Below are positions 1-64,000 of a stretch of DNA of 64,000 bases, one piece after another. The notes under the pieces are model-generated. The model did no database searches. It saw nothing but the letters and a program-made list of their open reading frames with translations, and was not told the origin of the DNA. The DNA comes from an uncultured Bacilli bacterium (GTDB taxonomy: Bacteria > Bacillota_I > Bacilli_A > RFN20 > CAG-449). The DNA is taken from the NCBI GenBank assembly GCA_944332075.1, contig CALVJL010000006.1, positions 30,862-94,861 of the forward strand, written 5' to 3'. The position numbers were made by a program, and so were the translations under genes. Position 1 is the stretch's first letter. The number at the start of each line of letters is the position of its first letter.

Positions 1-12
1 AATCGTTTTAGA

Positions 13-882
13 ATGGCTGTTGCCGGAGATATTTATTATCGTAACGATTTAGATATATCCAAAAAATATCCAACATTAATTGTCGGAGCACCTTATGGAG
101 GAGTTAAAGAACAAGGTCCATGTATTTATGCCGATGAATTAGCTAAACGCGGATTTTTCGTCTTAACCTTTGATCAATCGTTTATGGGTGATTCTGAAGG
201 TGAACCAAGGAACGTTTCTGATCCATCAATTTTTGTTGAAAATTTTTCTGCTTGCATTGACTATCTCGGAGTAAAAGAAACATTAGTCAATAGAGAAAAA
301 ATTGGAATTATTGGAATATGTGGATCTGGAGGATTTGCTCTTTCATGCGCGCAAAGTGATACTAGAGTTAAAGCTATCTGCACTTGTTCAATGTATGTTA
401 TGAGCGATGCCGCTAGACTAAATATGGATAAAGAGGCTCTCTATGCCCGTAAAGAACAATTATCAAAGCAACGCTGGATAGACTTTGAAAATAATAAACC
501 ATCACTACACCCAGCATTTGGAGAAGAAGTAATAGATAAGGTTCCTGAAAATATGCCTGAACCTGCTGCTGAATGGATGAGATTTTACGCTCTAAAAAGA
601 GGTCATCACATTAACGCTATTGGAGCGTTTACCGATACTTCAGATTTATCATTTATCAATTTTGATTTACTTTCTCATATTGAAGAAATCTCACCACGTC
701 CAATTTTAATGATTGTCGGTGACCGCGCGCATTCGCGTTTCTTTTCTGAAAACGTCTACAAGAAAGCTTTAATGCCAAAAGAATTATATGTTGTTAAAGA
801 TGCTGAACATATCGATTTATATGATAGAATCGATCGCATACCATTTGATAAAATAGCTGATTTTTTCCAAAAGAATCTCTAA
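13..882 (+). CDS. alpha/beta hydrolase, dienelactone-hydrolase-like; true start may lie upstream of the window
   Basis: 289-aa ORF with a nucleophile-elbow-like motif GICGSGG and an alpha/beta-hydrolase-like composition. It begins 12 nt from the window edge. Confidence 0.55.
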   Translation: MAVAGDIYYRNDLDISKKYPTLIVGAPYGGVKEQGPCIYADELAKRGFFVLTFDQSFMGDSEGEPRNVSDPSIFVENFSACIDYLGVKETLVNREKIGIIGICGSGGFALSCAQSDTRVKAICTCSMYVMSDAARLNMDKEALYARKEQLSKQRWIDFENNKPSLHPAFGEEVIDKVPENMPEPAAEWMRFYALKRGHHINAIGAFTDTSDLSFINFDLLSHIEEISPRPILMIVGDRAHSRFFSENVYKKALMPKELYVVKDAEHIDLYDRIDRIPFDKIADFFQKNL

Positions 883-884
883 TG

Positions 885-916
885 AAAAAGCGTCTTATAT
901 GAGACGCTTTTTTTAT
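885..916. terminator. bidirectional intrinsic terminator between convergent genes
   Basis: Stem agcgtct/agacgct around a tatatg loop, flanked by an A-run on the left and a T-run on the right. It sits between the stop at 882 (+) and the stop at 913 (-). Confidence 0.6.
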
Positions 917-1857
917 TCTTCTTTTTTCGGCCTTCCGTCAGCATCGTAATTATCGCTATCGGAAATTTTATTTGGATCGATATACATCAGTTTATTAAAG
1001 AAATTTTTAATCTTGCTATTGCGTTCTTTAGCTTTAGCTTTATTTTCAGCATGCTTTTGTTTAATATCTTCTGGGATTAATGCCGCTAATTTTGCTTTAG
1101 CCATTAGCAAATCCGCTTTTTGCTCTTCGCGGAATTTTTCATAATGTTTTAAAGTATTGGAATTCTTTGCCAATTTCACAATCTTATTAAACACATTAAG
1201 AGAAGTAATAAAATCAATTATTAAAATTCCATAAACAATTCCTAAAGCAAAAATAAAGAAAACATTAACGATTGTTCCCTGGCTGCCGCCTTCAAACATG
1301 AATTTGTATAAAGATGAAAACATGTTATAAACATAAGGATTCAAGCCGTAATAATATATCAAATCAACAATTAACCAAATAATAGAGAACTGCGGACAAA
1401 TTATACCGAGAATATTGCCCCTAAGATTAGAATAATCCCATAATCTTACTTTGAATCCCTTAACAAAGATTAATCCTGCTAGAAATTCCAAGAGAATCAA
1501 ACAAGCAAAAATAATTGCAATCGGAATTAAATCATAAACAGTTGGACCGCATTGATTGGTATTAGTAAATAAATGTCCTAGAGGATTGTATAACGGCATC
1601 GACTCCGGTAAAGCATTAATAATAATGGCCGAAATCAAAAACATACTAACTAATCCAAAGCCATAAAGAGGCAACCAAGGCCCGCGCATAAAACCTGGAT
1701 TAACCCATTTCTTTGCCGAATAAAATCTTCGGTATAAAACCTCCATACAGTAACCAATCATGCAACCGATTAAAAACATTAATAAAATCGTTAAAATGTA
1801 GCCTGATGCCGCTTTTACCGAATCGGCTTCAGCATATAAATAATCCACTTTCATCAT
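913..1857 (-). CDS. polytopic membrane protein, possibly of the putative ABC-transporter type IV (CmpB-like) family, with a Lys/Glu-rich C-terminal tail
   Basis: Several hydrophobic helices. A GCMIGYCMEVLY motif resembles the Cys/Glu motif of that family. The family assignment is from memory and is uncertain. Confidence 0.45.
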   Translation of the reverse strand: MMKVDYLYAEADSVKAASGYILTILLMFLIGCMIGYCMEVLYRRFYSAKKWVNPGFMRGPWLPLYGFGLVSMFLISAIIINALPESMPLYNPLGHLFTNTNQCGPTVYDLIPIAIIFACLILLEFLAGLIFVKGFKVRLWDYSNLRGNILGIICPQFSIIWLIVDLIYYYGLNPYVYNMFSSLYKFMFEGGSQGTIVNVFFIFALGIVYGILIIDFITSLNVFNKIVKLAKNSNTLKHYEKFREEQKADLLMAKAKLAALIPEDIKQKHAENKAKAKERNSKIKNFFNKLMYIDPNKISDSDNYDADGRPKKEE

Positions 1858-1933
1858 ATACCTCCAAAATCTACATTATAGGCAGATTCATCCATATAAC
1901 CCTTAATCCACTCATATTTATATTTATAATATC

Positions 1934-1990
1934 AAAAAAAGTGAGAGATGATTACTTTGTTAAATCATTTATCTCACTTTTTATTTTTTT
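1934..1990 (-). terminator. intrinsic terminator downstream of the GH78 gene
   Basis: Inverted repeat gtgagagatgatt ... aatcatttatctcac (1941-1977), preceded on the plus strand by aaaaaaa, which is a U-run on the minus transcript. Confidence 0.55.
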
Positions 1991-2010
1991 TGCTATATGC
2001 TTATTAATTT

Positions 2011-4554
2011 TTAAATAAAGAAATCATAAGTACCTGATTTAAGTTCATAACTTTGATCAGCAACGCTAAAACTACATATTACATTTGCCGGAATTTCTAA
2101 ATGATATTTAACTTTATCATTATTTTTTTCCCATGATGATTCAATCATTCCATATACGCTTTGATAACAGCATTTAGCAAAAGAAATATGTCCGCCAACT
2201 TTTGGAGCAATCACAATTTTGTTATTCGGTAAAATATCAATGCCAGCCATGACTCTAACCATCCATTCTAAGCAGGCACCTTTTGAATAATGGTCAAGCG
2301 AAGCTACTCCTTTTTGTGACTTAGTTCCTTCCCAGCTTTCATAAATCGTCGTTCCACCATCTTTAACCATAAAAAGCCATCCCGGCATTTCTTCATTTTC
2401 TAAAAGTTTATAAGCATATTCAATATCAATAGAAGTCAAAACATCTAAAATAAACGGTGTTGATAAAAAACCTGTTCCAACTCTAAAATGATAATTTTCC
2501 AAAGCCTTTATTAGTCTTTGCCGAGCATAGATTGTTTGTTCTTCATTTAATAAATTTAAATATAATGGTCTAACTAAAACACTTTGCCGATTTGTATCAA
2601 GCGTGAAAGCTGGTAACTTTCTCATTTCTTGATAAGCTTCTTTAACCTTTTCAAAATAAAATTGATAACGGGAAGCTGATTTTGTATCACCGAGCAATAA
2701 AGCTATTTCGCTCATAAGTTTCATCATGTAGGCTGTATATGCAGTCGAAACCTCTGGATGCGGTAAAATCATGTCGGTCCACTTCATTGGGAAAATATCA
2801 GCAGGTTCTGCCCATTCACCATAAGATTGACCATAGTTAACTGCATATTTCCGGTATTTTCTTTTTAAGTGCAATGGTTTAGAAAGAAGGGTTTTCTTGC
2901 CAATACGCTTAATTAAAAATTCACTATATTTTTGCATTTGACCATAAAACTCTTTTAGAATATCCAAATCGTTATAACGCTTATAGAAACGATATGGAAT
3001 TAAAATTCCGCAATCAGACCAACCTGGTGATCCATTCATCGTATTCATATAAAAATCCACTCCGCCATAAGGTGCAATCTGCGGCAAATTACCATTTCTT
3101 TTTTGCCAGTCATAGATATCGCGAAGATGCTTTCTGGCAAATGGCGCGTAATTAGTTAAATATGCTGCTGAATTAAAAAATATCTGAGAATCACCAGTCC
3201 ATCCATGTCTTTCTCTAGTTGGACAATCTGTTGGTACATCTAAAGAATTGTTTTTTAAAGACCATCTAATATTACTTACTAATTTGTTAATTAATATTGA
3301 AGACGTTTCTAAAGATAAAGTATCTTCAAGTGAAGAATAAACGCTTATTGCCGTGAAATCCTTGGTAGAAAAAGGAACATCTGTTTTAACTAAGCAATAA
3401 CGAAATCCCATTATCGAAAAACGGGTTTTATAATCATTAACTCCATCTTTTAAAACACAAATAATTCTTTGAAGAGGTGTAGTCTTTTTCTTAGAGATGC
3501 ATTGGAAATTCTTTTGAGTAAATTCACCATTGCTATCAAGCATTTCTCCAAATAAAAGCTCAATTTTATCACCTTTTTTTCCTTTTAAAGAGAAGGAAAT
3601 ATATCCGGCGATATTTTGTTTAAAATCAAGAACTTTATCGCCTTTAGGAGTAATAATAAGTTCAGGAGTAAACGTTTCATGTTCGCGCGGAGCAACATTA
3701 TTAGATGCTGAAGGAATAACTTTATGGGATGAAAGTTTAGCTTTACCTTTATAAGATGGAGCATAATTAAAATCAACAATTTCCCCATCCTTGTTATCTG
3801 CAAAGCGAATCATCCCATCATTTGACCAAGAGAATGACTCATCGGAGACTATTTTTGAAATATTACCTGAGTTATCCTCTATTTCTAATTGAAGCAGCAG
3901 CTTAGTTTCTTTACCATATTGATTAGTAAGTCCCCAAGCTCCAATACTGCCGCGGTAATAGCCATCAGCAAGCATGATTGAAAGTTTATTTTTACCTTCT
4001 TTAAGCAGATTAGTAACGTCATATGTCTGATATTGAACGCGTTTATTATAATCCGTATGACCAGGTGTAAAGACATCTAAACCAACTTTTTTATCATTAA
4101 TCTTCGCCTCATAAAGCCCAAGGGAAGTTATATATAGGCGAGCTTTTTTTATACTATTTAACGAAAATTCTTTAAGAAAGCAATCAACCGGATAACGATG
4201 ATGTTTTTTGACTTTATAATCACCTTTAATCCATTTACCTTCCCAATCATTTTTGTTTAATAAACCCATTTCAAAGAATGATTCACTTTCTTCACCTAAC
4301 AAACCATTTTCATCAAACAAAGAGATTTTCCAAACGATTCTATCTCTAGAATGTAGAAGAAATGGGAGGCGGTACATCATTTGATTGCTATCTACTTTAC
4401 CAGAATTAAAAATCATTTTTTCATCTTTAAAGCACTTAATGATGAATCCGCTTTGAAATGTACCTCCTTGACAGTTCCACATTAATCGCGGCGAAGTAAT
4501 ATCAATACCCAGAGGTTCTCTTAAATATTCTGTTTTCAAATTTATCGCTTTCAT
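2011..4554 (-). CDS. alpha-L-rhamnosidase, glycoside hydrolase family 78
   Basis: 847 aa. It has the GH78 hallmark DCPTRERHGWTGDSQIF. Its size and layout match Bac_rhamnosid N-terminal plus six-hairpin catalytic domains. Confidence 0.85.
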   Translation of the reverse strand: MKAINLKTEYLREPLGIDITSPRLMWNCQGGTFQSGFIIKCFKDEKMIFNSGKVDSNQMMYRLPFLLHSRDRIVWKISLFDENGLLGEESESFFEMGLLNKNDWEGKWIKGDYKVKKHHRYPVDCFLKEFSLNSIKKARLYITSLGLYEAKINDKKVGLDVFTPGHTDYNKRVQYQTYDVTNLLKEGKNKLSIMLADGYYRGSIGAWGLTNQYGKETKLLLQLEIEDNSGNISKIVSDESFSWSNDGMIRFADNKDGEIVDFNYAPSYKGKAKLSSHKVIPSASNNVAPREHETFTPELIITPKGDKVLDFKQNIAGYISFSLKGKKGDKIELLFGEMLDSNGEFTQKNFQCISKKKTTPLQRIICVLKDGVNDYKTRFSIMGFRYCLVKTDVPFSTKDFTAISVYSSLEDTLSLETSSILINKLVSNIRWSLKNNSLDVPTDCPTRERHGWTGDSQIFFNSAAYLTNYAPFARKHLRDIYDWQKRNGNLPQIAPYGGVDFYMNTMNGSPGWSDCGILIPYRFYKRYNDLDILKEFYGQMQKYSEFLIKRIGKKTLLSKPLHLKRKYRKYAVNYGQSYGEWAEPADIFPMKWTDMILPHPEVSTAYTAYMMKLMSEIALLLGDTKSASRYQFYFEKVKEAYQEMRKLPAFTLDTNRQSVLVRPLYLNLLNEEQTIYARQRLIKALENYHFRVGTGFLSTPFILDVLTSIDIEYAYKLLENEEMPGWLFMVKDGGTTIYESWEGTKSQKGVASLDHYSKGACLEWMVRVMAGIDILPNNKIVIAPKVGGHISFAKCCYQSVYGMIESSWEKNNDKVKYHLEIPANVICSFSVADQSYELKSGTYDFFI

Positions 4555-4559
4555 GTTTT

Positions 4560-6479
4560 TTATCCCTGCTGAGAAAGTCGAGTTTGCATCATTTCATAAT
4601 GCTTTTGTCCTTCTGCTTTCTCTTTTTTCCAGAATAATTCATCTTTTTCTTTCTTTAGCTCTGCTTTTTGCTCAAGTTTTGCTTTTTGTTCTTCGCTTAA
4701 TTTTTGCATGCGTAAATCTTGTTTAATTTTTAATTTTTCAGCTTTGATCTTTTGTTTTTCAACATTTTTTAGTTCCGTTAATTTTTGCTTTTCCTTTTTT
4801 AAAGCTAATTGTTCTAAGTGTTCATTTAATGCAGTTTGATAATCTAGATGCTTTTTATCGCATCTCTCTTTTAATTCCTTACGATATGCTTCTTCAGCTT
4901 TTAACTCTAATTCCTTTTGTTCTTCAGCTGCTCTGACTTCTGGAGCGATATACTTTTCTCCAAGTTTTTCGCAAGCTTCTTTTTGTCTCTCACGAATGAC
5001 CATTTGTTTTAAGTTAATGGTTTTCTCTACTTTAACAAAGGAAAGCATAAAGGCAAAAACTAAACCTGCAACGGCTTCTAAGCCAACAAAGAAAATAACG
5101 AAAACTGTATTAACCGCTTGAGGTTGGTTGAAAATAATTGAATAAGTTCCATCGAGATTAGTTAAAACCTTTTGCATAGCCGAGGTTAATTCCGGCTTTA
5201 TCGTTAAATTATTTTCAGGAGCGATATATCCAGCTGCCGCAATACCTCCGTTAAATAATCCCGTAACAATACCGGCTGCCGCGGTTGTAATAACTGAATA
5301 AGCTGACATCGCTAAACCATCTGTTCTAAATCCGTTTTTCCATTCCAGATGATCAAGAGCGTCGCTAAATAAGGCCATAAAAACATACGCGCAAGGTAAT
5401 CCGCCAATATTTTTAATAAATTGTCCAATTAAAACAATTACCATATTTGTCGGAGCTAATAAGCAAATAAGCGACCCTAAAGCATATAAGATAAAGCCAA
5501 CAACTGTAACGTTCTTTTTACCAAATTTTTTAGCTAATGGCCAAACAGCAAAGATACCAATTCCCATTGGAATTCCTCCAATGACTGAGACTAAAGTTTG
5601 AGTTATGCCGTCATTATAGGTTCCTAAAACATAGTTACAATAATAAGGTAAAGCAATATTTTTTAATTGAGAAGTCAGTGTATAAAGTAAGAAATACCCT
5701 AATAACAAAAGCATATATTTATCAGTAAAAATTGCTTTTAACTGTAATAAAAACGGGATCTTCTTTTCTTCTATATTCGCTGTTTCTTCCGTTACTCTTT
5801 CTTTTGTAAAATAGTATTCTATTAAAGCTAAAGGCAAAGAGATAATTGCTAAGATTCCCATAGCTAAAATCCAAATAGATTGACTAGTTCCTAAAAGAGG
5901 AATAATTAACATTGGAAAAATTAAAGCGACGATAATTCCGCTCATCATTACTGAGGCAATATTATTGAAAACTGCTAATACACCTCTTTGAGATGTATTT
6001 CTCGTTGATAGAGGAACCATCAAATTATGTGACATATTATAAATTGTATAAGAGATTGAATAATAAAGATTATAAGAGAACATGACCCAAATTACTTGAA
6101 TAGTAATTGATGCCTTTGGTACTAAAAACAGTAATAATCCAGAAATAGCAATTAATGGTGCAGATAATAATATCCACGGCCGAGCTTTACCCTGTTTTGT
6201 CTTAGTTCTATTAATAATATAGCCCATGATAACATTAGTAATTGCATCAATTATCTTGGAAATGATTGGGAAAATAACTAAAAATAATCCTCCCCAGACC
6301 TTATCAAAGCCCAAAACATCGGTATAAAAGACATTGAGATAAACTGCCATAACAGCATTGAATAATAATGCTCCGCATGGCCCTACTAAATATCCTAGCC
6401 ATTTCTCTTTGCCTTTTACATTTTGTGAATGCACTCGGCTATTAAACACTTTACTATCTAATATTTTTGCTTTCGCCAT
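4560..6479 (-). CDS. GPH-family (glycoside-pentoside-hexuronide) MFS cation symporter with a roughly 160-aa charged coiled-coil C-terminal extension
   Basis: About 12 TM segments with a GPH-like N-terminus. The last 160 aa are K/E-rich heptad-like sequence ([24 protein letters not shown]...). Confidence 0.75.
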
Positions 6480-6480
6480 T

Positions 6481-6738
6481 TTAATTTTCTCCTTTCTTTT
6501 TATATTCAGAGGCTACCTGCTCAATAGTCCATTCATCTCGCCAATTATATAAATCTTTTGAAGAGTAATAACGTACTCCCCAAGACCATATCTTTCCCTT
6601 ACCATTAGTTTTTTCTTTATTTTCACCATAAAAATAAAATGTATCATTATCAAAGAATAATGAGCCTCCATGAGCTTGAACTCGTTTTCCATCAGTATCT
6701 AATAAAATCTGACCTGGTTTAATATTTTGAGAAAACAT
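6481..6738 (-). pseudogene. N-terminal fragment (85 aa) of a GH43-family glycoside hydrolase; gene remnant
   Basis: LLDTDGKRVQAHGGSLFFDNDTFYFYGE...WGVRYYSSKDLYNW matches the first beta-propeller blades of GH43 enzymes. It ends 2 nt before the MFS start. Its ATG overlaps the GH3 stop as TAATG. Confidence 0.5.
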
Positions 6739-9170
6739 TACTTGTCCTCCTTATCTTTTGGCAATTCTGAAATTTGGATTTTTTTGCAAAAACACTTTAT
6801 TCCTTTAATCAGATTACCATTTGCAATATACATAAATGCTTCAGCAAAGTTATAAGGAAAAGTCTTTCCAGAGGACATTGACATAGAAATTAAAGTATTG
6901 CTTTCTAAAATTCTTCTTAAGAAAATTGCGCCTTTTAAGCGGTTATTTCTTTCCTCTCCCTTTGGCATTTTTAAAGCCATTTTTTTCTGTTTATCCGCTA
7001 CAGACAATACCGTATTGAATAATATTCGTCCTAAAAATGTCCTTTTCATATCTGTAAAACGCGAATCGATATACATATGGTTTTTATTTCGTAAGACAGG
7101 TATGTTTAAATTAAATAATTCACTATAAATTTCATTACTAATCGCTGATATATCATAATTCAAATATGGTTTTAATAAAGCGAGATTACCATTATTAATT
7201 TTATCATACCCAAGTTCTACAACATTAGAATCAATAACTGTCTCAGCATCCTTATTAATTGAGATAACATATTCTCCATTTGGAAAAATAAATCTTTTGT
7301 CAGTTAGAGAATATATTTTTAAATCTTCATAGTCTATTATCAATTTTACATTTTTCGATTCACCCGGATTTAAAGAGATTTTAGTAAAAGCTTTCAATTC
7401 TCGCTTTGGTCTAAAGAGATTATTTTTAGCACCCTCTATAAATATTTGGATTACTTCCTCTCCCTTCATTTCCCCAACGTTTTTAACCTCAGCCTCTACT
7501 TCCAAATGATCTGATTTAGCACATACTTTGAAATTGTTGTATCGAAAATCAGTATATGACAATCCATATCCGAATGGGAAATTGACTTTAACGCCTTTGC
7601 TAACATAATAGCGATATCCGACAAATATACTTTCTTTATATACTTCTTGTTCGTTAACAGAAAAAATTGGATATGGAACATCGTTATAATCTTTTATCCA
7701 TGTTTCTGCTAAGCGTCCAGAAGGAGAAATTTCACCAAATAACAATTTATAAACAGCTTCTCCTCCGCCTTGACCAGGCAATCCCATATAAAGCACCGCG
7801 GCACATTTTTCAAATGGTAAAGTAATAACGCTGCCACCAAACAAAACTAAGATTATTTTTTTACCTTTTTCAGCTAATTTTTCAATTAGTACTTCTTGAT
7901 TATGAGGTAACGAGATATTTTCTCTGTCACATCCTTCACTTTCAGTGAAATCTGTTAATCCAGCGAATAATATGACTTTATCAAAATCATTACTTTTAGT
8001 AATAGCTTCTTCTACTAATTTATAATCAACCTCTACACTATTTACGTCATAGCCTTGGCAAAAATCATATTGAATTAAATGATTATTAAAGCTTGTCTCC
8101 GGAGTTACTAATTTATAAGGATTTATCATCGAACTACCCGATCCTTGATAACGCATCTGAGAAAACATCTCTCCAATAATTAATAATTTTTCTTGAGATT
8201 TTAACGGTAAAATATCTTTTTCGTTTTTCATTAAAACAGCGGATTTACATGCTGCTTCTATTGCAATTTCATGATTTTTTTCAAAATCAGCAGGAACTTT
8301 TTTCTGCTTAGAATACTTATCAACTACTTTCAAAATATTTTTTACTGCATCATTTAAATACTTTTCATCTAAGCTTCCATTGTTTATCTTATCGATTACC
8401 ATCTTACGGCAATATGCTGTATCACCAGGCATTTCTAAATCTAAGCCGGCTCTTAACGCCTCTACCCGGTCATGCATTGCTCCCCAGTCAGTAAGTACAA
8501 TCCCTTCATAATTCCATGCATTTCGTAAGATATCAGTTAATAACCATTTATTTTCACAGCAATAGGTGCCGTTTATTTTGTTATATGCGCACATAACCGC
8601 GGCAGGTTTACTCTTTTTTATTGTTCTTTCAAATACTTTTAAATAAATTTCATTCATCGCTTTTTCATCACAAATCGAATCAGAAAGAAAGCGATAATTT
8701 TCACTATTATTCAAAGCAAAGTGTTTAATGCATGAAGCAACATTATTATCTTGAAGTCCTTTTACTTCCATAACTGCCATTTCTGAAGCAAGCAATGGAT
8801 CTTCTGAAAAATATTCAAAATTTCTTCCCCCACGAGGATTTCTTTTAATATTGATTCCAGGACCTAAAACCATATTTATTCCATAATACTTAGCTTCATT
8901 AGCTATAGAGGAACCAATTTTATACATCATATCGCGGTCAAAGCTGCAACAGGCGATACTCGCGGTTGGAAAACAAGTAGCTACTTCACTACCATTAACT
9001 CCGTTATCACCTTCTCCGTTTTGCACTCTTAAACCATGCGGTCCATCTGACATTCTTATTGATGGTATTTTTAAATCCTTAATCGCATAGGTATACATAA
9101 AATTTGTTCCAGCAATCAAAAGACTTTTTTCATTAAGCGTTAATTTCGATAAAAGTTCTTCAATGTCCAT
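6738..9170 (-). CDS. bglX: beta-glucosidase, glycoside hydrolase family 3, with C-terminal extension
   Basis: GH3 N-domain motifs MSDGPHGLR and KHFALNNSENYR, then a GH3 C-domain (FGYGLSYTDF) and an Fn3-like domain. 810 aa. Confidence 0.85.
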   Translation of the reverse strand: MDIEELLSKLTLNEKSLLIAGTNFMYTYAIKDLKIPSIRMSDGPHGLRVQNGEGDNGVNGSEVATCFPTASIACCSFDRDMMYKIGSSIANEAKYYGINMVLGPGINIKRNPRGGRNFEYFSEDPLLASEMAVMEVKGLQDNNVASCIKHFALNNSENYRFLSDSICDEKAMNEIYLKVFERTIKKSKPAAVMCAYNKINGTYCCENKWLLTDILRNAWNYEGIVLTDWGAMHDRVEALRAGLDLEMPGDTAYCRKMVIDKINNGSLDEKYLNDAVKNILKVVDKYSKQKKVPADFEKNHEIAIEAACKSAVLMKNEKDILPLKSQEKLLIIGEMFSQMRYQGSGSSMINPYKLVTPETSFNNHLIQYDFCQGYDVNSVEVDYKLVEEAITKSNDFDKVILFAGLTDFTESEGCDRENISLPHNQEVLIEKLAEKGKKIILVLFGGSVITLPFEKCAAVLYMGLPGQGGGEAVYKLLFGEISPSGRLAETWIKDYNDVPYPIFSVNEQEVYKESIFVGYRYYVSKGVKVNFPFGYGLSYTDFRYNNFKVCAKSDHLEVEAEVKNVGEMKGEEVIQIFIEGAKNNLFRPKRELKAFTKISLNPGESKNVKLIIDYEDLKIYSLTDKRFIFPNGEYVISINKDAETVIDSNVVELGYDKINNGNLALLKPYLNYDISAISNEIYSELFNLNIPVLRNKNHMYIDSRFTDMKRTFLGRILFNTVLSVADKQKKMALKMPKGEERNNRLKGAIFLRRILESNTLISMSMSSGKTFPYNFAEAFMYIANGNLIKGIKCFCKKIQISELPKDKEDK

Positions 9171-9272
9171 ATTATTACCTCATAATTATTGTAAGCCCTT
9201 TCACATATCTATTTCTTATCGTTTTGTAACATGTTAATATATTTTTGTAATAATATTAAATCGTTTTAATTT

Positions 9273-10484
9273 ATGAAAAAAGAAATAAACCTTGATTATA
9301 TACTTTCAAATATTGCTGATCTAGCTGGTTTACCAGTTAGAGTTTATCAAAGTGGAAAATTAAATTATTTTCATTCGATAATTGATTTTAGCGTTGATCC
9401 GATTAATGCTTACTTAGATAAAATAGCAATCGGCAATCAGCATGTCGGATATTATATAACTGAAGAATTATCATATTATGGATTTGTTAACTCAAATAAT
9501 TTAACTATTATCCTCGGCCCAACATACCAGTGTCAAGCAGACGATAAAAGTCTAAAAGACTTAGCTTTTAGACTAAATATTTCTTCTGAAGACGTAACAT
9601 CATTTATCAATGCCTACAAATCTTTAGTGCCATTCCCTTTAACCGGTTTATTAAAAATTTTATTAGTTCTTAATAACTTAATTAATGAAGAAATGTTAAC
9701 GTTTAACGATATTATTGTTATTGACGAAGAACAAGAAAGATTTGAGAAAGCCATTGAAAAAACTCAAATAGATAATCAATATTCATCTCAGCAAGAAATC
9801 AATAGCTTTAATAATTCCTTGCTCGCTGAAGAAAAATTAATTTCCATCGTTAGAAATGGTGATATAGATGGATTAAATACTTGGATACAATCTTCGCCTT
9901 CAGTTAATCCCGGATTAACTTCATCAAATCAAATCAGGCAGTTAAAAAATATTTTTATCGTTACCGCGACAATTGTTTGCCGCGCGGCCATATCTTCAGG
10001 AATGGATCAACAAGAAGCTTTAAAACTTAGCGATACTTATATTCAAAGATGTGATACCTTAAATGATATTGTTTCAATTAATAATCTCTCTTTTAAATTA
10101 GTCAAACATTATACGGAAATAATTCATAGTCTCTCAGAAGATATTTTGCCAAACAAATTATCTCGTGATATCTCATCATATGTTTTGCATCATCTGTCTG
10201 AAAATATAAAAACAGAAGACATAGCCAATGCTTTATATATGTCAAGAGGTAGATTATCAACAAAATTTAAAAGCGAATGCCATGAAAATTTATCGACTTT
10301 CATTATTAAAATAAAATTAAAAGAAGCTAAAAGACTGATTCGTTACACGGATAAATCTCTAACTTCTATTTCAGAATATCTCGGTTTTTCAACTCCAAAT
10401 CATTTTTCTGCAGTTTTCAAAAAATATGAAAAACTATCCCCGTTAGAATACCGGAAACAGTTCATAAATTTTCCAAAACATTAA
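9273..10484 (+). CDS. AraC-family transcriptional regulator
   Basis: C-terminal double HTH of AraC type (...SISEYLGFSTPNHFSAVFKKYEKLSPLEYRK). It is transcribed divergently from the GH3/GH78 genes. Confidence 0.8.
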   Translation: MKKEINLDYILSNIADLAGLPVRVYQSGKLNYFHSIIDFSVDPINAYLDKIAIGNQHVGYYITEELSYYGFVNSNNLTIILGPTYQCQADDKSLKDLAFRLNISSEDVTSFINAYKSLVPFPLTGLLKILLVLNNLINEEMLTFNDIIVIDEEQERFEKAIEKTQIDNQYSSQQEINSFNNSLLAEEKLISIVRNGDIDGLNTWIQSSPSVNPGLTSSNQIRQLKNIFIVTATIVCRAAISSGMDQQEALKLSDTYIQRCDTLNDIVSINNLSFKLVKHYTEIIHSLSEDILPNKLSRDISSYVLHHLSENIKTEDIANALYMSRGRLSTKFKSECHENLSTFIIKIKLKEAKRLIRYTDKSLTSISEYLGFSTPNHFSAVFKKYEKLSPLEYRKQFINFPKH

Positions 10485-20065: not shown

Positions 20066-20647
20066 ATGAAAAGAACATTATTAAAAATCGCTATGCCAGT
20101 TTTATTAGCAGCTTCTGCATTCACTATGTCAGCTTGCTCAACTGGGGGAGAGACACCAACATCATCAGCACCTGGTGAACAAGAAATCGCTTTAGGATCT
20201 TCTGTTCTTGGAAACTGGGATTACCGCAATGCTGATGGCGGAGATAAAACCGAAGAAGGTTATGCAGTTGAAGTTTATGTCGATACAGAAACAAAATTCC
20301 ACTTCACAGTCACCGCTTATTATGAAGATTTTGCTCCATCAGTCTTTACTTTTGAAGGTCAAATAACTTCTGTCGAACAAGGTTTAGCGCATTGCTATCC
20401 AGTATTTATGAATGCTTATCTTGATCATGGTGCAGTAAATGAAAGTGCAACTACTGCCGCTCAAACACAATACTCTACTTATCGTGGAGGTCTTGCAGAT
20501 CTTTATGAAGGACAACAAGAATTCCAAATCACCTTCCACAGATTAAGTAATGACGAGATGGATAATGGATATATCACTATCGACAATGCTGATATGGATA
20601 TTTCCTTTGGAGTCTTCACAGCAGTCTTAAACGCTTCTCAAGCATAA
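20066..20647 (+). CDS. lipoprotein
   Basis: Signal peptide with lipobox (LLAASAFTMSAC) and a GGAGA RBS. Confidence 0.5.
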   Translation: MKRTLLKIAMPVLLAASAFTMSACSTGGETPTSSAPGEQEIALGSSVLGNWDYRNADGGDKTEEGYAVEVYVDTETKFHFTVTAYYEDFAPSVFTFEGQITSVEQGLAHCYPVFMNAYLDHGAVNESATTAAQTQYSTYRGGLADLYEGQQEFQITFHRLSNDEMDNGYITIDNADMDISFGVFTAVLNASQA

Positions 20648-20675
20648 TTTACCCTATCACATAAATATCCTTTTG

Positions 20676-20722
20676 AAAAAAGTAGCTTACTAAATTCCCT
20701 CCAGTTAGGCTACTTTTTTTCT
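20676..20722 (+). terminator. intrinsic terminator
   Basis: agtagcttact ... agttaggctact stem followed by a T8 run. Confidence 0.55.
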
Positions 20723-20784
20723 TTATTGAAATATTTTTATTTGTCATTATTAATCATATAATGTCATTATCAAAGGAGTAAAAT

Positions 20785-21348
20785 ATGACTATTGAAGAAT
20801 ATATTAATTATATAAAAGAAAATCCGTATATTGAGGCAGATTCTGAAGCTCATAAAGTTATGCATAAAGCAGCCTTAGAAGCTCGAAAGATTACTTCTGA
20901 AATCAATAATTCTTTCCATGATGCTGAAGAATTAAGAGATTTATTCTCTAAGTTAATCGGTAAAAAAGTTGATGATTCTTTTGGTTTGTTTCCACCTTTC
21001 TATACTGACTTTGGAAAAAATATAACTATTGGAAAAAGAGTATTTATCAATGAAGGTTGCTGTTTTCAAGATCAAGGCGGAATTGAAATCGGTGATGATA
21101 CATTAATCGGACATCAAGTAGTCTTAGCTACAATCAATCACGATTTAGATCCTTATAAAAGAGGTAATATGGTAATTAAACCAATTAAAATTGGTAAACG
21201 CGTTTGGATAGGCGCACATGCTACTATTTTATCAGGAGTTACAGTTGGCGATAATTCAATAATTGCCGCGGGAGCTGTAGTAACAAAGGATGTTCCGGCA
21301 AATAGTGTGGTTGGAGGAGTTCCGGCAAAAGTCATAAAAACCCTTTAA
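20785..21348 (+). CDS. maa: sugar O-acetyltransferase (maltose/galactoside O-acetyltransferase family, hexapeptide repeats)
   Basis: Left-handed beta-helix hexapeptide repeats ([31 protein letters not shown]) and a Maa/LacA-type N-terminal region. Confidence 0.8.
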
Positions 21349-23112
21349 TTGAAAGCATTGAAAGCATTGAGAAAACATCTATTTTTTGCTAGATTAATAT
21401 ATAAATTAGAAGTATTTATGTTAGATAACTTAGAAATAAACGTCCATATTGCTTCAAATAAAAATATTGAGACTTCTAGTAAAAAGTCGATGTTTTTTGT
21501 TTTTTTTATTTGTCTAGTTATCGCATTTATATCAATTACTATCGTATCTAAATGTTCATTTCTTTATTCTTTTCACGATGGAAATGATGTTAACTGGTTC
21601 TTAACCATGGGCAGAGGTATGGTTGAAGGAAAAGTTCCTTACCGCGACCTTTTTGAGCAAAAAGGCATCTTATTATATATGCTTTTTGCTTTGAATTATC
21701 TTATCTGCGGTGACAACTTATATTTTATTTATTTCGTTGAAATAATTTGTGCAGCAGTATTTTTATTTTTAAGTTTTAAAATTATTAATTTATATTTACC
21801 TTATAAATCATCATTATTAGGCGTTTTAATTACTGCGATTATCGTTTTTACATCTAGAGCATTCTGGTGCGGAGGCGGTGAAGCAGAAGAATATTGCTTG
21901 CCTTTATTTACTTATGGAGTTTATATCTTTTTAAAAAGCCTTAATAAAAATAAAGATATCTCACTAATCGAAGGTTTTGTCTGCGGATTATTTGCCGGGA
22001 TAATCTTTTGGATAAAATACTCTATGTTAGTCTTTTATGCAGCTTTAGGCATCTGCATTTTCATCGACTTTTTCATTCAAAAGAAAGCGTCAAAAGCTAT
22101 TCTTTTCGCATTGTATTTTTTAATCGGTATGACGCTTATCAGCATTCCGATGATAATTTATTTAGGGATGAATCAAGCTCTTGACGATATGTGGAATATC
22201 TATATCTTATTCAATATTTTTGGCTATGCTGAAGGAAGAGATGTTTTAACTAGAGTAATAGAATTTTTTATCTCGCTAGGCCAAGTACCTTTAAATTTCT
22301 TCTTATATATAATGGTCGTCTTTAGCTTAATATATATGTGGAAAGTTTATAACGTTAATCTTCGTTATAAAATATACTATAGCTGTTTAACTCTTTCCAC
22401 ATTTTTAATTCAATGCTTAATTATGGGTAATATTGGTTATTACCATTTAGTTATAGGGACGTTTGTACCATTTGGAATAGTAGCTTTGCCATATTGTTTA
22501 GCAAATATCATCGCTTTCTTTAAAACTTTATTTGTTTCTAAAAAAGAAAAAACAGAACCTTTTAAAATCCGTTTTGAAATAGCTTATAAAAATTCCGATG
22601 ATGCAATAAATAAATTTTTAAATGATTTCAATGAAACAAAAGAGAAGAAAAATAATATAAAAGTAATCAGTATTTCCCTTTTCGCTTTAATATCAACAAG
22701 CTTATTATTCGGCAATAATACCATTGAGCTTTTCTATTCAAAATCTTATTATCCTCAATTTTTAGTCAAAGAGATTATTGAAAGTTACGGCAAAGAAGAT
22801 TATTCTCTTTTGACTTATAAAATGTTTGACCGCGGGTTTTACACCGTCTGCGATCAAACACCTAAGTTTTATTATTTCGCTCAAAATTTAGTTTCTGAAG
22901 AGAGTTATCCTCAATTATTTGAAGAACAAGAAAGCTATGTGATAAACGGCGAAGCTGATTTTGTTGTTACCGAATTATCCACATGGGAAAAAGAAAAAGC
23001 AGATGGTCAACCATTAGCTAAATACGAATATGTTGCTGATTTAAGTTACGTCTATATTAGAAGTAATTTAGATAGATTAGATCTTAAGCTTTGTTTATTA
23101 ACCATTAAATAA
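21349..23112 (+). CDS. polytopic membrane protein, GT39/PMT_2-like (ArnT-like) glycosyltransferase family; start uncertain
   Basis: Many TM helices. WFLTMGRGMVEGKVPYRDLFEQKG resembles the periplasmic loop of GT-C glycosyltransferases. The real start may be an internal ATG near 21490. Confidence 0.5.
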   Translation: MKALKALRKHLFFARLIYKLEVFMLDNLEINVHIASNKNIETSSKKSMFFVFFICLVIAFISITIVSKCSFLYSFHDGNDVNWFLTMGRGMVEGKVPYRDLFEQKGILLYMLFALNYLICGDNLYFIYFVEIICAAVFLFLSFKIINLYLPYKSSLLGVLITAIIVFTSRAFWCGGGEAEEYCLPLFTYGVYIFLKSLNKNKDISLIEGFVCGLFAGIIFWIKYSMLVFYAALGICIFIDFFIQKKASKAILFALYFLIGMTLISIPMIIYLGMNQALDDMWNIYILFNIFGYAEGRDVLTRVIEFFISLGQVPLNFFLYIMVVFSLIYMWKVYNVNLRYKIYYSCLTLSTFLIQCLIMGNIGYYHLVIGTFVPFGIVALPYCLANIIAFFKTLFVSKKEKTEPFKIRFEIAYKNSDDAINKFLNDFNETKEKKNNIKVISISLFALISTSLLFGNNTIELFYSKSYYPQFLVKEIIESYGKEDYSLLTYKMFDRGFYTVCDQTPKFYYFAQNLVSEESYPQLFEEQESYVINGEADFVVTELSTWEKEKADGQPLAKYEYVADLSYVYIRSNLDRLDLKLCLLTIK

Positions 23113-23142
23113 AAACCAATCAACTATTTACATTTTTTATAA

Positions 23143-24489
23143 TTATCTAAATATAAATGTTGTTAAATAATATGGATAAGTAATTATTTCCCCAATGCAT
23201 CCAACGTTTTGCGATGTCAACTTAACTAATTTTTTTACATTATATTTTTCTTTATCTTTTAAAACGGTTTTAGCCGACCGAGTATTACCTTTGTTTGCTT
23301 TGACTTCAATAAGAGTTACTTCACCACAATATTTAGAAATAAAATCTATTTCTAAGCCACTATCTTTATGAAAATAATACATTTTTTTGCCTAGTTTACT
23401 AAAAGCATCGGCTACTATATTTTCATATATCGCTCCTTTAGCTAATGATAACTTATTATTAATTATTAAATCTGGTACATCATCTTCTAACATTGAAATA
23501 TACAATCCACTATCATTTATAAATATTTTATAAATGCCTTCATCAACAAAAGAATCAAAAGGCAATTCAAGTGACTTCAAATTATAGCATTTTGAAATTA
23601 ATCCATAATCTTCAAGCCAATCTATTGCATTTTCATATTCACGACTTTTAGCATTTTTAGCGATAACTGAGTACTGAAACTTTTGATTTTCTTTTGCTAA
23701 TTGGCGTGGAATTGAATTAAAAGTTGCTAAAATTTTGGTTTTTGCAAACTGATCAACTTTAATTTCATAATCATCATTTAAATGAGTTCCAAAATCAGCC
23801 TCGAACCCCATCAAAATTTCCTTTTGTTTTTTTCTTACTTGATTAAAATCATTAGTCTTTATGTACGTATCTACAACTTCAGGCATTCCACCGATACATA
23901 TATATTTGTTAAATAATTCCAACATTTTATTGTGAATATATATTGGAATTTGTTTTGTTTCTTTTATACATTTGATTAAGATATCTATTACTTGTTTTTG
24001 AACTCCATTGGCCCATAAAAACTCTTCAAAATCCATGGGTTTCATCTCTAAATATTCCTCAAACCCTACAGGAATACCTCTTGATGGATATTTTGTTATT
24101 CTATAATTTTTAATTCCAAGTAATGAACCAGTACATATAACATCATATCTACCATCTAATGCAAAATATTTTAAAGATGCCCTAGCGTTAGGACAATCTT
24201 GTAGTTCATCAAATATTAATACGGTTTTATTAGGAATAAATTTAATATCTTTATATTTTATAGTCAAAGCAAATGTTATTGAGTCTATATCAAAATCACC
24301 ATTAAATAATTCTTGCAAACTAACATCTTTTCTAAAATCCAATTTAACAACTGAATCATAATTTTCTTTGGCAAAAGTCTCTACGATTGTAGTTTTTCCA
24401 ATTTGTCTTAATCCTTGAATGATTAAAGGTTTATGATTTGGTTCATTTTTCCAATTTAACATTTCATTATATATTTTTCGTTTGAACAT
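23143..24489 (-). CDS. AAA-family ATPase with DUF4143-type C-terminal domain
   Basis: Walker A (GLRQIGKTT) and Walker B (VLIFDELQ), with the typical architecture of DUF4143 ATPases. Confidence 0.7.
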   Translation of the reverse strand: MFKRKIYNEMLNWKNEPNHKPLIIQGLRQIGKTTIVETFAKENYDSVVKLDFRKDVSLQELFNGDFDIDSITFALTIKYKDIKFIPNKTVLIFDELQDCPNARASLKYFALDGRYDVICTGSLLGIKNYRITKYPSRGIPVGFEEYLEMKPMDFEEFLWANGVQKQVIDILIKCIKETKQIPIYIHNKMLELFNKYICIGGMPEVVDTYIKTNDFNQVRKKQKEILMGFEADFGTHLNDDYEIKVDQFAKTKILATFNSIPRQLAKENQKFQYSVIAKNAKSREYENAIDWLEDYGLISKCYNLKSLELPFDSFVDEGIYKIFINDSGLYISMLEDDVPDLIINNKLSLAKGAIYENIVADAFSKLGKKMYYFHKDSGLEIDFISKYCGEVTLIEVKANKGNTRSAKTVLKDKEKYNVKKLVKLTSQNVGCIGEIITYPYYLTTFIFR

Positions 24490-24776
24490 AATTATTACCT
24501 GCTGATTATAGTTTACACCTTTTTATAGCCTTTATCAAACAGCATTAACACTTTTTTCTACCATATTCTATTATAGATTTACACTTTTTTCGAACTTATT
24601 TTATGGTTATCTTGCACTTTTGCCAAAATTACTATCTCAATATTTTGAATATTAAATTCTAAAAACTTTATTACTAATCGTTCAAACAGTTTATGAATTA
24701 ATAAAAAATGCAAAAATATTGATAGTTAAAAAACAAAAAATAATTTTCGACAATGATATTCAGTACTTATTCTAAT

Positions 24777-26111
24777 CTATTTATTCAGTGAAATAATTCT
24801 AAGTATATCTTCGCCATATAATTCAAATTTCTTTTCGGCAAATCCATTAATAGCAAGTAATTCTTCTTTATTTGAAGGAAGTTTTTGCACTAATTCATTT
24901 AACTGCTCATTATTAAAAATCATATAGGGTTTAATATTATTTTTAACAGCCATAGCATAACGATATGCTTTTAATTTTTGATAAACTTTGTTTCCTTCTA
25001 AAGCTTCTTTTTCTTCAACTTCTTTTTTTGAATGAGAGACAATTATATTAACAATATCTTGTCCATATAATTCAAATTGTTTTTCATTCAAAATTTTATA
25101 ATTAGATAACGTTTTAATATCTAAAGGTCTTTTTAAAATTAGTTGTTCAAGTTGATCATTGTTGAAAATATAATAAGGCTTATAATTTAATGCTTTTGAT
25201 TTGTTTGTTCGATATTCTTTTAAGCTCTCATACAAATCATCATTTTGAGGTACTTCAACTAGTACTTCTTCTTTTACTGTTTCTTGAACTTCATCAGATT
25301 TAAATATCGTTTTTTCTTCAATTTTTGTTTCCATTAATTTTAAATGTAGTTTGCTAACATAATCTGTTTCGCGTTCAACGATATGTTCTGATATGAATTC
25401 AACAACTTTTTCGAGCTGTTTCTTTTTCATATCAAAATCAGCATACATTTTATAGTATGTACTTAATTTATTTGCAATCTGATCTGTCTTAATAACTATG
25501 TCTTGAATTTCTTTAGGTGCATAGGCTTTTTTAATCATAGCTTTACTATTAGAGCAGCAAATCAATGATAAAACTGGCAATTCTCTAATAAGTTTATTTG
25601 ATACTAATAAATTTCTTAGCAAATCGCAATGTTTTTTATTTTGCATAACAGGCGAATCCATTCCCTCTTTTTTATAAACATTACCTTTTGCATCAATAAA
25701 TGATCTGACAAAATTTCCTTCACTGTCAATAGTGATATTGCCATTTAATTTTTTTGCTTCAATAACACAGATAAACTTAGGTGTAACAATTACAAAATCC
25801 ATTTGAGCTGTTACATCGTTATATTTTAAGCAAATATCATGAAAAACATATCCTGGTATGTCATAAATATTTTTTAATTCATAAGCAACTTTAGATTCAC
25901 CTTGCAATCCAATGTTAACTAAATTTAATTCTTTTAAAACAATTTCCTTTTGGTCATCACCGACTTTTAAAAGCAAATTCTCTAATTGTTCTTTTTGCTT
26001 ACAAGTTCCTTCTTCAAATGGTTTAATAAAAACCAATTTTTTTGTTTCATTATTTTCAAAAATAAAATTAAGTAAACCCATAACGCTTCTCCCCTTTGTA
26101 TTTACTTTCAC
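24777..26111 (-). CDS. NERD (nuclease-related domain) protein with two tandem C-terminal HRDC domains
   Basis: N-terminal NERD-like segment (GESKVAYELKN...DFVIVTPKFICVIEAKK). It is followed by two paralogous HRDC-like repeats (LYESLKEYRTNKSKALNYKPYYIFNNDQLEQL... and VYQKLKAYRYAMAVKNNIKPYMIFNNEQLNEL...). Confidence 0.6.
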   Translation of the reverse strand: MKVNTKGRSVMGLLNFIFENNETKKLVFIKPFEEGTCKQKEQLENLLLKVGDDQKEIVLKELNLVNIGLQGESKVAYELKNIYDIPGYVFHDICLKYNDVTAQMDFVIVTPKFICVIEAKKLNGNITIDSEGNFVRSFIDAKGNVYKKEGMDSPVMQNKKHCDLLRNLLVSNKLIRELPVLSLICCSNSKAMIKKAYAPKEIQDIVIKTDQIANKLSTYYKMYADFDMKKKQLEKVVEFISEHIVERETDYVSKLHLKLMETKIEEKTIFKSDEVQETVKEEVLVEVPQNDDLYESLKEYRTNKSKALNYKPYYIFNNDQLEQLILKRPLDIKTLSNYKILNEKQFELYGQDIVNIIVSHSKKEVEEKEALEGNKVYQKLKAYRYAMAVKNNIKPYMIFNNEQLNELVQKLPSNKEELLAINGFAEKKFELYGEDILRIISLNK

Positions 26112-26147
26112 TTAAAACTTTACATCATGTTCATTAATATTTTAAGT

Positions 26148-26744
26148 TTAATTCTTTCTTAATATTACATTAAGCCATTTTTCATTCCCTCTATTAGTTC
26201 TTACATCAAAACTTAGCTTAATATCTTCAATAATTAAATCTGTTCCTTCAACATATTTTTTTATGGAGTTTTCATCTAAATCAATATTATATCTTCCATT
26301 TCTAACGCCTTCAAAATTACCATACTTAAAAGAGCAGTACATTATGCCGTCTTTCTTTAACGCTACTGCACATTTTTCAAATGCATTAGATAATTTTTCT
26401 TTATTAATATGTAATAACGATGCACAAGCCCATATACCGTCAAATTTATCTTTAAACGTCATTTCATTAGCTTCTTGACAATATATGTTAGTAAATCCTT
26501 TTTCTTTTAATAAATCACAAAATTTTTCAACAGGATCAATACCGTATACTTCATAGCCTTTGGAAACAAAATACTCAAAATCACGTCCACTTCCAAAGCC
26601 TAAATCCAAAATTATCGCATTAGGTTTATTTAAATGTGATTCAAAAAACTGATACATCAAAGACATGTCACATTGATAAGTGCTATCGATAAATTCTTTG
26701 TAATGGTTTACGTAATATTCTTTAGTTTTATCCATATAAATCAC
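26148..26744 (-). CDS. small class I SAM-dependent methyltransferase
   Basis: Motif I LDLGFGSGRD. 198 aa, TehB/UbiE-like size. Confidence 0.65.
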   Translation of the reverse strand: MIYMDKTKEYYVNHYKEFIDSTYQCDMSLMYQFFESHLNKPNAIILDLGFGSGRDFEYFVSKGYEVYGIDPVEKFCDLLKEKGFTNIYCQEANEMTFKDKFDGIWACASLLHINKEKLSNAFEKCAVALKKDGIMYCSFKYGNFEGVRNGRYNIDLDENSIKKYVEGTDLIIEDIKLSFDVRTNRGNEKWLNVILRKN

Positions 26745-27725
26745 CTATTTAAAATCATATCTGCAGCTATTATAGAATTTATCAACATAATTATTCTCAA
26801 TTGCTTCTTCCATAGAAATTTTTAACTTTTCATCATTTAATAAATTAACCAGTTTTTTATTTCTCTCTTTTAGTCTTTCAATTACATCTTCTGAAGGAAC
26901 AATATTACTTTTTTTACTATTATTTGATTTAGTGGTTAATACTAAATTCCAAATATCATCAGAATACATAAAACTCCATGGGATAACATGGTCTACTGAT
27001 ATATCATCTGAAGCCAATTCTTTTCCGGTATAAAAATCAATAGGTTTATTGCCAGTGATTAAAATAAGAGACGAAATAAACTTTTTTAAATTATTTCTTC
27101 TAATTTCAGATTGACTGGCTCCTGCAACTTTTTTATTAATCTTAGGCGCGCTATTGTATTCTTCTAATAACTGAGCCCATTTATAGTTAAGAATTATTGT
27201 TAAAATATCTGCATAATCTATTAAATCTTTTGAATTATCTTTATTTATAAATATCTTATTATCTTTTAGATAATAGATATCACTCACTCTGCCATCTAAA
27301 TTTAAAAAGTATTTGATTGGATTTGCCTTTAGATTTACTCCTATTTTAGAAATACAAGCATCATATTCTTTTAATTTTTTCTTTCTGATTTCTGTTCTAG
27401 CTAAGTCAAACCAAATCGGATATGTAGATTCTGTTAATTTTTGATAAATAGATATTAGTTTTTTTACTTCTTCTAAAATGATAGCTTTATTTTTGCTAGC
27501 AGGTCCAGCTTGTTTAAGTTTGAAAAAATAATATTGATTCCAATAATATTTCAAAACATTCTCTGAAATATCATATAAATCAACGTAAACTTCATCATCA
27601 ACATCATGAAAAAGCTTGTTTTTTAAGCATTCAATGACACTTCTTCCAAAAGCGAGTTTATATGTTGTGACATTTTTCATTTTTTCAATGATATTTATCC
27701 ATTCATTTATGTATTTTGGAATCAT
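26745..27725 (-). CDS. HNH endonuclease-domain protein
   Basis: DHVIPWSF...NLVLTTKSNNSKKSN fits a His-Me finger (HNH) motif. Its stop abuts the start of the methyltransferase gene. Confidence 0.5.
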   Translation of the reverse strand: MIPKYINEWINIIEKMKNVTTYKLAFGRSVIECLKNKLFHDVDDEVYVDLYDISENVLKYYWNQYYFFKLKQAGPASKNKAIILEEVKKLISIYQKLTESTYPIWFDLARTEIRKKKLKEYDACISKIGVNLKANPIKYFLNLDGRVSDIYYLKDNKIFINKDNSKDLIDYADILTIILNYKWAQLLEEYNSAPKINKKVAGASQSEIRRNNLKKFISSLILITGNKPIDFYTGKELASDDISVDHVIPWSFMYSDDIWNLVLTTKSNNSKKSNIVPSEDVIERLKERNKKLVNLLNDEKLKISMEEAIENNYVDKFYNSCRYDFK

Positions 27726-27972
27726 AAATACCCCGTATTAAATATAATTATTTGTATAAATATTATATAACGAAGTATATTTTTTTGAAATATGGATGAT
27801 ATAAACGTGAGAAAATATATTAAAACATTTTAAAAATGTATAATTTAATTCTAATAAAAATTTTTAGATTTTTTATAAATATATGGAATGGAAGAAAAGG
27901 TTTTGTATTTGGTGATTTTCTTGTCAATATTTTTAAAATATCAGCTATTGCTCAATAACAAAAAAGTATTTT

Positions 27973-28704
27973 TTAATTATCTCCTTCATTTATTGTATTT
28001 TTATAAGCATTTATAAATTTATCTCGATAATTGATGCCATTGATTATAAAATCGAACTTATTTTCATTATGAAATTCACAAATAAGAATATCTAAAAGTT
28101 TTGCCGCTATCAAAATTAAAGAATGACTATAAACTATTGCATTATTAATATCAGAAGCAAGATTGATAAAACAAATAACTCCATGAGTCCATAGATTTAA
28201 TTCTTTTTTCCAACTTTGAATAGCGTCATCTTCTTGGATTTTAGACAATTTGATTAACGAGTAGATTCCATACCCTTCATCTAATGATTTTAACCAACCA
28301 TAGTCTAAAAAATTTAAAGGATTTTCTTTATTTGGATTAAACTTTCCATTATAATGCTTCCTTATTAATTTATTTTTATCATCATTATTTCTTATCTCAA
28401 ATCTAAACTTCTGATGTTCTATATAATCATCTAATAATTCTTTATGCATTTCTAAAATCTTAATAGTTGCAATTTGTTCAATGGCCATTCTAAGAATGAC
28501 ACAGGCTTGCGAAATTAACAAACCATTGCCAAGCAACAAACAAAAACTTTTTATAGAATTAAAAGACTCATAATAAAGACTGTAAAGATATTTATTTTTA
28601 TCAAAATATTTTGTAAAGATTATGTCTGGCATCTCATCACATAATTCAATCATATATTCCAAAAGTAGTTTGAATTTTTCAATTTGTAGTTCCTTGTCAT
28701 ACAT
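27973..28704 (-). CDS. hypothetical protein
   Basis: 243-aa ORF in the accessory island. No recognisable motif. Confidence 0.35.
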   Translation of the reverse strand: MYDKELQIEKFKLLLEYMIELCDEMPDIIFTKYFDKNKYLYSLYYESFNSIKSFCLLLGNGLLISQACVILRMAIEQIATIKILEMHKELLDDYIEHQKFRFEIRNNDDKNKLIRKHYNGKFNPNKENPLNFLDYGWLKSLDEGYGIYSLIKLSKIQEDDAIQSWKKELNLWTHGVICFINLASDINNAIVYSHSLILIAAKLLDILICEFHNENKFDFIINGINYRDKFINAYKNTINEGDN

Positions 28705-28982
28705 ATTTTTTTACCTTATTAAATCGTTATCTTATTTTTCCAATAATAGAAATATTCGGCTTATAATAATTATATGTTGTAGTTTGGTTTCACTTACTTG
28801 TTCTTTTAAGATATCGAAGAAAATTTAGAAAATCCAGTTGAAGAATTGATAATTTGGTAATTAAGTTACATAATTTTCATATTTTAGAACTTCTTGTGAA
28901 CATATTCTGATACAACCAATCAATATATTCTTATCTTTTTTATTATTTAAGTTATAAAGACTGTGCAACGATTAAATTTAAG

Positions 28983-30344
28983 CTATAGTCCTTTATATGA
29001 AATCATCCATTCGACCCATGCTTTTATAGTCGACGCTCTTCTACGAATTGTTGCTGGAGCAAGATTAATTTTCATATGCTCAATTTCATTAACAATGTAC
29101 TCTATATTAACATTTTTATTTTTAGATATAGCATCATTATAAACATCTGAAAATAATTTGTTTTCAATTAGTTGATTGTAGATATCTTCTTTGATTTTAT
29201 TTTCATCATCATAGATTGCAGTGATTCGTTCTGTATATTCTGGCAACTGATTGATGAATCTCAAATATTGTAATGCTTGCAAATAATAAAGAACTTGTCT
29301 CTCTGTTGTAAGATTCAGTTTTTCCATAATTTGTTTTTTATCTTTTAATAATTCGTTATCACAAAGCATAGCAAATTTAATAATTCTTTCCATGCTATTT
29401 GCTTGAGGAAGAATATTTTGCATACCCAAAATAATTACTTCACGTCCAGATTGTCTACCATCGCCATTTGAATTAATGCTTCTTAATGTAGACAATTTTT
29501 CAAAGAGATAAAATACTTTGTATTTAGGATCTTGATTAAACAAATTAATCACTTTTTCTGTTGCATTATTACTAATAATTACTGTAGCTCCTCGGTTTAT
29601 TGCTTTATCTAAGCTTTTCTTTAATTTTTCAAAATCTTCAAAAGTAAAACCTGACATTTGATATTTAGTAAAGCCATCGTCATCTTCATAATCATACGGA
29701 GGATCAGCATAAATAATATCTCCTCGCTCTGCTTTATCTATTGCTTTGTCATACGTTCCACACATTATGCAAATATTGTTTTGTTTATCCGAAAAATAAT
29801 TATGAATTTCTGTTAGATTATCTTTATCACAAATCAAGGGATTTTTATATCTTCCAATAGGTGTATTAAATTGTCCTTTACTATTAACTCTGTATAATCC
29901 GTTATAGCATGTTCTATTTAAAAAGATCATCCTAGCGGCCCGTTCTACATCAGTTTTGTTGGAAGGCCATCCATCATCACGATCATATTGTCTTACTTTG
30001 TAATAATAATTCTCGGCACCATCTTCATCTTCTGGATTATTTAACTTGGAATGATATTCTTGTTGATATTTAGCTAATAAATTAATTAAATCCTTATATG
30101 AATCACTTTTAATAACCGAATAAGCATTCATCAATTCGGAATTCAAATCATTGATAATAGCCTTTTGTGGATGTAAGTCAAAAAAGACGGCACCGCCGCC
30201 TAAAAATGGTTCAATGTATGTAAAGTCATTTGCTTTATCACCTTCATCATCGTTGTTAAATGACTTAGACGCTTCAATATATTCCTTAATTTTTGCTAAT
30301 ATTTGCCTCTTTCCACCAGCCCATTTTACAAATGGTTTCATCAA
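28983..30344 (-). CDS. Dam-family (alpha-class, D12) N6-adenine DNA methyltransferase with a roughly 150-aa C-terminal extension
   Basis: N-terminus KPFVKWAGGKRQ, motif I EPFLGGGAVFF, motif IV IIYADPPYD. At 453 aa it is far longer than the usual 270-300-aa Dam. Confidence 0.85.
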   Translation of the reverse strand: MMKPFVKWAGGKRQILAKIKEYIEASKSFNNDDEGDKANDFTYIEPFLGGGAVFFDLHPQKAIINDLNSELMNAYSVIKSDSYKDLINLLAKYQQEYHSKLNNPEDEDGAENYYYKVRQYDRDDGWPSNKTDVERAARMIFLNRTCYNGLYRVNSKGQFNTPIGRYKNPLICDKDNLTEIHNYFSDKQNNICIMCGTYDKAIDKAERGDIIYADPPYDYEDDDGFTKYQMSGFTFEDFEKLKKSLDKAINRGATVIISNNATEKVINLFNQDPKYKVFYLFEKLSTLRSINSNGDGRQSGREVIILGMQNILPQANSMERIIKFAMLCDNELLKDKKQIMEKLNLTTERQVLYYLQALQYLRFINQLPEYTERITAIYDDENKIKEDIYNQLIENKLFSDVYNDAISKNKNVNIEYIVNEIEHMKINLAPATIRRRASTIKAWVEWMISYKGL

Positions 30345-30370
30345 AATACCTCTTCGAAAAAATTATAATT

Positions 30371-31117
30371 CTATTTCTTTATAGTATTATAATATTCAAT
30401 CATCTTATCATAAACTAGTGTTTCTATATCTTTTTCTTCAATTACATCAAGAAATTTAACACTACCAATTCTAGAAACATATTTTGCAATACTTGGGTAA
30501 AAAGAAGCATTTTCAAATCCAATTTTTTCAACCGCTTTCTTTTCTCCTGATATAATTCCTCTAACCAGGTGCTTTTCTGATGAATAAACTCTCCAAGTTA
30601 AGTTTCTATATCTTTCAGGCAATTCAACAATCCACTTTGTGAGTTCAAATTTATCTTTTCTACTTTCATCGATAGTTAATGAAACTCTAAAAAAGCACCT
30701 GGAAAGAACACCAAACATTAAACCTCTTCTTATACCTTGTCCAAACATCCAGTGATCTCTAACTGTTGAAACACCTTTAATCTCCATCATCGATTTTGTA
30801 ACTTTATAAAATTTTTCAAAATATAGCCAAAGCCAAAACTTTTCATTAGTTATAATAAATGTAGGAAGATTCTTTAACGCATTATATAGAGTAACACTAT
30901 TTTGAAAATCTAATTTTTTATCTGAAGATTCTTTGTTTTCTTCAAGCACAAAATCTTCAATTTCATATTTTTTCTCAACAAATGGATAGTCTATAAATTC
31001 ATCTAATACCCATGAATTATCATCATTGTCTTTGATTTTATTAGCAATAACACCTAAGTTTCTTTTTAAATGTTCGTATGCTCTATCTGTCATCATTTTT
31101 ATATATATCTTACTCAT
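30371..31117 (-). CDS. hypothetical protein (operon partner of the Dam methyltransferase and GHKL ATPase)
   Basis: 248 aa with no recognised motif. It overlaps the upstream gene by 8 nt. Confidence 0.4.
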   Translation of the reverse strand: MSKIYIKMMTDRAYEHLKRNLGVIANKIKDNDDNSWVLDEFIDYPFVEKKYEIEDFVLEENKESSDKKLDFQNSVTLYNALKNLPTFIITNEKFWLWLYFEKFYKVTKSMMEIKGVSTVRDHWMFGQGIRRGLMFGVLSRCFFRVSLTIDESRKDKFELTKWIVELPERYRNLTWRVYSSEKHLVRGIISGEKKAVEKIGFENASFYPSIAKYVSRIGSVKFLDVIEEKDIETLVYDKMIEYYNTIKK

Positions 31118-32033
31118 TATCAGAATCCCCTTCTTTGTTGTTTTTTACAACATCTAAAATATTACATAGAGATGTTGCAAAAGGTTTTCCAAGTATTTCT
31201 TGTGCTATTTGAATTGGTGACCATTCAAGTATGTCATCTTTAGTTAATTCATGATTCTTTAATTGATTATATCGATATTTAATTGAATAAAACCATCCAT
31301 ATTGTGTACATATATCTTCAATATCACTAAATGTATCTAACTCAGTTAATTTTTTTATAGTTGTAAAAGCTTCTGTTAAAACTGGCACTAATAACATACT
31401 GAAAAACACTTCCTTAAAGCCAACAGAATTATATACAACTTTATAATTTTGATATTCATTTCTTGATAGGTAGATGTTAATTTTTTTGCCACCTTCATAT
31501 TTAACTTCATACATTCCATCTTCTTCAATATTATTATCAAAAGTAATATTAAAAATTGATTTTGCAACATTTTCTTCAGTCTCTAAGTGTTCGAATTTGG
31601 CAATAAAGCCATCATTGATAGCTATTAAATCATACTTATCGATTTCAAACTCCATTCCCTTGTATTCATCGCTGAATTCGTCTGAAAATAAAATAAAGTT
31701 TTCTTTAGCATATGCAAAGGAAGAAATTTCTACTTTACCATCAAAATCGTTTTTATCAAGCAGTATATTATTTCCATCTTCAGTGGATAATTCGTATGTT
31801 CTTCTAAAAACTGTGTACGAACATTCAATGACACATTTAACACCTATTAAACCATTTCTAAATAAATCTAAAATATAGTTACTATCTGTTTTAAATTTTA
31901 TATTTCTTAACAAAATACCATTTTTAGAATCAACACGTTCAAAAGATAATTCAAATATCTTATTAAAATATGATGAATTGATAATATTGTGATTGAGCAC
32001 AGGATATGGGAATAGCTTACTTCTGACTTGCAT
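31110..32033 (-). CDS. hypothetical protein (operon partner of the Dam methyltransferase and GHKL ATPase)
   Basis: 307 aa with no recognised motif. It overlaps the GHKL gene by 17 nt. Confidence 0.4.
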   Translation of the reverse strand: MQVRSKLFPYPVLNHNIINSSYFNKIFELSFERVDSKNGILLRNIKFKTDSNYILDLFRNGLIGVKCVIECSYTVFRRTYELSTEDGNNILLDKNDFDGKVEISSFAYAKENFILFSDEFSDEYKGMEFEIDKYDLIAINDGFIAKFEHLETEENVAKSIFNITFDNNIEEDGMYEVKYEGGKKINIYLSRNEYQNYKVVYNSVGFKEVFFSMLLVPVLTEAFTTIKKLTELDTFSDIEDICTQYGWFYSIKYRYNQLKNHELTKDDILEWSPIQIAQEILGKPFATSLCNILDVVKNNKEGDSDNE

Positions 32034-33966
32034 AAATTCTTACCTCACTTGCAAAATAATCATTTTGATTAGTTTTAACATCAAGATTAATTCTCTGCCC
32101 GTCTATAATATGAAATGGGCCATAATCTTTATTACTTATTGAAGAAATAGGTACTCCGTTACATGTCATACTTAATATTTCAATATTTTCTTTATTAGTT
32201 ATTTCATCTTGAATCATTATTAAATTCAAATAACAATTTTCATACGATTTTGGTGCAATAAAACTAATTCTGTACTTTCCTGATTTTTTATCTAAAGCTA
32301 TTACTTTATAACGAATTCCAGCAAGGTTTACTTTTTGCATCACTATATTGTCGCCATCTTTAACTCCGGAAGTTTCGTCTCCTTCGCCATATCCGCCACC
32401 ACTAGTATCATTGTGTCCTTCCGGATGTAAAGTATCTTCACCTTCCTCTATAGAACTTCCAACATCTGGTCGTACACCTTCGCCATCATCTTGTTCAATA
32501 TAAGCATTTCTTTCAATTTGTTTAACTTCTTTAAATGGCGAAACTTCAATTTCTTCTAAACTATTATTTTGCTTAATAGCATTATTTGTTCCTTCAATAT
32601 CAGAGACGTCTGGTAAAAATTCCCCAGCCCCATATGGATCAATTGTATTAGTATCGTCTGTCTTAAAACATTCTAAAACATATTTATCAATTTGAGATTT
32701 AATATCAGAAATGATAAAAGCCATTTCATCACGTTCAGGTTTTGGTAATCTCTTTGGTTCCCAACTATTGTGTTGTGGATTTTCAATATTTCTTAATTTT
32801 TTACCTAATTGATCTTCTCCAATAATCAATAATGCTGACACATTGAAGTTCCTTGCCAATGGATAATCAAAAATCTTCATGTATGGATATCTAATAATTG
32901 AACATTTATGAGTTGCAATCCATTTATCATCTTCTGATAACACCATAACATATAGCTCTGCCTTACCATAAGGTGTATCAATATCAAAAGTTTTAACATT
33001 ATCCATGTCATTAGATAAAATCTTATATTGTGATAATAAATAAGGTTTTTTCTTATAGTTGACAAATGTTTGATTGTTAATAACATCCAAAAGTGTATCT
33101 TTTTTTATTTCTATATTGGAAATCTTAATAATTAAATTATTTTTAAATATGCTTACCATAAATGATTCGAGTACACTATTTAATATTTCAATTGACCAAT
33201 CATTTTCTTTATTTAGACCCAATATAAAAATATCTGTGCCGTATTGTTCTGATCTTCTAAAAAAATCACAGTCCAAAGAGCATAAATCAGTCAAAGGATC
33301 ATTTATTTCATTTCTTGTGTAATAGCCTTTTCCTTGAGTATAATCTCTGTTTGGATTTTCAACATCATCATCACAATAACCAGAAATTAAGTCGGCTACA
33401 CCAACTGAACCTTTTTCATTATCTTTTGTTATAGTTGAGTAAAAAATCATTGATAACTTAGATAGCAAAAATGCGGCATTTTTACCAACACCTTTTGAGC
33501 CACCAGCATTATCATTAGATTTATCTGAAACGCCTGTAGATCTTGTTAATGCCAAAAAGTTGTTATTTTGTCCATCATTAACTCTACTAATCCCAGTTAA
33601 TCCCGTTGTATTAAAATCACTAATTCTTAAACACTCAATTTTAGGGCAATTAAGATAATTAAGTATCTTGTTGTATTCCTGATAGAATTTTGGTTGAGAG
33701 TCTTTCCAATATTCCATGCATCTTCTAATTGCAGTTTTATAACCACCAATATCTGGAATATCATTTGGATTAATCTTAAACAATTTAAATTCTACAGTCA
33801 CTGGTTCTTCATCAGAAAATCTAGCATCTATTGAATTTTGTATAATTTCACGACCGAAGTTACCAAAAGGATTCTTTTTAAATGTTTCTGTATCACCAGA
33901 AGTCATTCCAGTTCTCTCACCATGATTACTAGGAGCAAATCTCCATTTTAAATTATCTTTTTCCAT
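32017..33966 (-). CDS. GHKL-superfamily ATPase, MORC/Hsp90/MutL-like
   Basis: N-terminal Bergerat-fold motif I ETFKKNPFGNFGREIIQNSIDA, near-identical in pattern to the Hsp90 ETF...REL(I/V)SNASDA motif. Glycine-rich SKGVGKNAAF follows. The remaining roughly 400 aa are uncharacterised. Confidence 0.6.
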   Translation of the reverse strand: MEKDNLKWRFAPSNHGERTGMTSGDTETFKKNPFGNFGREIIQNSIDARFSDEEPVTVEFKLFKINPNDIPDIGGYKTAIRRCMEYWKDSQPKFYQEYNKILNYLNCPKIECLRISDFNTTGLTGISRVNDGQNNNFLALTRSTGVSDKSNDNAGGSKGVGKNAAFLLSKLSMIFYSTITKDNEKGSVGVADLISGYCDDDVENPNRDYTQGKGYYTRNEINDPLTDLCSLDCDFFRRSEQYGTDIFILGLNKENDWSIEILNSVLESFMVSIFKNNLIIKISNIEIKKDTLLDVINNQTFVNYKKKPYLLSQYKILSNDMDNVKTFDIDTPYGKAELYVMVLSEDDKWIATHKCSIIRYPYMKIFDYPLARNFNVSALLIIGEDQLGKKLRNIENPQHNSWEPKRLPKPERDEMAFIISDIKSQIDKYVLECFKTDDTNTIDPYGAGEFLPDVSDIEGTNNAIKQNNSLEEIEVSPFKEVKQIERNAYIEQDDGEGVRPDVGSSIEEGEDTLHPEGHNDTSGGGYGEGDETSGVKDGDNIVMQKVNLAGIRYKVIALDKKSGKYRISFIAPKSYENCYLNLIMIQDEITNKENIEILSMTCNGVPISSISNKDYGPFHIIDGQRINLDVKTNQNDYFASEVRIYASQK

Positions 33967-33980
33967 AATTTATCACCTTT

Positions 33981-34202
33981 CTATAATTCAATTTTCTTAT
34001 TTTTCTTTTCATTATTTTTTAAAAGTATTTTTTTGCTTTTTTTCAACTCTTCCTCGAGTTCTTTAAACATATTTTCTATTTGACTATCTGAATATTCATA
34101 GAAAGATGTGTTTGTAAGATTTGTCAGTTGTTTTATCAAAGCAATGATTTTTGAGACCCTATTTTCTGAAATACGTTTAAAATTAGATTTTTTACTTTCC
34201 AT
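33981..34202 (-). CDS. small charged/coiled-coil protein, hypothetical
   Basis: 73 aa, K/E-rich. First gene of the apparent operon. Confidence 0.3.
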   Translation of the reverse strand: MESKKSNFKRISENRVSKIIALIKQLTNLTNTSFYEYSDSQIENMFKELEEELKKSKKILLKNNEKKNKKIEL

Positions 34203-34307
34203 TTGTTATACCTCAATTAGATTATAATATTGGAAAATATAAGAAATCAATAATAGATTGATAATATTTTGGTAATATTTTTAAATTATTTTAAATTTAC
34301 ATATGTT

Positions 34308-35051
34308 TTATTTTAATCTTTGCCTATAAAAATCATCAAGCAAACTCAAAGAAATACGATAATTTTTCAAATTTTTTGGTTTATTTATTAATATACGTTT
34401 CAATTGTTCAATAATTTCATCGCGCATCTTTGAAAAAATATAATAATCATCTAAGACAAGTATATTGTCATATCCTTTCTTTATATATAATTTTGGACAT
34501 ATTTTTTGATTAATTGCTATTAACTTTTGCGCAATAAAATTTATTTCCTCTTGTGAGTATGAATGCGTAAAACTTACGTACTCTTTAAAATCTTTTATTG
34601 TCTTTTCTTCATAGTAATCAAGTACTTCTCTTTTTTCACCTTTAGGCATCCGATGAATATACAATTCACATGTAGAAAGATCGACATTCCATTCTTTAAG
34701 CAAAAGCTGAATTGTCCAAAGCGAATGAATCGATGTATGATTAACATTTATAAAAAGTCCATAATCAAACTCCTTGTAATTACTCTTTTGCACTTCAGAA
34801 AAAACATCTTGTCTTCCCCAATCATTTTTTATATTCAAAAGTTCTTCTTTTGATTTAGGTGACAGCTTATTTAAGTATTTTGCCAAGGAATATATCATGT
34901 TGTTATAGGATCCAACTTTATGATAGTAAGTCCCAACTTTTATTGAATAAGGTGAAGAAAATTCAAAGCCAAACTCTCTAGTAGATAAGTCAACTTTATA
35001 GACTCTTTTACTGCCAATATATTTTATTTTGTATTTTTCTTCTATTGTCAT
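34308..35051 (-). CDS. hypothetical protein
   Basis: 247-aa ORF. No motif recognised. Confidence 0.35.
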   Translation of the reverse strand: MTIEEKYKIKYIGSKRVYKVDLSTREFGFEFSSPYSIKVGTYYHKVGSYNNMIYSLAKYLNKLSPKSKEELLNIKNDWGRQDVFSEVQKSNYKEFDYGLFINVNHTSIHSLWTIQLLLKEWNVDLSTCELYIHRMPKGEKREVLDYYEEKTIKDFKEYVSFTHSYSQEEINFIAQKLIAINQKICPKLYIKKGYDNILVLDDYYIFSKMRDEIIEQLKRILINKPKNLKNYRISLSLLDDFYRQRLK

Positions 35052-35457
35052 AATTTTCCCACTTTTCTTTTAATTATCACTTTTTAATAATGATATTTAC
35101 CCCACTATTGATTATTACTTAAATTCATTTTACCACTGCTATATCATATATCAACATGAGTTTCTTATATATTTTATTTATAAGCATTTAGTTTTAGACC
35201 ACCAAATTTACACATAGATTGATGCATTTTTTACTATACATTTTTTCAAAATGTGTGAATTTTCTAATAATCAAGCGCTGTAAATATTGATATAAAAATG
35301 CAGTTTTACGGTGAAAATGTCAGTTTTCTACAATTATTTCAACAAGTACAATATATTTATATTATAGAACATTGAAATTTGTTTTTGCTGAAGTTTAAAT
35401 TTATTATTAAAAATTATTATCAACAATATATGTACATAGAAGATATCAAAATTTATA

Positions 35458-36162
35458 TTAATTGCTTTGCCTTTTTAATTTATTTGCACATAGCACTTTC
35501 ATTACCGATTTATCATCAAATATCATATCGTTTGTATTATTTAAGCAATCAATATAATCATTCTTTATTTCTTCATATAATTCTTGATCAAATAGTTGAC
35601 AAAAAGAATTTGGTTTCCCATCTTCAATAACATCAAAAATAACAGCTAAATTACCATCGTCATCATAACAAAGATAAGAATCTTCTAGTTTTGGTAAATT
35701 ATTTTCTTTTGCATACTCTTCATACTGTTTTGCCATAATATATCTATAAATTGAAGCTATACGATGATCTAAATTATTCTCTAAAGCCACAACTTTTTCT
35801 CTAGCTAAAATTGTTGTAGTAGCACCTGTTTTTATATATAAAGATGTATCTATGTCTTTATCATTATAGTAAAAATTATAGACATCACTTAAAGATCCAA
35901 ATTGAACTATAAAGTGTTTCTTTTGATTTATATATTTTAATGGATAAGGTACAAAATGGATATGTCCGCAATAAGGGCATTTAAAAATAAACAATTCATC
36001 AAAGATAAACTTTTTTCTTAAATCATAGTCTTTATCCCCATCAATTAAATCATACACTTTAACAAAGAAGTTTCTCTTACATTCCTTACATGTCATCATT
36101 TTTATTTTACTAATCGACATTTTATTCTCCTTCATTATTTTTACATCTTTTTTTAAAGTCAT
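35458..36162 (-). CDS. zinc-ribbon protein (CxxC...CxxC), hypothetical
   Basis: CKECKRNF...CPYCGH near the N-terminus. Its 5' end overlaps the vWA gene by 41 nt. Confidence 0.45.
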   Translation of the reverse strand: MTLKKDVKIMKENKMSISKIKMMTCKECKRNFFVKVYDLIDGDKDYDLRKKFIFDELFIFKCPYCGHIHFVPYPLKYINQKKHFIVQFGSLSDVYNFYYNDKDIDTSLYIKTGATTTILAREKVVALENNLDHRIASIYRYIMAKQYEEYAKENNLPKLEDSYLCYDDDGNLAVIFDVIEDGKPNSFCQLFDQELYEEIKNDYIDCLNNTNDMIFDDKSVMKVLCANKLKRQSN

Positions 36163-36781
36163 TATCTATTGTTTTTCTCCAAGCACTTGAGAGCTTTTTA
36201 TCAATTCTTAAAGAATCAATAGCAAAGCCTAATGCACAATAATTTAATGAAACCCCGCTGCTATCATTTTTATAATTGACCGCTTGTTTTTTATCAATTC
36301 CTAATCTAGATGCTTCTTCTTCTAAATCAATGTTTGCTCCGATAAAAATAAACTCATAACCATTTTTCTCTTTTGATTCTGATATCATCTTTTTAATAGT
36401 GGGGTAATCATATTCTTTTGAAGAATTTTCCATTCCGTCTGTAACAATCATGAATAATGTCTTACTTGGACGTTCTTTCTCTGTTAATGAGCTCTGCACA
36501 TTTTTAATATGATTAATTGTTTCGCCAATGGCATCTAGCAAGGCTGTGCAGCCAGATACTCGGTATTCTTTATTTGTTAATTCTTTTATATCTTTGATAT
36601 TGACTCTATCATCAATAACATTTATCGAATCATTAAAAAGTATAGTCGAAACAATAGTATCTAAATTATTTTTTTGCTTTTCAATTAAAGAATTAAAACC
36701 GTTAATCGTTTCTTTTTCTAGCCCAGCCATTGATCCGCTTTTATCAATGATAAAAACTAATTCAGTTAAATTTTCGTTCAT
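36122..36781 (-). CDS. von Willebrand factor type A (vWA) domain protein
   Basis: MIDAS motif DKSGSM (DxSxS), with the conserved T (TALLDAIG) and D (VTDGMEN). Confidence 0.75.
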   Translation of the reverse strand: MNENLTELVFIIDKSGSMAGLEKETINGFNSLIEKQKNNLDTIVSTILFNDSINVIDDRVNIKDIKELTNKEYRVSGCTALLDAIGETINHIKNVQSSLTEKERPSKTLFMIVTDGMENSSKEYDYPTIKKMISESKEKNGYEFIFIGANIDLEEEASRLGIDKKQAVNYKNDSSGVSLNYCALGFAIDSLRIDKKLSSAWRKTIDNDFKKRCKNNEGE

Positions 36782-36954
36782 GATTTACTCCTTTTAGATA
36801 GTAAAACTATCTATTATGATATTAGTTAAAATCAGACTGAATTTGGTAACTTTGAAAACGACTTTGATATAAGTTAAATCATTATTAAAACTAACTTTTT
36901 CATAAAAAATGCAACCAGACCTAAATCTGATTGCTTATAAAAAAATAACTCTTT

Positions 36955-37437
36955 TTATTTAAAAATTCTTAACTTTAATTTATCTAACACGATATTTAAA
37001 TCCATCATGCTGTATTCTTTATTCTCAATAAAATATTCAACTACTAATTCCCTTTTAATTGATGGCGATAAAGTGTATCCAGCCATATTTAACAAATTTA
37101 AAGTTTCATCAATGTTTAGCTTTAAACCAATACATAACCTAATCGCTGTATCTTTATCAGGGTGATAATTCTCATCACTTCTAATTTTAGAAAATGTTTG
37201 TTTAGTTACTCCGCAACGTTTATAAACATCTGAATCTTTATATCCTTTTTTATCGATAAGTGCAAATAAGGCCTCTTGCCAGGTCTTAGATTTTCTTGCC
37301 AAAATTCTTTTCTTTAATTCTTCAAATTCCTCAAAATCACATCCATTGACTGGCATTTCATTTTTATGATTGCGATGGACAAAATTCTCATCTATATATT
37401 GTTTTATTTGTAATAATTTTTTGTCAGAGATGCTCAT
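36955..37437 (-). CDS. helix-turn-helix DNA-binding protein
   Basis: GVTKQTFSKIRSDENYHPDKDTAIRLCIGLKL matches an HTH_3-like helix-turn-helix. Confidence 0.45.
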   Translation of the reverse strand: MSISDKKLLQIKQYIDENFVHRNHKNEMPVNGCDFEEFEELKKRILARKSKTWQEALFALIDKKGYKDSDVYKRCGVTKQTFSKIRSDENYHPDKDTAIRLCIGLKLNIDETLNLLNMAGYTLSPSIKRELVVEYFIENKEYSMMDLNIVLDKLKLRIFK

Positions 37438-37551
37438 ATTATATTCTCCCCTTATTCATTATAAATATAATTACTTTATATTTCTCATATAAATTATAAT
37501 CAAAGAAATACAAAAATATTGTAAGATTTTTGATTAATTCTTGTATTACTA

Positions 37552-38115
37552 TTAAAAATTATCACCTAAATCTTGATAATTAAAATCTCTATTTTTCACA
37601 TTTTTTGAATAACGTGCTTCAAAAGGATTTACATAAAATTCTGTATGAAAATCAATATTCAATTTTTCTAGCAAACTTTCAAGATTAATCAGTAATTTCG
37701 TAAATTCTAAATATGATATTTTTCGATTAAATATATCATCATATATACTTATTAATTCTTTTAATGCTTCATCATCTTTATCATTGTTATACTTTTCATG
37801 CATAAAAATAGCCTCTTTTAATGAATAATATTTATCTTCAATCTCATCAAACTCAATAAATAATGTATTTATTAAATAAGTTGGAATTAATAATTCAAAT
37901 AGATATTTACAAAGATCTTCAATAGACTCTGAGTGAATCCAATCTTCAACAAATGGTGAACACATAAATGGTGGAATATTCATTACATCTATCGTATAAA
38001 AAACCATAATACTATTTTCATTTATTTTCACATGAGCATTTTTATCTATTAAATCTAAACTTTCCATATATCGCCTTTCTTTATTAACTAATAAGCAAAC
38101 CGATAAGAGAAACAC
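37552..38115 (-). CDS. hypothetical protein; the annotated GTG start lies inside an inverted repeat, so the real start is probably the internal ATG
   Basis: 187-aa ORF. MESLDL... begins 16 codons in and follows an aaagaaagg RBS. Confidence 0.3.
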   Translation of the reverse strand: MFLLSVCLLVNKERRYMESLDLIDKNAHVKINENSIMVFYTIDVMNIPPFMCSPFVEDWIHSESIEDLCKYLFELLIPTYLINTLFIEFDEIEDKYYSLKEAIFMHEKYNNDKDDEALKELISIYDDIFNRKISYLEFTKLLINLESLLEKLNIDFHTEFYVNPFEARYSKNVKNRDFNYQDLGDNF

Positions 38116-38998
38116 TCGATTATGACTTGTAACAATAGGGAAGAAGGAAAAAACATGTTTCTCTTATCGATTTACAAATGAATTATATAAAACAAAAGAA
38201 TTAGATTGGTCACCATCAAAGCGACTTCATCTAATTCTTTTAAAATATTAGTATGACATTTAAATATATCATAACTTCTATATGCATATCGAATGTTTAT
38301 AAAGAAGAACTATTTTGGGCAAGTTTAATAGTAAATCCTACAATATTTTCACCAAGCTTCAGGCATTTACCATTAAAAATATCACCAATTTCTAAAATAT
38401 GTTTTTTATTATCATAAAATCTATTGCTCAAAGACTGTTTTCCATTCATTTTCTAGTTCATTTTGATTTTTATATTTTTTACTATAACCCCTTATATTTT
38501 GAGGTAACAAAATAATATTTGTCTTTTGACACGATTATCGATGCGCACCATTTCTCGTTTTCATCAAGAGAAAGCATATTGTCTATCATAATGACATTAG
38601 AAATCATGTTTGTTTATGCACAATTTATGTATTAAGTATAGATTCTACGCACGATTTTTGTCTCTTTTAGCACCGATTACAAGGTTATGGTTTATATCTG
38701 TATAACCAAGAAACGATTGTAATTAAGCATAAAATCATCTTTCTCACATTTTATGAGCGAATAAATACGTTTTTATCACATTTTATGAGCTAATTAAGAT
38801 AAAAATTTATTTTACTAATAAGATAACCATGTATTTATATACTTTAACCATACAAAATAATTACAAGTAAGACCTACACATAAAAAATTTATAAAATTTT
38901 TATGATTATTGATCATATAAGCTTTACCACTAGTATAAACATAAAACTTCATCATATTTTTGATATTTCTTCTTTCTTTGAAACCATATTGAAAAATA

Positions 38999-40357
38999 CT
39001 ATTTTTTAGAAAGTAGTACTACCGTCTCAACATGGAATGTCTGAGGGAACATATCCACAGGTGTGACACTCTTAATTTCATAATAATCTTTTAAATATTT
39101 TAAATCTCTAGCTAAAGTTGCAGGATCACAAGAGACATAAACAATCTTCTTAGGTGATGTTTTAATTAAGCAGTTAAGGAAAGTCTCTGTCGATCCTTTT
39201 CTAGGTGGATCCATAATAACTACATCATAATTAATATTATTTCTCTGCTGATTAACAATAAATTCACCCGCGTCACCTTCATAGAAATAAGCATTTTCAA
39301 TATTATTATTTTTCGCATTCTTAATCGCATCTTGAACCGCGGAAGGTTCAATTTCTACTCCATGAACAAACTTAGCCTTTTTACTAGCTATTAAAGAAAT
39401 CGTTCCAATTCCGCAATAGGCGTCAAGGAGTAAATCATCCTTACTAATTGAAGCTGCTTCAATAGCTAAATTATATAATTTTTCTGTTTGAACAGGATTA
39501 ACCTGATAAAAAGACTTAGGTGAGATTTTAAATAAGATACCATTTAAACTATCTTTAATAAATCCTGGTCCTTTTAAGATTCTTTCCTTTTCACCTAAAA
39601 TAACATTCGTGTCGCGAGAATTAATATTTTGGGTGATAGTCGTTATCTCTGGATGCAATTTTTTTAATTCTTTAATAAAATCATTTCTTCCAGGGAAAGC
39701 ATCTACTGTAGTTACCAATGTCACCATGATTTCTTCAAAATAATGAGAAGGTCTAATTAAGACATGTCTAAAGATACCTGTTCTTTTATCTTCATCATAT
39801 GGTTTTAATTTAAACTTTTTAATTAATAAGCGAATATCTTTAAGAATCTTTTCCGCGCGTTCATCTTCAATATAACAGTTTTCAACCGGGACGATATCAT
39901 GGCTTTTTTCTTTATAAAATCCTGAGACGATTTTACCTTTTAACATCTTTAAAGGTACTTGAACTTTATTACGGTATTTATAAGGATCATCCATTCCAAC
40001 CGTCATATTGACGTTAATGTCCTTAAGCCCTCCAATTCTTGTCAAAGCATCGTGAACTTTCTTTCTTTTATATTCAAGCTGGCCTTGATAAGAAAGATGC
40101 ATCAACGCGCAGCCTCCGCATTTTTCAAAACTTGGGCAAAGAGGAACAACCCTTTTATCTGATGATTTTTCTAAAGAAACTACTTTACCAAAGAAAGTAT
40201 CTTTCTTTTCATAAGTTATTTCTACTATTGCTCTTTCGCCAGGTAAAAGGTTATCAACAAACCCGATTTTTTTATTATAAGAAACGACTCCCTTGCCGTC
40301 GAAAGAGAGATCATAACAATCCATTGATACTTGTAATTTATTCATCATTGCCTCCAA
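38999..40357 (-). CDS. rlmD: 23S rRNA (uracil-C5)-methyltransferase RlmD/RumA family
   Basis: N-terminal TRAM domain, a 4Fe-4S Cys cluster (CPSFEKCGGCALMH), a SAM-binding motif (LDAYCGIGTISL) and a C-terminal catalytic Cys region. Confidence 0.85.
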   Translation of the reverse strand: MEAMMNKLQVSMDCYDLSFDGKGVVSYNKKIGFVDNLLPGERAIVEITYEKKDTFFGKVVSLEKSSDKRVVPLCPSFEKCGGCALMHLSYQGQLEYKRKKVHDALTRIGGLKDINVNMTVGMDDPYKYRNKVQVPLKMLKGKIVSGFYKEKSHDIVPVENCYIEDERAEKILKDIRLLIKKFKLKPYDEDKRTGIFRHVLIRPSHYFEEIMVTLVTTVDAFPGRNDFIKELKKLHPEITTITQNINSRDTNVILGEKERILKGPGFIKDSLNGILFKISPKSFYQVNPVQTEKLYNLAIEAASISKDDLLLDAYCGIGTISLIASKKAKFVHGVEIEPSAVQDAIKNAKNNNIENAYFYEGDAGEFIVNQQRNNINYDVVIMDPPRKGSTETFLNCLIKTSPKKIVYVSCDPATLARDLKYLKDYYEIKSVTPVDMFPQTFHVETVVLLSKK

Positions 40358-40547
40358 AAAGTTAAAACTGAGTTTAAATATAATTAAAATAAAGTTAACA
40401 AATATATTTTAACATAAGACCATCAAAGTTAGAGATAAGCTTTGATAAAACAATTCATAAATTAATTCCCTTTCTCTCCCTACAAATAAATATATCAAAT
40501 AATAATGTTTATCTCACTTGCCGTGATCACTCACGGCATTTTATTTG

Positions 40548-40578
40548 CAATAAAAAAGGTCATCCCGAAGGATGACCC
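40548..40578 (-). terminator. intrinsic terminator downstream of the Big_2 lipoprotein gene
   Basis: ggtcatccc gaa gggatgacc stem (40557-40576), preceded on the plus strand by A6, which is a U-run on the minus transcript. Confidence 0.65.
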
Positions 40579-40594
40579 TACCTATATAATCAAC

Positions 40595-43500
40595 TTAAGC
40601 CTTATTTGCGATAAATGAACCGAAGAAATAAGATGTCTTATTTGTTTCGTTATTCTTAATTTGCATTGAGCAAGTTGTATTGAACTGAATATGTCCATCA
40701 GCAATATAGAAATCAACATATCTAACATTGGTGAATATCATCGCAAATTTGCCAGTACCAGCAGTAAAGGATGTAATGTTATATTCTCTATAGTATTCTC
40801 CACCCATATCGCCTGCTAAAGTATATTCAAACGTTGAAGGGGCATATGCAACACCATTGCTATCTGTAATAACAATTTCACCTGTTCCATCATCTTTGAA
40901 AGTAAGTTTGATATCGACAAGCTCACCATTAGAATTTGCTGAACTTGTATATACATAATTTTGAATATTAACTTCTGAAGGATCGCTGACTTTTTCTAAA
41001 TCAACACCGGCTGTATAAGAATCTTGTTGTCCACCGGTATACATTCTTACAGTTGAGAAATCTCTAGCAACTGATAAAGGTAAATCAGTTCTTAAATACT
41101 TAACAAAAGGACCATTTCTGCCATCATAAGATCCAGAGGTTGCTTTCTCTCCTAATACAAGATAAGTTCCCTCAACTTCAACATAGCCAGCACCACCGGG
41201 CATCTCGTGATCAAGTATACCTTCTGTTCCACCTTTAAGCATAATTTTACCGTCTTCAATTTCAAAATCGATAGTATCGGTATAAACAGCCCCGCTATTA
41301 GTTTGAGTAATAATTAATTTCTTATCTTTAGTGAAGCGGAAATTAGATTCAATACCTAATCCTTGAGTAAGTCCTGGATAGTTATAGCCTCTTTCACCAG
41401 TAATGCCATTAAGAATTTCTTCTTCAGTTAACTGAGGAATAATTTCAATGTGCATTTCAGGAGTTTTAATATTATTGTAGCCAACAATATGGATTGTGAA
41501 AGTATAGCTTCCTTCCTTTAATCCTTTAATACCATATCCCTTCTTGCCATCAGGATTTCCATTGTCATAATGATAAAGCTCTAAAGCATCGGTAACTTTC
41601 TCACCGGTTTTATCATCTGTAACATCTAATGCAAAATCTAAAGCAAGAGTATCTGGTTGAGAATTGAGTAAGAAGGTTTCAGATACATCTCCGACAGCAA
41701 CTTCATCAAAATAATATTCTCCAGCGGTTTGAGTAATATTTGGAGCATCGATAATAATAGCTGTTGGATCCGAGTGATCATTATATCTGACAATAAAGGA
41801 ATTAGTATAACCTTTTGTAGATGTAAGAGTAACTAAGACTTCTCCTAATCTTTCATTTCCTAAATCATCAAAATTATTAGATATGTTATATACTCCACCT
41901 TCGAAAGCTGTGATCTCACAGATATCTTCTGCAGCAGATTCACCGCTTGTAGAAATTGGAGTAGTCGTAATTGTAACATTATCAATAGCTAACGAAGCAT
42001 CTCTATTACCTAAGCTTGTTTGATCAATAGCAAAGGCAAAAGACTGATCTGGTGTCATTTCATAAACTGGATATTGTTTTCCATCGTAAGTTTCGCTAGT
42101 AGGTTCGTATTCTTGAGGGATAAATTTAACATAGTTTTCTGTGTTAGTGAAATTAAATCCATCTCCAGATTCACCTTCCATATTTTTAATAGAGAAGTTT
42201 TGAGCGATATAATATTTTGATAAATCAAGCTTGCCTTCGTATCCGCTATCATCGGAAGCTTTCGCTGCAGAATAAGTAAAGCTCATCTCTTCATTAAGAG
42301 ATTTAGTGACACCGTCATAAACATTTGTAATTGAAAGTTTATAACTAGATAATAATTTTTCATCATTGAAATTAAGTTCTAATGATAAAGTATATTCTCC
42401 AGCATCTTCTGTGCTATTAGATGCATTAAGAACTGTTTTACTTGATTCCTCAGTAACTTCAATCTCACTTCTAATTGCATCATTATTGAAGGCATATAAT
42501 CCAAAATAGGTTTGACCTTTAATAACATTATTCATTAAGTTAAGAATTAATCCAGAAGTATCAAGTTGATAATCATAAGCATATTGATAATTTGTTGAAT
42601 AAAGATCTTCCTTTGATTTACTAATAACCGAAATTGATGGTGAATACATTAAATTATAGTAATTACCATCTTTATTACCATTGAAATAAAGACTTGTTGT
42701 CTCTTCTTCATTATCTACTACCTCAACATAAGAACCATTGCCGAAAAGACGATAATTAGCATCTATATCAGAAATACTAGTTCCCTTAGTGATTTTTCTA
42801 GAAAGAGATATTTCTGTCATTCTTGTCATTTCAGCATATAGAGTTGTTTCCAAAGTAGAAGCAATTTCTGATGGTAATGACAAATTATTATCGATGATAT
42901 CAATATTAACTGAGCCGATAATTTCTTCAGAAATTGATAATCTATAAACGACTTGTAAAGTAATATAAGGAGAACCGGTATCAGCAGAGAAAGCTCTAAT
43001 AGCCCGGCATTCACCGGTTTCAGAATCGACATCGATATAATTAGAATACGCTATTGAAGAAGAACTGCTTTCAGCAACGCGATAGAAGACTTCAAAAGCA
43101 GGGACAGGATTAGGTACATCGCAAACATATTTAAGGTTGAAAACAGTGTTCGCATTAATTTCATATAATCCTTTTTCTGAATTAAAGATAACGTCTTCAT
43201 TTTCATCGATAGAAACAGTGATTGCTGTTGGCTTGCTAGTTGGTGCATTAACAGTTAATGACCAAGTTCCGCTCACTGTAGGATTGATAACGCTAGTAGC
43301 GGTAATAGTAACACTACCCGCTTTAACGCCTGTTACGACTCCGCTATCAGAAACAGTAGCAATTGTATCATCAGAGCTCGACCAAGTAACGGAATTAGTT
43401 TCATCACCGGTAACACCAGCAACTAATGTTACAGTTTGACCAACATTAACAGTCTTTGGTCCATTGATAACAACCGAAGTAATTGAATCTGGATTCGCAC

Positions 43501-43615
43501 TAGTTTGGGTACTACCCGAAGAAATACTAGGAGATGATGTATTTCCATTACATCCCGCTAGCGATGTAAGTGCAGCTACGCTGAGCAAAGCGATAAATAA
43601 ATTAGATTTTTTCAT
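40595..43615 (-). CDS. large surface lipoprotein with N-terminal bacterial Ig-like (Big_2) domain
   Basis: Lipobox LAGC. The segment ITSVVINGPKTVNVGQTVTLVAGVTGDETNSVTWSSSDDTIATVSDSGVVTGVKAGSVTITATS is a canonical Big_2 domain. 1006 aa. Confidence 0.6.
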   Translation of the reverse strand: MKKSNLFIALLSVAALTSLAGCNGNTSSPSISSGSTQTSANPDSITSVVINGPKTVNVGQTVTLVAGVTGDETNSVTWSSSDDTIATVSDSGVVTGVKAGSVTITATSVINPTVSGTWSLTVNAPTSKPTAITVSIDENEDVIFNSEKGLYEINANTVFNLKYVCDVPNPVPAFEVFYRVAESSSSSIAYSNYIDVDSETGECRAIRAFSADTGSPYITLQVVYRLSISEEIIGSVNIDIIDNNLSLPSEIASTLETTLYAEMTRMTEISLSRKITKGTSISDIDANYRLFGNGSYVEVVDNEEETTSLYFNGNKDGNYYNLMYSPSISVISKSKEDLYSTNYQYAYDYQLDTSGLILNLMNNVIKGQTYFGLYAFNNDAIRSEIEVTEESSKTVLNASNSTEDAGEYTLSLELNFNDEKLLSSYKLSITNVYDGVTKSLNEEMSFTYSAAKASDDSGYEGKLDLSKYYIAQNFSIKNMEGESGDGFNFTNTENYVKFIPQEYEPTSETYDGKQYPVYEMTPDQSFAFAIDQTSLGNRDASLAIDNVTITTTPISTSGESAAEDICEITAFEGGVYNISNNFDDLGNERLGEVLVTLTSTKGYTNSFIVRYNDHSDPTAIIIDAPNITQTAGEYYFDEVAVGDVSETFLLNSQPDTLALDFALDVTDDKTGEKVTDALELYHYDNGNPDGKKGYGIKGLKEGSYTFTIHIVGYNNIKTPEMHIEIIPQLTEEEILNGITGERGYNYPGLTQGLGIESNFRFTKDKKLIITQTNSGAVYTDTIDFEIEDGKIMLKGGTEGILDHEMPGGAGYVEVEGTYLVLGEKATSGSYDGRNGPFVKYLRTDLPLSVARDFSTVRMYTGGQQDSYTAGVDLEKVSDPSEVNIQNYVYTSSANSNGELVDIKLTFKDDGTGEIVITDSNGVAYAPSTFEYTLAGDMGGEYYREYNITSFTAGTGKFAMIFTNVRYVDFYIADGHIQFNTTCSMQIKNNETNKTSYFFGSFIANKA

Positions 43616-43635
43616 TGTAAATCCCCCTAAATTAT

Positions 43636-45657
43636 CTATTGATTAAGATAATTATCAATGACATCAATATTGGAATGTCCAACATCAAAATAAGTAAAGC
43701 TAGTCCAAAGTTCGTTTCCTGTCGAATTTTCATAAACGAAGAGATAGAACGTAACTTTATTCATATCATATTGAACTTCGTTATCGGCTTTTTTGCATGT
43801 TTGGAATCCAACCATGAATGGTGTGTAGTAGTTTCCAAGAATTGAAGCAAAATATGTATTAGCCCAAGCTAAGACACTTGATTTAGTATTAGCCCAAACT
43901 GATAAATCACCAACTGATGATACGACATAACTTTCCGGATTATATAAATCTTCTCTAACTTGAGCAGTGGCTTCTTCATCAACAGTAGTACTATTTTTGT
44001 AGACTGTTGGAGCAGACATATAAGCTAAATCGTTTGATGCGTTAAAGCTATAACCAGTACCCGGTAATACGGCATTGAAATTGCTTTGAAGTGATACTTC
44101 AAGGTTGTCATCATCGCCAGTTGAAAGAGTAAATTCTTTAACCCCATCACTATTAATGTATCCAACACCGCCGCTTAAAGAACTATTAGTATGCGCATAG
44201 TTATAATCTTTATTGTAAACATATTTAGAAATATCAAAATTACCTTCACCATAAAGATATTCTGAATAATTATGGGTTGAGAATAAATTCATCATTTCCA
44301 TGAATTCATCTTTGGATTGAGTTGAGGCATCTTCACCAGTTTTAAGCAATCTATCGACAGCTTTAACATTAGTTTTATTGAGATCTTTAAATGTCAAACG
44401 ACCTGTGCCCTTATCAACTTTACTAGCTCTATCGTAGTAATCAAATTCAACAGAGAAAGTATCTGCATTCATATCATCGACAGTGATTGTAATATCGTCG
44501 ACCATATAAGTATCATCATATGGAGCAGTAGCTAAATTAGCAATTGCAGAAATAAATTGCGTATCGGTAATATGATAGACAGTTTTATTACCAACAACAT
44601 CTTTATATCCAATTAAATTAGACGGGGAAACGCTAAGGAATGACGTACCAATTCTTTCATTCCATAAATCTGTACATACTTCACTAGATGAAGCCATATA
44701 TGCAGAAACGAAATCAACATTGTTTTCTTGATCGACGTTATATTGCATAACAACGCCTTGATATTCAACATAACCAACGCCTTTTCTTTCATCATCGCCG
44801 TTAACGTGGAATTCAGTGTCATCAGTATAACGGATATCAACTGTGCTGCCCGGACCATATTCAGCAACGTCTTCTAAATCGACATGAACTGTATAATTTG
44901 TAGAAACAAACCATGGAAGCATGAAAGCAACAAAGCGGTCATCAACATAATCTTTTGCTGTTCCGCCATTATCTAAATATTCTTTTACATCTTCAATTTC
45001 TGTATTTCCGATGTTATAGAATCTTGCAGTGACTGTATCTTTATGTGTTTCATCATAAACAATACCAACACCTTCACTTACAAGAGAGTTGCCGACAACT
45101 TGGAATCTTAAAGAAGAAGGGTTAGCAGATCCTCTAGAATAAAGCATAGTTAAAGAGTTTAAAGCCTCATTATTTTCTGCAGTATTACTGGAGTAATCAT
45201 AAACGAAATATCCATCTTCTTCAGTAACAACTATTTCATCGATATTTAAAGATTTAAAGGTTACTTGATAATCAGCAATATCCATGTAACGAAGTCCAGA
45301 ATAGTAATCAACTACTGGAGCTAACGAATTAATTTTTCCGTCTGCAGATCTTGTATAAGGGAATACTAATTCATCACCTTGAGCAACGCTATGAAAACCT
45401 AAATAACCATCCGATTCAATAGCATAATCGGTGTATTTTACTTGTTGGGTAGTAATACCGGATTGAGAAGCATAACTCCTCTCATAATCAACTGTGAAAG
45501 AATTATGTGCCAAGGTATAAAACATTTTTTGAAGGCTATTATATCCTTGGACAGGATCTGTTGTCGAGACAGAAGAATTTGGAGTGGATGAAGTTCCTCC
45601 GCAGGCAGTGAACAGAAATATTGAGGCAGCAAATAAAGTTAGAATTTTTTTATTCAT
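43636..45657 (-). CDS. lipoprotein, hypothetical
   Basis: Signal peptide with lipobox (LFTAC). 673 aa. Confidence 0.5.
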   Translation of the reverse strand: MNKKILTLFAASIFLFTACGGTSSTPNSSVSTTDPVQGYNSLQKMFYTLAHNSFTVDYERSYASQSGITTQQVKYTDYAIESDGYLGFHSVAQGDELVFPYTRSADGKINSLAPVVDYYSGLRYMDIADYQVTFKSLNIDEIVVTEEDGYFVYDYSSNTAENNEALNSLTMLYSRGSANPSSLRFQVVGNSLVSEGVGIVYDETHKDTVTARFYNIGNTEIEDVKEYLDNGGTAKDYVDDRFVAFMLPWFVSTNYTVHVDLEDVAEYGPGSTVDIRYTDDTEFHVNGDDERKGVGYVEYQGVVMQYNVDQENNVDFVSAYMASSSEVCTDLWNERIGTSFLSVSPSNLIGYKDVVGNKTVYHITDTQFISAIANLATAPYDDTYMVDDITITVDDMNADTFSVEFDYYDRASKVDKGTGRLTFKDLNKTNVKAVDRLLKTGEDASTQSKDEFMEMMNLFSTHNYSEYLYGEGNFDISKYVYNKDYNYAHTNSSLSGGVGYINSDGVKEFTLSTGDDDNLEVSLQSNFNAVLPGTGYSFNASNDLAYMSAPTVYKNSTTVDEEATAQVREDLYNPESYVVSSVGDLSVWANTKSSVLAWANTYFASILGNYYTPFMVGFQTCKKADNEVQYDMNKVTFYLFVYENSTGNELWTSFTYFDVGHSNIDVIDNYLNQ

Positions 45658-45658
45658 T

Positions 45659-47386
45659 CTAGTTTCCTCCTAATAATGAGTTGTAAACATCAGTAATATC
45701 ACTGACATTAGTCGTTCCAAAGTCAGTTAAGTGATAAGAATATGTGCTATCGCCATCTGGTCCTTGGAATGAGACTGAAAGATCAGCGCCGGTTATCTTT
45801 TCACCATCTTTTTCAATAATTAAATCGGTTTGATAGATATAATCAATCCATGTTGTTGTCGATTGGAAACCATAACCGAATAAAGTAGAAGCTATCGCAT
45901 AGATAACATCATCTTTTCTTGAATAATAATGATTATCTTCATGTACATCTTTTTCAAAATAGTAACGACCTAACTCTTGGAAAATTGTTGAAGATGTATA
46001 GAATGTTGCCGTTCCGTTAATCAAGGTATCGCCAGGTGTAGCAAACCAATCATCATAGAATTTAAAGCCCATTTCACCAGTAGTACCATCTATTTCACCA
46101 TAGACATAAGCTTTATTAGTTTCCGTAACAATATAGATGTTGCTCTCGTTTAAATCTTCTTCCGGAATATTTTTTAAATCTGCTTCTGTGGCAACTTCAA
46201 TATATTTTCCTCCGCTAATCTCGTTTGGACCGATAAACGAAGTAAAATAGACCTTGCCATCAATATAAGCAAATTCATAGACAGAAGAGTATTCTTTACT
46301 GACAGTTTCTTTAACTGTCATAGTATTTAAATCATAGAGATCAACTTTAGTATTGGCAGGTAAAAGCATTCTGCCCCAGTCATTGTATCCTGATTGATTG
46401 TATTGATCATCGAAATCAATAAGGAAATATTTATCGTTAATATATGCTGAGAAAGTTCCCGGATTAGTGCCGATTTCAGTCTTAAGCGTAATATCTTTAA
46501 TCGTATAATTATTATTTGATAAAGTATTTTCAAATAAGGTAGCTACATCTTGATAATAAGCGACACCTCTTAATTCTCCTGAAGTTAATTGGTCATCAAT
46601 AAAAGAATATTTAGTTTCTTCATGTGGAGTTAATTTACTAACAATTGTTCCATTTACCCCAAGATCAACAGTTACTTGGCAAGTTAACGCTTCTTCATCA
46701 AGAATCGTTAATTCAACTCCAGTCATCAAAGTAGAAATTGAAGTTCCAACCTGTGTCATGAATTGGAAAATTACTTGAGATGAACTTGAATCAATACGAT
46801 ATTCATTTTCACTCATCTTAACACCTACGAGTTCATCAAGTGTTTCAGAATGGAAATTATGAAGCCCAGCAACGCCAAAAGCACCAAATACTTCAGTAAT
46901 TGGTGATACTTCATCGTTTGATAATGTTGAATATTCATAAAGTGATGGAATAACCTTTATTTCATCGCTTTCGGTTTCTGCGTATATGTAAAAAACGTTT
47001 TTATCTGCACCTTCATAAGCTTCTTCAGCATAACCAAAAGAATCATCTGGATAATCAAGATTTTCTTCATAAAAATAATGATTACCATAATAATCAATTA
47101 CGCTTTCAGTAATAGCTGTTCCATCATCAGAAATGTAATTATAGGTGGTTTCATAAGTATAAGTTCTAACCTTCATTAACTTTTCAAGGAATGATTTAAG
47201 TTTAGAAATATCATTAGAAACATTATCGACATCTGTATCGACTTGTCCTCCACCCATTTCATCGTCAGTGACGAATTCTGGTCCTGAAGAATTTCCAGTA
47301 GGAGAAGAAGTAACTTGTCCGCATGAAGCTAAAATTAAAAGTGAAGAAGACGCTAAAAGTAATGAGGCTAAAAGTTTCTTTTTCAT
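45659..47386 (-). CDS. lipoprotein, hypothetical
   Basis: Signal peptide with lipobox (ILASC). 575 aa. Its start is 1 nt from the upstream stop. Confidence 0.5.
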   Translation of the reverse strand: MKKKLLASLLLASSSLLILASCGQVTSSPTGNSSGPEFVTDDEMGGGQVDTDVDNVSNDISKLKSFLEKLMKVRTYTYETTYNYISDDGTAITESVIDYYGNHYFYEENLDYPDDSFGYAEEAYEGADKNVFYIYAETESDEIKVIPSLYEYSTLSNDEVSPITEVFGAFGVAGLHNFHSETLDELVGVKMSENEYRIDSSSSQVIFQFMTQVGTSISTLMTGVELTILDEEALTCQVTVDLGVNGTIVSKLTPHEETKYSFIDDQLTSGELRGVAYYQDVATLFENTLSNNNYTIKDITLKTEIGTNPGTFSAYINDKYFLIDFDDQYNQSGYNDWGRMLLPANTKVDLYDLNTMTVKETVSKEYSSVYEFAYIDGKVYFTSFIGPNEISGGKYIEVATEADLKNIPEEDLNESNIYIVTETNKAYVYGEIDGTTGEMGFKFYDDWFATPGDTLINGTATFYTSSTIFQELGRYYFEKDVHEDNHYYSRKDDVIYAIASTLFGYGFQSTTTWIDYIYQTDLIIEKDGEKITGADLSVSFQGPDGDSTYSYHLTDFGTTNVSDITDVYNSLLGGN

Positions 47387-48954
47387 TAATTGTTACCTCC
47401 GTTAATTGATTTAATAGTTACTACTGAAGAAAAATGATCTCCGTTATTAAAAGTATTTTCGTTTAAGAAGAAATTTTCTCCATATTTTTCCATAGAGAAG
47501 GAATCTCCAGCTTTAAAAAGACTATTGCTAGTTTGATATCCTCCATAAGAGAAGGTATTAACATTTTTCTTTTCAATCATTCTAATTTCATCACAAGGAT
47601 AATACTTCAAATCCAAATTAAGATTTGTATAGTATTGATCAGCGCTTATAGAATTTGTAATCGGTGTGATTAAGCGATTATTTTCATCGATTGTCTCACC
47701 ATTATATTCGGTAGTTATAACTGTATTATCGCTTTGTTTCTCAACCAAGAATTTACGGTTATCAACGTGATAGATTCTTACACCGATATCATCGCTAGCT
47801 AAAGGTCTATCTTCAGAAATCTGAATCTGCGAATCTTGATATGAAAGTCCATCATTAGTATATAATTCAATCAAAATATATTCTGAGAATGGATCAAATT
47901 CATTATTATTGATTACAGTTTCATCACTAGGGATAACAATGAGGTTATTTTCTTTGCTCATTGATTCTAAAGTAATAGTCGCATTACCAGTGACAATATA
48001 AGGCTTAGTCCATCCAAGCAACATCTTTGAATAATTGTTATGATCAATAACGTTAGCATCCATCATATCAATTTTTCCAATAGGGTTATATGTAACCCGG
48101 TCTGAATAATAATCATTTAATCCTAAGAAATGACCTGTTTCATGGATAAATGTATGAGCGTCAACCTTATCTTGTCCGTATCCTTCGTACATAAAATCAT
48201 AAGAAGCCCATCCAAACAAATTGTAATAATATTCATTATTAGCTGGATTACCTTCTTTATCTTGATTACCCCAGGTGGTATAAGCCCAGTAATTTTGATC
48301 ATCGGTCATTGGTCCGTTTTTAGAATAGTCTTCTGCTGAATAAACGCACCAAACACCATCGATAAATCCATCATTATCGCTATCAAAATCGCGGACATTG
48401 AGATTTTGTGTTGATAAAGCCCAATTAACTGCAGCTTCTACAACTTTATATGTTTCAGAAATAGTTATTTCGTTTGCGCTTGAATAAAGAGTTGAAGCAT
48501 CAAACCAATCAGTGACAGTTCCGCTTAAATTTAATTTTCCGAAAGAACTTTCTTTATAGAAAGAACTGACGCTTTGCCAACCTGTTTCATCGCTAGTTCC
48601 AAAGAAAGCTGTTTTGATATCTTCTTTTACAATATCTTGTTTTTCTTCATCAGTAGTTCCTTTAGGGAATGTTCTATTTTCAAAATCGGTATATCCTGGG
48701 ATTAAAATAGGAATTACCAAAACATTAACATCGCCTGTTGAAGGTAAAACTTGGGTATTGTAATAGCGTTTGCCTTCTAAAGAATGTAAAGTTTCAGAAA
48801 CTGTAACATCTTCTGGGTTAATAACGCTTCCAGTTTTAGCTTGATTAGTAATTTCGATAACTGCGCTTTTTTCGCCAGTATTAGAAGGCGTTCCCGCACA
48901 ACCGACAAGCATAACGATACCGGCTAAAGCTAAAATAGGTGTAGATTTACGCAT
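47386..48954 (-). CDS. lipoprotein, putative zinc metallopeptidase (HExxH...GLxDxY, M6/M64-like)
   Basis: Lipobox MLVGC and the motif FIHETGHFLGLNDYY. Paralogous to 48947..50701 and 56403..58001. Confidence 0.6.
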   Translation of the reverse strand: MRKSTPILALAGIVMLVGCAGTPSNTGEKSAVIEITNQAKTGSVINPEDVTVSETLHSLEGKRYYNTQVLPSTGDVNVLVIPILIPGYTDFENRTFPKGTTDEEKQDIVKEDIKTAFFGTSDETGWQSVSSFYKESSFGKLNLSGTVTDWFDASTLYSSANEITISETYKVVEAAVNWALSTQNLNVRDFDSDNDGFIDGVWCVYSAEDYSKNGPMTDDQNYWAYTTWGNQDKEGNPANNEYYYNLFGWASYDFMYEGYGQDKVDAHTFIHETGHFLGLNDYYSDRVTYNPIGKIDMMDANVIDHNNYSKMLLGWTKPYIVTGNATITLESMSKENNLIVIPSDETVINNNEFDPFSEYILIELYTNDGLSYQDSQIQISEDRPLASDDIGVRIYHVDNRKFLVEKQSDNTVITTEYNGETIDENNRLITPITNSISADQYYTNLNLDLKYYPCDEIRMIEKKNVNTFSYGGYQTSNSLFKAGDSFSMEKYGENFFLNENTFNNGDHFSSVVTIKSINGGNN

Positions 48955-50701
48955 TTGTTACCTCCTTTAATGAAGTTACATCAATATAGAATGGTAATTT
49001 TGTACCATCATTATATGTGTTATTTGTTCCTTGGAAGAATTGTAAGCCAAAGTCATAAATGCTAAATGGTTTGGTATCTTCTTTCCATAATGTAGAATTA
49101 GTAAATCCATATCCGTAAGAGAATGTATTTCTGCCAGTTGCTTCAATTAATCTAAGTTGATCAAAGGTATTAAAGTCAATACCTAACTTATTACCGACAT
49201 AGCTATTAACATCGATTGAACCAGTTCCAACAGAATTGGTAATCGCGGTAAAAATAGCTTGCTTACTTGATAATTGTTCACCATTCCAAATATAATCTTC
49301 GCTATTAAATAAAAGTGTTCCAGTAGAGGTGACATTGCACTTGAAAATTCTATTATCGACGTGATAAATTCTCACACCGGTTTCTTCAACGCCTTTATTT
49401 CTGCCATAGATAATTTTATCACCAGCATCAAAAGCGTTATTTCCAGTCGGAGCATATAAATCGATTAAAATATATTCTGAGAACGGATTGAAATTAATTT
49501 TGATTTCGTCAGGTTTAAATCCTTGTTCGGTTTGAAGCTTAACTTGTTCATTAATTTCATTGTAGTTACTTGGTATAACAATAGCTTGATGATCGTTGAC
49601 CGAAGTATCTTGAAGTAAAATTTCGCTTCCTCCATAAACGACATAAGGTGTGACCCATCCTAAAAGAATCTTCGACATTGTGTCGAGATCACCGACGTTT
49701 TGATCCATCATTGTATATTGTCCAGCAGGGCGATAAGTTTGTGAATCAGTCGCATATAAGTCTTCTAAGCCTAATAAGTGTCCAGTTTCATGGATAAATG
49801 TATGTGAAGATAATTCAATAGAAGAAAGATCATCAAGAATAGGATTTTCATTGCTATCGTATTCGCAATAAGGTGTGTACATCATATCAAATGATGCCCA
49901 GGAGAATCCGGAAGTAGCAGCACCCCATTCAACTTGTTTATTAATAAATTCTTCACTCTTATAGCTTTCATAATCCCAGCTAGTCATATTCCAAAATGAT
50001 TGGTTAAGAGTAGCACCTGGATTAAGTTTGTTTTCAGTAGTGAAATCAAGTTGATCATAGACAAGCCAAATTCCGTCAATAAATCCATCCTTATCGTAAT
50101 CATAGTCAGTTAAATTAACACCTTGATCTTCAACTGCCCATTCAATTGCATTATGTAAAATTTCATTAATAATGGTTCCATCAATACCGGTAGTGATTTG
50201 GCTAGCATCAGTGATAGATGTATGCTCAGCGACATCAAACCAATCGGTAACTTCACCAGAGAAATGAAGTTTTCCATAACTTGATGTTTCATAATAAGTG
50301 CTAAGAGATGGATATCCTAAACGTGTATCGCCTTCTTTTCCGAAGAAAGTTGTTTCAATATCTTTTCTAACTTCTTCAGTGTTATATGTCGAACCAGGAA
50401 TATGAACAGGAATAACAAGCAATTTAACATCGCCTTCAGAAGGGCAAACTGTTTGGTTATTGGATAATAAACCAGAGAGAGCTTGATAGTCGATTGTCAT
50501 ATTAACGTTACGTGGAGCGATGTAGCATTCATCTAATTGTGAATTTGAATCACGGTAAATTTTTATCGTGGCTGTTCCATCATCTTCTTTGGTAACAAGA
50601 ATCGGTTCTTGGTTTGAACTGCCAGATGAAGGCTGTTCGTTACATGCTGCCAAAGAGAAGAGGCTAATACCAACTGCAAGTAAAGATACTATTTTTTTCA
50701 T
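48947..50701 (-). CDS. lipoprotein, putative zinc metallopeptidase (paralog)
   Basis: Lipobox LAAC and the motif FIHETGHLLGLEDLY. It shares the blocks TSSYGKLHFSGEVTDWFD and DKDGFIDGIW with its paralogs. Confidence 0.6.
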   Translation of the reverse strand: MKKIVSLLAVGISLFSLAACNEQPSSGSSNQEPILVTKEDDGTATIKIYRDSNSQLDECYIAPRNVNMTIDYQALSGLLSNNQTVCPSEGDVKLLVIPVHIPGSTYNTEEVRKDIETTFFGKEGDTRLGYPSLSTYYETSSYGKLHFSGEVTDWFDVAEHTSITDASQITTGIDGTIINEILHNAIEWAVEDQGVNLTDYDYDKDGFIDGIWLVYDQLDFTTENKLNPGATLNQSFWNMTSWDYESYKSEEFINKQVEWGAATSGFSWASFDMMYTPYCEYDSNENPILDDLSSIELSSHTFIHETGHLLGLEDLYATDSQTYRPAGQYTMMDQNVGDLDTMSKILLGWVTPYVVYGGSEILLQDTSVNDHQAIVIPSNYNEINEQVKLQTEQGFKPDEIKINFNPFSEYILIDLYAPTGNNAFDAGDKIIYGRNKGVEETGVRIYHVDNRIFKCNVTSTGTLLFNSEDYIWNGEQLSSKQAIFTAITNSVGTGSIDVNSYVGNKLGIDFNTFDQLRLIEATGRNTFSYGYGFTNSTLWKEDTKPFSIYDFGLQFFQGTNNTYNDGTKLPFYIDVTSLKEVTNA

Positions 50702-50881
50702 GGTTTTCTCTTGATAGTTAATTAATATAATTAATTAAATATAACTAAAAATTTCCTCCTTGTTTATAAATATATTTAAAGAGTTAGTAAGTTGCAACCA
50801 ATAATTTAAAATCTAGAAAATTCTTAGATTTTTATAAAAGGTTACAAAACAAAAAAAACACCTGCTAAGCAGGTGCTAAAA

Positions 50882-52468
50882 TTAATGTTTAGCCATTAAA
50901 GATTTGATAAATTCAATCTCTTCATCGGCTTTGAGACGTGGGAAGAGTGGATCGCCTTTAACTAAATGTTCTCCACCTAAAACGTCAAATTTTTCTAAAG
51001 AATCATATCCTTGATATTCTTTTTCAATACCTAATTGATTGAAAAGTTTTTCTGTGCTATCAAGAAAGACAATCTTTAACATAATCGCACATTGTCTTAA
51101 AGCGTTAGCTAAGTGATTCATAACTGACGCTAATTCGTCTTTTTTACTCTCATCCTTTGCTAAAGCCCAAGGTTTACTTTCTTCGACATACTTATTAGCG
51201 CGCGCAATGTAGTCGAAGATAGAAGCAACTGCTTCAGTTACGTGTAAAGTATCCATGTTTGTCTTAAAGGAATTAATGGATGCTTTACCAACGCTTTCCA
51301 ATTCTTTGTCTAAAGAAGTTAATGCACCTTGATAAGCTGGGATAACTCCGTCGAAATATTTAAAAATCATTCCGGAAGTACGGTTGAGAAGATTACCAAA
51401 ATCATTAGCTAAGTCGATATTATAACGTTCGACAAACTGTTCTGGAGTGAAGGTTCCATCGCTTCCAAAAATAGTTTCTCTAACTAAGTAATAACGAACT
51501 GTATCAAGTCCATAACGCTCAATTAATGGATATGGATCAACAACGTTACCTTTCGATTTGCTCATCTTGCCGTCTTTCATCATCAAAAGGCCATGGACGA
51601 AGACTTTATCAGGCAATCTTAAGCCTAAAGCCATTAAGAAAATCGGCCAATAAATGACATGGAAACGTGTAATATCGTTGCCGACTAAATGCAAGATATA
51701 AGTATCATCAGACCAGAATTTTTTAAATAATTCATCATTATCAGATAAGTATCCTAAAGCCGAGATATAGTTAAGTAAAGCATCAAGCCAAACATAAACT
51801 ACATGACGCGGATTCTCTTTTACTTGAATGCCCCAAGTAAATGAAGTTCTTGAAACGCAAAGATCTTCAAGACCTGGTTCAAGGAAGTTCTTTATCATCT
51901 CGTTTTTTCTTGATTCTGGAGTAATGAAATCAGGATGAGTTTTATAAAAATCCATCAATCTATCAGCATATTTGCTCATTTTGAAGAAATATGCTTCTTC
52001 TTTAGCTTTATGGCAAGGACGTCCGCAATCCGGGCAAAGGTGATCATCACCTTGAACTTGTGTGTCAGTCCAGAAAGATTCACAAGGTGTGCAATACCAA
52101 CCTTCGTATTCACCGAGATAGATATCCCCTTGATTTAACATTCTTGTAAAGACTTTTTGAACGACATCCATATGACGTTGTTCTGTAGTTCTAATATAGT
52201 CATCGTTGCTAATTCTAAGCGTCTTCCAAAGTTTTTGGATACCAGTTACGATTTCATCAACGAATTCTTGAGGTGTCTTTCCAGCAGCTTCAGCATTTTT
52301 TTGAATTTTTTCACCATGTTCATCAGTACCGGTTAAAAAATAAGTCTCATCACCTTTTTCGCGATGATAACGAGCGATGACATCGGCTAAAGTCGTGCAA
52401 TAAGCGTGACCGATATGAAGCTTAGCACTCGGATAATAAATCGGTGTTGTAATATAAAACTTTCCCAT
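50882..52468 (-). CDS. metG: methionine--tRNA ligase (short form without C-terminal tRNA-binding domain)
   Basis: HIGH motif (PSAKLHIGHAY), KMSKS motif, and a zinc knuckle CPDCGRPC. 528 aa. Confidence 0.9.
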   Translation of the reverse strand: MGKFYITTPIYYPSAKLHIGHAYCTTLADVIARYHREKGDETYFLTGTDEHGEKIQKNAEAAGKTPQEFVDEIVTGIQKLWKTLRISNDDYIRTTEQRHMDVVQKVFTRMLNQGDIYLGEYEGWYCTPCESFWTDTQVQGDDHLCPDCGRPCHKAKEEAYFFKMSKYADRLMDFYKTHPDFITPESRKNEMIKNFLEPGLEDLCVSRTSFTWGIQVKENPRHVVYVWLDALLNYISALGYLSDNDELFKKFWSDDTYILHLVGNDITRFHVIYWPIFLMALGLRLPDKVFVHGLLMMKDGKMSKSKGNVVDPYPLIERYGLDTVRYYLVRETIFGSDGTFTPEQFVERYNIDLANDFGNLLNRTSGMIFKYFDGVIPAYQGALTSLDKELESVGKASINSFKTNMDTLHVTEAVASIFDYIARANKYVEESKPWALAKDESKKDELASVMNHLANALRQCAIMLKIVFLDSTEKLFNQLGIEKEYQGYDSLEKFDVLGGEHLVKGDPLFPRLKADEEIEFIKSLMAKH

Positions 52469-52479
52469 ATCTTCCTCCT

Positions 52480-52510
52480 AAAATAAAAAGCCATCCGGCA
52501 GGATGGCTAA
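52480..52510 (-). terminator. intrinsic terminator after rpmE, just upstream of the metG RBS
   Basis: agccatccggcaggatggct stem (52489-52508), flanked by an A-rich run on the left and a T-rich run on the right. Confidence 0.65.
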
Positions 52511-52521
52511 TTGTTTGTTTT

Positions 52522-52725
52522 TTACTTGATTCCGTATTTCTTGTTGAAACGATCAATACGTCCATCTGCTTGTGTAAATCTTTGTTTACCGGTGTAGAAT
52601 GGATGGCATTTAGCACATGTATCAACCCGGATTTCTTTCATGGTTGAACCAGTCATGAAAGTGTTACCGCATGTAACGCATGTGACTTTGCATTGATAAT
52701 ACTTTGGGTGAATTCCTTGTTTCAT
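52522..52725 (-). CDS. rpmE: 50S ribosomal protein L31 (zinc-ribbon type)
   Basis: 67 aa, MKQGIHPKY..., CxxC...CxxC. Confidence 0.9.
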
Positions 52726-53011
52726 CTTTGTACTCCTTCCGCCTTAAATCTCCAATCGATTTAAAGAAAGCTTCGTAAAGCCGTTGATATAATAGCAAAT
52801 AATTATCTCTTTAATCAAGTAAAAAAATTAAATATATTATTGTTTTTATTACATATTAACAATTATGTTCAAAATAAACCTTTACTATAAGTAAAGATGA
52901 TTAGATTTATATTCATTTTCAAAATAATAGTATCGCTAAGTAAAACTATTATTTGCAAAACTATAACAAACGTTTAATATTGTCTTTTTTTATATGCTAT
53001 ACTTTGACTAG

Positions 53012-53581
53012 GTGAAATATATGACCAAAAGAAGCCAAAAAACAAAAGATAGTTTACGTCGTGCACTTTTAGAATTACTCGTTCAAAAAGGCATCGCGGA
53101 AATAACCGTTACCGAATTATGTCTGCACGCAAATATTCATAGAAAAACTTTTTATTCCTATTACCATAACACAATGGATATTCTCGACGAACTTTTTCAA
53201 GAGTTAATCAGCGATATCTCTGCTATCCATGTCGAACTTTTACTCGGAAACTTTAAAAACTTTGAAGTCTTTTTCCAATATGTTGATAATTTTATTTTAA
53301 AAAATATTGAATACTACCAATTACTTTCAAAAACTAATCAATACATTATTTTTATTAATAAAGTTGATGATTATTTTTCAAAGACACTTCTTGAAAAATT
53401 TGATAAAGATTTCAAATTATTTTCTTCTGTAAACAAATATACAATTTACTTTTTGGTTTCTGGCATAGCCAACCTTTATATGCGTTGGATAAAAGATCCT
53501 AATCAATGTCCGATTTCATATATTTCTTCAACATGCACGGTTATGTGCAATAAGCTTTTATCATTGAAAGGAACAAATTAG
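53012..53581 (+). CDS. TetR/AcrR-family transcriptional regulator
   Basis: N-terminal TetR-type HTH (LRRALLELLVQKGIAEITVTELCLHANIHRKTFYSYY). Confidence 0.75.
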   Translation: MKYMTKRSQKTKDSLRRALLELLVQKGIAEITVTELCLHANIHRKTFYSYYHNTMDILDELFQELISDISAIHVELLLGNFKNFEVFFQYVDNFILKNIEYYQLLSKTNQYIIFINKVDDYFSKTLLEKFDKDFKLFSSVNKYTIYFLVSGIANLYMRWIKDPNQCPISYISSTCTVMCNKLLSLKGTN

Positions 53582-53583
53582 AT

Positions 53584-54783
53584 ATGGAAAAAATTGCTGA
53601 AAAATTAATACGTTACGCAAAGATTGATACAATGTCCGATGAACATTCTTCAACTTATCCATCAACTGCTAAGCAATTAAACTTAGCAAAAGTCTTAAAA
53701 GCTGAACTCGATAAAATGCATATTGAATCTTATATTGATGAGTATGGCTTAGTCTATGCAAAACTAGATGGAGATGATAGTAAAGAAAAAATCGGTCTTA
53801 TCGCTCATATGGATACCTCTCCATCATTGCAGGGAGGTAATTTTGAACCGAGAATTATCAATAATTATGATGGAAAAGATATAATCCTTAACGATACTTA
53901 TACTTTATCAGTAAACGACTTTCCTTCACTAAAAAGCAAAAAAGGCAAAACATTAATTGTAACTGATGGTGAACATTTATTAGGCGGTGATGATAAAGCC
54001 GGTATCTCAATAATTATGTCAGTTCTTGAATACTTTGTTTCACATCCTGAAATTAAACATCACCCGATTAGAGTTTGTTTTACACCAGATGAAGAAATCG
54101 GTGCTGGTGCAGATCATTTTTCTACAGAGAAAATGGATGCAGATTTTGCCTATACCATTGACGGAGGTAGTGAAGAAGAAATCTCTTATGAAAACTTCAA
54201 TGCTTCAGCAGCTCATGTTGAAATTGAAGGTGTAGGAATCCATCCAGGCGATGCAAAGGGTAAAATGGTCAATGCTGCGTTATTAGCTATTGAATTTAAC
54301 AATCTTTTACCTAGTTTGCAAATTCCTTCATTAACTGAAGGCTATGAAGGTTTTATCCATCTTGATCATATTGACGGAGATGTTGAAAAAGCTGTTCTTG
54401 ATTACATTATCCGCGACCATGATTACTCAAAGTTAAAAGAAAAAGAACGCCAGTTAGAATTAGCTGCTGAAACCATTCAAAAGCGTTATCCTCACGGTAA
54501 AGTTTCTTTAACAATCAAAGAGCAATATTTAAATATGAAACAATGCTTTGATAAGGATTTTTCACCTATTGAGAAATTAGTCAAAGCTCATGAAAACGTT
54601 AATGTTCCATATAAATTTATCGCTATTCGCGGTGGAACCGATGGAGCGAGAATTTCCTATATGGGGTTACCATGCCCTAATGTCGGTACCGGCGATTATG
54701 CTTGCCACGGCAGATATGAGCATGTCGTCGTTGAAGAAATGGAAGATATGTGCAAGGTTTTAATTAACCTTTTATCTCTCTAA
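53584..54783 (+). CDS. pepT: peptidase T (tripeptide aminopeptidase, M20B)
   Basis: N-terminus MEKIAEKLIRYAKIDTMSDEHS, zinc ligands H/D/E in the conserved M20 arrangement (IAHMDT, GGDDKAG). 399 aa. Confidence 0.85.
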   Translation: MEKIAEKLIRYAKIDTMSDEHSSTYPSTAKQLNLAKVLKAELDKMHIESYIDEYGLVYAKLDGDDSKEKIGLIAHMDTSPSLQGGNFEPRIINNYDGKDIILNDTYTLSVNDFPSLKSKKGKTLIVTDGEHLLGGDDKAGISIIMSVLEYFVSHPEIKHHPIRVCFTPDEEIGAGADHFSTEKMDADFAYTIDGGSEEEISYENFNASAAHVEIEGVGIHPGDAKGKMVNAALLAIEFNNLLPSLQIPSLTEGYEGFIHLDHIDGDVEKAVLDYIIRDHDYSKLKEKERQLELAAETIQKRYPHGKVSLTIKEQYLNMKQCFDKDFSPIEKLVKAHENVNVPYKFIAIRGGTDGARISYMGLPCPNVGTGDYACHGRYEHVVVEEMEDMCKVLINLLSL

Positions 54784-55226
54784 CGTTTTTTGCGAAAATA
54801 ATTACTTATAATTAATGAGCATTTCTCATCCGGGAGATAACTCACTAACGGATAATGATTGAGATTGCTTAAAGAATTTATATCAAAAAAAGTACCAAGC
54901 GCACCGGTTTTTAATGACTTAGCCCCATAGATAATCCGTTTCACATGTGCTTGCTGCAAGGCTGAAGCACACATTAGACAAGGTTCTAAAGTCACATATA
55001 CTTCACAGTTATCTAGCCTCCAAGAATTTAATTTCTCCGAGGCTTTTTTCATAGCCTCAATTTCAGCATGGCTAATAACTGATTTATTTTTCTCTCTTTG
55101 ATTGTATCCGCGAGCGATTATTTCATCATTTAAAACGATGACGCAACCAATTGGCACTTCATCAATCTGCTCAGCTTTTATAGCTTCTAGATATGCTTGC
55201 TCAAGATAATACTTATCGTCTTTCAT
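54780..55226 (-). CDS. tadA: tRNA-specific adenosine deaminase
   Basis: CDA fold motifs HAEIEAM and PCLMCASAL. 148 aa. Confidence 0.85.
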   Translation of the reverse strand: MKDDKYYLEQAYLEAIKAEQIDEVPIGCVIVLNDEIIARGYNQREKNKSVISHAEIEAMKKASEKLNSWRLDNCEVYVTLEPCLMCASALQQAHVKRIIYGAKSLKTGALGTFFDINSLSNLNHYPLVSYLPDEKCSLIISNYFRKKR

Positions 55227-55231
55227 AAAAA

Positions 55232-55318
55232 TAAAACCACCGCACAGACAATGTTTGCTTAAGGCTGCTACATTCCTGTCCTGACCTGGTTCACATCATT
55301 GAATCGCGATGGCATTAA
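55232..55318 (-). ncRNA. ffs: signal recognition particle RNA (small 4.5S type)
   Basis: Minus-strand sequence ...GAACCAGGUCAGGACAGGAAUGUAGCAGCCUUAAGCAA... matches the conserved SRP RNA domain IV core (E. coli ACCAGGUCAGGUCCGGAAGGAAGCAGCCAAGGCAG). The flanking arms pair (CCAUCGCG with CGUGCGGUGG, CAAUG with CAUUG) into a closing helix. Ends are approximate. Confidence 0.65.
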
Positions 55319-55397
55319 TATCATAAACAAAGACTGATCAAATAACAATTATTTTTAATTTCATTTTGTTATAATAATAGCGATGTGAGGTAAAAAT

Positions 55398-56378
55398 ATG
55401 AATATTGGGATTATCGGAACCGGTTCAATTGCTAGAACAATCTGTAAAACTTTAAATACTTTAAAAGACCCAGAAATTGTTCTTTACGCTTGTGCATCGC
55501 GCAGAGAAGAAAAAAGCAAATTATTTGCCGAAGAAAATAATATTAAACATTTCTATGGATCATATGAGGCAATGTTAAAAGATTCTAACGTTGATTTAGT
55601 TTATATAGCAACTCCGCATTCAGAGCATTATAAGCATATCAAAATGTCTTTAGAGCATAATAAAAACGTATTATGTGAGAAGCCTTTATGCGTTAACTAT
55701 AAACAAGCCGAAGCGATGTTTAAATTAGCGGATGAAAAGAAACTGTTATTGCAAGAAGCGTTTTGGACGCGTTTTACTCCTGCTAGTAAGTATTTAAAAA
55801 CATTAATGGCATCTTTTAATAATGTTTCACAAGTCAAAATAACCTTTGGAATGTATCTCAAACATATTAAAAGGCTGAGCAATCCTTCTTTAGCCGGTGG
55901 AGCTCTTCTCGATTTAGGGGTATACCCTATCTCGATGGCGATGAATTTATTAGGAAATGATTGTCAGCTTACCGATTTAAAATATCATCTTTTAAAAACC
56001 GGCGTAGATAAAGATGATGACATAACATTAATTTTTAATAACAAAACTATAGTCAATATAAGAATTTCTATGGCTAAGCCTATGTTTAGCAATTTCACTT
56101 TAAAAGCAGAGAATGGCTCACTTAAAGTAAAAGGAATAAATCTTCATAAAAAAGCAGAAGTAAATTTTAATAATCATGTCACAAAAGTTAATTTCAACAA
56201 CATAGTAAACGGCTACGAATATCAGTTTATAAAAGTCAAAGAAGCTTTAAAAAATAATTTATTGCAATGCCAAGAAATGACAAAGGAAGATTCTTTAGCA
56301 ATTCTTAAAGTTCTCGATGAAATCAGAAAAAAGGAAAATATTGTCTATCCTTTTGAAAAGTTAAACTATGGTTTATAA
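55398..56378 (+). CDS. Gfo/Idh/MocA-family NAD(P)-dependent oxidoreductase
   Basis: N-terminal Rossmann motif IGIIGTGSIA and EKP motif (LCEKPL). Confidence 0.75.
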   Translation: MNIGIIGTGSIARTICKTLNTLKDPEIVLYACASRREEKSKLFAEENNIKHFYGSYEAMLKDSNVDLVYIATPHSEHYKHIKMSLEHNKNVLCEKPLCVNYKQAEAMFKLADEKKLLLQEAFWTRFTPASKYLKTLMASFNNVSQVKITFGMYLKHIKRLSNPSLAGGALLDLGVYPISMAMNLLGNDCQLTDLKYHLLKTGVDKDDDITLIFNNKTIVNIRISMAKPMFSNFTLKAENGSLKVKGINLHKKAEVNFNNHVTKVNFNNIVNGYEYQFIKVKEALKNNLLQCQEMTKEDSLAILKVLDEIRKKENIVYPFEKLNYGL

Positions 56379-56402
56379 ATATCCTCTAAATTTTTAAAAA
56401 GG

Positions 56403-58001
56403 ATGAGTTTTATGAAAAAGAAAATATATTTAGCTTTATTAATTTTACCATTTTTAACATCTTGTGGACTTTTTAGTTCTCCAGCAACCGGTGAAATTGA
56501 AATCACTTTAAATGACGATGAGAGTTTTGATAATTATTATTCTCCAGAAGAAGTAAGAATTGTTGACACCTATAAAACTTTACAGTTTCAAACCGGACAC
56601 ATCGTTATGCCTTCAACTGGTGATGTCAATGTTTTAGTTGTTCCTATCATTATTCGCGGATATGAAGAAACAGCGACTGAAAGCTATTTATCATTACTTG
56701 ACGAAGCATTTAATTCTACCTCTCCTCTAAAAGGAGGGTACCCTTCTGTTCATACCTATTATGAAGAATCAAGTTTTGGCAAATTAAATATTCATGCCGA
56801 TATATTAAACTGGGTTGATTTATGGGAATACGGTCTTTTATCTAATAATGTAACAGCGGGCAGTCTAACGCAAAATCAATTAATTAACGCGCTTAGAAGA
56901 TTAATGGAGAATTATGTTTATAAGCAAGATTTAGATTTTTCAAGTTATGATAAAGACAAAGATGGTTTTTTAGATCAAGTGTACTTTATTTACTCAGCCT
57001 ATGATTATCATACTTTAGAAGATTTACTTCACGATTATGATCAAAACGTTAACCCATCAGCATATAATAACGACGTATTTTGGTCATATACTATAACAAC
57101 CACGACTTCAACACCATTTACCGATGCATTAGTTCCAGAGCTATCTACATTTACTATTACATCATTTGATACCCTTCTCACTGGATATTGTGATTATGTA
57201 ACTAGGACTGAAGCTGGAAAGCGTTATGAAGTTCCAGTTATTAGTGAAGATAATAATCTATCACCTCAGACGATAATCCATGAAACCGGTCATGCATTAG
57301 GACTAGAAGATTATTATAACTATGGCGATGATGTCTATTATTCACCGATGGGCAGATTGACGATGATGGATCTTAATGCTGGTGATTTTGATACTTATTC
57401 CAAATTAGCCTTAGGATGGATCAAACCTTACTTAGTCTATGGTAATAGTAAGATAACTTTAACTTCATCTTCTCTAAATCCTAATCAATGCATTGTTATT
57501 GATAATAATCAAACACGAAATAATTTTAATCCATTTGATGAATTTTTATTAGTGGAGTACTATACACCTAATGGATTAAATCAATATGATATAAACACCG
57601 TTCTTAACGGATATGTACCTTTGCCTTCTTTAAGCGGATATAAATTATACCATGTCGATAACAGGGGTTTTATTATACGTGGCGGAAGTTTGTATAAGGA
57701 ATATAATGCTTTAACGGATTCGGTATTACCGCGTTCTGTCGTTTTACCAATTGTAAACACCTTATCCGGGGAACGATGCGAAGAAGAACAATATCATAGT
57801 TCACTTTTAAAAAATGAATTTGATCAAATTAGATTAATTGAAGCAAATGGTAATCGTTCTTTTGATGACGGAGGTTATTTTACTTCTTCCACATTATTTC
57901 AAGGCAATAATTCATTCTCTGTAAATAAATTTTCAAAATATTTCATCAATAAAACCTTTAACGATGGAACAACTTTTGATTATGTAATCAGTTTTAAATA
58001 G
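56403..58001 (+). CDS. lipoprotein, putative zinc metallopeptidase (third paralog)
   Basis: Lipobox LTSC and the motif IIHETGHALGLEDYY. It shares the blocks ESSFGKLNIHADILNWVD and DKDGFLDQVY with its paralogs. Confidence 0.6.
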   Translation: MSFMKKKIYLALLILPFLTSCGLFSSPATGEIEITLNDDESFDNYYSPEEVRIVDTYKTLQFQTGHIVMPSTGDVNVLVVPIIIRGYEETATESYLSLLDEAFNSTSPLKGGYPSVHTYYEESSFGKLNIHADILNWVDLWEYGLLSNNVTAGSLTQNQLINALRRLMENYVYKQDLDFSSYDKDKDGFLDQVYFIYSAYDYHTLEDLLHDYDQNVNPSAYNNDVFWSYTITTTTSTPFTDALVPELSTFTITSFDTLLTGYCDYVTRTEAGKRYEVPVISEDNNLSPQTIIHETGHALGLEDYYNYGDDVYYSPMGRLTMMDLNAGDFDTYSKLALGWIKPYLVYGNSKITLTSSSLNPNQCIVIDNNQTRNNFNPFDEFLLVEYYTPNGLNQYDINTVLNGYVPLPSLSGYKLYHVDNRGFIIRGGSLYKEYNALTDSVLPRSVVLPIVNTLSGERCEEEQYHSSLLKNEFDQIRLIEANGNRSFDDGGYFTSSTLFQGNNSFSVNKFSKYFINKTFNDGTTFDYVISFK

Positions 58002-58061
58002 ATTTATTTTAATATTAATTGATAACTGATAATATTATACTAACGGAAAGGGTTATATTTT

Positions 58062-58721
58062 ATGACTGAAAAAATAAAAAATATCAAGAATTCAAAAAGC
58101 GTAAAAAAGGCTAATGGTCTTATGGCTGAATTCAAAAAATTTATTACTAGAGGCAACGTTCTCGACTTATCTGTTGGTGTTATTATGGGTTCAGCTTTTG
58201 GGGCCATAGTAACTGCTTTTACCAATATTTTATTATCTTTAGCTACTTGGGGTGTTCCTGGAGGACTAAACGGCTTAGTAACTGTCTTGCCGGCATTAAA
58301 TTCATCACAGATTTCTCCTCTTGGAAAAGAGTATCAAATTATTACTACTCAACAATTTGTTTCCGGGATTAAAATCGGTGACGTTACCTATAATCAATCA
58401 GCTTTATCAACTCTTTATAATTCTATTGGAGGTCGGTATTACTATAAAGGATTAGCTATTATCAATTGGGGCTCAATTATTAATGCTGTGATTTCTTTTA
58501 TCATTATCGCTTTAGTTTTATTTATTATTCTTAAAGTTTATACTTCATTAAGAAATCTTAGAGAAAAAAGAGCTAAAGCTAAACTTGAAGCCTATTATCA
58601 AGCCCATCCAGAAGAACGACCTAAGCCAGAAGTTAAAGGTCCAACCGAGATTGATTTGCTCACTAGCATCAATGAGAGTTTAAAGATTTTAGCTGAAAAA
58701 GAAGCTCCAAAAAAAGAATAA
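58062..58721 (+). CDS. mscL: large-conductance mechanosensitive channel with enlarged periplasmic loop; start possibly at the internal ATG 58122
   Basis: MAEFKKFITRGNVLDLSVGVIMGSAFGAIV is the canonical MscL TM1 signature. A second TM and a charged C-terminal helix are present. The loop between the TMs is about 80 aa longer than usual. Confidence 0.75.
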   Translation: MTEKIKNIKNSKSVKKANGLMAEFKKFITRGNVLDLSVGVIMGSAFGAIVTAFTNILLSLATWGVPGGLNGLVTVLPALNSSQISPLGKEYQIITTQQFVSGIKIGDVTYNQSALSTLYNSIGGRYYYKGLAIINWGSIINAVISFIIIALVLFIILKVYTSLRNLREKRAKAKLEAYYQAHPEERPKPEVKGPTEIDLLTSINESLKILAEKEAPKKE

Positions 58722-58724
58722 AAA

Positions 58725-58752
58725 TTAGGTTCCGTCAAGGAACCTTTTTTAC
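58725..58752 (+). terminator. intrinsic terminator after mscL
   Basis: aggttccgtcaaggaacct hairpin followed by a T6 run. Confidence 0.7.
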
Positions 58753-58840
58753 TGAAAAAATATATTCAAATTTATTGTATTTTAATAACTAAAATAATAT
58801 TATTTTTATCGTAGAAATTTAGGTTTGAGGAAAAAGTAAA

Positions 58841-60298
58841 GTGAACTACGAACGTCAAAAAAAGACACCTTTGCTAACCGCGATAAAAAAATACGTGGAA
58901 TCTGATCCAGTTCCATTCGATGTTCCGGGTCATAAAATGGGAAGGATTCATAACGATCTTTCCGATGCAATTGGAATTGATGTTTTTAAATACGATGTAA
59001 ACGCCCCTATCGGCATTGATAATCTCTACAAAGGTACCGGAGTTATATATGAAGCTGAATCATTGATGGCGGAAGCTTTTAAGGCTGATAAAGCAATCTT
59101 TTTAATTAACGGAACTACTTCCGGAATTATGATGATGATTATGGGATGCGTCAACAGCGGAGAAAAGATTATTTTACCGCGTAACGTCCATAAATCAGCG
59201 ATTAATGCTTTGATTGTATCAGGAGCTATACCAATCTTTGTCGATCCAGAATATAACCATGATTTAGGTATTGCTGATGGAGTTAAAGTCGAAACATATA
59301 TTGAAGCGATGGATAGTAACCCTGATGTTAAAGCCATCTTTGTTATTAATCCAACTTATTTCGGTGTTAGCTGCGATTTAAAAAGACTAGTGGAAGAAGC
59401 CCATAAAAGAGACGTTATCGTCATGGTCGATGAAGCTCATGGGGGACACTTATCTTTCTGCGATCAATTACCACCTTCCGCGATGGAATGCAACGCGGAT
59501 ATCGCATCATTAAGTATTCATAAAACATGTGGATCATTAACTCAATCATCCGCAATTTTAATTAAAGGCAACAACATTGATTATACGCGCGTTAGAAAAG
59601 CCTATACCATGTTTGGCTCTACCTCACCATCACATATTCTCTTAGCGTCTCTTGATGCCGCGAGAAAAAACATGGCTCTGCATGGTAAAAAATTCTTACA
59701 TAACACGCGTAAATTAACTGAATATGCGATTAAAGAATTAAATAAAATAAACGGCATTTCCGTCCTTGATAAAAGTTATTGTAACCATGAAAATTCTGGA
59801 CGTTATGAATTTGATGATACCCGTTTAGTTATTAGAGTCGATGGATTAAATAAATCAGGTTTCGAAATCTATAAAGAAATTAGAAAAACTTATAACGTTC
59901 AGCTAGAACTCGCTGAAACAAACCTCGTTTTAGCTATTCTCGCAATCGGTTCAACCAAAAACGATGTCGATAGATTAATCGCCGCGTTTAAAGGTTTATC
60001 CGAAAAATATTACGGAACATCTAAGCGTCACCGCGTCCCAATTCTTAACTATGATTATGGCGATATCGCTATTTCTCCACGTGAAGCATATTTTTCTGAA
60101 TATAAATCTATACCTCTTTATATGGCAGAAGGCGAAATCTCTTGCGAATCTGTTATGATATATCCACCAGGAATACCAATTTTAATTCCAGGTGAAAAAA
60201 TCAGTAAAGATGTTATTGATCTTTATAAATTCTATATAAAGTCTAAAGGAACCATTATGCAAGATTCCGAAATAGGCATGATTAAAGTCGTAAAGTAA
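58841..60298 (+). CDS. speA: Orn/Lys/Arg decarboxylase-family PLP enzyme, probably arginine decarboxylase (SpeA-type of Bacillus)
   Basis: OKR_DC_1 fold with PLP-lysine SIHKTCGSL, 485 aa. The start codon is GTG. It lies immediately upstream of agmatinase. Confidence 0.75.
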   Translation: MNYERQKKTPLLTAIKKYVESDPVPFDVPGHKMGRIHNDLSDAIGIDVFKYDVNAPIGIDNLYKGTGVIYEAESLMAEAFKADKAIFLINGTTSGIMMMIMGCVNSGEKIILPRNVHKSAINALIVSGAIPIFVDPEYNHDLGIADGVKVETYIEAMDSNPDVKAIFVINPTYFGVSCDLKRLVEEAHKRDVIVMVDEAHGGHLSFCDQLPPSAMECNADIASLSIHKTCGSLTQSSAILIKGNNIDYTRVRKAYTMFGSTSPSHILLASLDAARKNMALHGKKFLHNTRKLTEYAIKELNKINGISVLDKSYCNHENSGRYEFDDTRLVIRVDGLNKSGFEIYKEIRKTYNVQLELAETNLVLAILAIGSTKNDVDRLIAAFKGLSEKYYGTSKRHRVPILNYDYGDIAISPREAYFSEYKSIPLYMAEGEISCESVMIYPPGIPILIPGEKISKDVIDLYKFYIKSKGTIMQDSEIGMIKVVK

Positions 60299-60313
60299 TA
60301 AAGGAGTTTAAAA

Positions 60314-61180
60314 ATGAAATACGAAAGAAATTTATCTGTATTCCAAAGCTGCGATGCTAATTATGATGAAGCTAATGTTGTCATCTTTTCTTCACCGATG
60401 GATGCAACCTGTTCATTCCGTCCAGGTACTCGTTTTGCCGGACCATCAATTCGTCAAGAATCAATCGGTATGGAATGGTATTCACCATATTTTGACCGCG
60501 ATTTAAAAGATTATAAAACTTGTGATATCGGCGATTTAGATTTACCGATGGGTGATGTTGAAGCCGACTTAGATGAAATTTCTAGAGTCACCGCGGATAT
60601 TCTTAGCGATGGAAAGAAAACCATGATGATTGGTGGAGAACATTTAGTCACCTTAGGTACTATCCGTGAATATGTCAAAAAATATCCGGATTTACATATT
60701 ATTCATTTCGATGCTCATACCGATTTAAGAGAAGAGTTTTTAGGCCGCAAACTTTCACACGCGACAGTTTTAAGAAAATGCTACGACTTACTCGGCGATG
60801 GCAGAATTTATCAATTCGGTATTCGTTCTGGAGATAGCAGCGAATTTAAATGGGCTGCCGAAGGTCATACTCATTTAAGAAAATTTGATCTCGTCGGATT
60901 AGATGAATGCATCAAAGCCTTAAAGGATAAACCTGTTTATATCACAATCGACCTCGATGTTCTCGACCCATCTATCTTCCCGGGAACCGGTACACCTGAA
61001 GCCGGAGGTATCACTTATAAAGAATTGCAGCAAGCTATTCTCGATATGCGTGGATTAAACAATATTGTCGGAGCGGATATCGTTGAATTATCACCGCATT
61101 ACGACCCTTCCATGGTCTCTTCGCAAATCGCTTGCAAGGTATTAAGAGAGATGGTTTTACTTCTTCATTACCATGATTAA
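60314..61180 (+). CDS. speB: agmatinase (arginase/ureohydrolase family)
   Basis: Mn-binding motifs GGEHLVTLG, DAHTD and TIDLDVLDP. Confidence 0.85.
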   Translation: MKYERNLSVFQSCDANYDEANVVIFSSPMDATCSFRPGTRFAGPSIRQESIGMEWYSPYFDRDLKDYKTCDIGDLDLPMGDVEADLDEISRVTADILSDGKKTMMIGGEHLVTLGTIREYVKKYPDLHIIHFDAHTDLREEFLGRKLSHATVLRKCYDLLGDGRIYQFGIRSGDSSEFKWAAEGHTHLRKFDLVGLDECIKALKDKPVYITIDLDVLDPSIFPGTGTPEAGGITYKELQQAILDMRGLNNIVGADIVELSPHYDPSMVSSQIACKVLREMVLLLHYHD

Positions 61181-61236
61181 TCTTTTATATTTAAGTTTTA
61201 TAAAAATATCATTATAATGAATTAAGTCAAGGAGAA

Positions 61237-62103
61237 ATGCAACCAATGGTTTTTACTATTAAAGCCTACGCAAAAATCAATCTGGCTCTTAATGTCTTTG
61301 AGAAGATGGATGATGGCTATCACGATGTTGATATGATATCAATTCCTCTTGCTTTACATGATGTGCTAGAATTAGAAACTTTGCCAAAAGATTACGATAC
61401 CTACATCACATCTGATGATGAAGATTTACCGACCGATGAAAGCAATCTTTCATACAAAGCTTATCTCACATTAAAAAAAGCAACTTCTTTAAAATCGCGT
61501 TACTTAATTCATATTCATAAAAAAATTCCGATGCAAGCCGGTTTAGCCGGTGGATCTGCTGATGCTGCCGCGGTTATTAATGCAATTAATAAAATGGCAA
61601 AACTAAAACTCAATGACGAACAACTTATCGACATGGCTAAAACTATTGGAGGAGATGTTGCATTCTGTTTATTCAATCACGCAGCTAGATGCCAAGGTAT
61701 CGGAGGAGATTTATCTTTCTTCAATTTAAAGAGACGTTATCACGTCTTACTCATCAAACCAAATCAAGGTGTTTCCACCGCTCAAGCTTATCACGATTTT
61801 GATAATTTAGAAACCAAACCGGAAACTAGCAATATTGAAAGAATGATTGAGGCTTTAGAAAACGGGAACGACAAAGTAATCGCCGAGGAAATGAAAAATT
61901 CGCTTTATGAGCCTGCCTGTGCATTAGTTCCAGAAATCAAAGAAGTCTTAACAACTTTGAAAAATGACGGATTTGCTATGTCGATGATGTCGGGCTCTGG
62001 ATCAACAGTATTCGCGCTTAGCCGTGATTATAATGCATTGCTCCAAGAAAGCCATAAGTTTGATAAAAGCAAATTCAAAATTGTCTTAACGCAAACTTTA
62101 TAA
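61237..62103 (+). CDS. ispE: 4-(cytidine 5'-diphospho)-2-C-methyl-D-erythritol kinase
   Basis: GHMP kinase. N-terminus KAYAKINLALNV and ATP motif PMQAGLAGGSADAAA. Confidence 0.85.
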   Translation: MQPMVFTIKAYAKINLALNVFEKMDDGYHDVDMISIPLALHDVLELETLPKDYDTYITSDDEDLPTDESNLSYKAYLTLKKATSLKSRYLIHIHKKIPMQAGLAGGSADAAAVINAINKMAKLKLNDEQLIDMAKTIGGDVAFCLFNHAARCQGIGGDLSFFNLKRRYHVLLIKPNQGVSTAQAYHDFDNLETKPETSNIERMIEALENGNDKVIAEEMKNSLYEPACALVPEIKEVLTTLKNDGFAMSMMSGSGSTVFALSRDYNALLQESHKFDKSKFKIVLTQTL

Positions 62104-62108
62104 AATAA

Positions 62109-62138
62109 TTAACATGCTAATTCAGCATGTTTTTTTAT
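62109..62138 (+). terminator. intrinsic terminator after ispE
   Basis: aacatgctaattcagcatgtt hairpin followed by a T7 run. Confidence 0.7.
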
Positions 62139-62302
62139 ATAAAATGATATTTATCACGTTGAAAAAAAATATATTATGCAAAAATATAGTCGCTTTTACC
62201 GTCTCTGAACAAAATTTTTAAAAACGTATATGTTTATAGTTAAGTTATTTTAAATGATATATAATAATCAATGTTATTTAACAGATGTTTTTTGGAGGAT
62301 TT

Positions 62303-63280
62303 ATGATCGGAAATAACGCGTTAGTCTTCTCATTAACCGCGAACAAAGCTTTAGCGGAAGAAGTCGCTTCTTTACTCGGAAAAGAAGTATCTCCTGTTAC
62401 AGTTTCTCACTTCGCTGATGGTGAAATTATGTGCGAACCTGGCTGCTCAGTCAGAGAGAAAAACTGCTATATTATTCAATCAACTTGTGGACCTGTCACC
62501 GAACACTTATTCGAAATTTTAATTTTCGTCGATGCCATCAAAAGAAGCTCAGCGAAATCTATTACCGTTATCATGCCTTACTATGGATATGCTAGACAAG
62601 ATAGAAAAGCTAAACCACGTCAACCTATCACTTCTAAATTAGTTGCAGATTTATTAAAAGCTGCAGGTGTCAACAGAGTTGTCTGCGTCGATTTACACGC
62701 ACCTCAAATTCAAGGATTCTTCTCCTGCTTAATTGATGAAATGACTGCTATCCCACTTTTAGCAACACACTTCAAACCAATCGTCGATAAAGAAACTTGG
62801 ATTACTGTTTCTCCAGATCACGGAGGAGTCAATAGAGCTAGAAGAGTTGCAGAAATTCTCAACACTCCATTAGCAATTATCGATAAGAGAAGAAGCCGTC
62901 CAAATGAAGCCGAAGTTATGAATATCGTCGGTGAAGTAAGCGGAAAACACTGCTTAATGATCGATGATATGATCGATACAGGTGGATCAGCTGTCGAAGG
63001 TGCTAAAGCCTTATTAAAGAAAGGTGCAAAATCCGTTTCTATCGCTTGCTCACATGGTGTCTTCTCACATCCAGCTGAAGAAAGATTATTTGCTAAAGAT
63101 GAAAACGGAAATCCGGTCTTCCAAGAAATCGTCACAACAGATTCCATCCCTCTTAAGGATGAAATGAAAGCAGCAGGTAAGATTACTGTTATGTCCTTAG
63201 CTCCAATGCTCGCTAAAGTTATCGAACATATTGAACTCGGACTTCCTCTTACCTATGTCTATCAAATGTTCAATGATTAA
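62303..63280 (+). CDS. prs: ribose-phosphate pyrophosphokinase
   Basis: PRPP synthetase motifs (HFADGE, DLHAPQIQGFF, PRPP-binding MIDDMIDTGGS). The likely start at 62303 follows a GGAGGA RBS. The ORF track begins at 62285. Confidence 0.9.
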   Translation: MIGNNALVFSLTANKALAEEVASLLGKEVSPVTVSHFADGEIMCEPGCSVREKNCYIIQSTCGPVTEHLFEILIFVDAIKRSSAKSITVIMPYYGYARQDRKAKPRQPITSKLVADLLKAAGVNRVVCVDLHAPQIQGFFSCLIDEMTAIPLLATHFKPIVDKETWITVSPDHGGVNRARRVAEILNTPLAIIDKRRSRPNEAEVMNIVGEVSGKHCLMIDDMIDTGGSAVEGAKALLKKGAKSVSIACSHGVFSHPAEERLFAKDENGNPVFQEIVTTDSIPLKDEMKAAGKITVMSLAPMLAKVIEHIELGLPLTYVYQMFND

Positions 63281-63323
63281 TAAAAAATAGCAAAAAATTT
63301 TATTTTATCAAAAATTTTCATTC

Positions 63324-63370
63324 AAAAACTGTAGTTTACTTATATTTATATCAAACTACAGTTTTTTTAT
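63324..63370 (+). terminator. intrinsic terminator after prs
   Basis: aaactgtagttt ... aaactacagttt 12-bp stem followed by a T7 run. Confidence 0.7.
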
Positions 63371-63413
63371 TTCATTTATAGTTATACTATAGATAAAGAT
63401 AAGGATGATATTT

Positions 63414-64000
63414 ATGAAAAAATCTGCAAAAAATATATTGCTCTCTTTTTTAGCTATTTCCTCGTTAATGTCATGTCAAAGCGCTAATAATACATTAGAT
63501 ATTGTTACTGATTTTGATGATATAAGTATCTATAATTGTATCTACGATGATAACCCTACTAAATATAATCACAATTTATATTTAACCGCGGATTATGAAG
63601 TGGATTTATCCGCGCAAGAAATCTCCGGAGATATTTGCTTTCCTATCTACTCATCTCTACCGATTGATAATATATTAAGTTTAGAATACTTTGATACAAT
63701 AACTAACGAAAATATCTCTTTAAAAATTAATTCTTTTTCTTCAAAAAGAGATGTTAAGGAAAGAAAATATTATTACACATTAATCAACGCTTCCTTACCT
63801 AAGGAATTTATTACTCAAAAATTTAATATTGACGAAGTGAAAATTGTCGTACAATTCGAAAATCGGCCTTTCAAATATTTATTAAAATATAATGTCGATA
63901 TATCTAATCACTTTATCAATTCCTATCTAGATATATCTTCAATTCAACAAACATTTAATTTTACCCATTCAATCTATGTTGAATCTAAGCTGGTATATCA
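63414..64000 (+). CDS. lipoprotein, 5' part only (runs off the end of the window)
   Basis: ATG at 63414 encodes MKKSAKNILLSFLAISSLMSCQS (lipobox). The frame stays open to the end of the window. Absent from the ORF track because it has no stop. Confidence 0.5.
   Translation, partial: MKKSAKNILLSFLAISSLMSCQSANNTLDIVTDFDDISIYNCIYDDNPTKYNHNLYLTADYEVDLSAQEISGDICFPIYSSLPIDNILSLEYFDTITNENISLKINSFSSKRDVKERKYYYTLINASLPKEFITQKFNIDEVKIVVQFENRPFKYLLKYNVDISNHFINSYLDISSIQQTFNFTHSIYVESKLVY

Follow-up and report, generated by a model that had tools for sequence, protein, structure and literature searches.

Organization of the three-gene locus

Genes for a putative HNH nuclease, a methyltransferase and a second putative nuclease lie close together on the minus strand of the window (the whole stretch of 64,000 nucleotides analysed here, from an uncultured Bacilli bacterium), and the question raised by this locus is whether they act as one defence module or as separate units sharing an island. 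The initial annotation had described three packed genes with gaps of 0 nt and 36 nt, and the ORF coordinates agreed with it: three co-oriented maximal ORFs of 326, 198 and 444 aa were confirmed, with 0 nt between HNH and methyltransferase and 36 nt between methyltransferase and NERD-HRDC. The HNH-family protein (326 aa; Pfam HNH_4) was encoded at 26745..27725, followed by a class I SAM-dependent methyltransferase (Pfam Methyltransf_11/25) at 26148..26735 (195 aa; maximal ORF 26148-26744) and by a nuclease with one NERD and two tandem HRDC domains (Pfam NERD, HRDC x2) at 24777..26081 (434 aa; maximal ORF 24777-26111). The shorter forms follow the likely true starts as read from the sequence, which would be ATG 26735 for the methyltransferase, with a ribosome-binding site (AGGTGA) overlapping the HNH stop codon and a 9-nt spacer, and ATG 26081 for NERD-HRDC, with the site AAGGGGAG and a 66-nt spacer. 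Each of the three proteins had its catalytic motif intact.

A promoter-like site (TTCAAA-16-TATAAT) was located on the minus strand at 27762..27789, about 37 nt upstream of the HNH start, and is a candidate for the operon promoter; it is a consensus match only, in AT-rich DNA where the number of such matches was not above the shuffled expectation. The block conserved with a conspecific MAG (L001) begins at 27863, just upstream of this site. No terminator-like site was detected between the three genes, Rfam gave no credible match to a regulatory RNA or riboswitch in the leader and intergenic regions, and flanking inverted or direct repeats, sought as marks of a mobile cassette, were limited to low-complexity AT-rich matches. 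The HNH-methyltransferase cassette and the NERD-HRDC gene are probably co-transcribed at the present locus. An AAA_14-DUF4143 ATPase (23143..24489, minus strand; PADLOC candidate PDC-S01) is a context gene outside this unit, with its own 287-nt upstream region. It was kept with the three genes in L001 and was not found beside the HNH-methyltransferase pair in other loci, except for an unrelated occurrence in L170.

HNH protein

The HNH call for the first gene was borne out by Pfam, where a Cas9-type HNH_4 nuclease domain was matched at aa 230-277 (nt 26895-27038, minus strand; 1e-12; 48.3 bits against a cut-off of 22), placing the protein among the HNH / His-Me finger nucleases. The HNH domain of SpCas9 was matched by profile at 8e-11, and D245-H246, N260, N269 and N274 were invariant across 27 homologs. 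In the AF2 model (pLDDT 81) only the HNH part resembled a PDB entry, the HNH domain of Cas9. The unnamed N-terminal domain of about 200 aa (aa 1-205, nt 27111-27725, minus strand) had no Pfam match and no recognisable fold relative, and its family comprised at least 484 clusters at 50% identity. In other proteins this N-domain was fused to MTaX1, which has been proposed as a discriminator of modified DNA (PMC10853773).

A pattern shared by the N-domain and a helicase C-terminus ('sYK..ll.a..E ... I..i....FY') was first seen by eye. Homology was not supported, the comparison by HMM and hhalign giving E = 0.13 and later 0.012 (probability 0.4-3.6%) and the best 150 N-domain matches including zero helicases, and the pattern is kept only as a lead. 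No homology was found between an EVE-like gene (L080) and a DUF6979 gene (L045), both of which lie upstream of HNH.

Methyltransferase and its exchange for hydrolases

The second gene product had been taken for a class I SAM methyltransferase of small-molecule or RNA type rather than a classical DNA methylase; the class, the small-molecule type and the contrast to DNA methylases held, with Pfam matches to Methyltransf_11 (6e-14) and Methyltransf_25 (3e-13) and with small-molecule methyltransferases as the nearest solved relatives. Invariant motifs were motif I DLGFGSGRD, D67, DGIWACASLLH, SFKYG, R145, D152, DxR and WxN, and the mean column identity of the homolog alignment was 63%. The motifs [DNS]PP[YFWH] or PC[QN] occurred in 0 of 25 homologs, the Pfam scan gave no match to a DNA-methyltransferase family, and the protein, of only 195 aa, had no catalytic motif IV and no target-recognition domain, which sets it outside the DNA methyltransferases of classical restriction-modification. 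Its SAM-binding part matched PADLOC mad2 at 6e-16 (positions 281-405 of 492).

The HNH lineages were dereplicated at 90% identity, and in 20 of the resulting 42 the methyltransferase gene was adjacent to HNH on the same strand within 150 nt, the genes often overlapping. One natural HNH-methyltransferase fusion was identified (P0135); a second may be P0335 (512 aa), to judge by its first 272 residues, which matched the N-domain and HNH. Many contigs held homologs of both genes. HNH and methyltransferase are a conserved, often translationally coupled and widespread pair, and both the N-domain and methyltransferase families were common in gut and environmental Firmicutes, in a metagenome sample that was redundant and biased to gut samples. 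The methyltransferase partner family comprised at least 947 clusters at 90% identity.

In the HNH tree the type of partner followed the clade. Besides the methyltransferase clade there was a PRA-PH clade, in which a PRA-PH/MazG-like NTP pyrophosphatase stood in the place of the methyltransferase (10/42 lineages), and a HIT clade with a HIT hydrolase (5/42); only 1 lineage with adequate flanks had no partner. The same methyltransferase family was also coupled to a second effector, a MTES_1575-REase/ResIII helicase, and a related helicase of this architecture (about 30% identical) adjoined HIT and PRA-PH genes in other loci. For the partners and the third genes, NCBIfam and PADLOC gave no specific family name. 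The HNH N-domain and methyltransferase families had no Pfam or NCBIfam name beyond generic domains, no PADLOC model and no mention in the literature searched.

NERD-HRDC protein

Pfam confirmed both the NERD domain and the two tandem HRDC domains assigned earlier to the third gene. NERD (PF08378; about nt 25557-25910, minus strand) was matched at 5e-18 with 66.1 bits against a cut-off of 22.1, placing the protein among the PD-(D/E)xK nucleases, and D82, Q93, D95, E108 and K110 were invariant across 26 homologs. HRDC (PF00570) was matched at 8e-34 in two copies, HRDC1 (25041-25247) and HRDC2 (24789-24992), both on the minus strand, the two stretches together scoring 115.8 bits. The copies were identical at 30 of 68 residues, and the duplication was still visible in the DNA as a 45-nt direct repeat, 80% identical and 249 nt apart. 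The HRDC of RecQ was matched by phmmer at 5e-9, the second HRDC being 31% identical to that of E. coli RecQ, and Foldseek comparison of the AlphaFold model (mean pLDDT 86.8) with RecQ HRDC (1wud) gave a target-normalised TM of 0.85 and an rmsd of 0.7 A. The model also weakly resembled PD-(D/E)xK nucleases such as Can2, VC1899 and Bax1.

The combination of NERD with duplicated HRDC had been thought unusual, which did not hold, since 459 matches were counted among 185,579 GTDB species genomes, with 79 clusters at 90% identity. Two HRDC copies were present in 30 of the 79 loci examined, and NERD-HRDC is a common architecture of Firmicutes/Acholeplasmatales, usually free-standing.

Relation of NERD-HRDC to the HNH-methyltransferase pair

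The initial annotation had treated the three genes as one module. The HNH-methyltransferase linkage in it stood (20/42 lineages and the fusions), while co-conservation of all three as a unit failed. The genes could still be one three-component system in which HNH and NERD-HRDC are dual nucleases and the methyltransferase is a regulator or immunity factor, possibly with NERD-HRDC as an optional co-effector; this is unlikely, though several loci point towards it. At the present locus the shared strand, the short spacers and the lack of a terminator between the genes agree with it. NERD-2xHRDC, HNH and methyltransferase were again tightly packed in one diverged contig (L092), in another gene order, with gaps of 18 nt and 2 nt and at 42-47% identity. 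Full-length HNH homologs flanked NERD-HRDC in L020 and L045, an unrelated HNH_5 protein was encoded 31 nt upstream of a 50% identical NERD-HRDC in L185, and cassettes of the same class lay within 5 kb in 18 of the 79 NERD-HRDC loci, several at 66-114 nt on the same strand.

Against a single system, L092 was the sole independent recurrence of the trio, the only other being in the conspecific L001. The closest non-conspecific HNH-methyltransferase pairs (80%, 76% and 55% identity) were followed by other third genes, namely a SLFN-type helicase, a DUF4379 protein and a 290-aa unknown protein; the helicase that follows the first pair (L175, HNH 80% identical) was also found after the NERD-HRDC gene of L183. 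NERD-HRDC orthologs of 86% identity (L183, with no coding sequence in the 509 nt upstream, up to the contig end) and 68% identity (L002, in a metabolic context) had no HNH-methyltransferase pair adjacent. A full-length HNH homolog within about 700 nt was found in only 3/79 NERD-HRDC loci, with a fourth (L048) 4.7 kb away, and a methyltransferase near NERD-HRDC in only 1/79; in 61/79 none of these partners was present, and most HNH-methyltransferase loci had no NERD-HRDC. NERD-HRDC often adjoined SF1/SF2 helicase-nucleases. It is best read as separable from the HNH-methyltransferase pair, the three genes not forming one fixed system. With cassettes of this class next to 18 of 79 NERD-HRDC loci, the two may be facultative partners, NERD-HRDC then having a working role and not being just a neighbour.

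Defence context and comparison with known systems

Placement in a defence island, as proposed earlier, was supported: PDC-S01 and PDC-M33 (PADLOC) flank the genes and the region is low in GC. The three genes adjoin a strain-variable segment and are themselves conserved between the two strains compared. Elsewhere, HNH cassettes adjoined Wadjet, CRISPR-Cas, AIPR, Type I and Type IV restriction-modification, AbiE and BrxL genes, as well as SauUSI-like DUF3427 enzymes with NUDIX (PADLOC mREase_IV, PDC-S07), an SRA-NUDIX fusion and an EVE-like gene, and homologs were present on plasmids. Neither the HNH nor the NERD-HRDC family matched a PADLOC system. Full-length HNH homologs were found in none of 2.9 million viral contigs or 50,697 phage records; as to a phage or prophage origin, IMG/VR gave no full-length HNH and 4 weak NERD-HRDC matches, and INPHARED one partial match. 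No paper was found on NERD, HRDC and defence combined, or on DUF6979; DefensePredictor, the paper on Hma-embedded systems and the His-Me classification mention related domains only.

Type IV HNH enzymes (McrA, ScoMcrA and TagI-type) are similar to the HNH protein in joining a reader or targeting domain and HNH in one polypeptide within defence islands, and SauUSI-type DUF3427 enzymes with a neighbouring NUDIX gene offer a further modification-dependent comparison. However, the N-domain matched no known reader (SRA, EVE/PUA, SBD or DUF3427) in sequence or fold, and Type IV enzymes need no dedicated co-evolving small enzyme, unlike the HNH cassette. Jablonska et al. (2017) described 'Group 23' of the His-Me finger proteins as unannotated HNH proteins encoded beside MazG genes, with no function assigned (PMC5714182). 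In Pfam terms the present protein belongs to HNH_4, listed there as Group 1, and it may differ from Group 23; the methyltransferase-linked clade and the partner swapping are absent from that description.

The NERD nuclease of HEC-02 has been validated as a defence effector (bioRxiv 10.1101/2024.01.29.577857). HEC-02 (ABC ATPase and NERD) and the Nhi-type nuclease-helicase share with NERD-HRDC a NERD/PD-(D/E)xK nuclease with the (D/E/Q)xK signature in a defence effector, whereas in the present protein NERD is joined to two HRDC domains, an ABC ATPase partner is missing and the PADLOC matches were at domain level only. HRDC serves as an accessory nucleic-acid-binding module in RecQ, RNase D, DpdF and AIPR, and it also ends AIPR/AbiU-like and DpdF defence proteins; unlike RecQ and RNase D, NERD-HRDC has no helicase or exonuclease core, its catalytic part being the NERD nuclease. 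Membership in Septu (the ABC ATPase PtuA with the HNH protein PtuB) failed, PADLOC giving Cas9 HNH-domain matches only and no PtuB; the ATPase next door is of the AAA_14-DUF4143 kind (PDC-S01), and its position beside HNH is not conserved in other loci. The methylation-associated defence system MADS (mad1-8) failed as well, with domain-level mad2 and MAD6 matches only (NERD reached 29 bits with MAD6, where the cut-off is 460) and no other mad genes present.

Alternative explanations

In a classical restriction-modification system the methyltransferase would mark host DNA, HNH would cut unmethylated foreign DNA and NERD-HRDC would be unrelated. Type II systems (HNH restriction enzymes such as KpnI with a cognate DNA methyltransferase) do have an adjacent, coupled nuclease and SAM methyltransferase; the gene order, translational coupling and occasional fusion recall Type II and IIG, the mad2 match of the SAM-binding part fits, and the locus lies among restriction-modification genes. 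Yet the methyltransferase has no DNA-methyltransferase motifs, which makes classical restriction-modification unlikely; a chain of 195 aa could not house a target-recognition domain, the closest structures are those of small-molecule enzymes, and 63% column identity is atypical of methyltransferases that diversify in specificity. A protective methyltransferase should moreover always partner the nuclease, but the PRA-PH and HIT hydrolases that replace it in sister HNH clades cannot mark DNA. This explanation is improbable.

Just as little probability is given to a housekeeping role, in which the pair would serve RNA or nucleotide metabolism or repair, NERD-HRDC would be a repair nuclease and the placement would be due to chance. 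The near absence of both nuclease families from phage collections, the occurrence of NERD-HRDC in many free-living Bacillaceae and Paenibacillus chromosomes and the presence of HRDC in repair and processing enzymes (RecQ, RNase D) would suit such a role, and Hen1-type RNA-repair methyltransferases share a similar fold. It is opposed by the patchy distribution of NERD-HRDC (the 459 matches above), by the lack of conserved synteny around it, by neighbours that are consistently defence genes, by homologs on plasmids and by the position next to a strain-variable segment of a low-GC defence island, though the genes themselves are conserved in both strains. The initial annotation had also allowed for a homing endonuclease left from an intron or intein, now degenerate. 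HNH domains are common in such enzymes, and weak PHROG matches to phage HNH and endonuclease VII families (7e-6 to 6e-4) were obtained, but the gene stands alone behind an upstream region of its own, no split host gene flanks it, its N-domain is conserved in 484 clusters, it has a co-evolving partner gene and full-length homologs are missing from the viral and phage collections, so that this origin is effectively refuted.

Proposed function

Somewhat better than an even chance is given to the explanation that the locus holds two cassettes, a defence-island HNH effector with a nucleotide-directed accessory enzyme and, beside this pair, a separable NERD-HRDC nuclease. In cassette A (26148-27725) the HNH protein, whose Cas9-type His-Me nuclease domain keeps its active site intact, would be the effector, and its N-domain of about 200 aa most likely targets or gates the nuclease, which is a guess for a domain with no fold relative. 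The translationally coupled methyltransferase of 195 aa would be its dedicated accessory. Because it has no DNA-methylase motifs or target-recognition domain and is swapped for PRA-PH/MazG-like or HIT enzymes, we infer that the accessory is nucleotide-directed; it would act on a free nucleotide-type small molecule or a nucleic-acid end instead of marking host DNA. Removing or masking this ligand would restrain or tune the nuclease, with a logic that might be either toxin-antitoxin or guard-like, or that of a sanitiser for a modification-dependent nuclease. A TA-like pair of nuclease and neutraliser would agree with the translational coupling, the fusions and the co-evolving partners. A point against the proposed accessory role is that the substrates of a methyltransferase and of two hydrolases need not belong to one class.

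Cassette B (24777-26081) would be a single gene, its product joining a NERD nuclease of the PD-(D/E)xK type to two HRDC modules that bind nucleic acid. The likeliest targets of this nuclease are replication or recombination intermediates of invading DNA that are branched or single-stranded, and the gene would be a frequent but facultative neighbour of cassettes like HNH-methyltransferase.

A bolder version of this scheme, which we hold to be quite unlikely, is that of a new class of immune nucleases in which the N-domain senses a nucleotide-derived ligand and the partner enzyme keeps that ligand below a threshold. Phage SAM-degrading enzymes or a rewired nucleotide pool are examples of how infection would then set the nuclease free, and NERD-2xHRDC would be an optional second effector on replication intermediates.

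Significance

The HNH N-domain and methyltransferase families are large and highly conserved, and since the partner may be a methyltransferase, a pyrophosphatase or a HIT hydrolase, control by nucleotide chemistry and not by DNA marking would be expected, a logic that is not described for restriction-like systems. The attachment of the same accessory enzymes to a helicase-nuclease suggests a broader, unrecognised class of modules. The pair, of about 1.6 kb, is directly testable by cloning, and NERD-HRDC is a widespread candidate effector. If the N-domain does sense a nucleotide-derived ligand, gating of a nuclease by small-molecule methylation would, with the methyltransferase version, be seen in a defence system for the first time.

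Gene organization and domain composition

The three minus-strand open reading frames of the initial annotation were confirmed, and all of its domain assignments were upheld by Pfam. The HNH gene (26745-27725, 326 aa) contained HNH_4 at residues 230-277 (1e-12), the SAM methyltransferase (MTase) gene (26148-26735, 195 aa) matched Methyltransf_11/25, and the third gene (24777-26081, 434 aa) carried NERD (5e-18) followed by two HRDC copies (8e-34). Inspection of the sequence made ATG 26735 the more plausible MTase start, 9 nt past the HNH stop codon, which was overlapped by the ribosome-binding site AGGTGA; likewise the NERD-HRDC gene more plausibly began at ATG 26081, preceded by AAGGGGAG and located 66 nt past the MTase stop. 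The HNH gene was preceded by 247 nt of AT-rich DNA containing a promoter-like TTCAAA-16-TATAAT, and no terminator-like hairpin was found between the three genes.

The presumed active sites were intact and invariant across homologs, including D245-H246...N260...N269/N274 of the HNH protein, the SAM loop DLGFGSGRD, D67 and DGIWACASLLH of the MTase, and D82, Q93, D95 and E108-x-K110 of NERD. Confident AlphaFold models were obtained for the HNH protein (pLDDT 81) and the NERD-HRDC protein (pLDDT 87). In the latter, the predicted HRDC copies superposed onto HRDC of E. coli RecQ with an rmsd of 0.7 A, and the predicted nuclease core weakly resembled PD-(D/E)xK nucleases of the Can2, VC1899 and Bax1 types.

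The HNH-MTase pair and its partner swapping

The HNH proteins form a large family of about 320 aa (676 clusters at 90% identity), which was sampled at 98 loci from genomes, metagenomes and assemblies, representing 42 lineages at 90% identity. An MTase gene was found within 150 nt on the same strand in 20 of the 42 lineages, mostly downstream of the HNH gene and often overlapping it by 4-30 nt. The partner was a PRA-PH/MazG-like NTP pyrophosphohydrolase of about 110 aa in 10 lineages, a HIT hydrolase in five and a PF12643 MazG-like protein in two, and only one lineage with adequate flanks was partnerless. Partner type followed the HNH neighbour-joining tree, indicating co-evolution. A natural HNH-MTase fusion was represented by protein P0135, and P0335 (512 aa), in which residues 1-272 match the N-terminal region and HNH, may be a second one. 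The HNH-MTase pair is thus a real unit.

The MTase family (947 clusters) was strikingly conserved, with a mean column identity of 63%. The MTase lacked [DNS]PP[YFW] and PCQ motifs, and its nearest relatives were small-molecule methyltransferases of unknown specificity or acting on phosphoethanolamine, in keeping with its initial reading as a small-molecule or RNA methyltransferase rather than a classical DNA methylase. A second effector was observed for this family, an MTES_1575-REase/ResIII helicase of about 830 aa that was translationally coupled with the MTase (L168 2498-6089; L170 2531-5591), the MTase gene overlapping the end of the helicase gene by 26 nt at both loci. A Macro-domain gene followed only in L168, where an SRA-NUDIX-NOV_C fusion was also nearby. 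HIT and PRA-PH genes flanked a related helicase with the same architecture (about 30% identical over its length) in other genomes. Since MTase, PRA-PH and HIT are shared by HNH and helicase loci, they constitute a small set of interchangeable nucleotide-directed accessories serving two or more nuclease effectors. Classical restriction-modification (R-M) is made less likely by this pattern, which favours an accessory whose substrate is a nucleic-acid end or a small molecule resembling a nucleotide.

No full-length HNH homolog was found in 2.9 million viral contigs or 50,697 phage records, and NERD-HRDC had only four weak viral matches. A few HNH homologs, named merely 'HNH endonuclease domain-containing protein' in RefSeq, were on Priestia and Paenibacillus plasmids, one of them with a gene annotated 'nucleoside triphosphate pyrophosphohydrolase' immediately downstream.

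Directly upstream of HNH-MTase pairs, a complete Wadjet JetABCD operon (L175 1-5736) and a CRISPR-Cas adaptation/RAMP module (L167 1-3676) were present, which underlines the residence of such pairs in defence islands. AIPR/AbiU-like proteins with C-terminal HRDC recurred beside HNH cassettes (L134 1425-3527, L161 9162-11333, L171 11898-12981); in these islands, HRDC seems to be frequently appended to defence proteins. Directly upstream of HNH, L080 carried a gene (1677-2069) for a 130-aa protein resembling EVE (Pfam EVE, E = 9e-4) and L045 a DUF6979 gene (11088-11486, 132 aa); no homology was detected between the two proteins.

The N-domain of the HNH protein

The first 205 residues of the HNH protein (27111-27725), here called the N-domain, were conserved to the same degree as the nuclease, with motifs TYKLAWG, YYWNQ and NYKWxQLLE, and had no match in Pfam, NCBIfam, PADLOC or PDB. 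A profile of the N-domain alone retrieved 484 clusters at 50% identity. Most were N-domain plus HNH, and some (among P0320-P0469) were HNH-less proteins of 550-1800 aa with the N-domain at the start. In the remainders of these, Pfam and PADLOC recognised only a sigma-70 region-4-like HTH (Sigma70_r4) or MTaX1, a proposed discriminator of modified DNA in R-M contexts (PMC10853773). Its occurrence in several architectures identifies the N-domain as a mobile module, and this mobility would fit a role in targeting or sensing.

NERD-HRDC as a separable cassette

The combination of NERD with duplicated HRDC, initially regarded as unusual, proved common. NERD plus HRDC was widespread in Firmicutes and Acholeplasmatales (79 clusters; 459 matches among GTDB species genomes), and two HRDC copies were present in 30 of the 79 loci examined. 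Among these loci the trio occurred only in L001, from a conspecific MAG, and most had no conserved neighbour of NERD-HRDC. In L020 and L045 a full-length HNH homolog adjoined NERD-HRDC, with a PRA-PH gene in place of the MTase. The closest non-conspecific HNH-MTase pairs were followed by other third genes, namely an SLFN-type helicase in L175 (80% HNH identity), a DUF4379/DUF2726 protein in L171 (76%) and a 290-aa unknown protein in L172 (55%); the genes behind more distant pairs encoded a 472-aa protein bearing a PD-(D/E)xK-like motif, NUDIX plus a SauUSI-like Type IV enzyme, HsdM, AbiEi or BrxL. The NERD-HRDC ortholog of L183 (86% identical) had 509 nt of non-coding DNA upstream, as far as the contig end, and was followed by the same SLFN-type helicase as the pair in L175, which clearly shows cassettes being shuffled between close relatives.

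Other observations point to an association that is not an isolated case. NERD-2xHRDC, HNH and MTase were packed with 18-nt and 2-nt gaps in L092, in another order and at 42-47% identity, and 18 of the 79 loci had members of the same network (ResIII, DUF3427 or DNA2-like helicase-nucleases, PRA-PH, HIT, NUDIX and the HNH family) no more than 5 kb away, in several cases 66-114 nt away on the same strand. Given both separability and recurrent association, NERD-HRDC was regarded as a cassette in its own right that repeatedly, though not obligatorily, associates with systems of this class. The single three-gene module of the initial annotation therefore stands as to the HNH-MTase pair, and the trio is repeated in L092, but NERD-HRDC is separable and the third gene varies; that finding as a whole was partly supported.

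Genomic setting and strain variation

In the window, derived from an uncultured Bacilli/Acholeplasmatales-like organism, GC content fell from 32-36% in the flanks to 24-29% in the segment holding the three genes. This segment was bordered by genes for a membrane protein (21349-23112) and a tRNA U5-methyltransferase (38999-40357), and the neighbours of the three genes were the PADLOC candidate systems PDC-S01 (AAA_14-DUF4143) and PDC-M33 A/B/C with a Dam-DUF7226 methylase. The conspecific L001 (about 94% nucleotide identity) kept 20034-27863, while 27863 to about 39024 was swapped for a different segment of about 5 kb, in which a second AAA_14-DUF4143 paralog (39% identical) was encoded, marking the island as a strain-variable hot spot. 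The breakpoint at 27863 lay immediately ahead of the HNH promoter region. The variable segment contained genes for a 243-aa unknown protein, the Dam-DUF7226 methylase (28983-30344), PDC-M33 C/B/A (30371-33966), and CpXC, VWA and HTH proteins.

A further 5.4 kb (14604-20034), encoding a GHKL histidine-kinase-like protein and a GH3 glycosidase, was missing from L001 and represents an indel between strains. Ahead of the AAA_14 (PDC-S01) gene, the intergenic DNA contained an imperfect 33-nt tandem direct repeat (24544-24609, 73% identity) that may act as an operator or promoter element.

Proposed mechanism and relation to known systems

In the HNH-MTase cassette, the HNH domain would cut DNA under direction or gating by the N-domain, and the accessory (MTase, PRA-PH or HIT) would remove or mask a nucleotide-type ligand. 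The ligand could switch the nuclease on, with the accessory setting the threshold as in a guard or toxin-antitoxin-like system, which is supported by the strict one-to-one, co-evolving and translationally coupled pairing of HNH and partner. Alternatively, the nuclease could attack modified DNA in a Type IV-like manner while the accessory sanitises modified precursors, a reading with contextual support from DUF3427/NUDIX, SRA-NUDIX and EVE-like neighbours and the MTaX1 fusion. For the NERD-HRDC cassette, RecQ/BLM HRDC offers a model for action on single-stranded or branched DNA, and by this analogy the NERD nuclease, with two HRDC modules as its tether, is probably directed at such substrates. 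NERD effectors have been validated in HEC-02 defence (bioRxiv 10.1101/2024.01.29.577857).

The HNH-MTase pair is like R-M systems in layout and like Type IV enzymes in architecture, but by their defining tests it is not an R-M, Septu or MADS system, nor is the HNH protein a homing endonuclease, as had been considered initially. Unannotated HNH proteins beside MazG genes were recorded in a 2017 survey (PMC5714182), and none of the literature searched described the N-domain, the MTase-linked clade or the swapping of partners. The pair was rated as belonging among nuclease-centred defence cassettes, and the families, which are large and compact, lend themselves to direct testing.

Follow-up and report, generated by a model that had tools for sequence, protein, structure and literature searches.

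GHKL ATPases of the paraMORC type were predicted in 2008 to occur in restriction-modification (R-M) neighbourhoods, with a MutL-like looping model proposed for their role in R-M systems; outside R-M, such systems may have been recruited for repair (Iyer, Abhiman and Aravind 2008, PMC2292703). Experimental validation of a GHKL-based defence was found in the literature only for the type I-D Shedu protein VcSduA, a single polypeptide that joins a paraMORC3-type GHKL domain to a DUF4263 PD-(D/E)xK Shedu nuclease, has no methylase link and loses defence when GHKL motif I is mutated (PMC12137116). A closer relative of the locus described here is PDC-M33 in PADLOC, a three-gene candidate system (cassette CAS_00129) that was predicted by "guilt-by-embedding", that is, through its embedding in known defence systems (Payne et al. 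2024, bioRxiv 10.1101/2024.01.29.577857). No experimental test of PDC-M33 was found in the literature.

The window, the 64,000-nucleotide stretch of an uncultured Bacilli bacterium analysed here, contains a six-gene operon (Table 1). A preliminary description had recognised five of these genes, and recomputation of the open reading frames from the window sequence returned all five at the same positions, with identical spacings from the 73-aa gene to the methyltransferase gene (a 14-nt gap, a 17-nt overlap, an 8-nt overlap and a 26-nt gap). The single operon proposed on that basis is borne out by the order small protein-A-B-C, which roughly 100 loci across phyla retain (in Clostridia, Bacilli and Mollicutes, on plasmids and in one temperate phage), but the five-gene extent was too short, as the gene upstream is also a conserved component. 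The 453-aa reading frame starts with TTG followed directly by ATG; its product is 452 aa long in an independent ENA gene call for this sequence. Two promoter-like sites precede the first two genes; both are candidates only, because the region holds no more such sites than shuffled sequence would be expected to give.

Table 1. Features of the operon and its upstream region in the window.
Feature	Position	Strand	Basis
Promoter-like site upstream of the 247-aa gene, TTGATA-16-TAAAAT with TG	35127..35154	-	Consensus match only
247-aa upstream accessory protein	34308..35051	-	tblastn homologues upstream of the core in other loci
Promoter-like site upstream of the 73-aa gene, TTGATT-18-TATAAT	34221..34250	-	Consensus match only
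73-aa small basic protein, first core gene	33981..34202	-	ORF and conservation
649-aa GHKL-type (paraMORC-like) ATPase A, PDC-M33A	32017..33966	-	PADLOC match and Bergerat motifs
307-aa protein B, PDC-M33B	31110..32033	-	PADLOC match and structure model
248-aa DUF6339 protein C, PDC-M33C	30371..31117	-	PADLOC match and structure model
453-aa methyltransferase-DUF7226 ORF	28983..30344	-	ORF
D12 (alpha-class) Dam-family N6-adenine methyltransferase domain (predicted) of the 453-aa protein	29415..30344	-	PF02086, TIGR00571
DUF7226 domain (predicted) fused to the methyltransferase	28998..29387	-	PF23871 and PADLOC REase_II (PDLC03513)

Proteins A, B and C match PADLOC PDC-M33A (E 2.8e-138), PDC-M33B (E 8.8e-51) and PDC-M33C (E 9.2e-36), each over the full length. 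The core had been put forward as undescribed, and since its three proteins match a catalogued cassette, that claim fails for the core, while the co-conservation of the core with a methyltransferase is upheld (see below). The string ETF...GREIIQNSIDA, on which the GHKL assignment of A was based, is present, and all four Bergerat motifs are invariant in A and 48 relatives at 26-43% identity (E40-x3-N44-x2-D47; D117..G122; G156-S-x-G159-x-G161-K; G243-T-D), as are R359 and E395-x3-H399. The family is large, with 4331 cluster representatives. However, A of the window has no Pfam, NCBIfam or PDB sequence match, and the only Pfam family matched by several of its relatives is HATPase_c_3 (6/48, best E 7e-4). 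In hhalign comparisons, motif I of A falls on MutL motif I (probability 2.4%) and motif III aligns with the ATP-lid motif of HtpG, both without statistical significance. Thus, the GHKL assignment is supported by the motifs, but not at a curated-threshold level.

The structure models of B and C are confident. Protein B is predicted to combine an N-terminal beta-sandwich with a C-terminal helical domain, and C to be compact and mostly alpha-helical, with no solved structural relative. A search for a cryptic nuclease in these two proteins had been suggested; neither model contains a nuclease fold, and no conserved catalytic residues were found in either. Likewise, the searches of A, B, C and the small protein revealed no toxic effector domain (HEPN, nuclease, TIR or pore-former), and a helicase or canonical nuclease is absent from the five genes first described, as had been noted.

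Of all components, the 73-aa protein is the best conserved, which the preliminary description had missed. It is found in 19/22 genome-scan loci (window included) and in 39/50 well-flanked loci, with identities of 31-69% in relatives where that of A drops to ~28%. Its invariant residues are F8, R10, E13, R15, N28, N31 and Y35, its C-terminus reads (K/R)-F-x-L, and searches of Pfam, PADLOC, NCBIfam and PDB returned no family or structure match. Homologues of the 247-aa protein lie upstream of the core in 10/21 genome loci by tblastn, and its cluster is present in 16/22 loci. Compared with its relatives, it is an N-terminal-domain-only form of a modular protein ('c4') that is core-adjacent in many loci. 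Elsewhere this protein has ~475 aa, with the same N-domain and a ~215-aa C-domain, or ~840-1185 aa, with HTH or RNA-polymerase-alpha-CTD modules and the same C-domain. The C-domain was not found anywhere in the window, and the 247-aa protein has no Pfam, PADLOC, NCBIfam, PHROG or PDB match.

The last gene had been described as an extended Dam-family N6-adenine methyltransferase, and both parts of this description stand. The enzyme belongs to the D12/Dam class by its matches to Pfam PF02086 (E 2.8e-48) and to TIGR00571, whose cutoff of 114.85 it exceeds with 228.8 bits, and it has FxGxG followed by DPPY. The extension, left unidentified at the time, matches Pfam DUF7226 (PF23871, E 3.2e-15) and positions 274-422 of the 426 in the PADLOC REase_II model (PDLC03513), so that the protein is a fusion of a Dam methylase with a domain whose homologues form the C-terminus of enzymes in a Type II restriction family. 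Full-length enzymes of this family (DUF6996, DUF6997 and DUF7226; PADLOC E 2.9e-124) adjoin plain Dam methyltransferases in related loci. When they were searched against the window by tblastn, only 28998-29504 was matched, with no match to their N-terminal part anywhere in the window. Among 35 DUF7226-bearing loci there are 20 fusions, each directly after C, 7 solo domains and 8 full restriction enzymes; the N-terminal part is therefore missing in 27/35, although some of the solo calls may have been cut by contig ends. DUF7226 is intact in all three configurations, without frameshifts, at only 19-48% identity to the domain of the window, which argues for selection on it.

The arrangement was found again in 21 loci from genomes, in 80 from metagenomes, on plasmids and in one phage; these counts overstate independence because the loci are related by phylogeny. 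Nevertheless, the adjacency of the operon genes is far beyond chance. Among 50 well-flanked loci, 40 have a methyltransferase within 4 kb of the core and two more have one just beyond. The methyltransferase genes near the core number 66, whereas the rate in the distal parts of these loci predicts 13.6, a density 4.8-fold higher within 4 kb than farther out. The gap from C to the methyltransferase lies between -17 and +26 nt in 24/27 same-strand D12 cases. Both the spacing and the enrichment support the earlier claim that the ATPase and its partners are co-conserved with a methyltransferase. The class of the enzyme varies by locus (D12 in 25, C5 in 13, other N6 in 8) and is swapped between clades. 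This interchangeability argues against a specific protein-protein interface between methyltransferase and core, and in that respect against the R-M-like reading proposed below. A convergent C5 methyltransferase directly follows C in several distinct loci (L084, L091, L093, L098, L101, L106), and gene maps of several C5 loci show no neighbour of restriction-enzyme size. By their gene neighbourhoods, most core-adjacent methyltransferases are orphans without a restriction partner, which makes the core the evident candidate for an 'R' role. Complete conventional Type II R-M pairs adjoin the core in L024, L044, L048, L050 and L068-71, a layout that would also fit a module merely nested in R-M systems and in this counts against the R-M-like reading.

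In the window, the operon lies in an island of low GC content (~25% against ~33% in the flanks) with NERD, HNH and AAA_14/DUF4143 genes as neighbours. Across loci, the defence-type neighbours of the core include PDC-M49, a DrmD-like helicase, R-M systems, NERD and HNH, and the copy in the temperate phage adjoins the phage integrase at the prophage end.

An R-M-like defence in which the methyltransferase marks self and the ATPase and its partners restrict had been proposed for this locus. It remains the best-supported reading, with defence and methylation-based self/non-self discrimination as its inferred parts. In our version, which we hold tentatively and at somewhat less than an even chance, the six genes would form a methylation-linked defence module, driven by a MutL/MORC-like ATPase and possibly nuclease-free. 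The Dam-class enzyme would mark host DNA, and DUF7226, inherited from a restriction enzyme that once partnered this methylase, would supply site recognition or a tether to the core. MutL and MORC dimerise on ATP binding. On unmarked DNA, the GHKL ATPase would do the same, and with B, C and the small protein it would clamp or loop the DNA and block its use. 'Restriction' is used here without a known effector, because no nuclease was identified in the parts covered by the searches and models; the restricting step could be non-degradative, as in BREX, or could use an unrecognised active site, for which the invariant E395-x3-H399 of A is a candidate.

The core could instead be a guard that retaliates by an abortive-infection-type response to an attack on R-M or methylation machinery, such as one by anti-restriction proteins, as PrrC does with type I R-M and PARIS with Ocr; the fusion in the window would then be bait or decoy. 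We regard this as unlikely. In its favour, PDC-M33 was discovered through its embedding in defence systems, the core stands beside complete R-M systems (L023 and the loci with Type II pairs listed above), it has no nuclease that we could find, and a restriction-enzyme tail kept without its N-terminal part would suit a decoy. Mixed methyltransferase and R-M types and opposite-strand layouts fit sensing of a general perturbation better than one interface, and paraMORC-HEPN fusions have been proposed as PrrC analogues (PMC3710099). However, most of the associated methyltransferases have no restriction partner to guard, the core proteins show none of the toxic domains searched for, and co-evolution with a single R-M family would be expected of a direct guard. 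Less probable still is a core that acts alone through its own trigger, with the methylases as orphan or decaying R-M remnants accumulating in the same islands. The PADLOC definition of PDC-M33 has no methyltransferase, none was detected nearby in about 12% of well-flanked loci (L012, L052, L073, L082, L087, L096), decayed copies exist (L004, L015), and on a Priestia plasmid a self-sufficient Sau3AI-type R-M system follows the core in opposite orientation. Against this reading stand the local enrichment over distal parts of the same loci, the tight operonic coupling to C, the recurrent convergent C5 gene and a fusion that 20 loci retain with both of its domains intact despite low identity.

A role outside immunity, in MutL-like DNA repair, epigenetic regulation or mobile-element maintenance, where Dam-type methylation would discriminate strands or states as in MutL-MutH-Dam, seems the least probable. 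The pairing of a GHKL ATPase with a Dam-family methylase, the nuclease-free core, the MutH/Sau3AI-family endonuclease beside it in Priestia and the repair recruitment considered by Iyer et al. 2008 (PMC2292703) would fit. The sporadic, laterally mobile distribution (plasmids, prophage end, low-GC island), the defence-gene neighbours, the interchangeable methyltransferase class and the lack of a MutS-like partner speak against it.

Compared with known systems, the R-M-like module we propose shares with MutL-MutH-Dam mismatch repair the GHKL ATPase and Dam-family methylation, but it lies in a mobile island without MutS and resembles MutL at motif level only. BREX, DISARM and Type III R-M are similar in logic only, as multi-gene systems containing a methylase that is thought to give self-marking and target recognition. 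N6 and C5 methylases are swapped between DISARM classes 1 and 2, and BREX has no known nuclease. The core proteins have no PADLOC match to PglZ, BrxC, PglX, DrmA/B or Res homologues. The two-gene Type II R-M system of a Dam-class methyltransferase and a DUF6996-DUF6997-DUF7226 enzyme (PDLC03513) has a methylase of the same family; its complete pair stands beside the core in related loci and, on many plasmids, without A-B-C, whereas the window keeps DUF7226 and lacks the N-terminal domains of the enzyme. VcSduA is likewise a GHKL-ATPase-dependent anti-phage protein and supports an ATPase that gates an effector, but A has no DUF4263 and no nuclease match in Pfam or PADLOC. With the paraMORC ATPases of R-M systems A shares the GHKL domain, intact ATP-binding motifs and operons with DNA methylases; the MORC-type theme noted earlier for this locus thus fits, although in general form it goes back to Iyer et al. 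2008. Compared by description only, A possibly belongs to paraMORC2, given the invariant ExxxH after the ATPase domain and the Gram-positive distribution. Described paraMORC neighbourhoods have SF-II helicases, Vsr and RE-fold nucleases or HNH, whereas this operon has three conserved partners without known fold relatives and neither helicase nor nuclease. PDC-M33 has full-length counterparts of A, B and C, likewise ordered A>>B>>C, and as catalogued it lacks the 73-aa gene, the modular upstream gene and any methyltransferase; the window adds the first two and a Dam-DUF7226 fusion. New here are the linkage of the core to methyltransferases of varying class, the fusion to a domain from a restriction enzyme and the nuclease-free models of B and C.

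The operon carries a full-length copy of PDC-M33, a candidate phage-defence system in PADLOC-DB. Protein A, the 649-aa probable GHKL-type ATPase, matched the PDC-M33A HMM with an E-value of 2.8e-138, residues 6-646 aligning to model positions 3-625 of 627, and its partners, the 307-aa protein B and the 248-aa protein C, matched PDC-M33B (E 8.8e-51) and PDC-M33C (E 9.2e-36), likewise over their full length. The A>>B>>C order of PDC-M33 is reproduced contiguously in the window. In a PADLOC scan of all window proteins, as had been suggested in the preliminary description, the operon matched PDC-M33 and methyltransferase models only. PDC-M33 was defined as the three-gene cassette CAS_00129 (FAM_02818>>FAM_02838>>FAM_01881) and is one of 145 "phage defence candidates" obtained by guilt-by-embedding; the PDC systems were placed in PADLOC for future functional study and only the HEC systems were tested (Payne et al., 2024 and its supplement, bioRxiv 10.1101/2024.01.29.577857). 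The theme of GHKL ATPases in restriction-modification (R-M) contexts is also already known. Thus, the operon can no longer be called undescribed as far as its core is concerned.

The gene structure itself stood up to re-analysis. All five minus-strand open reading frames were recovered with the spacings first reported, the junctions in transcription order being a 14-nt gap, overlaps of 17 nt (A and B) and 8 nt (B and C) and a 26-nt gap, and an ENA metagenome scaffold encoding an identical 649-aa protein in an identical gene order yielded the same genes by an independent gene call. The methyltransferase ORF starts with TTG followed at once by ATG (window 30341-30344); the ENA call uses the ATG, giving 452 aa and a gap of 29 nt, not 26 nt, to the gene for protein C.

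Features of the operon and its surroundings in the window
Feature	Position	Strand	Basis or description
448-aa ATPase	23143-24489	minus	AAA_14 + DUF4143; left edge of the low-GC island
444-aa protein	24777-26111	minus	NERD domain, then two HRDC domains (RecQ/DpdF-like C-terminus); defence-type gene
198-aa class-I SAM methyltransferase	26148-26744	minus	weak mad2-like PADLOC match
326-aa protein	26745-27725	minus	Cas9-like HNH_4 domain; directly abuts the 198-aa methyltransferase
243-aa ORF	27973-28704	minus	directly downstream of the 453-aa methyltransferase
453-aa methyltransferase gene	28983-30344	minus	ORF in window sequence
248-aa gene (C)	30371-31117	minus	ORF in window sequence
307-aa gene (B)	31110-32033	minus	ORF in window sequence
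649-aa gene (A)	32017-33966	minus	ORF in window sequence
73-aa gene	33981-34202	minus	ORF in window sequence
247-aa accessory gene	34308-35051	minus	N-terminal domain of the modular c4 protein
VWA-domain (219 aa) and CpXC (234 aa) genes, overlapping, preceded by HTH_26 protein (160 aa)	35458-36781 and 36955-37437	minus	upstream of the system; also on the identical ENA scaffold
Small SRP RNA, bacterial	55223-55320	minus	Rfam RF00169, 57.8 bits

Protein A is likely a GHKL ATPase, judging from its motifs. Neither curated GHKL models (Pfam/NCBIfam) nor PDB sequences, the latter also searched with two family profiles, gave a match to the window protein. In 48 relatives sharing 26-43% identity, the Bergerat motifs are invariant columns in the right order (E40-x3-N44-x2-D47; D117..T120.G122; G156-S-x-G159-x-G161-K162; G243-T-D), which bears out the motif I recognized from the start, and R359 and E395-x3-H399 are likewise invariant. 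HATPase_c_3 was the sole Pfam family reached by several of the relatives (6 of 48, best E 7.2e-4). With hhalign, the A profile placed REIIQNSIDA on KELVENSLDA of E. coli MutL and GGSKGVGKNAAF on GQFGVGFYSAF of HtpG, so that corresponding motifs were paired, at probabilities of 2.4% and 0.7%, neither of them significant. The MORC-specific GhXhhpXXRhl motif of the S5 domain was not apparent on inspection of the conserved columns of A. The paraMORC2 group was described as sharing a strongly conserved ExxxH motif on the C-terminal side of the GHKL domain and a Gram-positive distribution (Iyer et al., 2008, PMC2292703); compared by description only, protein A fits by its invariant ExxxH (E395, H399) and its Gram-positive distribution.

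The preliminary description had also raised the possibility of a cryptic PD-(D/E)xK, HNH or PLD nuclease in protein B or C. This was rejected, as confident structural models and residue conservation reveal neither a nuclease fold nor a catalytic constellation. Protein C belongs to DUF6339 (E 1.4e-34), while A and B have no Pfam or NCBIfam family. Residues conserved at 95% or more are limited to Y10, P11, S159, L219, W247 and Q278 in B (93 sequences) and to N73, W95 and D224 in C (85 sequences). An R176-x6-H183 motif in C, together with published paraMORC-HEPN fusions, prompted us to consider a HEPN RNase; H183 is not conserved, the Rx6H being confined to the close clade and lost across the wider family, and no HEPN fold match was obtained. 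A BFVD structure search with C returned no match. Given so few conserved residues and the loss of Rx6H, B and C look like structural or adaptor subunits. The only recognizable enzymes in the system are A and the methyltransferase, and no nuclease is identifiable in the five genes, in line with what had first been noted.

The most conserved component is the 73-aa protein (invariant F8, R10, E13, R15, N28, N31 and Y35; C-terminus (K/R)FxL), which has no Pfam or NCBIfam family and is present in 39 of 50 well-flanked loci. The system also includes a sixth gene, the 247-aa accessory gene upstream. Its c4 family is modular: in other loci the protein is ~475 aa long and joins the N-domain of the 247-aa protein to a ~215-aa C-domain, and long forms of 780-1185 aa carry Sigma70_r4 HTH or RNA-polymerase-alpha-CTD/HhH modules with the same C-domain. 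Elsewhere the c4 gene either separates the small gene from A or follows C. The C-domain, in which only the FxRPxIS and P..WNKYLL motifs are conserved, is present in 27 of the 50 loci; the N-domain stands alone in the window and in loci L001, L005 and L063. In one locus (L031, 740-5032), the c4 domains of a 1430-aa c4-family ORF are preceded by PHP and DNA polymerase III alpha domains, through either a genuine fusion or an artefact of ORF calling. PDB sequence and profile searches gave nothing meaningful for A (two profiles), B, C and the 73-aa protein, nor for the N-domain of the 247-aa protein and the C-domain of c4, and in PHROGs the methylase alone was matched.

The system is widespread. 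The genome scan recovered 21 loci, in Christensenella, Coprobacillus, Erysipelotrichaceae, Anaeroplasmataceae, Mycoplasmopsis adleri, a Phocaeicola-labelled contig and several Bacilli and Clostridia MAGs, and the metagenome scan a further 80. PDC-M33 relatives come chiefly from Firmicutes and Mollicutes of the gut and rumen, with others on plasmids of lactic acid bacteria; distant copies are found on annotated plasmids of Ligilactobacillus salivarius, Priestia and Lactococcus and in a temperate [Clostridium] innocuum phage, with only nine viral contigs carrying a copy. A-B-C is contiguous in 49 of the 50 well-flanked loci, i.e., wherever the contig allows. Two copies are decayed: in L004 (12842-13703) C is cut to 121 aa and runs into what remains of the methylase tail, and in L015 (9998-10942) A is cut to 314 aa, with neither B nor C present. 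Other defence candidates follow the core directly in L048 (7644-9656, a PDC-M49A ATPase, E 3.8e-173) and L080 (11533-14070, a DrmD-like SNF2 helicase, E 6.5e-90). In L019 (5492-9633), from a distant clade, the small gene is immediately preceded by genes for an Eco57I-like N6 methylase, a C5 methylase and a 482-aa HNH endonuclease, which makes it one of the few loci with a recognizable nuclease in the core gene string.

In the window, the system sits in a ~15-kb low-GC stretch (~23000-39000) of about 25% GC vs. 33% in the flanks (ranges of about 23-29% vs. 30-37%), bounded by a glycosyltransferase gene and an rRNA/tRNA U5-methyltransferase gene. The small SRP RNA indicates that the window is chromosomal. 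No integrase, tRNA or flanking repeat was detected at the island borders, and a promoter and terminator scan of the region gave a site count not above the shuffled expectation. The observed/expected ratio of GATC is 0.71 in the window and 0.66 in the island, which is descriptive and says nothing about methyltransferase specificity. NERD-HRDC, HNH_4, AAA_14/DUF4143 and VWA/CpXC genes share the island. The HNH_4 gene and the 198-aa methyltransferase may form a separate two-gene module; the 243-aa ORF matched nothing in Pfam, PADLOC, NCBIfam or PHROGs, and none of the related loci has a homologue. The downstream 243-aa, HNH_4, SAM-methyltransferase and NERD genes were rejected as system members, as none is kept beside the core in other loci.

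The operon's methyltransferase is of the D12/Dam family (PF02086, E 2.8e-48, 165.3 bits against a cutoff of 22; TIGR00571, 228.8 bits against a cutoff of 114.85), with FxGxG and DPPY motifs both in its translation. A methyltransferase lies within 4 kb of the core in 40 of the 50 well-flanked loci, with two more just beyond (D12 in 25 loci, C5 in 13 and other N6 in 8). Up to 4 kb from the core, methyltransferase genes are 4.8-fold denser than in the more distant parts of the same loci (66 observed vs. 13.6 expected), these loci being related to one another, and of the 27 D12 methyltransferases that follow C on the same strand, 24 do so at -17 to +26 nt. This enrichment and tight spacing argue that the adjacency is not due to chance, so the association of the ATPase and its partners with a methylase, on which the original proposal depended, extends across genomes. 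The class of methyltransferase, and at times its strand, varies between clades.

The C-terminal extension of the methyltransferase is Pfam DUF7226 (E 3.2e-15), which occurs beside the core in three configurations. It is fused to the Dam methyltransferase in 20 loci, namely all those with an A at least 40% identical to the window's, plus L017; in seven loci, some possibly cut by contig ends, it forms an ORF of its own (148-160 aa) behind a plain Dam methyltransferase of ~290 aa; and in eight loci it ends a full-length Type II restriction enzyme of 423-440 aa (PADLOC REase_II, E 2.9e-124; Pfam DUF6996+DUF6997+DUF7226). The Dam and restriction enzyme pair also stands alone, without A-B-C, on many plasmids. 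When restriction enzyme queries were run against the window, the DUF7226 portion alone matched, at 28998-29504 inside the methyltransferase gene, and the N-terminal part had no match anywhere in the 64 kb. On this sequence evidence, the extended Dam methylase is a methylase that has taken on the tail of its former restriction partner by fusion; the lost N-terminal part of that partner was presumably catalytic. A cognate restriction endonuclease with a catalytic domain, the hallmark of Type II R-M systems, was not found in the window, where only the DUF7226 tail occurs. On a Crinalium epipsammum plasmid (L111, NC_019734, 519-6459), within a Dam methylase - serine protease - EAD1 - MoxR ATPase operon, DUF7226 is the C-terminus of the last gene, a protein different from the restriction enzyme. 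This suggests that DUF7226 is a portable domain joining Dam-type methylases to different effector sets.

Several modes of action can be weighed against these observations, and the range is narrowed by the two partner proteins not being recognizable nucleases. We tentatively favor an R-M-like, methylation-gated system as the best-supported reading, in which the orphan methyltransferase would mark self DNA, the GHKL ATPase complex would act on DNA without the mark and DUF7226 would serve as recognition or tether; the effector step could be non-degradative, as in BREX, or use an unrecognized site such as E395/H399 of A. It draws on the enrichment of methyltransferases near the core and their operonic coupling, and the same observations speak against an independent system with which methylases are merely co-localized, a reading we consider improbable. 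Methylation gating is further supported by the swapping of methylase classes, which DISARM also shows, and by purifying selection on DUF7226, whichever of the three configurations it takes. Most of the associated methyltransferases come without a restriction partner, which again favors methylation gating; a guard of R-M systems, comparable to PrrC or PARIS, is rather unlikely in our estimate. A non-immune role in repair or epigenetics appears very unlikely.

For the favored reading, the MutL-like looping or clamping model comes from Iyer et al. (2008), and VcSduA demonstrates that GHKL activity can be essential to defence (PMC12137116). A bolder form, nuclease-free restriction-like immunity, would have a MORC-like GHKL clamp act with three new-fold proteins, DUF7226 reading missing methylation and invader DNA being silenced or entrapped uncut; we regard it as a long shot. 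Should the clamp model fail, the locus would still offer a clean example of R-M systems being rebuilt through domain shuffling.

At 50% identity, the A family comprises 4331 representatives with E <= 1e-3 and 1490 with E <= 1e-30, so PDC-M33 relatives are abundant though without an assigned function. The literature search found no paper naming PDC-M33, DUF6339, DUF7226, DUF6996 or DUF6997, and no description of this six-gene layout, of its ultra-conserved small subunit and modular DNA-binding accessory protein, of orphan methylases that are interchangeable, of a restriction-enzyme domain transferred to the methylase or of B and C lacking a nuclease fold. The architecture is now testable as six genes with an interchangeable orphan methylase and an adaptor domain derived from a restriction enzyme.

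Compared with known systems, the operon differs from BREX, DISARM, Mza and Shedu in that their signature proteins (PglZ/BrxC; DrmA/B; MzaB-E; DUF4263) were not found in it by PADLOC or, for DUF4263, by Pfam. If a methylation-gated clamp holds, it would be a second BREX-like case of non-degradative restriction and a handle on bacterial MORC-type ATPases reading epigenetic marks, as predicted since 2008. A clamp that is truly nuclease-free would be a prokaryotic counterpart, and possibly the ancestor, of eukaryotic MORC-mediated silencing.

Follow-up and report, generated by a model that had tools for sequence, protein, structure and literature searches.

Genes and features of the locus

The window, that is the whole stretch of 64 kb of DNA analysed here, carries three ORFs of interest on its minus strand: the gene of a 160-aa XRE/Cro-type HTH protein (36955..37437, Pfam HTH_26), termed HTHc below, the gene of a stand-alone 219-aa vWA protein with a complete MIDAS (36122..36781, Pfam VWA), and a zinc-ribbon gene whose longest ORF of 234 aa spans positions 35458-36162. 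As had been stated in a preliminary description of this DNA, the HTHc gene lies 173 nt upstream of the vWA gene on the same strand. HTHc matches HTH_26 with 24.1 bits (cutoff 22), and weak matches to transcription regulators were obtained from PHROGs. The preliminary description treated this protein as a mere neighbour.

The vWA protein was recognized by the Pfam profile VWA (PF00092) with an E-value of 6.6e-8 (33.4 bits, cutoff 23.8), and its MIDAS residues D13, S15, S17, T79 and D115 are invariant in 14 homologs. With its AF2 model (pLDDT 92.3), Foldseek retrieved integrin I-domains and CMG2 (E about 1e-8, probability 1.0), and ArnB was also among the best structural matches. The Pfam match, the invariant residues and the fold all bear out the earlier assignment as a vWA protein with a complete MIDAS. 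A PDB search with the sequence gave no matches. The protein matches phrog_7371 (E 9.5e-50) and has more than 7,770 homologs; a relative is encoded by 525 contigs of IMG/VR and by 220 phage records.

The zinc-ribbon protein belongs to the Pfam family CpXC (PF14353; E 1.9e-16, 60.6 bits, cutoff 25.4, profile positions 2-117 of 121), a name absent from the preliminary description. The N-terminal zinc ribbon with two CxxC pairs noted there is present as C11xxC14 and C48PYC51 (numbering of the 220-aa form, see below), and these four cysteines are invariant in 55 relatives. The AF2 model (pLDDT 95.8, pTM 0.91) had no Foldseek match in the PDB below an E-value of 0.4, and the PDB sequence search was empty; one unnamed viral protein is a structural relative of the model (TM 0.75). 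No relatives were found in IMG/VR, deposited phages or PLSDB plasmids, and literature searches retrieved no role for CpXC. The nearest relatives, at 37-47% identity, are long forms of 514-546 aa, which have added domains weakly resembling SseB (E 0.0028) and the sigma-70 region-4 HTH (E 0.015), both below the Pfam thresholds. A recent truncation of such a long form was considered as the origin of the protein in the window and rejected, as tblastn revealed no downstream remnant and a length of about 220 aa is common in the CpXC family.

With regard to the gene boundary, a GAAGGAG ribosome binding site (RBS) can be read from the minus strand within the 3' end of the vWA gene (36127..36133), 6 nt 5' of an ATG at position 36120. 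This ATG lies 1 nt past the vWA stop codon TAA (36124-36122) and yields a short-form CpXC protein of 220 aa (35458..36120, minus strand). Because of the strong RBS, the N-termini of CpXC homologs (MSK...), which line up with this start, and the 220-aa form recorded by a source gene caller (P0303), the protein is most likely 220 aa rather than 234 aa long. Thus, the 234-aa ORF described earlier does exist, but its overlap of 41 nt with the vWA gene holds for the longest ORF only and is probably an artefact of choosing it. What stands of the earlier proposal is the coupling, since the abutting vWA and CpXC genes are still compatible with coupled translation.

A terminator-like hairpin with a 10-pair stem followed by ATTTTTTATG is present 3' of the HTHc gene (36911..36934, minus strand). 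Since this putative intrinsic terminator sits between the HTHc and vWA genes, HTHc is probably transcribed separately from vWA, which weakens the idea of a single HTH-vWA-CpXC operon. GC hairpins with T-runs were also seen by eye 3' of the HTHc gene in two related loci (L005 and L126). Upstream of the vWA gene, the 14-nt sequence TTTAACTWATATCA occurs as a direct repeat whose two copies lie 48 nt apart (36817..36878, minus strand). They are a candidate operator of low confidence, as two matches occur in the window and at least two were obtained in 7 of 100 shuffles; as a conserved operator the repeat was discarded, because it is kept in the sister locus L003 only and is absent in L004, L005 and L126.

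The locus is part of a low-GC island at 22-40 kb of the window. A candidate defence system, PDC-M33 A/B/C, and a Dam-type methyltransferase are encoded directly downstream, in agreement with the conflict or mobile-element setting proposed earlier. PADLOC v2 matched these neighbouring PDC-M33 genes and gave no match for HTHc, vWA or CpXC; NCBIfam contributed nothing useful for the three proteins, and PHROGs otherwise only families of unknown function. A 187-aa ORF (37552..38115, minus strand) without Pfam, PADLOC or PHROG match is a conserved companion of the HTHc-vWA block: homologs of this cluster (c29), at 38-45% identity, are located upstream of HTHc-vWA in the related loci L004, L005-8 and L126-128. 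A 247-aa ORF without family match (34308..35051, minus strand) may be a loose associate of CpXC, to judge from a single instance, an ORF of locus L009 that has 27.6% identity over 243 aa and lies 3 kb downstream of the CpXC long form there.

Pfam scans of the neighbouring genes between 20.8 and 43.6 kb detected no kinase, PP2C phosphatase or MoxR ATPase, as had been stated before, and the sole nearby ATPase is an AAA_14/DUF4143 protein (23143-24489). Nor were such partners present in the Pfam-scanned recurrent neighbour families or the gene tables of related loci. These results bear on the possibility that the locus represents one of the classical vWA conflict systems in variant form, i.e. the TerY-phosphatase-kinase triad or the MoxR-vWA ternary system. 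Weak matches, below threshold, of the vWA protein to the vWA-TerF-like (E 0.007) and CoxE-type vWA (E 0.0009) profiles as well as the source label 'YegL' of some vWA homologs point in this direction, but with the defining partners not found among the scanned neighbours this reading is largely refuted and must be regarded as highly improbable, in line with the preliminary description, which had seen no match to these systems.

Adjacency of the vWA and CpXC genes

The preliminary description had suggested that the vWA and zinc-ribbon genes form a recurring two-gene module. In 84 independent vWA loci, the DNA up to about 6 kb from vWA contains no CpXC gene (0 of 84), nor does a vWA gene occur within 5-8 kb of CpXC in any of about 46 CpXC loci. 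Even the closest vWA homologs (63-68% identity) have no adjoining CpXC gene, and the closest CpXC homologs no adjoining vWA gene. Because the pair is not conserved together, an outcome that the preliminary description itself had named as speaking against its idea, the two-gene module is unsupported. Judged from these comparisons, vWA and CpXC are neighbours in this bacterial lineage only, and their adjacency is of recent origin inside the defence island and is dispensable. Within the lineage, the trio of HTHc, vWA and CpXC genes is intact in most assemblies and has a pN/pS of 0.27-0.35, which is well below 1 and indicates purifying selection. The trio consists of accessory genes, with 11-13 members per 90% cluster versus 46-78 for the flanking core genes, and sister strains carry a nonsense codon in vWA, a frameshift in CpXC and other independent truncations. 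The purifying selection and the mostly intact trio imply that vWA and CpXC may be functional as a pair.

A stronger version of this would be a dedicated complex of the vWA and CpXC proteins, amounting to a minimal and new module for defence or anti-defence, with the zinc ribbon docking on the vWA domain as ArnA does on ArnB and HTHc acting as the regulator. The abutting genes with the CpXC RBS inside the vWA 3' end, the trio that is intact on most contigs of the lineage, the low pN/pS and the location in a defence island would fit such a complex, for which ArnA-ArnB provides the precedent of a zinc-finger protein binding a vWA protein (PDB 8s05; PMC12852372). ADP-ribose (ADPr)-linked neighbours are moreover common to both families elsewhere, which makes a functional link between vWA and CpXC plausible. 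On the other hand, the adjacency is missing in all other vWA and CpXC loci, including those of the closest homologs of either protein, both genes have been inactivated independently of each other in sister strains, the CpXC model resembles neither ArnA nor any entry of the PDB in its fold, and PADLOC gave no match. We therefore consider a dedicated complex unlikely, and the locus is not a dedicated new two-gene system but a stripped-down, lineage-specific variant.

The HTHc-vWA unit and its relatives

HTHc aligns over its full length to the C-terminal approximately 160 aa of 335-aa fusion proteins with a Macro domain (PF01661, E 1e-41). By this alignment, HTHc corresponds to the Macro-HTH proteins encoded ahead of vWA in prophages and ICEs, minus their Macro domain. 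Among the 84 vWA loci, of which the viral ones include many near-duplicates, HTHc homologs are present in 53, in 30 of them directly upstream of vWA on the same strand; 45 loci have Macro-HTHc fusions, and 23 an ADP-ribosylglycohydrolase (ARG), which in 17 cases is encoded directly downstream of vWA. After collapsing at 90% identity, HTHc is found in 26, Macro in 22, ARG in 13 and CpXC in none of the 48 clusters. No nearby HTHc, Macro or ARG was found in 28 of the 84 loci. Going by these counts, the true conserved partner of the vWA protein is the HTH protein. An account of the Macro-HTH/vWA/ARG triad was not found in the literature.

The long-form CpXC genes are likewise found in the vicinity of ADPr-related genes: in 6 of 7 clusters a Macro-domain protein is encoded next to them, and in two clusters ARG. 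In one locus (L009) the order is ARG, CpXC, Macro-HTHc, in two others (L101 and L124) it is Macro, ARG-Sel1, CpXC, and in a further group (L119-123, L129 and L130) the gene of an AAA-AAA-Trypsin-Macro protein, about 1,300 aa in length, precedes CpXC by 71-81 nt. On one independent contig, c29-HTHc-vWA and Macro-protein-CpXC are both present, separated by 13.6 kb. Neighbours of short-form CpXC genes are mostly different; in Bacteroidales they are a WG-repeat protein and a NERD-kinase.

Because relatives of both proteins adjoin ADPr enzymes, vWA and CpXC appear to be drawn from one ADPr-processing gene network. The evidence for this proposed link comes entirely from relatives at 25-68% identity, since the window is devoid of all ADPr enzymes: neither ARG, searched with an HMM built from 17 ARG neighbours, nor Macro was detected within its 64 kb, and ART, ATPase, kinase and protease partners of the trio are likewise missing there. 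Taken together, we regard the locus, with moderate confidence, as a stripped-down, lineage-specific assembly of non-catalytic parts from a mobile-element ADPr-handling network, in which HTHc followed by vWA would be the conserved unit.

A different view of the missing enzymes is that the block is a functionless, decaying remnant of a mobile element from which the Macro domain, ARG and the C-terminal part of the long CpXC form have disappeared, and whose remaining parts are drifting. Such decay would account for the absence of every catalytic partner, for the nonsense codon, frameshift and truncations in the sister strains and for the accessory status of the genes. It is difficult to reconcile with the intact genes and good RBS in the window, with a pN/pS well below 1 and with the finding that at least three other types of element (L004, L005-8 and L126) also have a short HTHc gene and vWA but neither Macro nor ARG; moreover, CpXC proteins that are complete at about 220 aa are common, and a remnant of the long-form C-terminus was not found downstream. 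Functionless decay is thus a doubtful explanation.

If the locus is indeed a stripped-down assembly, its mode of action might be pictured from the full version, which in Bacillota prophages and ICEs consists of the three genes Macro-HTHc, vWA and ARG. In the Macro-HTHc protein, a Macro domain that could bind or hydrolyse ADPr is joined to the predicted DNA-binding domain found here. HTHc may repress or tune the vWA-CpXC operon. The Mg2+-MIDAS of the vWA protein would clamp an exposed acidic target peptide, possibly of an ADP-ribosylated protein, and CpXC, co-produced from the abutting, RBS-coupled gene, could serve as a second adaptor. As no partner enzyme is encoded within the 64 kb, the module would here merely bind or sequester its target, or would rely on enzymes encoded elsewhere.

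A more far-reaching proposal, which we put forward as a speculation and consider rather improbable in its entirety, is that vWA and CpXC are interchangeable and sometimes cooperating target-recognition adaptors of a mobile-element network (Macro-HTHc, ARG, AAA-trypsin-Macro) that senses or reverses ADP-ribosylation, and that they act here as an HTHc-controlled, enzyme-free sensor or decoy complex that shields the mobile element, or the host, against toxins or defences acting by ADP-ribosylation. Should the reading put forward above, i.e. a common ADPr-handling network, be right, it would provide the first functional context for the widespread Pfam family CpXC and the same context for the small vWA proteins of phages and ICEs (525 IMG/VR contigs, 220 deposited phage genomes), namely the handling of ADP-ribose where mobile elements and hosts are in conflict. 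A sequence-only prediction of 2022 (see below) would thereby be extended to Bacillota mobile elements using a Macro-HTH regulator. In addition, the AAA-AAA-trypsin-Macro protein together with the long CpXC protein is indicated as a so far unlisted candidate system. The locus in the window, being a reduced, enzyme-free version, would be a weak starting point for experiments.

Comparison with known systems

The TerY-type and MoxR-vWA ternary systems (Kaur et al. 2020, eLife; PMC7159879) share with the locus a stand-alone MIDAS vWA protein, for which capture of peptides in a conflict system has been proposed, but their defining partners, i.e. a kinase and a PP2C phosphatase or a MoxR AAA+ protein with VMAP, iSTAND or FtsH, are absent here. 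In the ArnA (zinc finger-FHA)/ArnB (vWA) pair of Sulfolobus and in the Sec23/24 core, a zinc-ribbon protein is likewise encoded beside the MIDAS vWA protein that it binds. However, ArnA works via its FHA domain and the ArnC kinase, and neither FHA nor kinase is found in the window genes; ArnB has beta-sandwich and C-terminal domains that are missing from the vWA protein of the window, and the fold of CpXC has no PDB match.

Within the Pfam family CpXC (PF14353), orf1 of the Streptococcus pyogenes prophage Phi1207.3 / Tn1207.1 likewise has two CxxC pairs and about 220 aa, and is carried on Bacillota mobile elements, as is the case here (PMC4260502). The protein in the window belongs to a subfamily whose other members are mostly 514-546 aa long and have extra C-terminal domains.

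The proposed network resembles the 'ARG-centric' systems countering ADP-ribosylation that were predicted by Iyer, Burroughs, Anantharaman & Aravind (2022, Viruses 14:1977; PMC9503650, section 3.8). They combine a sensor-HTH regulator with a vWA protein, proposed to be a peptide-binding chaperone, or with an SseB chaperone; SseB-type chaperones and accessory Macro domains are also part of this template, and TY-Chap is a further option for the chaperone component. The preliminary description did not refer to this published placing of stand-alone vWA proteins in ADP-ribose-removal systems. Of the components predicted, the window has the chaperone (vWA) and only the HTH half of the regulator and lacks ARG, Macro and a sensor domain; the published system is itself a prediction. 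Further differences are the Macro sensor domain of the relatives in place of Nudix or WYL, the Bacillota prophage and ICE hosts as opposed to actinobacterial or proteobacterial chromosomes, the lack of a phosphatase here and the presence of CpXC, which is not mentioned in that paper. As in the ARG-centric systems, loci related to this one bring together ARG, a stand-alone vWA protein and a one-component sensor-HTH regulator, long CpXC relatives with their weakly SseB-like region are encoded beside Macro and ARG genes, and parts are swapped between related loci.

Genes of the locus and their products

All three open reading frames claimed in the preliminary description are present on the minus strand: the HTH gene (36955-37437, 160 aa), the vWA gene (36122-36781, 219 aa; Pfam VWA, E 6.6e-8) and a zinc-ribbon ORF whose longest form covers 35458-36162 (234 aa). 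The 41-nt overlap described for the latter two probably does not stand. An ATG at 36120, 1 nt beyond the vWA stop codon, is preceded by the ribosome-binding-type sequence GAAGGAG (36133-36127, minus strand), the N-termini of homologs line up with this ATG, and a source gene caller has a 220-aa form on record. Thus, the overlap is probably an artefact of choosing the longest ORF. The reading of the three genes as a single operon is likewise weakened, as a hairpin resembling an intrinsic terminator (36934-36911, minus strand) parts the HTH gene from the vWA gene.

The MIDAS of the vWA protein is complete, as had been stated, with D13, S15, S17, T79 and D115 conserved without exception among 14 aligned homologs. 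For its AlphaFold model (pLDDT 92.3), Foldseek gives matches of probability 1.0 to integrin I-domains, CMG2 and ArnB. The family is very large (>7,770 homologs), and relatives are encoded on 525 IMG/VR contigs and in 220 deposited phage genomes. TerY or MoxR systems were ruled out because their defining partners are missing among the neighbours scanned with Pfam (20.8-43.6 kb).

The zinc-ribbon protein belongs to the Pfam family CpXC (PF14353, E 1.9e-16; 60.6 bits versus a cutoff of 25.4), for which a full HMMER scan returned 1,993 relatives. The four CpXC cysteines are unchanged in all 55 relatives. The structure model is confident (pLDDT 95.8, pTM 0.91); it matches no PDB fold, and its only structural relative is an unnamed viral protein. 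The CpXC gene is followed by a 247-aa ORF (34308-35051, minus strand) with no family match and one distant homolog (27.6% identity), found 3 kb downstream of a long-form CpXC gene in an Erysipelotrichaceae MAG (L009:9723-10663).

Distribution of the vWA-CpXC pairing

The vWA and zinc-ribbon proteins had been proposed as a unit, and this was not borne out beyond the lineage of the window. No CpXC gene was found within ~6 kb of vWA in any of 84 loci outside the lineage, the nearest vWA homologs (63-68% identity) included, and vWA is missing from the surrounding 5-8 kb in all of ~46 CpXC loci drawn from reference genomes, metagenomes and contig look-ups. The HTH-vWA-CpXC trio occurs on several contigs of the lineage, to which the direct vWA-CpXC edge is limited. 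Given the coupling of the two genes and the retention of the trio within the lineage, the proteins may possibly form a dedicated complex, for which binding of ArnB by the ArnA zinc finger is a precedent (PMC12852372), although conservation lends this no support.

The sister locus L003 (2480-3840) is 97.7% identical in nucleotides to window positions 35440-36800. Its vWA gene carries a GAG-to-TAG nonsense mutation at codon 143 and its CpXC gene a 1-nt deletion in an A-run, and further assemblies of the lineage show independent truncations that hit only one of the two genes. These lesions and the loss of the enzymes would fit a decaying remnant, whereas the intact window genes and a pN/pS below 1 between window and sister locus (vWA 0.35, CpXC 0.27, neighbours 0.12-0.26) speak against one.

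The surrounding gene network

Homologs of the 160-aa HTH protein (HTHc) are encoded in 53 of the 84 vWA loci, in 30 of them on the same strand and directly upstream of vWA. In the prophage and ICE homologs (~335 aa) the window-type domain is preceded by a Macro domain (PF01661, E about 1e-41) at the N-terminus, and the window protein, over its full length, aligns with the C-terminal half of this Macro-HTHc. The most frequent gene downstream of vWA encodes an ADP-ribosylglycohydrolase (ARG; PF03747, E 1e-37), which is near vWA in 23/84 loci and immediately adjacent in 17. Counted per vWA cluster (n=48, 90% identity), HTHc occurs in 26, Macro in 22, ARG in 13 and CpXC in 0. Integrative-element markers near vWA include a relaxase with MobC, a Y-family polymerase with a YolD-like protein, serine recombinases and Rep_trans. 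The 187-aa ORF upstream of the window HTH gene (37552-38115, minus strand; cluster c29) also belongs to the conserved HTHc-vWA block. On one independent contig, c29-DUF2130-HTHc-vWA and a Macro-protein-CpXC block lie 13.6 kb apart, separated by a type III-like R-M system (methyltransferase and Res endonuclease) with a SNF2 helicase.

The triad Macro-HTH, vWA, ARG is repeated across IMG/VR prophage and ICE contigs (L022-L073; in L064 at 4912-5919 and 6001-6654, then ARG), where it is flanked by genes for relaxase/MobC, Y-family polymerase/YolD and serine recombinases. In another related locus, a 480-aa DUF2828/DUF7788 protein is placed between HTHc and vWA (L004:3276-4718), and in L004 and L126 a DUF2130 protein separates the c29 homolog from HTHc.

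The nearest CpXC relatives are long forms of 514-546 aa, 37-47% identical across the common 220 aa, with weak, sub-threshold matches in the C-terminal extension (SseB_N, E 0.0028; Sigma70_r4_2, E 0.015). A Macro-domain protein directly adjoins the long form in 6/7 clusters. The gene order is ARG, CpXC and a Macro protein with an HTHc-profile match at its C-terminus in L009, and Macro, ARG-Sel1 and CpXC in L101/L124; ARG also adjoins two short-form genes (L010, L117). In L119-123, L129 and L130, a ~1,300-aa AAA-AAA-Trypsin_2-Macro protein is followed 71-81 nt on by CpXC. In PADLOC v2 this pair gave only partial IetA/DolB ATPase matches and its CpXC protein none; it may be an unlisted candidate system. 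The CpXC partner measures 515-546 aa (e.g. L129:125-4042 and 4122-5759), and the contexts are defence islands.

A second, different conserved context for the CpXC family is formed by WG-repeat loci. Here a short CpXC (~220 aa) precedes a ~740-aa WG-repeat protein (L010, L012, L013, L016, L017, L020), mostly in Bacteroidales, with L010 from a Spirochaetaceae MAG. A NERD-protein kinase follows in L012 and L013, and the genes found upstream encode a YobI-like NTPase or type I R-M components. In Streptococcus pyogenes Phi1207.3, orf1 at the left end encodes a 218-aa CpXC protein and orf58 at the right end a putative ADP-ribosyltransferase toxin (PMC4260502, Table 1); the two would be neighbours in the circular form.

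Genomic setting and comparison with ARG-centric systems

The proposed conflict setting was supported. GC content is 24-30% across 22-40 kb versus ~33% in the flanks, and this island encodes conflict-type proteins at 23143-27725 (minus strand), namely an AAA_14/DUF4143 ATPase, a NERD-HRDC protein, a SAM methyltransferase and an HNH_4 protein. The CpXC gene lies 1.5 kb upstream of a complete candidate system of PADLOC (28983-33966, minus strand), which consists of PDC-M33 A (649 aa, E 3e-138), B and C (DUF6339) and is followed by a Dam-type methyltransferase fused to DUF7226. PADLOC matches none of the HTH, vWA and CpXC proteins, and no ARG or Macro gene was found in the 64-kb window. A bacterial small SRP RNA (55223-55320, minus strand; Rfam RF00169, 57.8 bits) confirms that the flanks are chromosomal. 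The window HNH_4 protein is 37% identical over 105 aa to the HNH protein after vWA in the related loci L005-L008.

HTHc (with or without Macro), vWA, ARG and CpXC are joined in a single association network, recorded as the adjacencies HTHc-vWA, vWA-ARG, ARG-CpXC and CpXC-Macro. From what is known of these families, HTHc would regulate the operon, a target peptide would be captured at the vWA MIDAS site, and the co-produced CpXC protein would work as an adaptor. Of greater interest are the related loci, i.e. the Macro-HTHc/vWA/ARG triad and the pair of AAA-trypsin-Macro protein and long CpXC.

Iyer et al. 2022 (PMC9503650, section 3.8) predicted ARG-centric systems that are built from ARG, a regulator of the sensor-HTH type, a chaperone that binds peptides (vWA, SseB or TY-Chap) and a variable Macro/NADAR component, and the network is a variant match to them. 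In those systems the sensor is Nudix or WYL, whereas in the network of the window's relatives it is Macro; unlike them, this network is carried by Bacillota mobile elements, and it includes CpXC, of which PMC9503650 makes no mention. The window locus, which retains the non-catalytic parts alone, is a reduced, new variant of the predicted ARG-type system.
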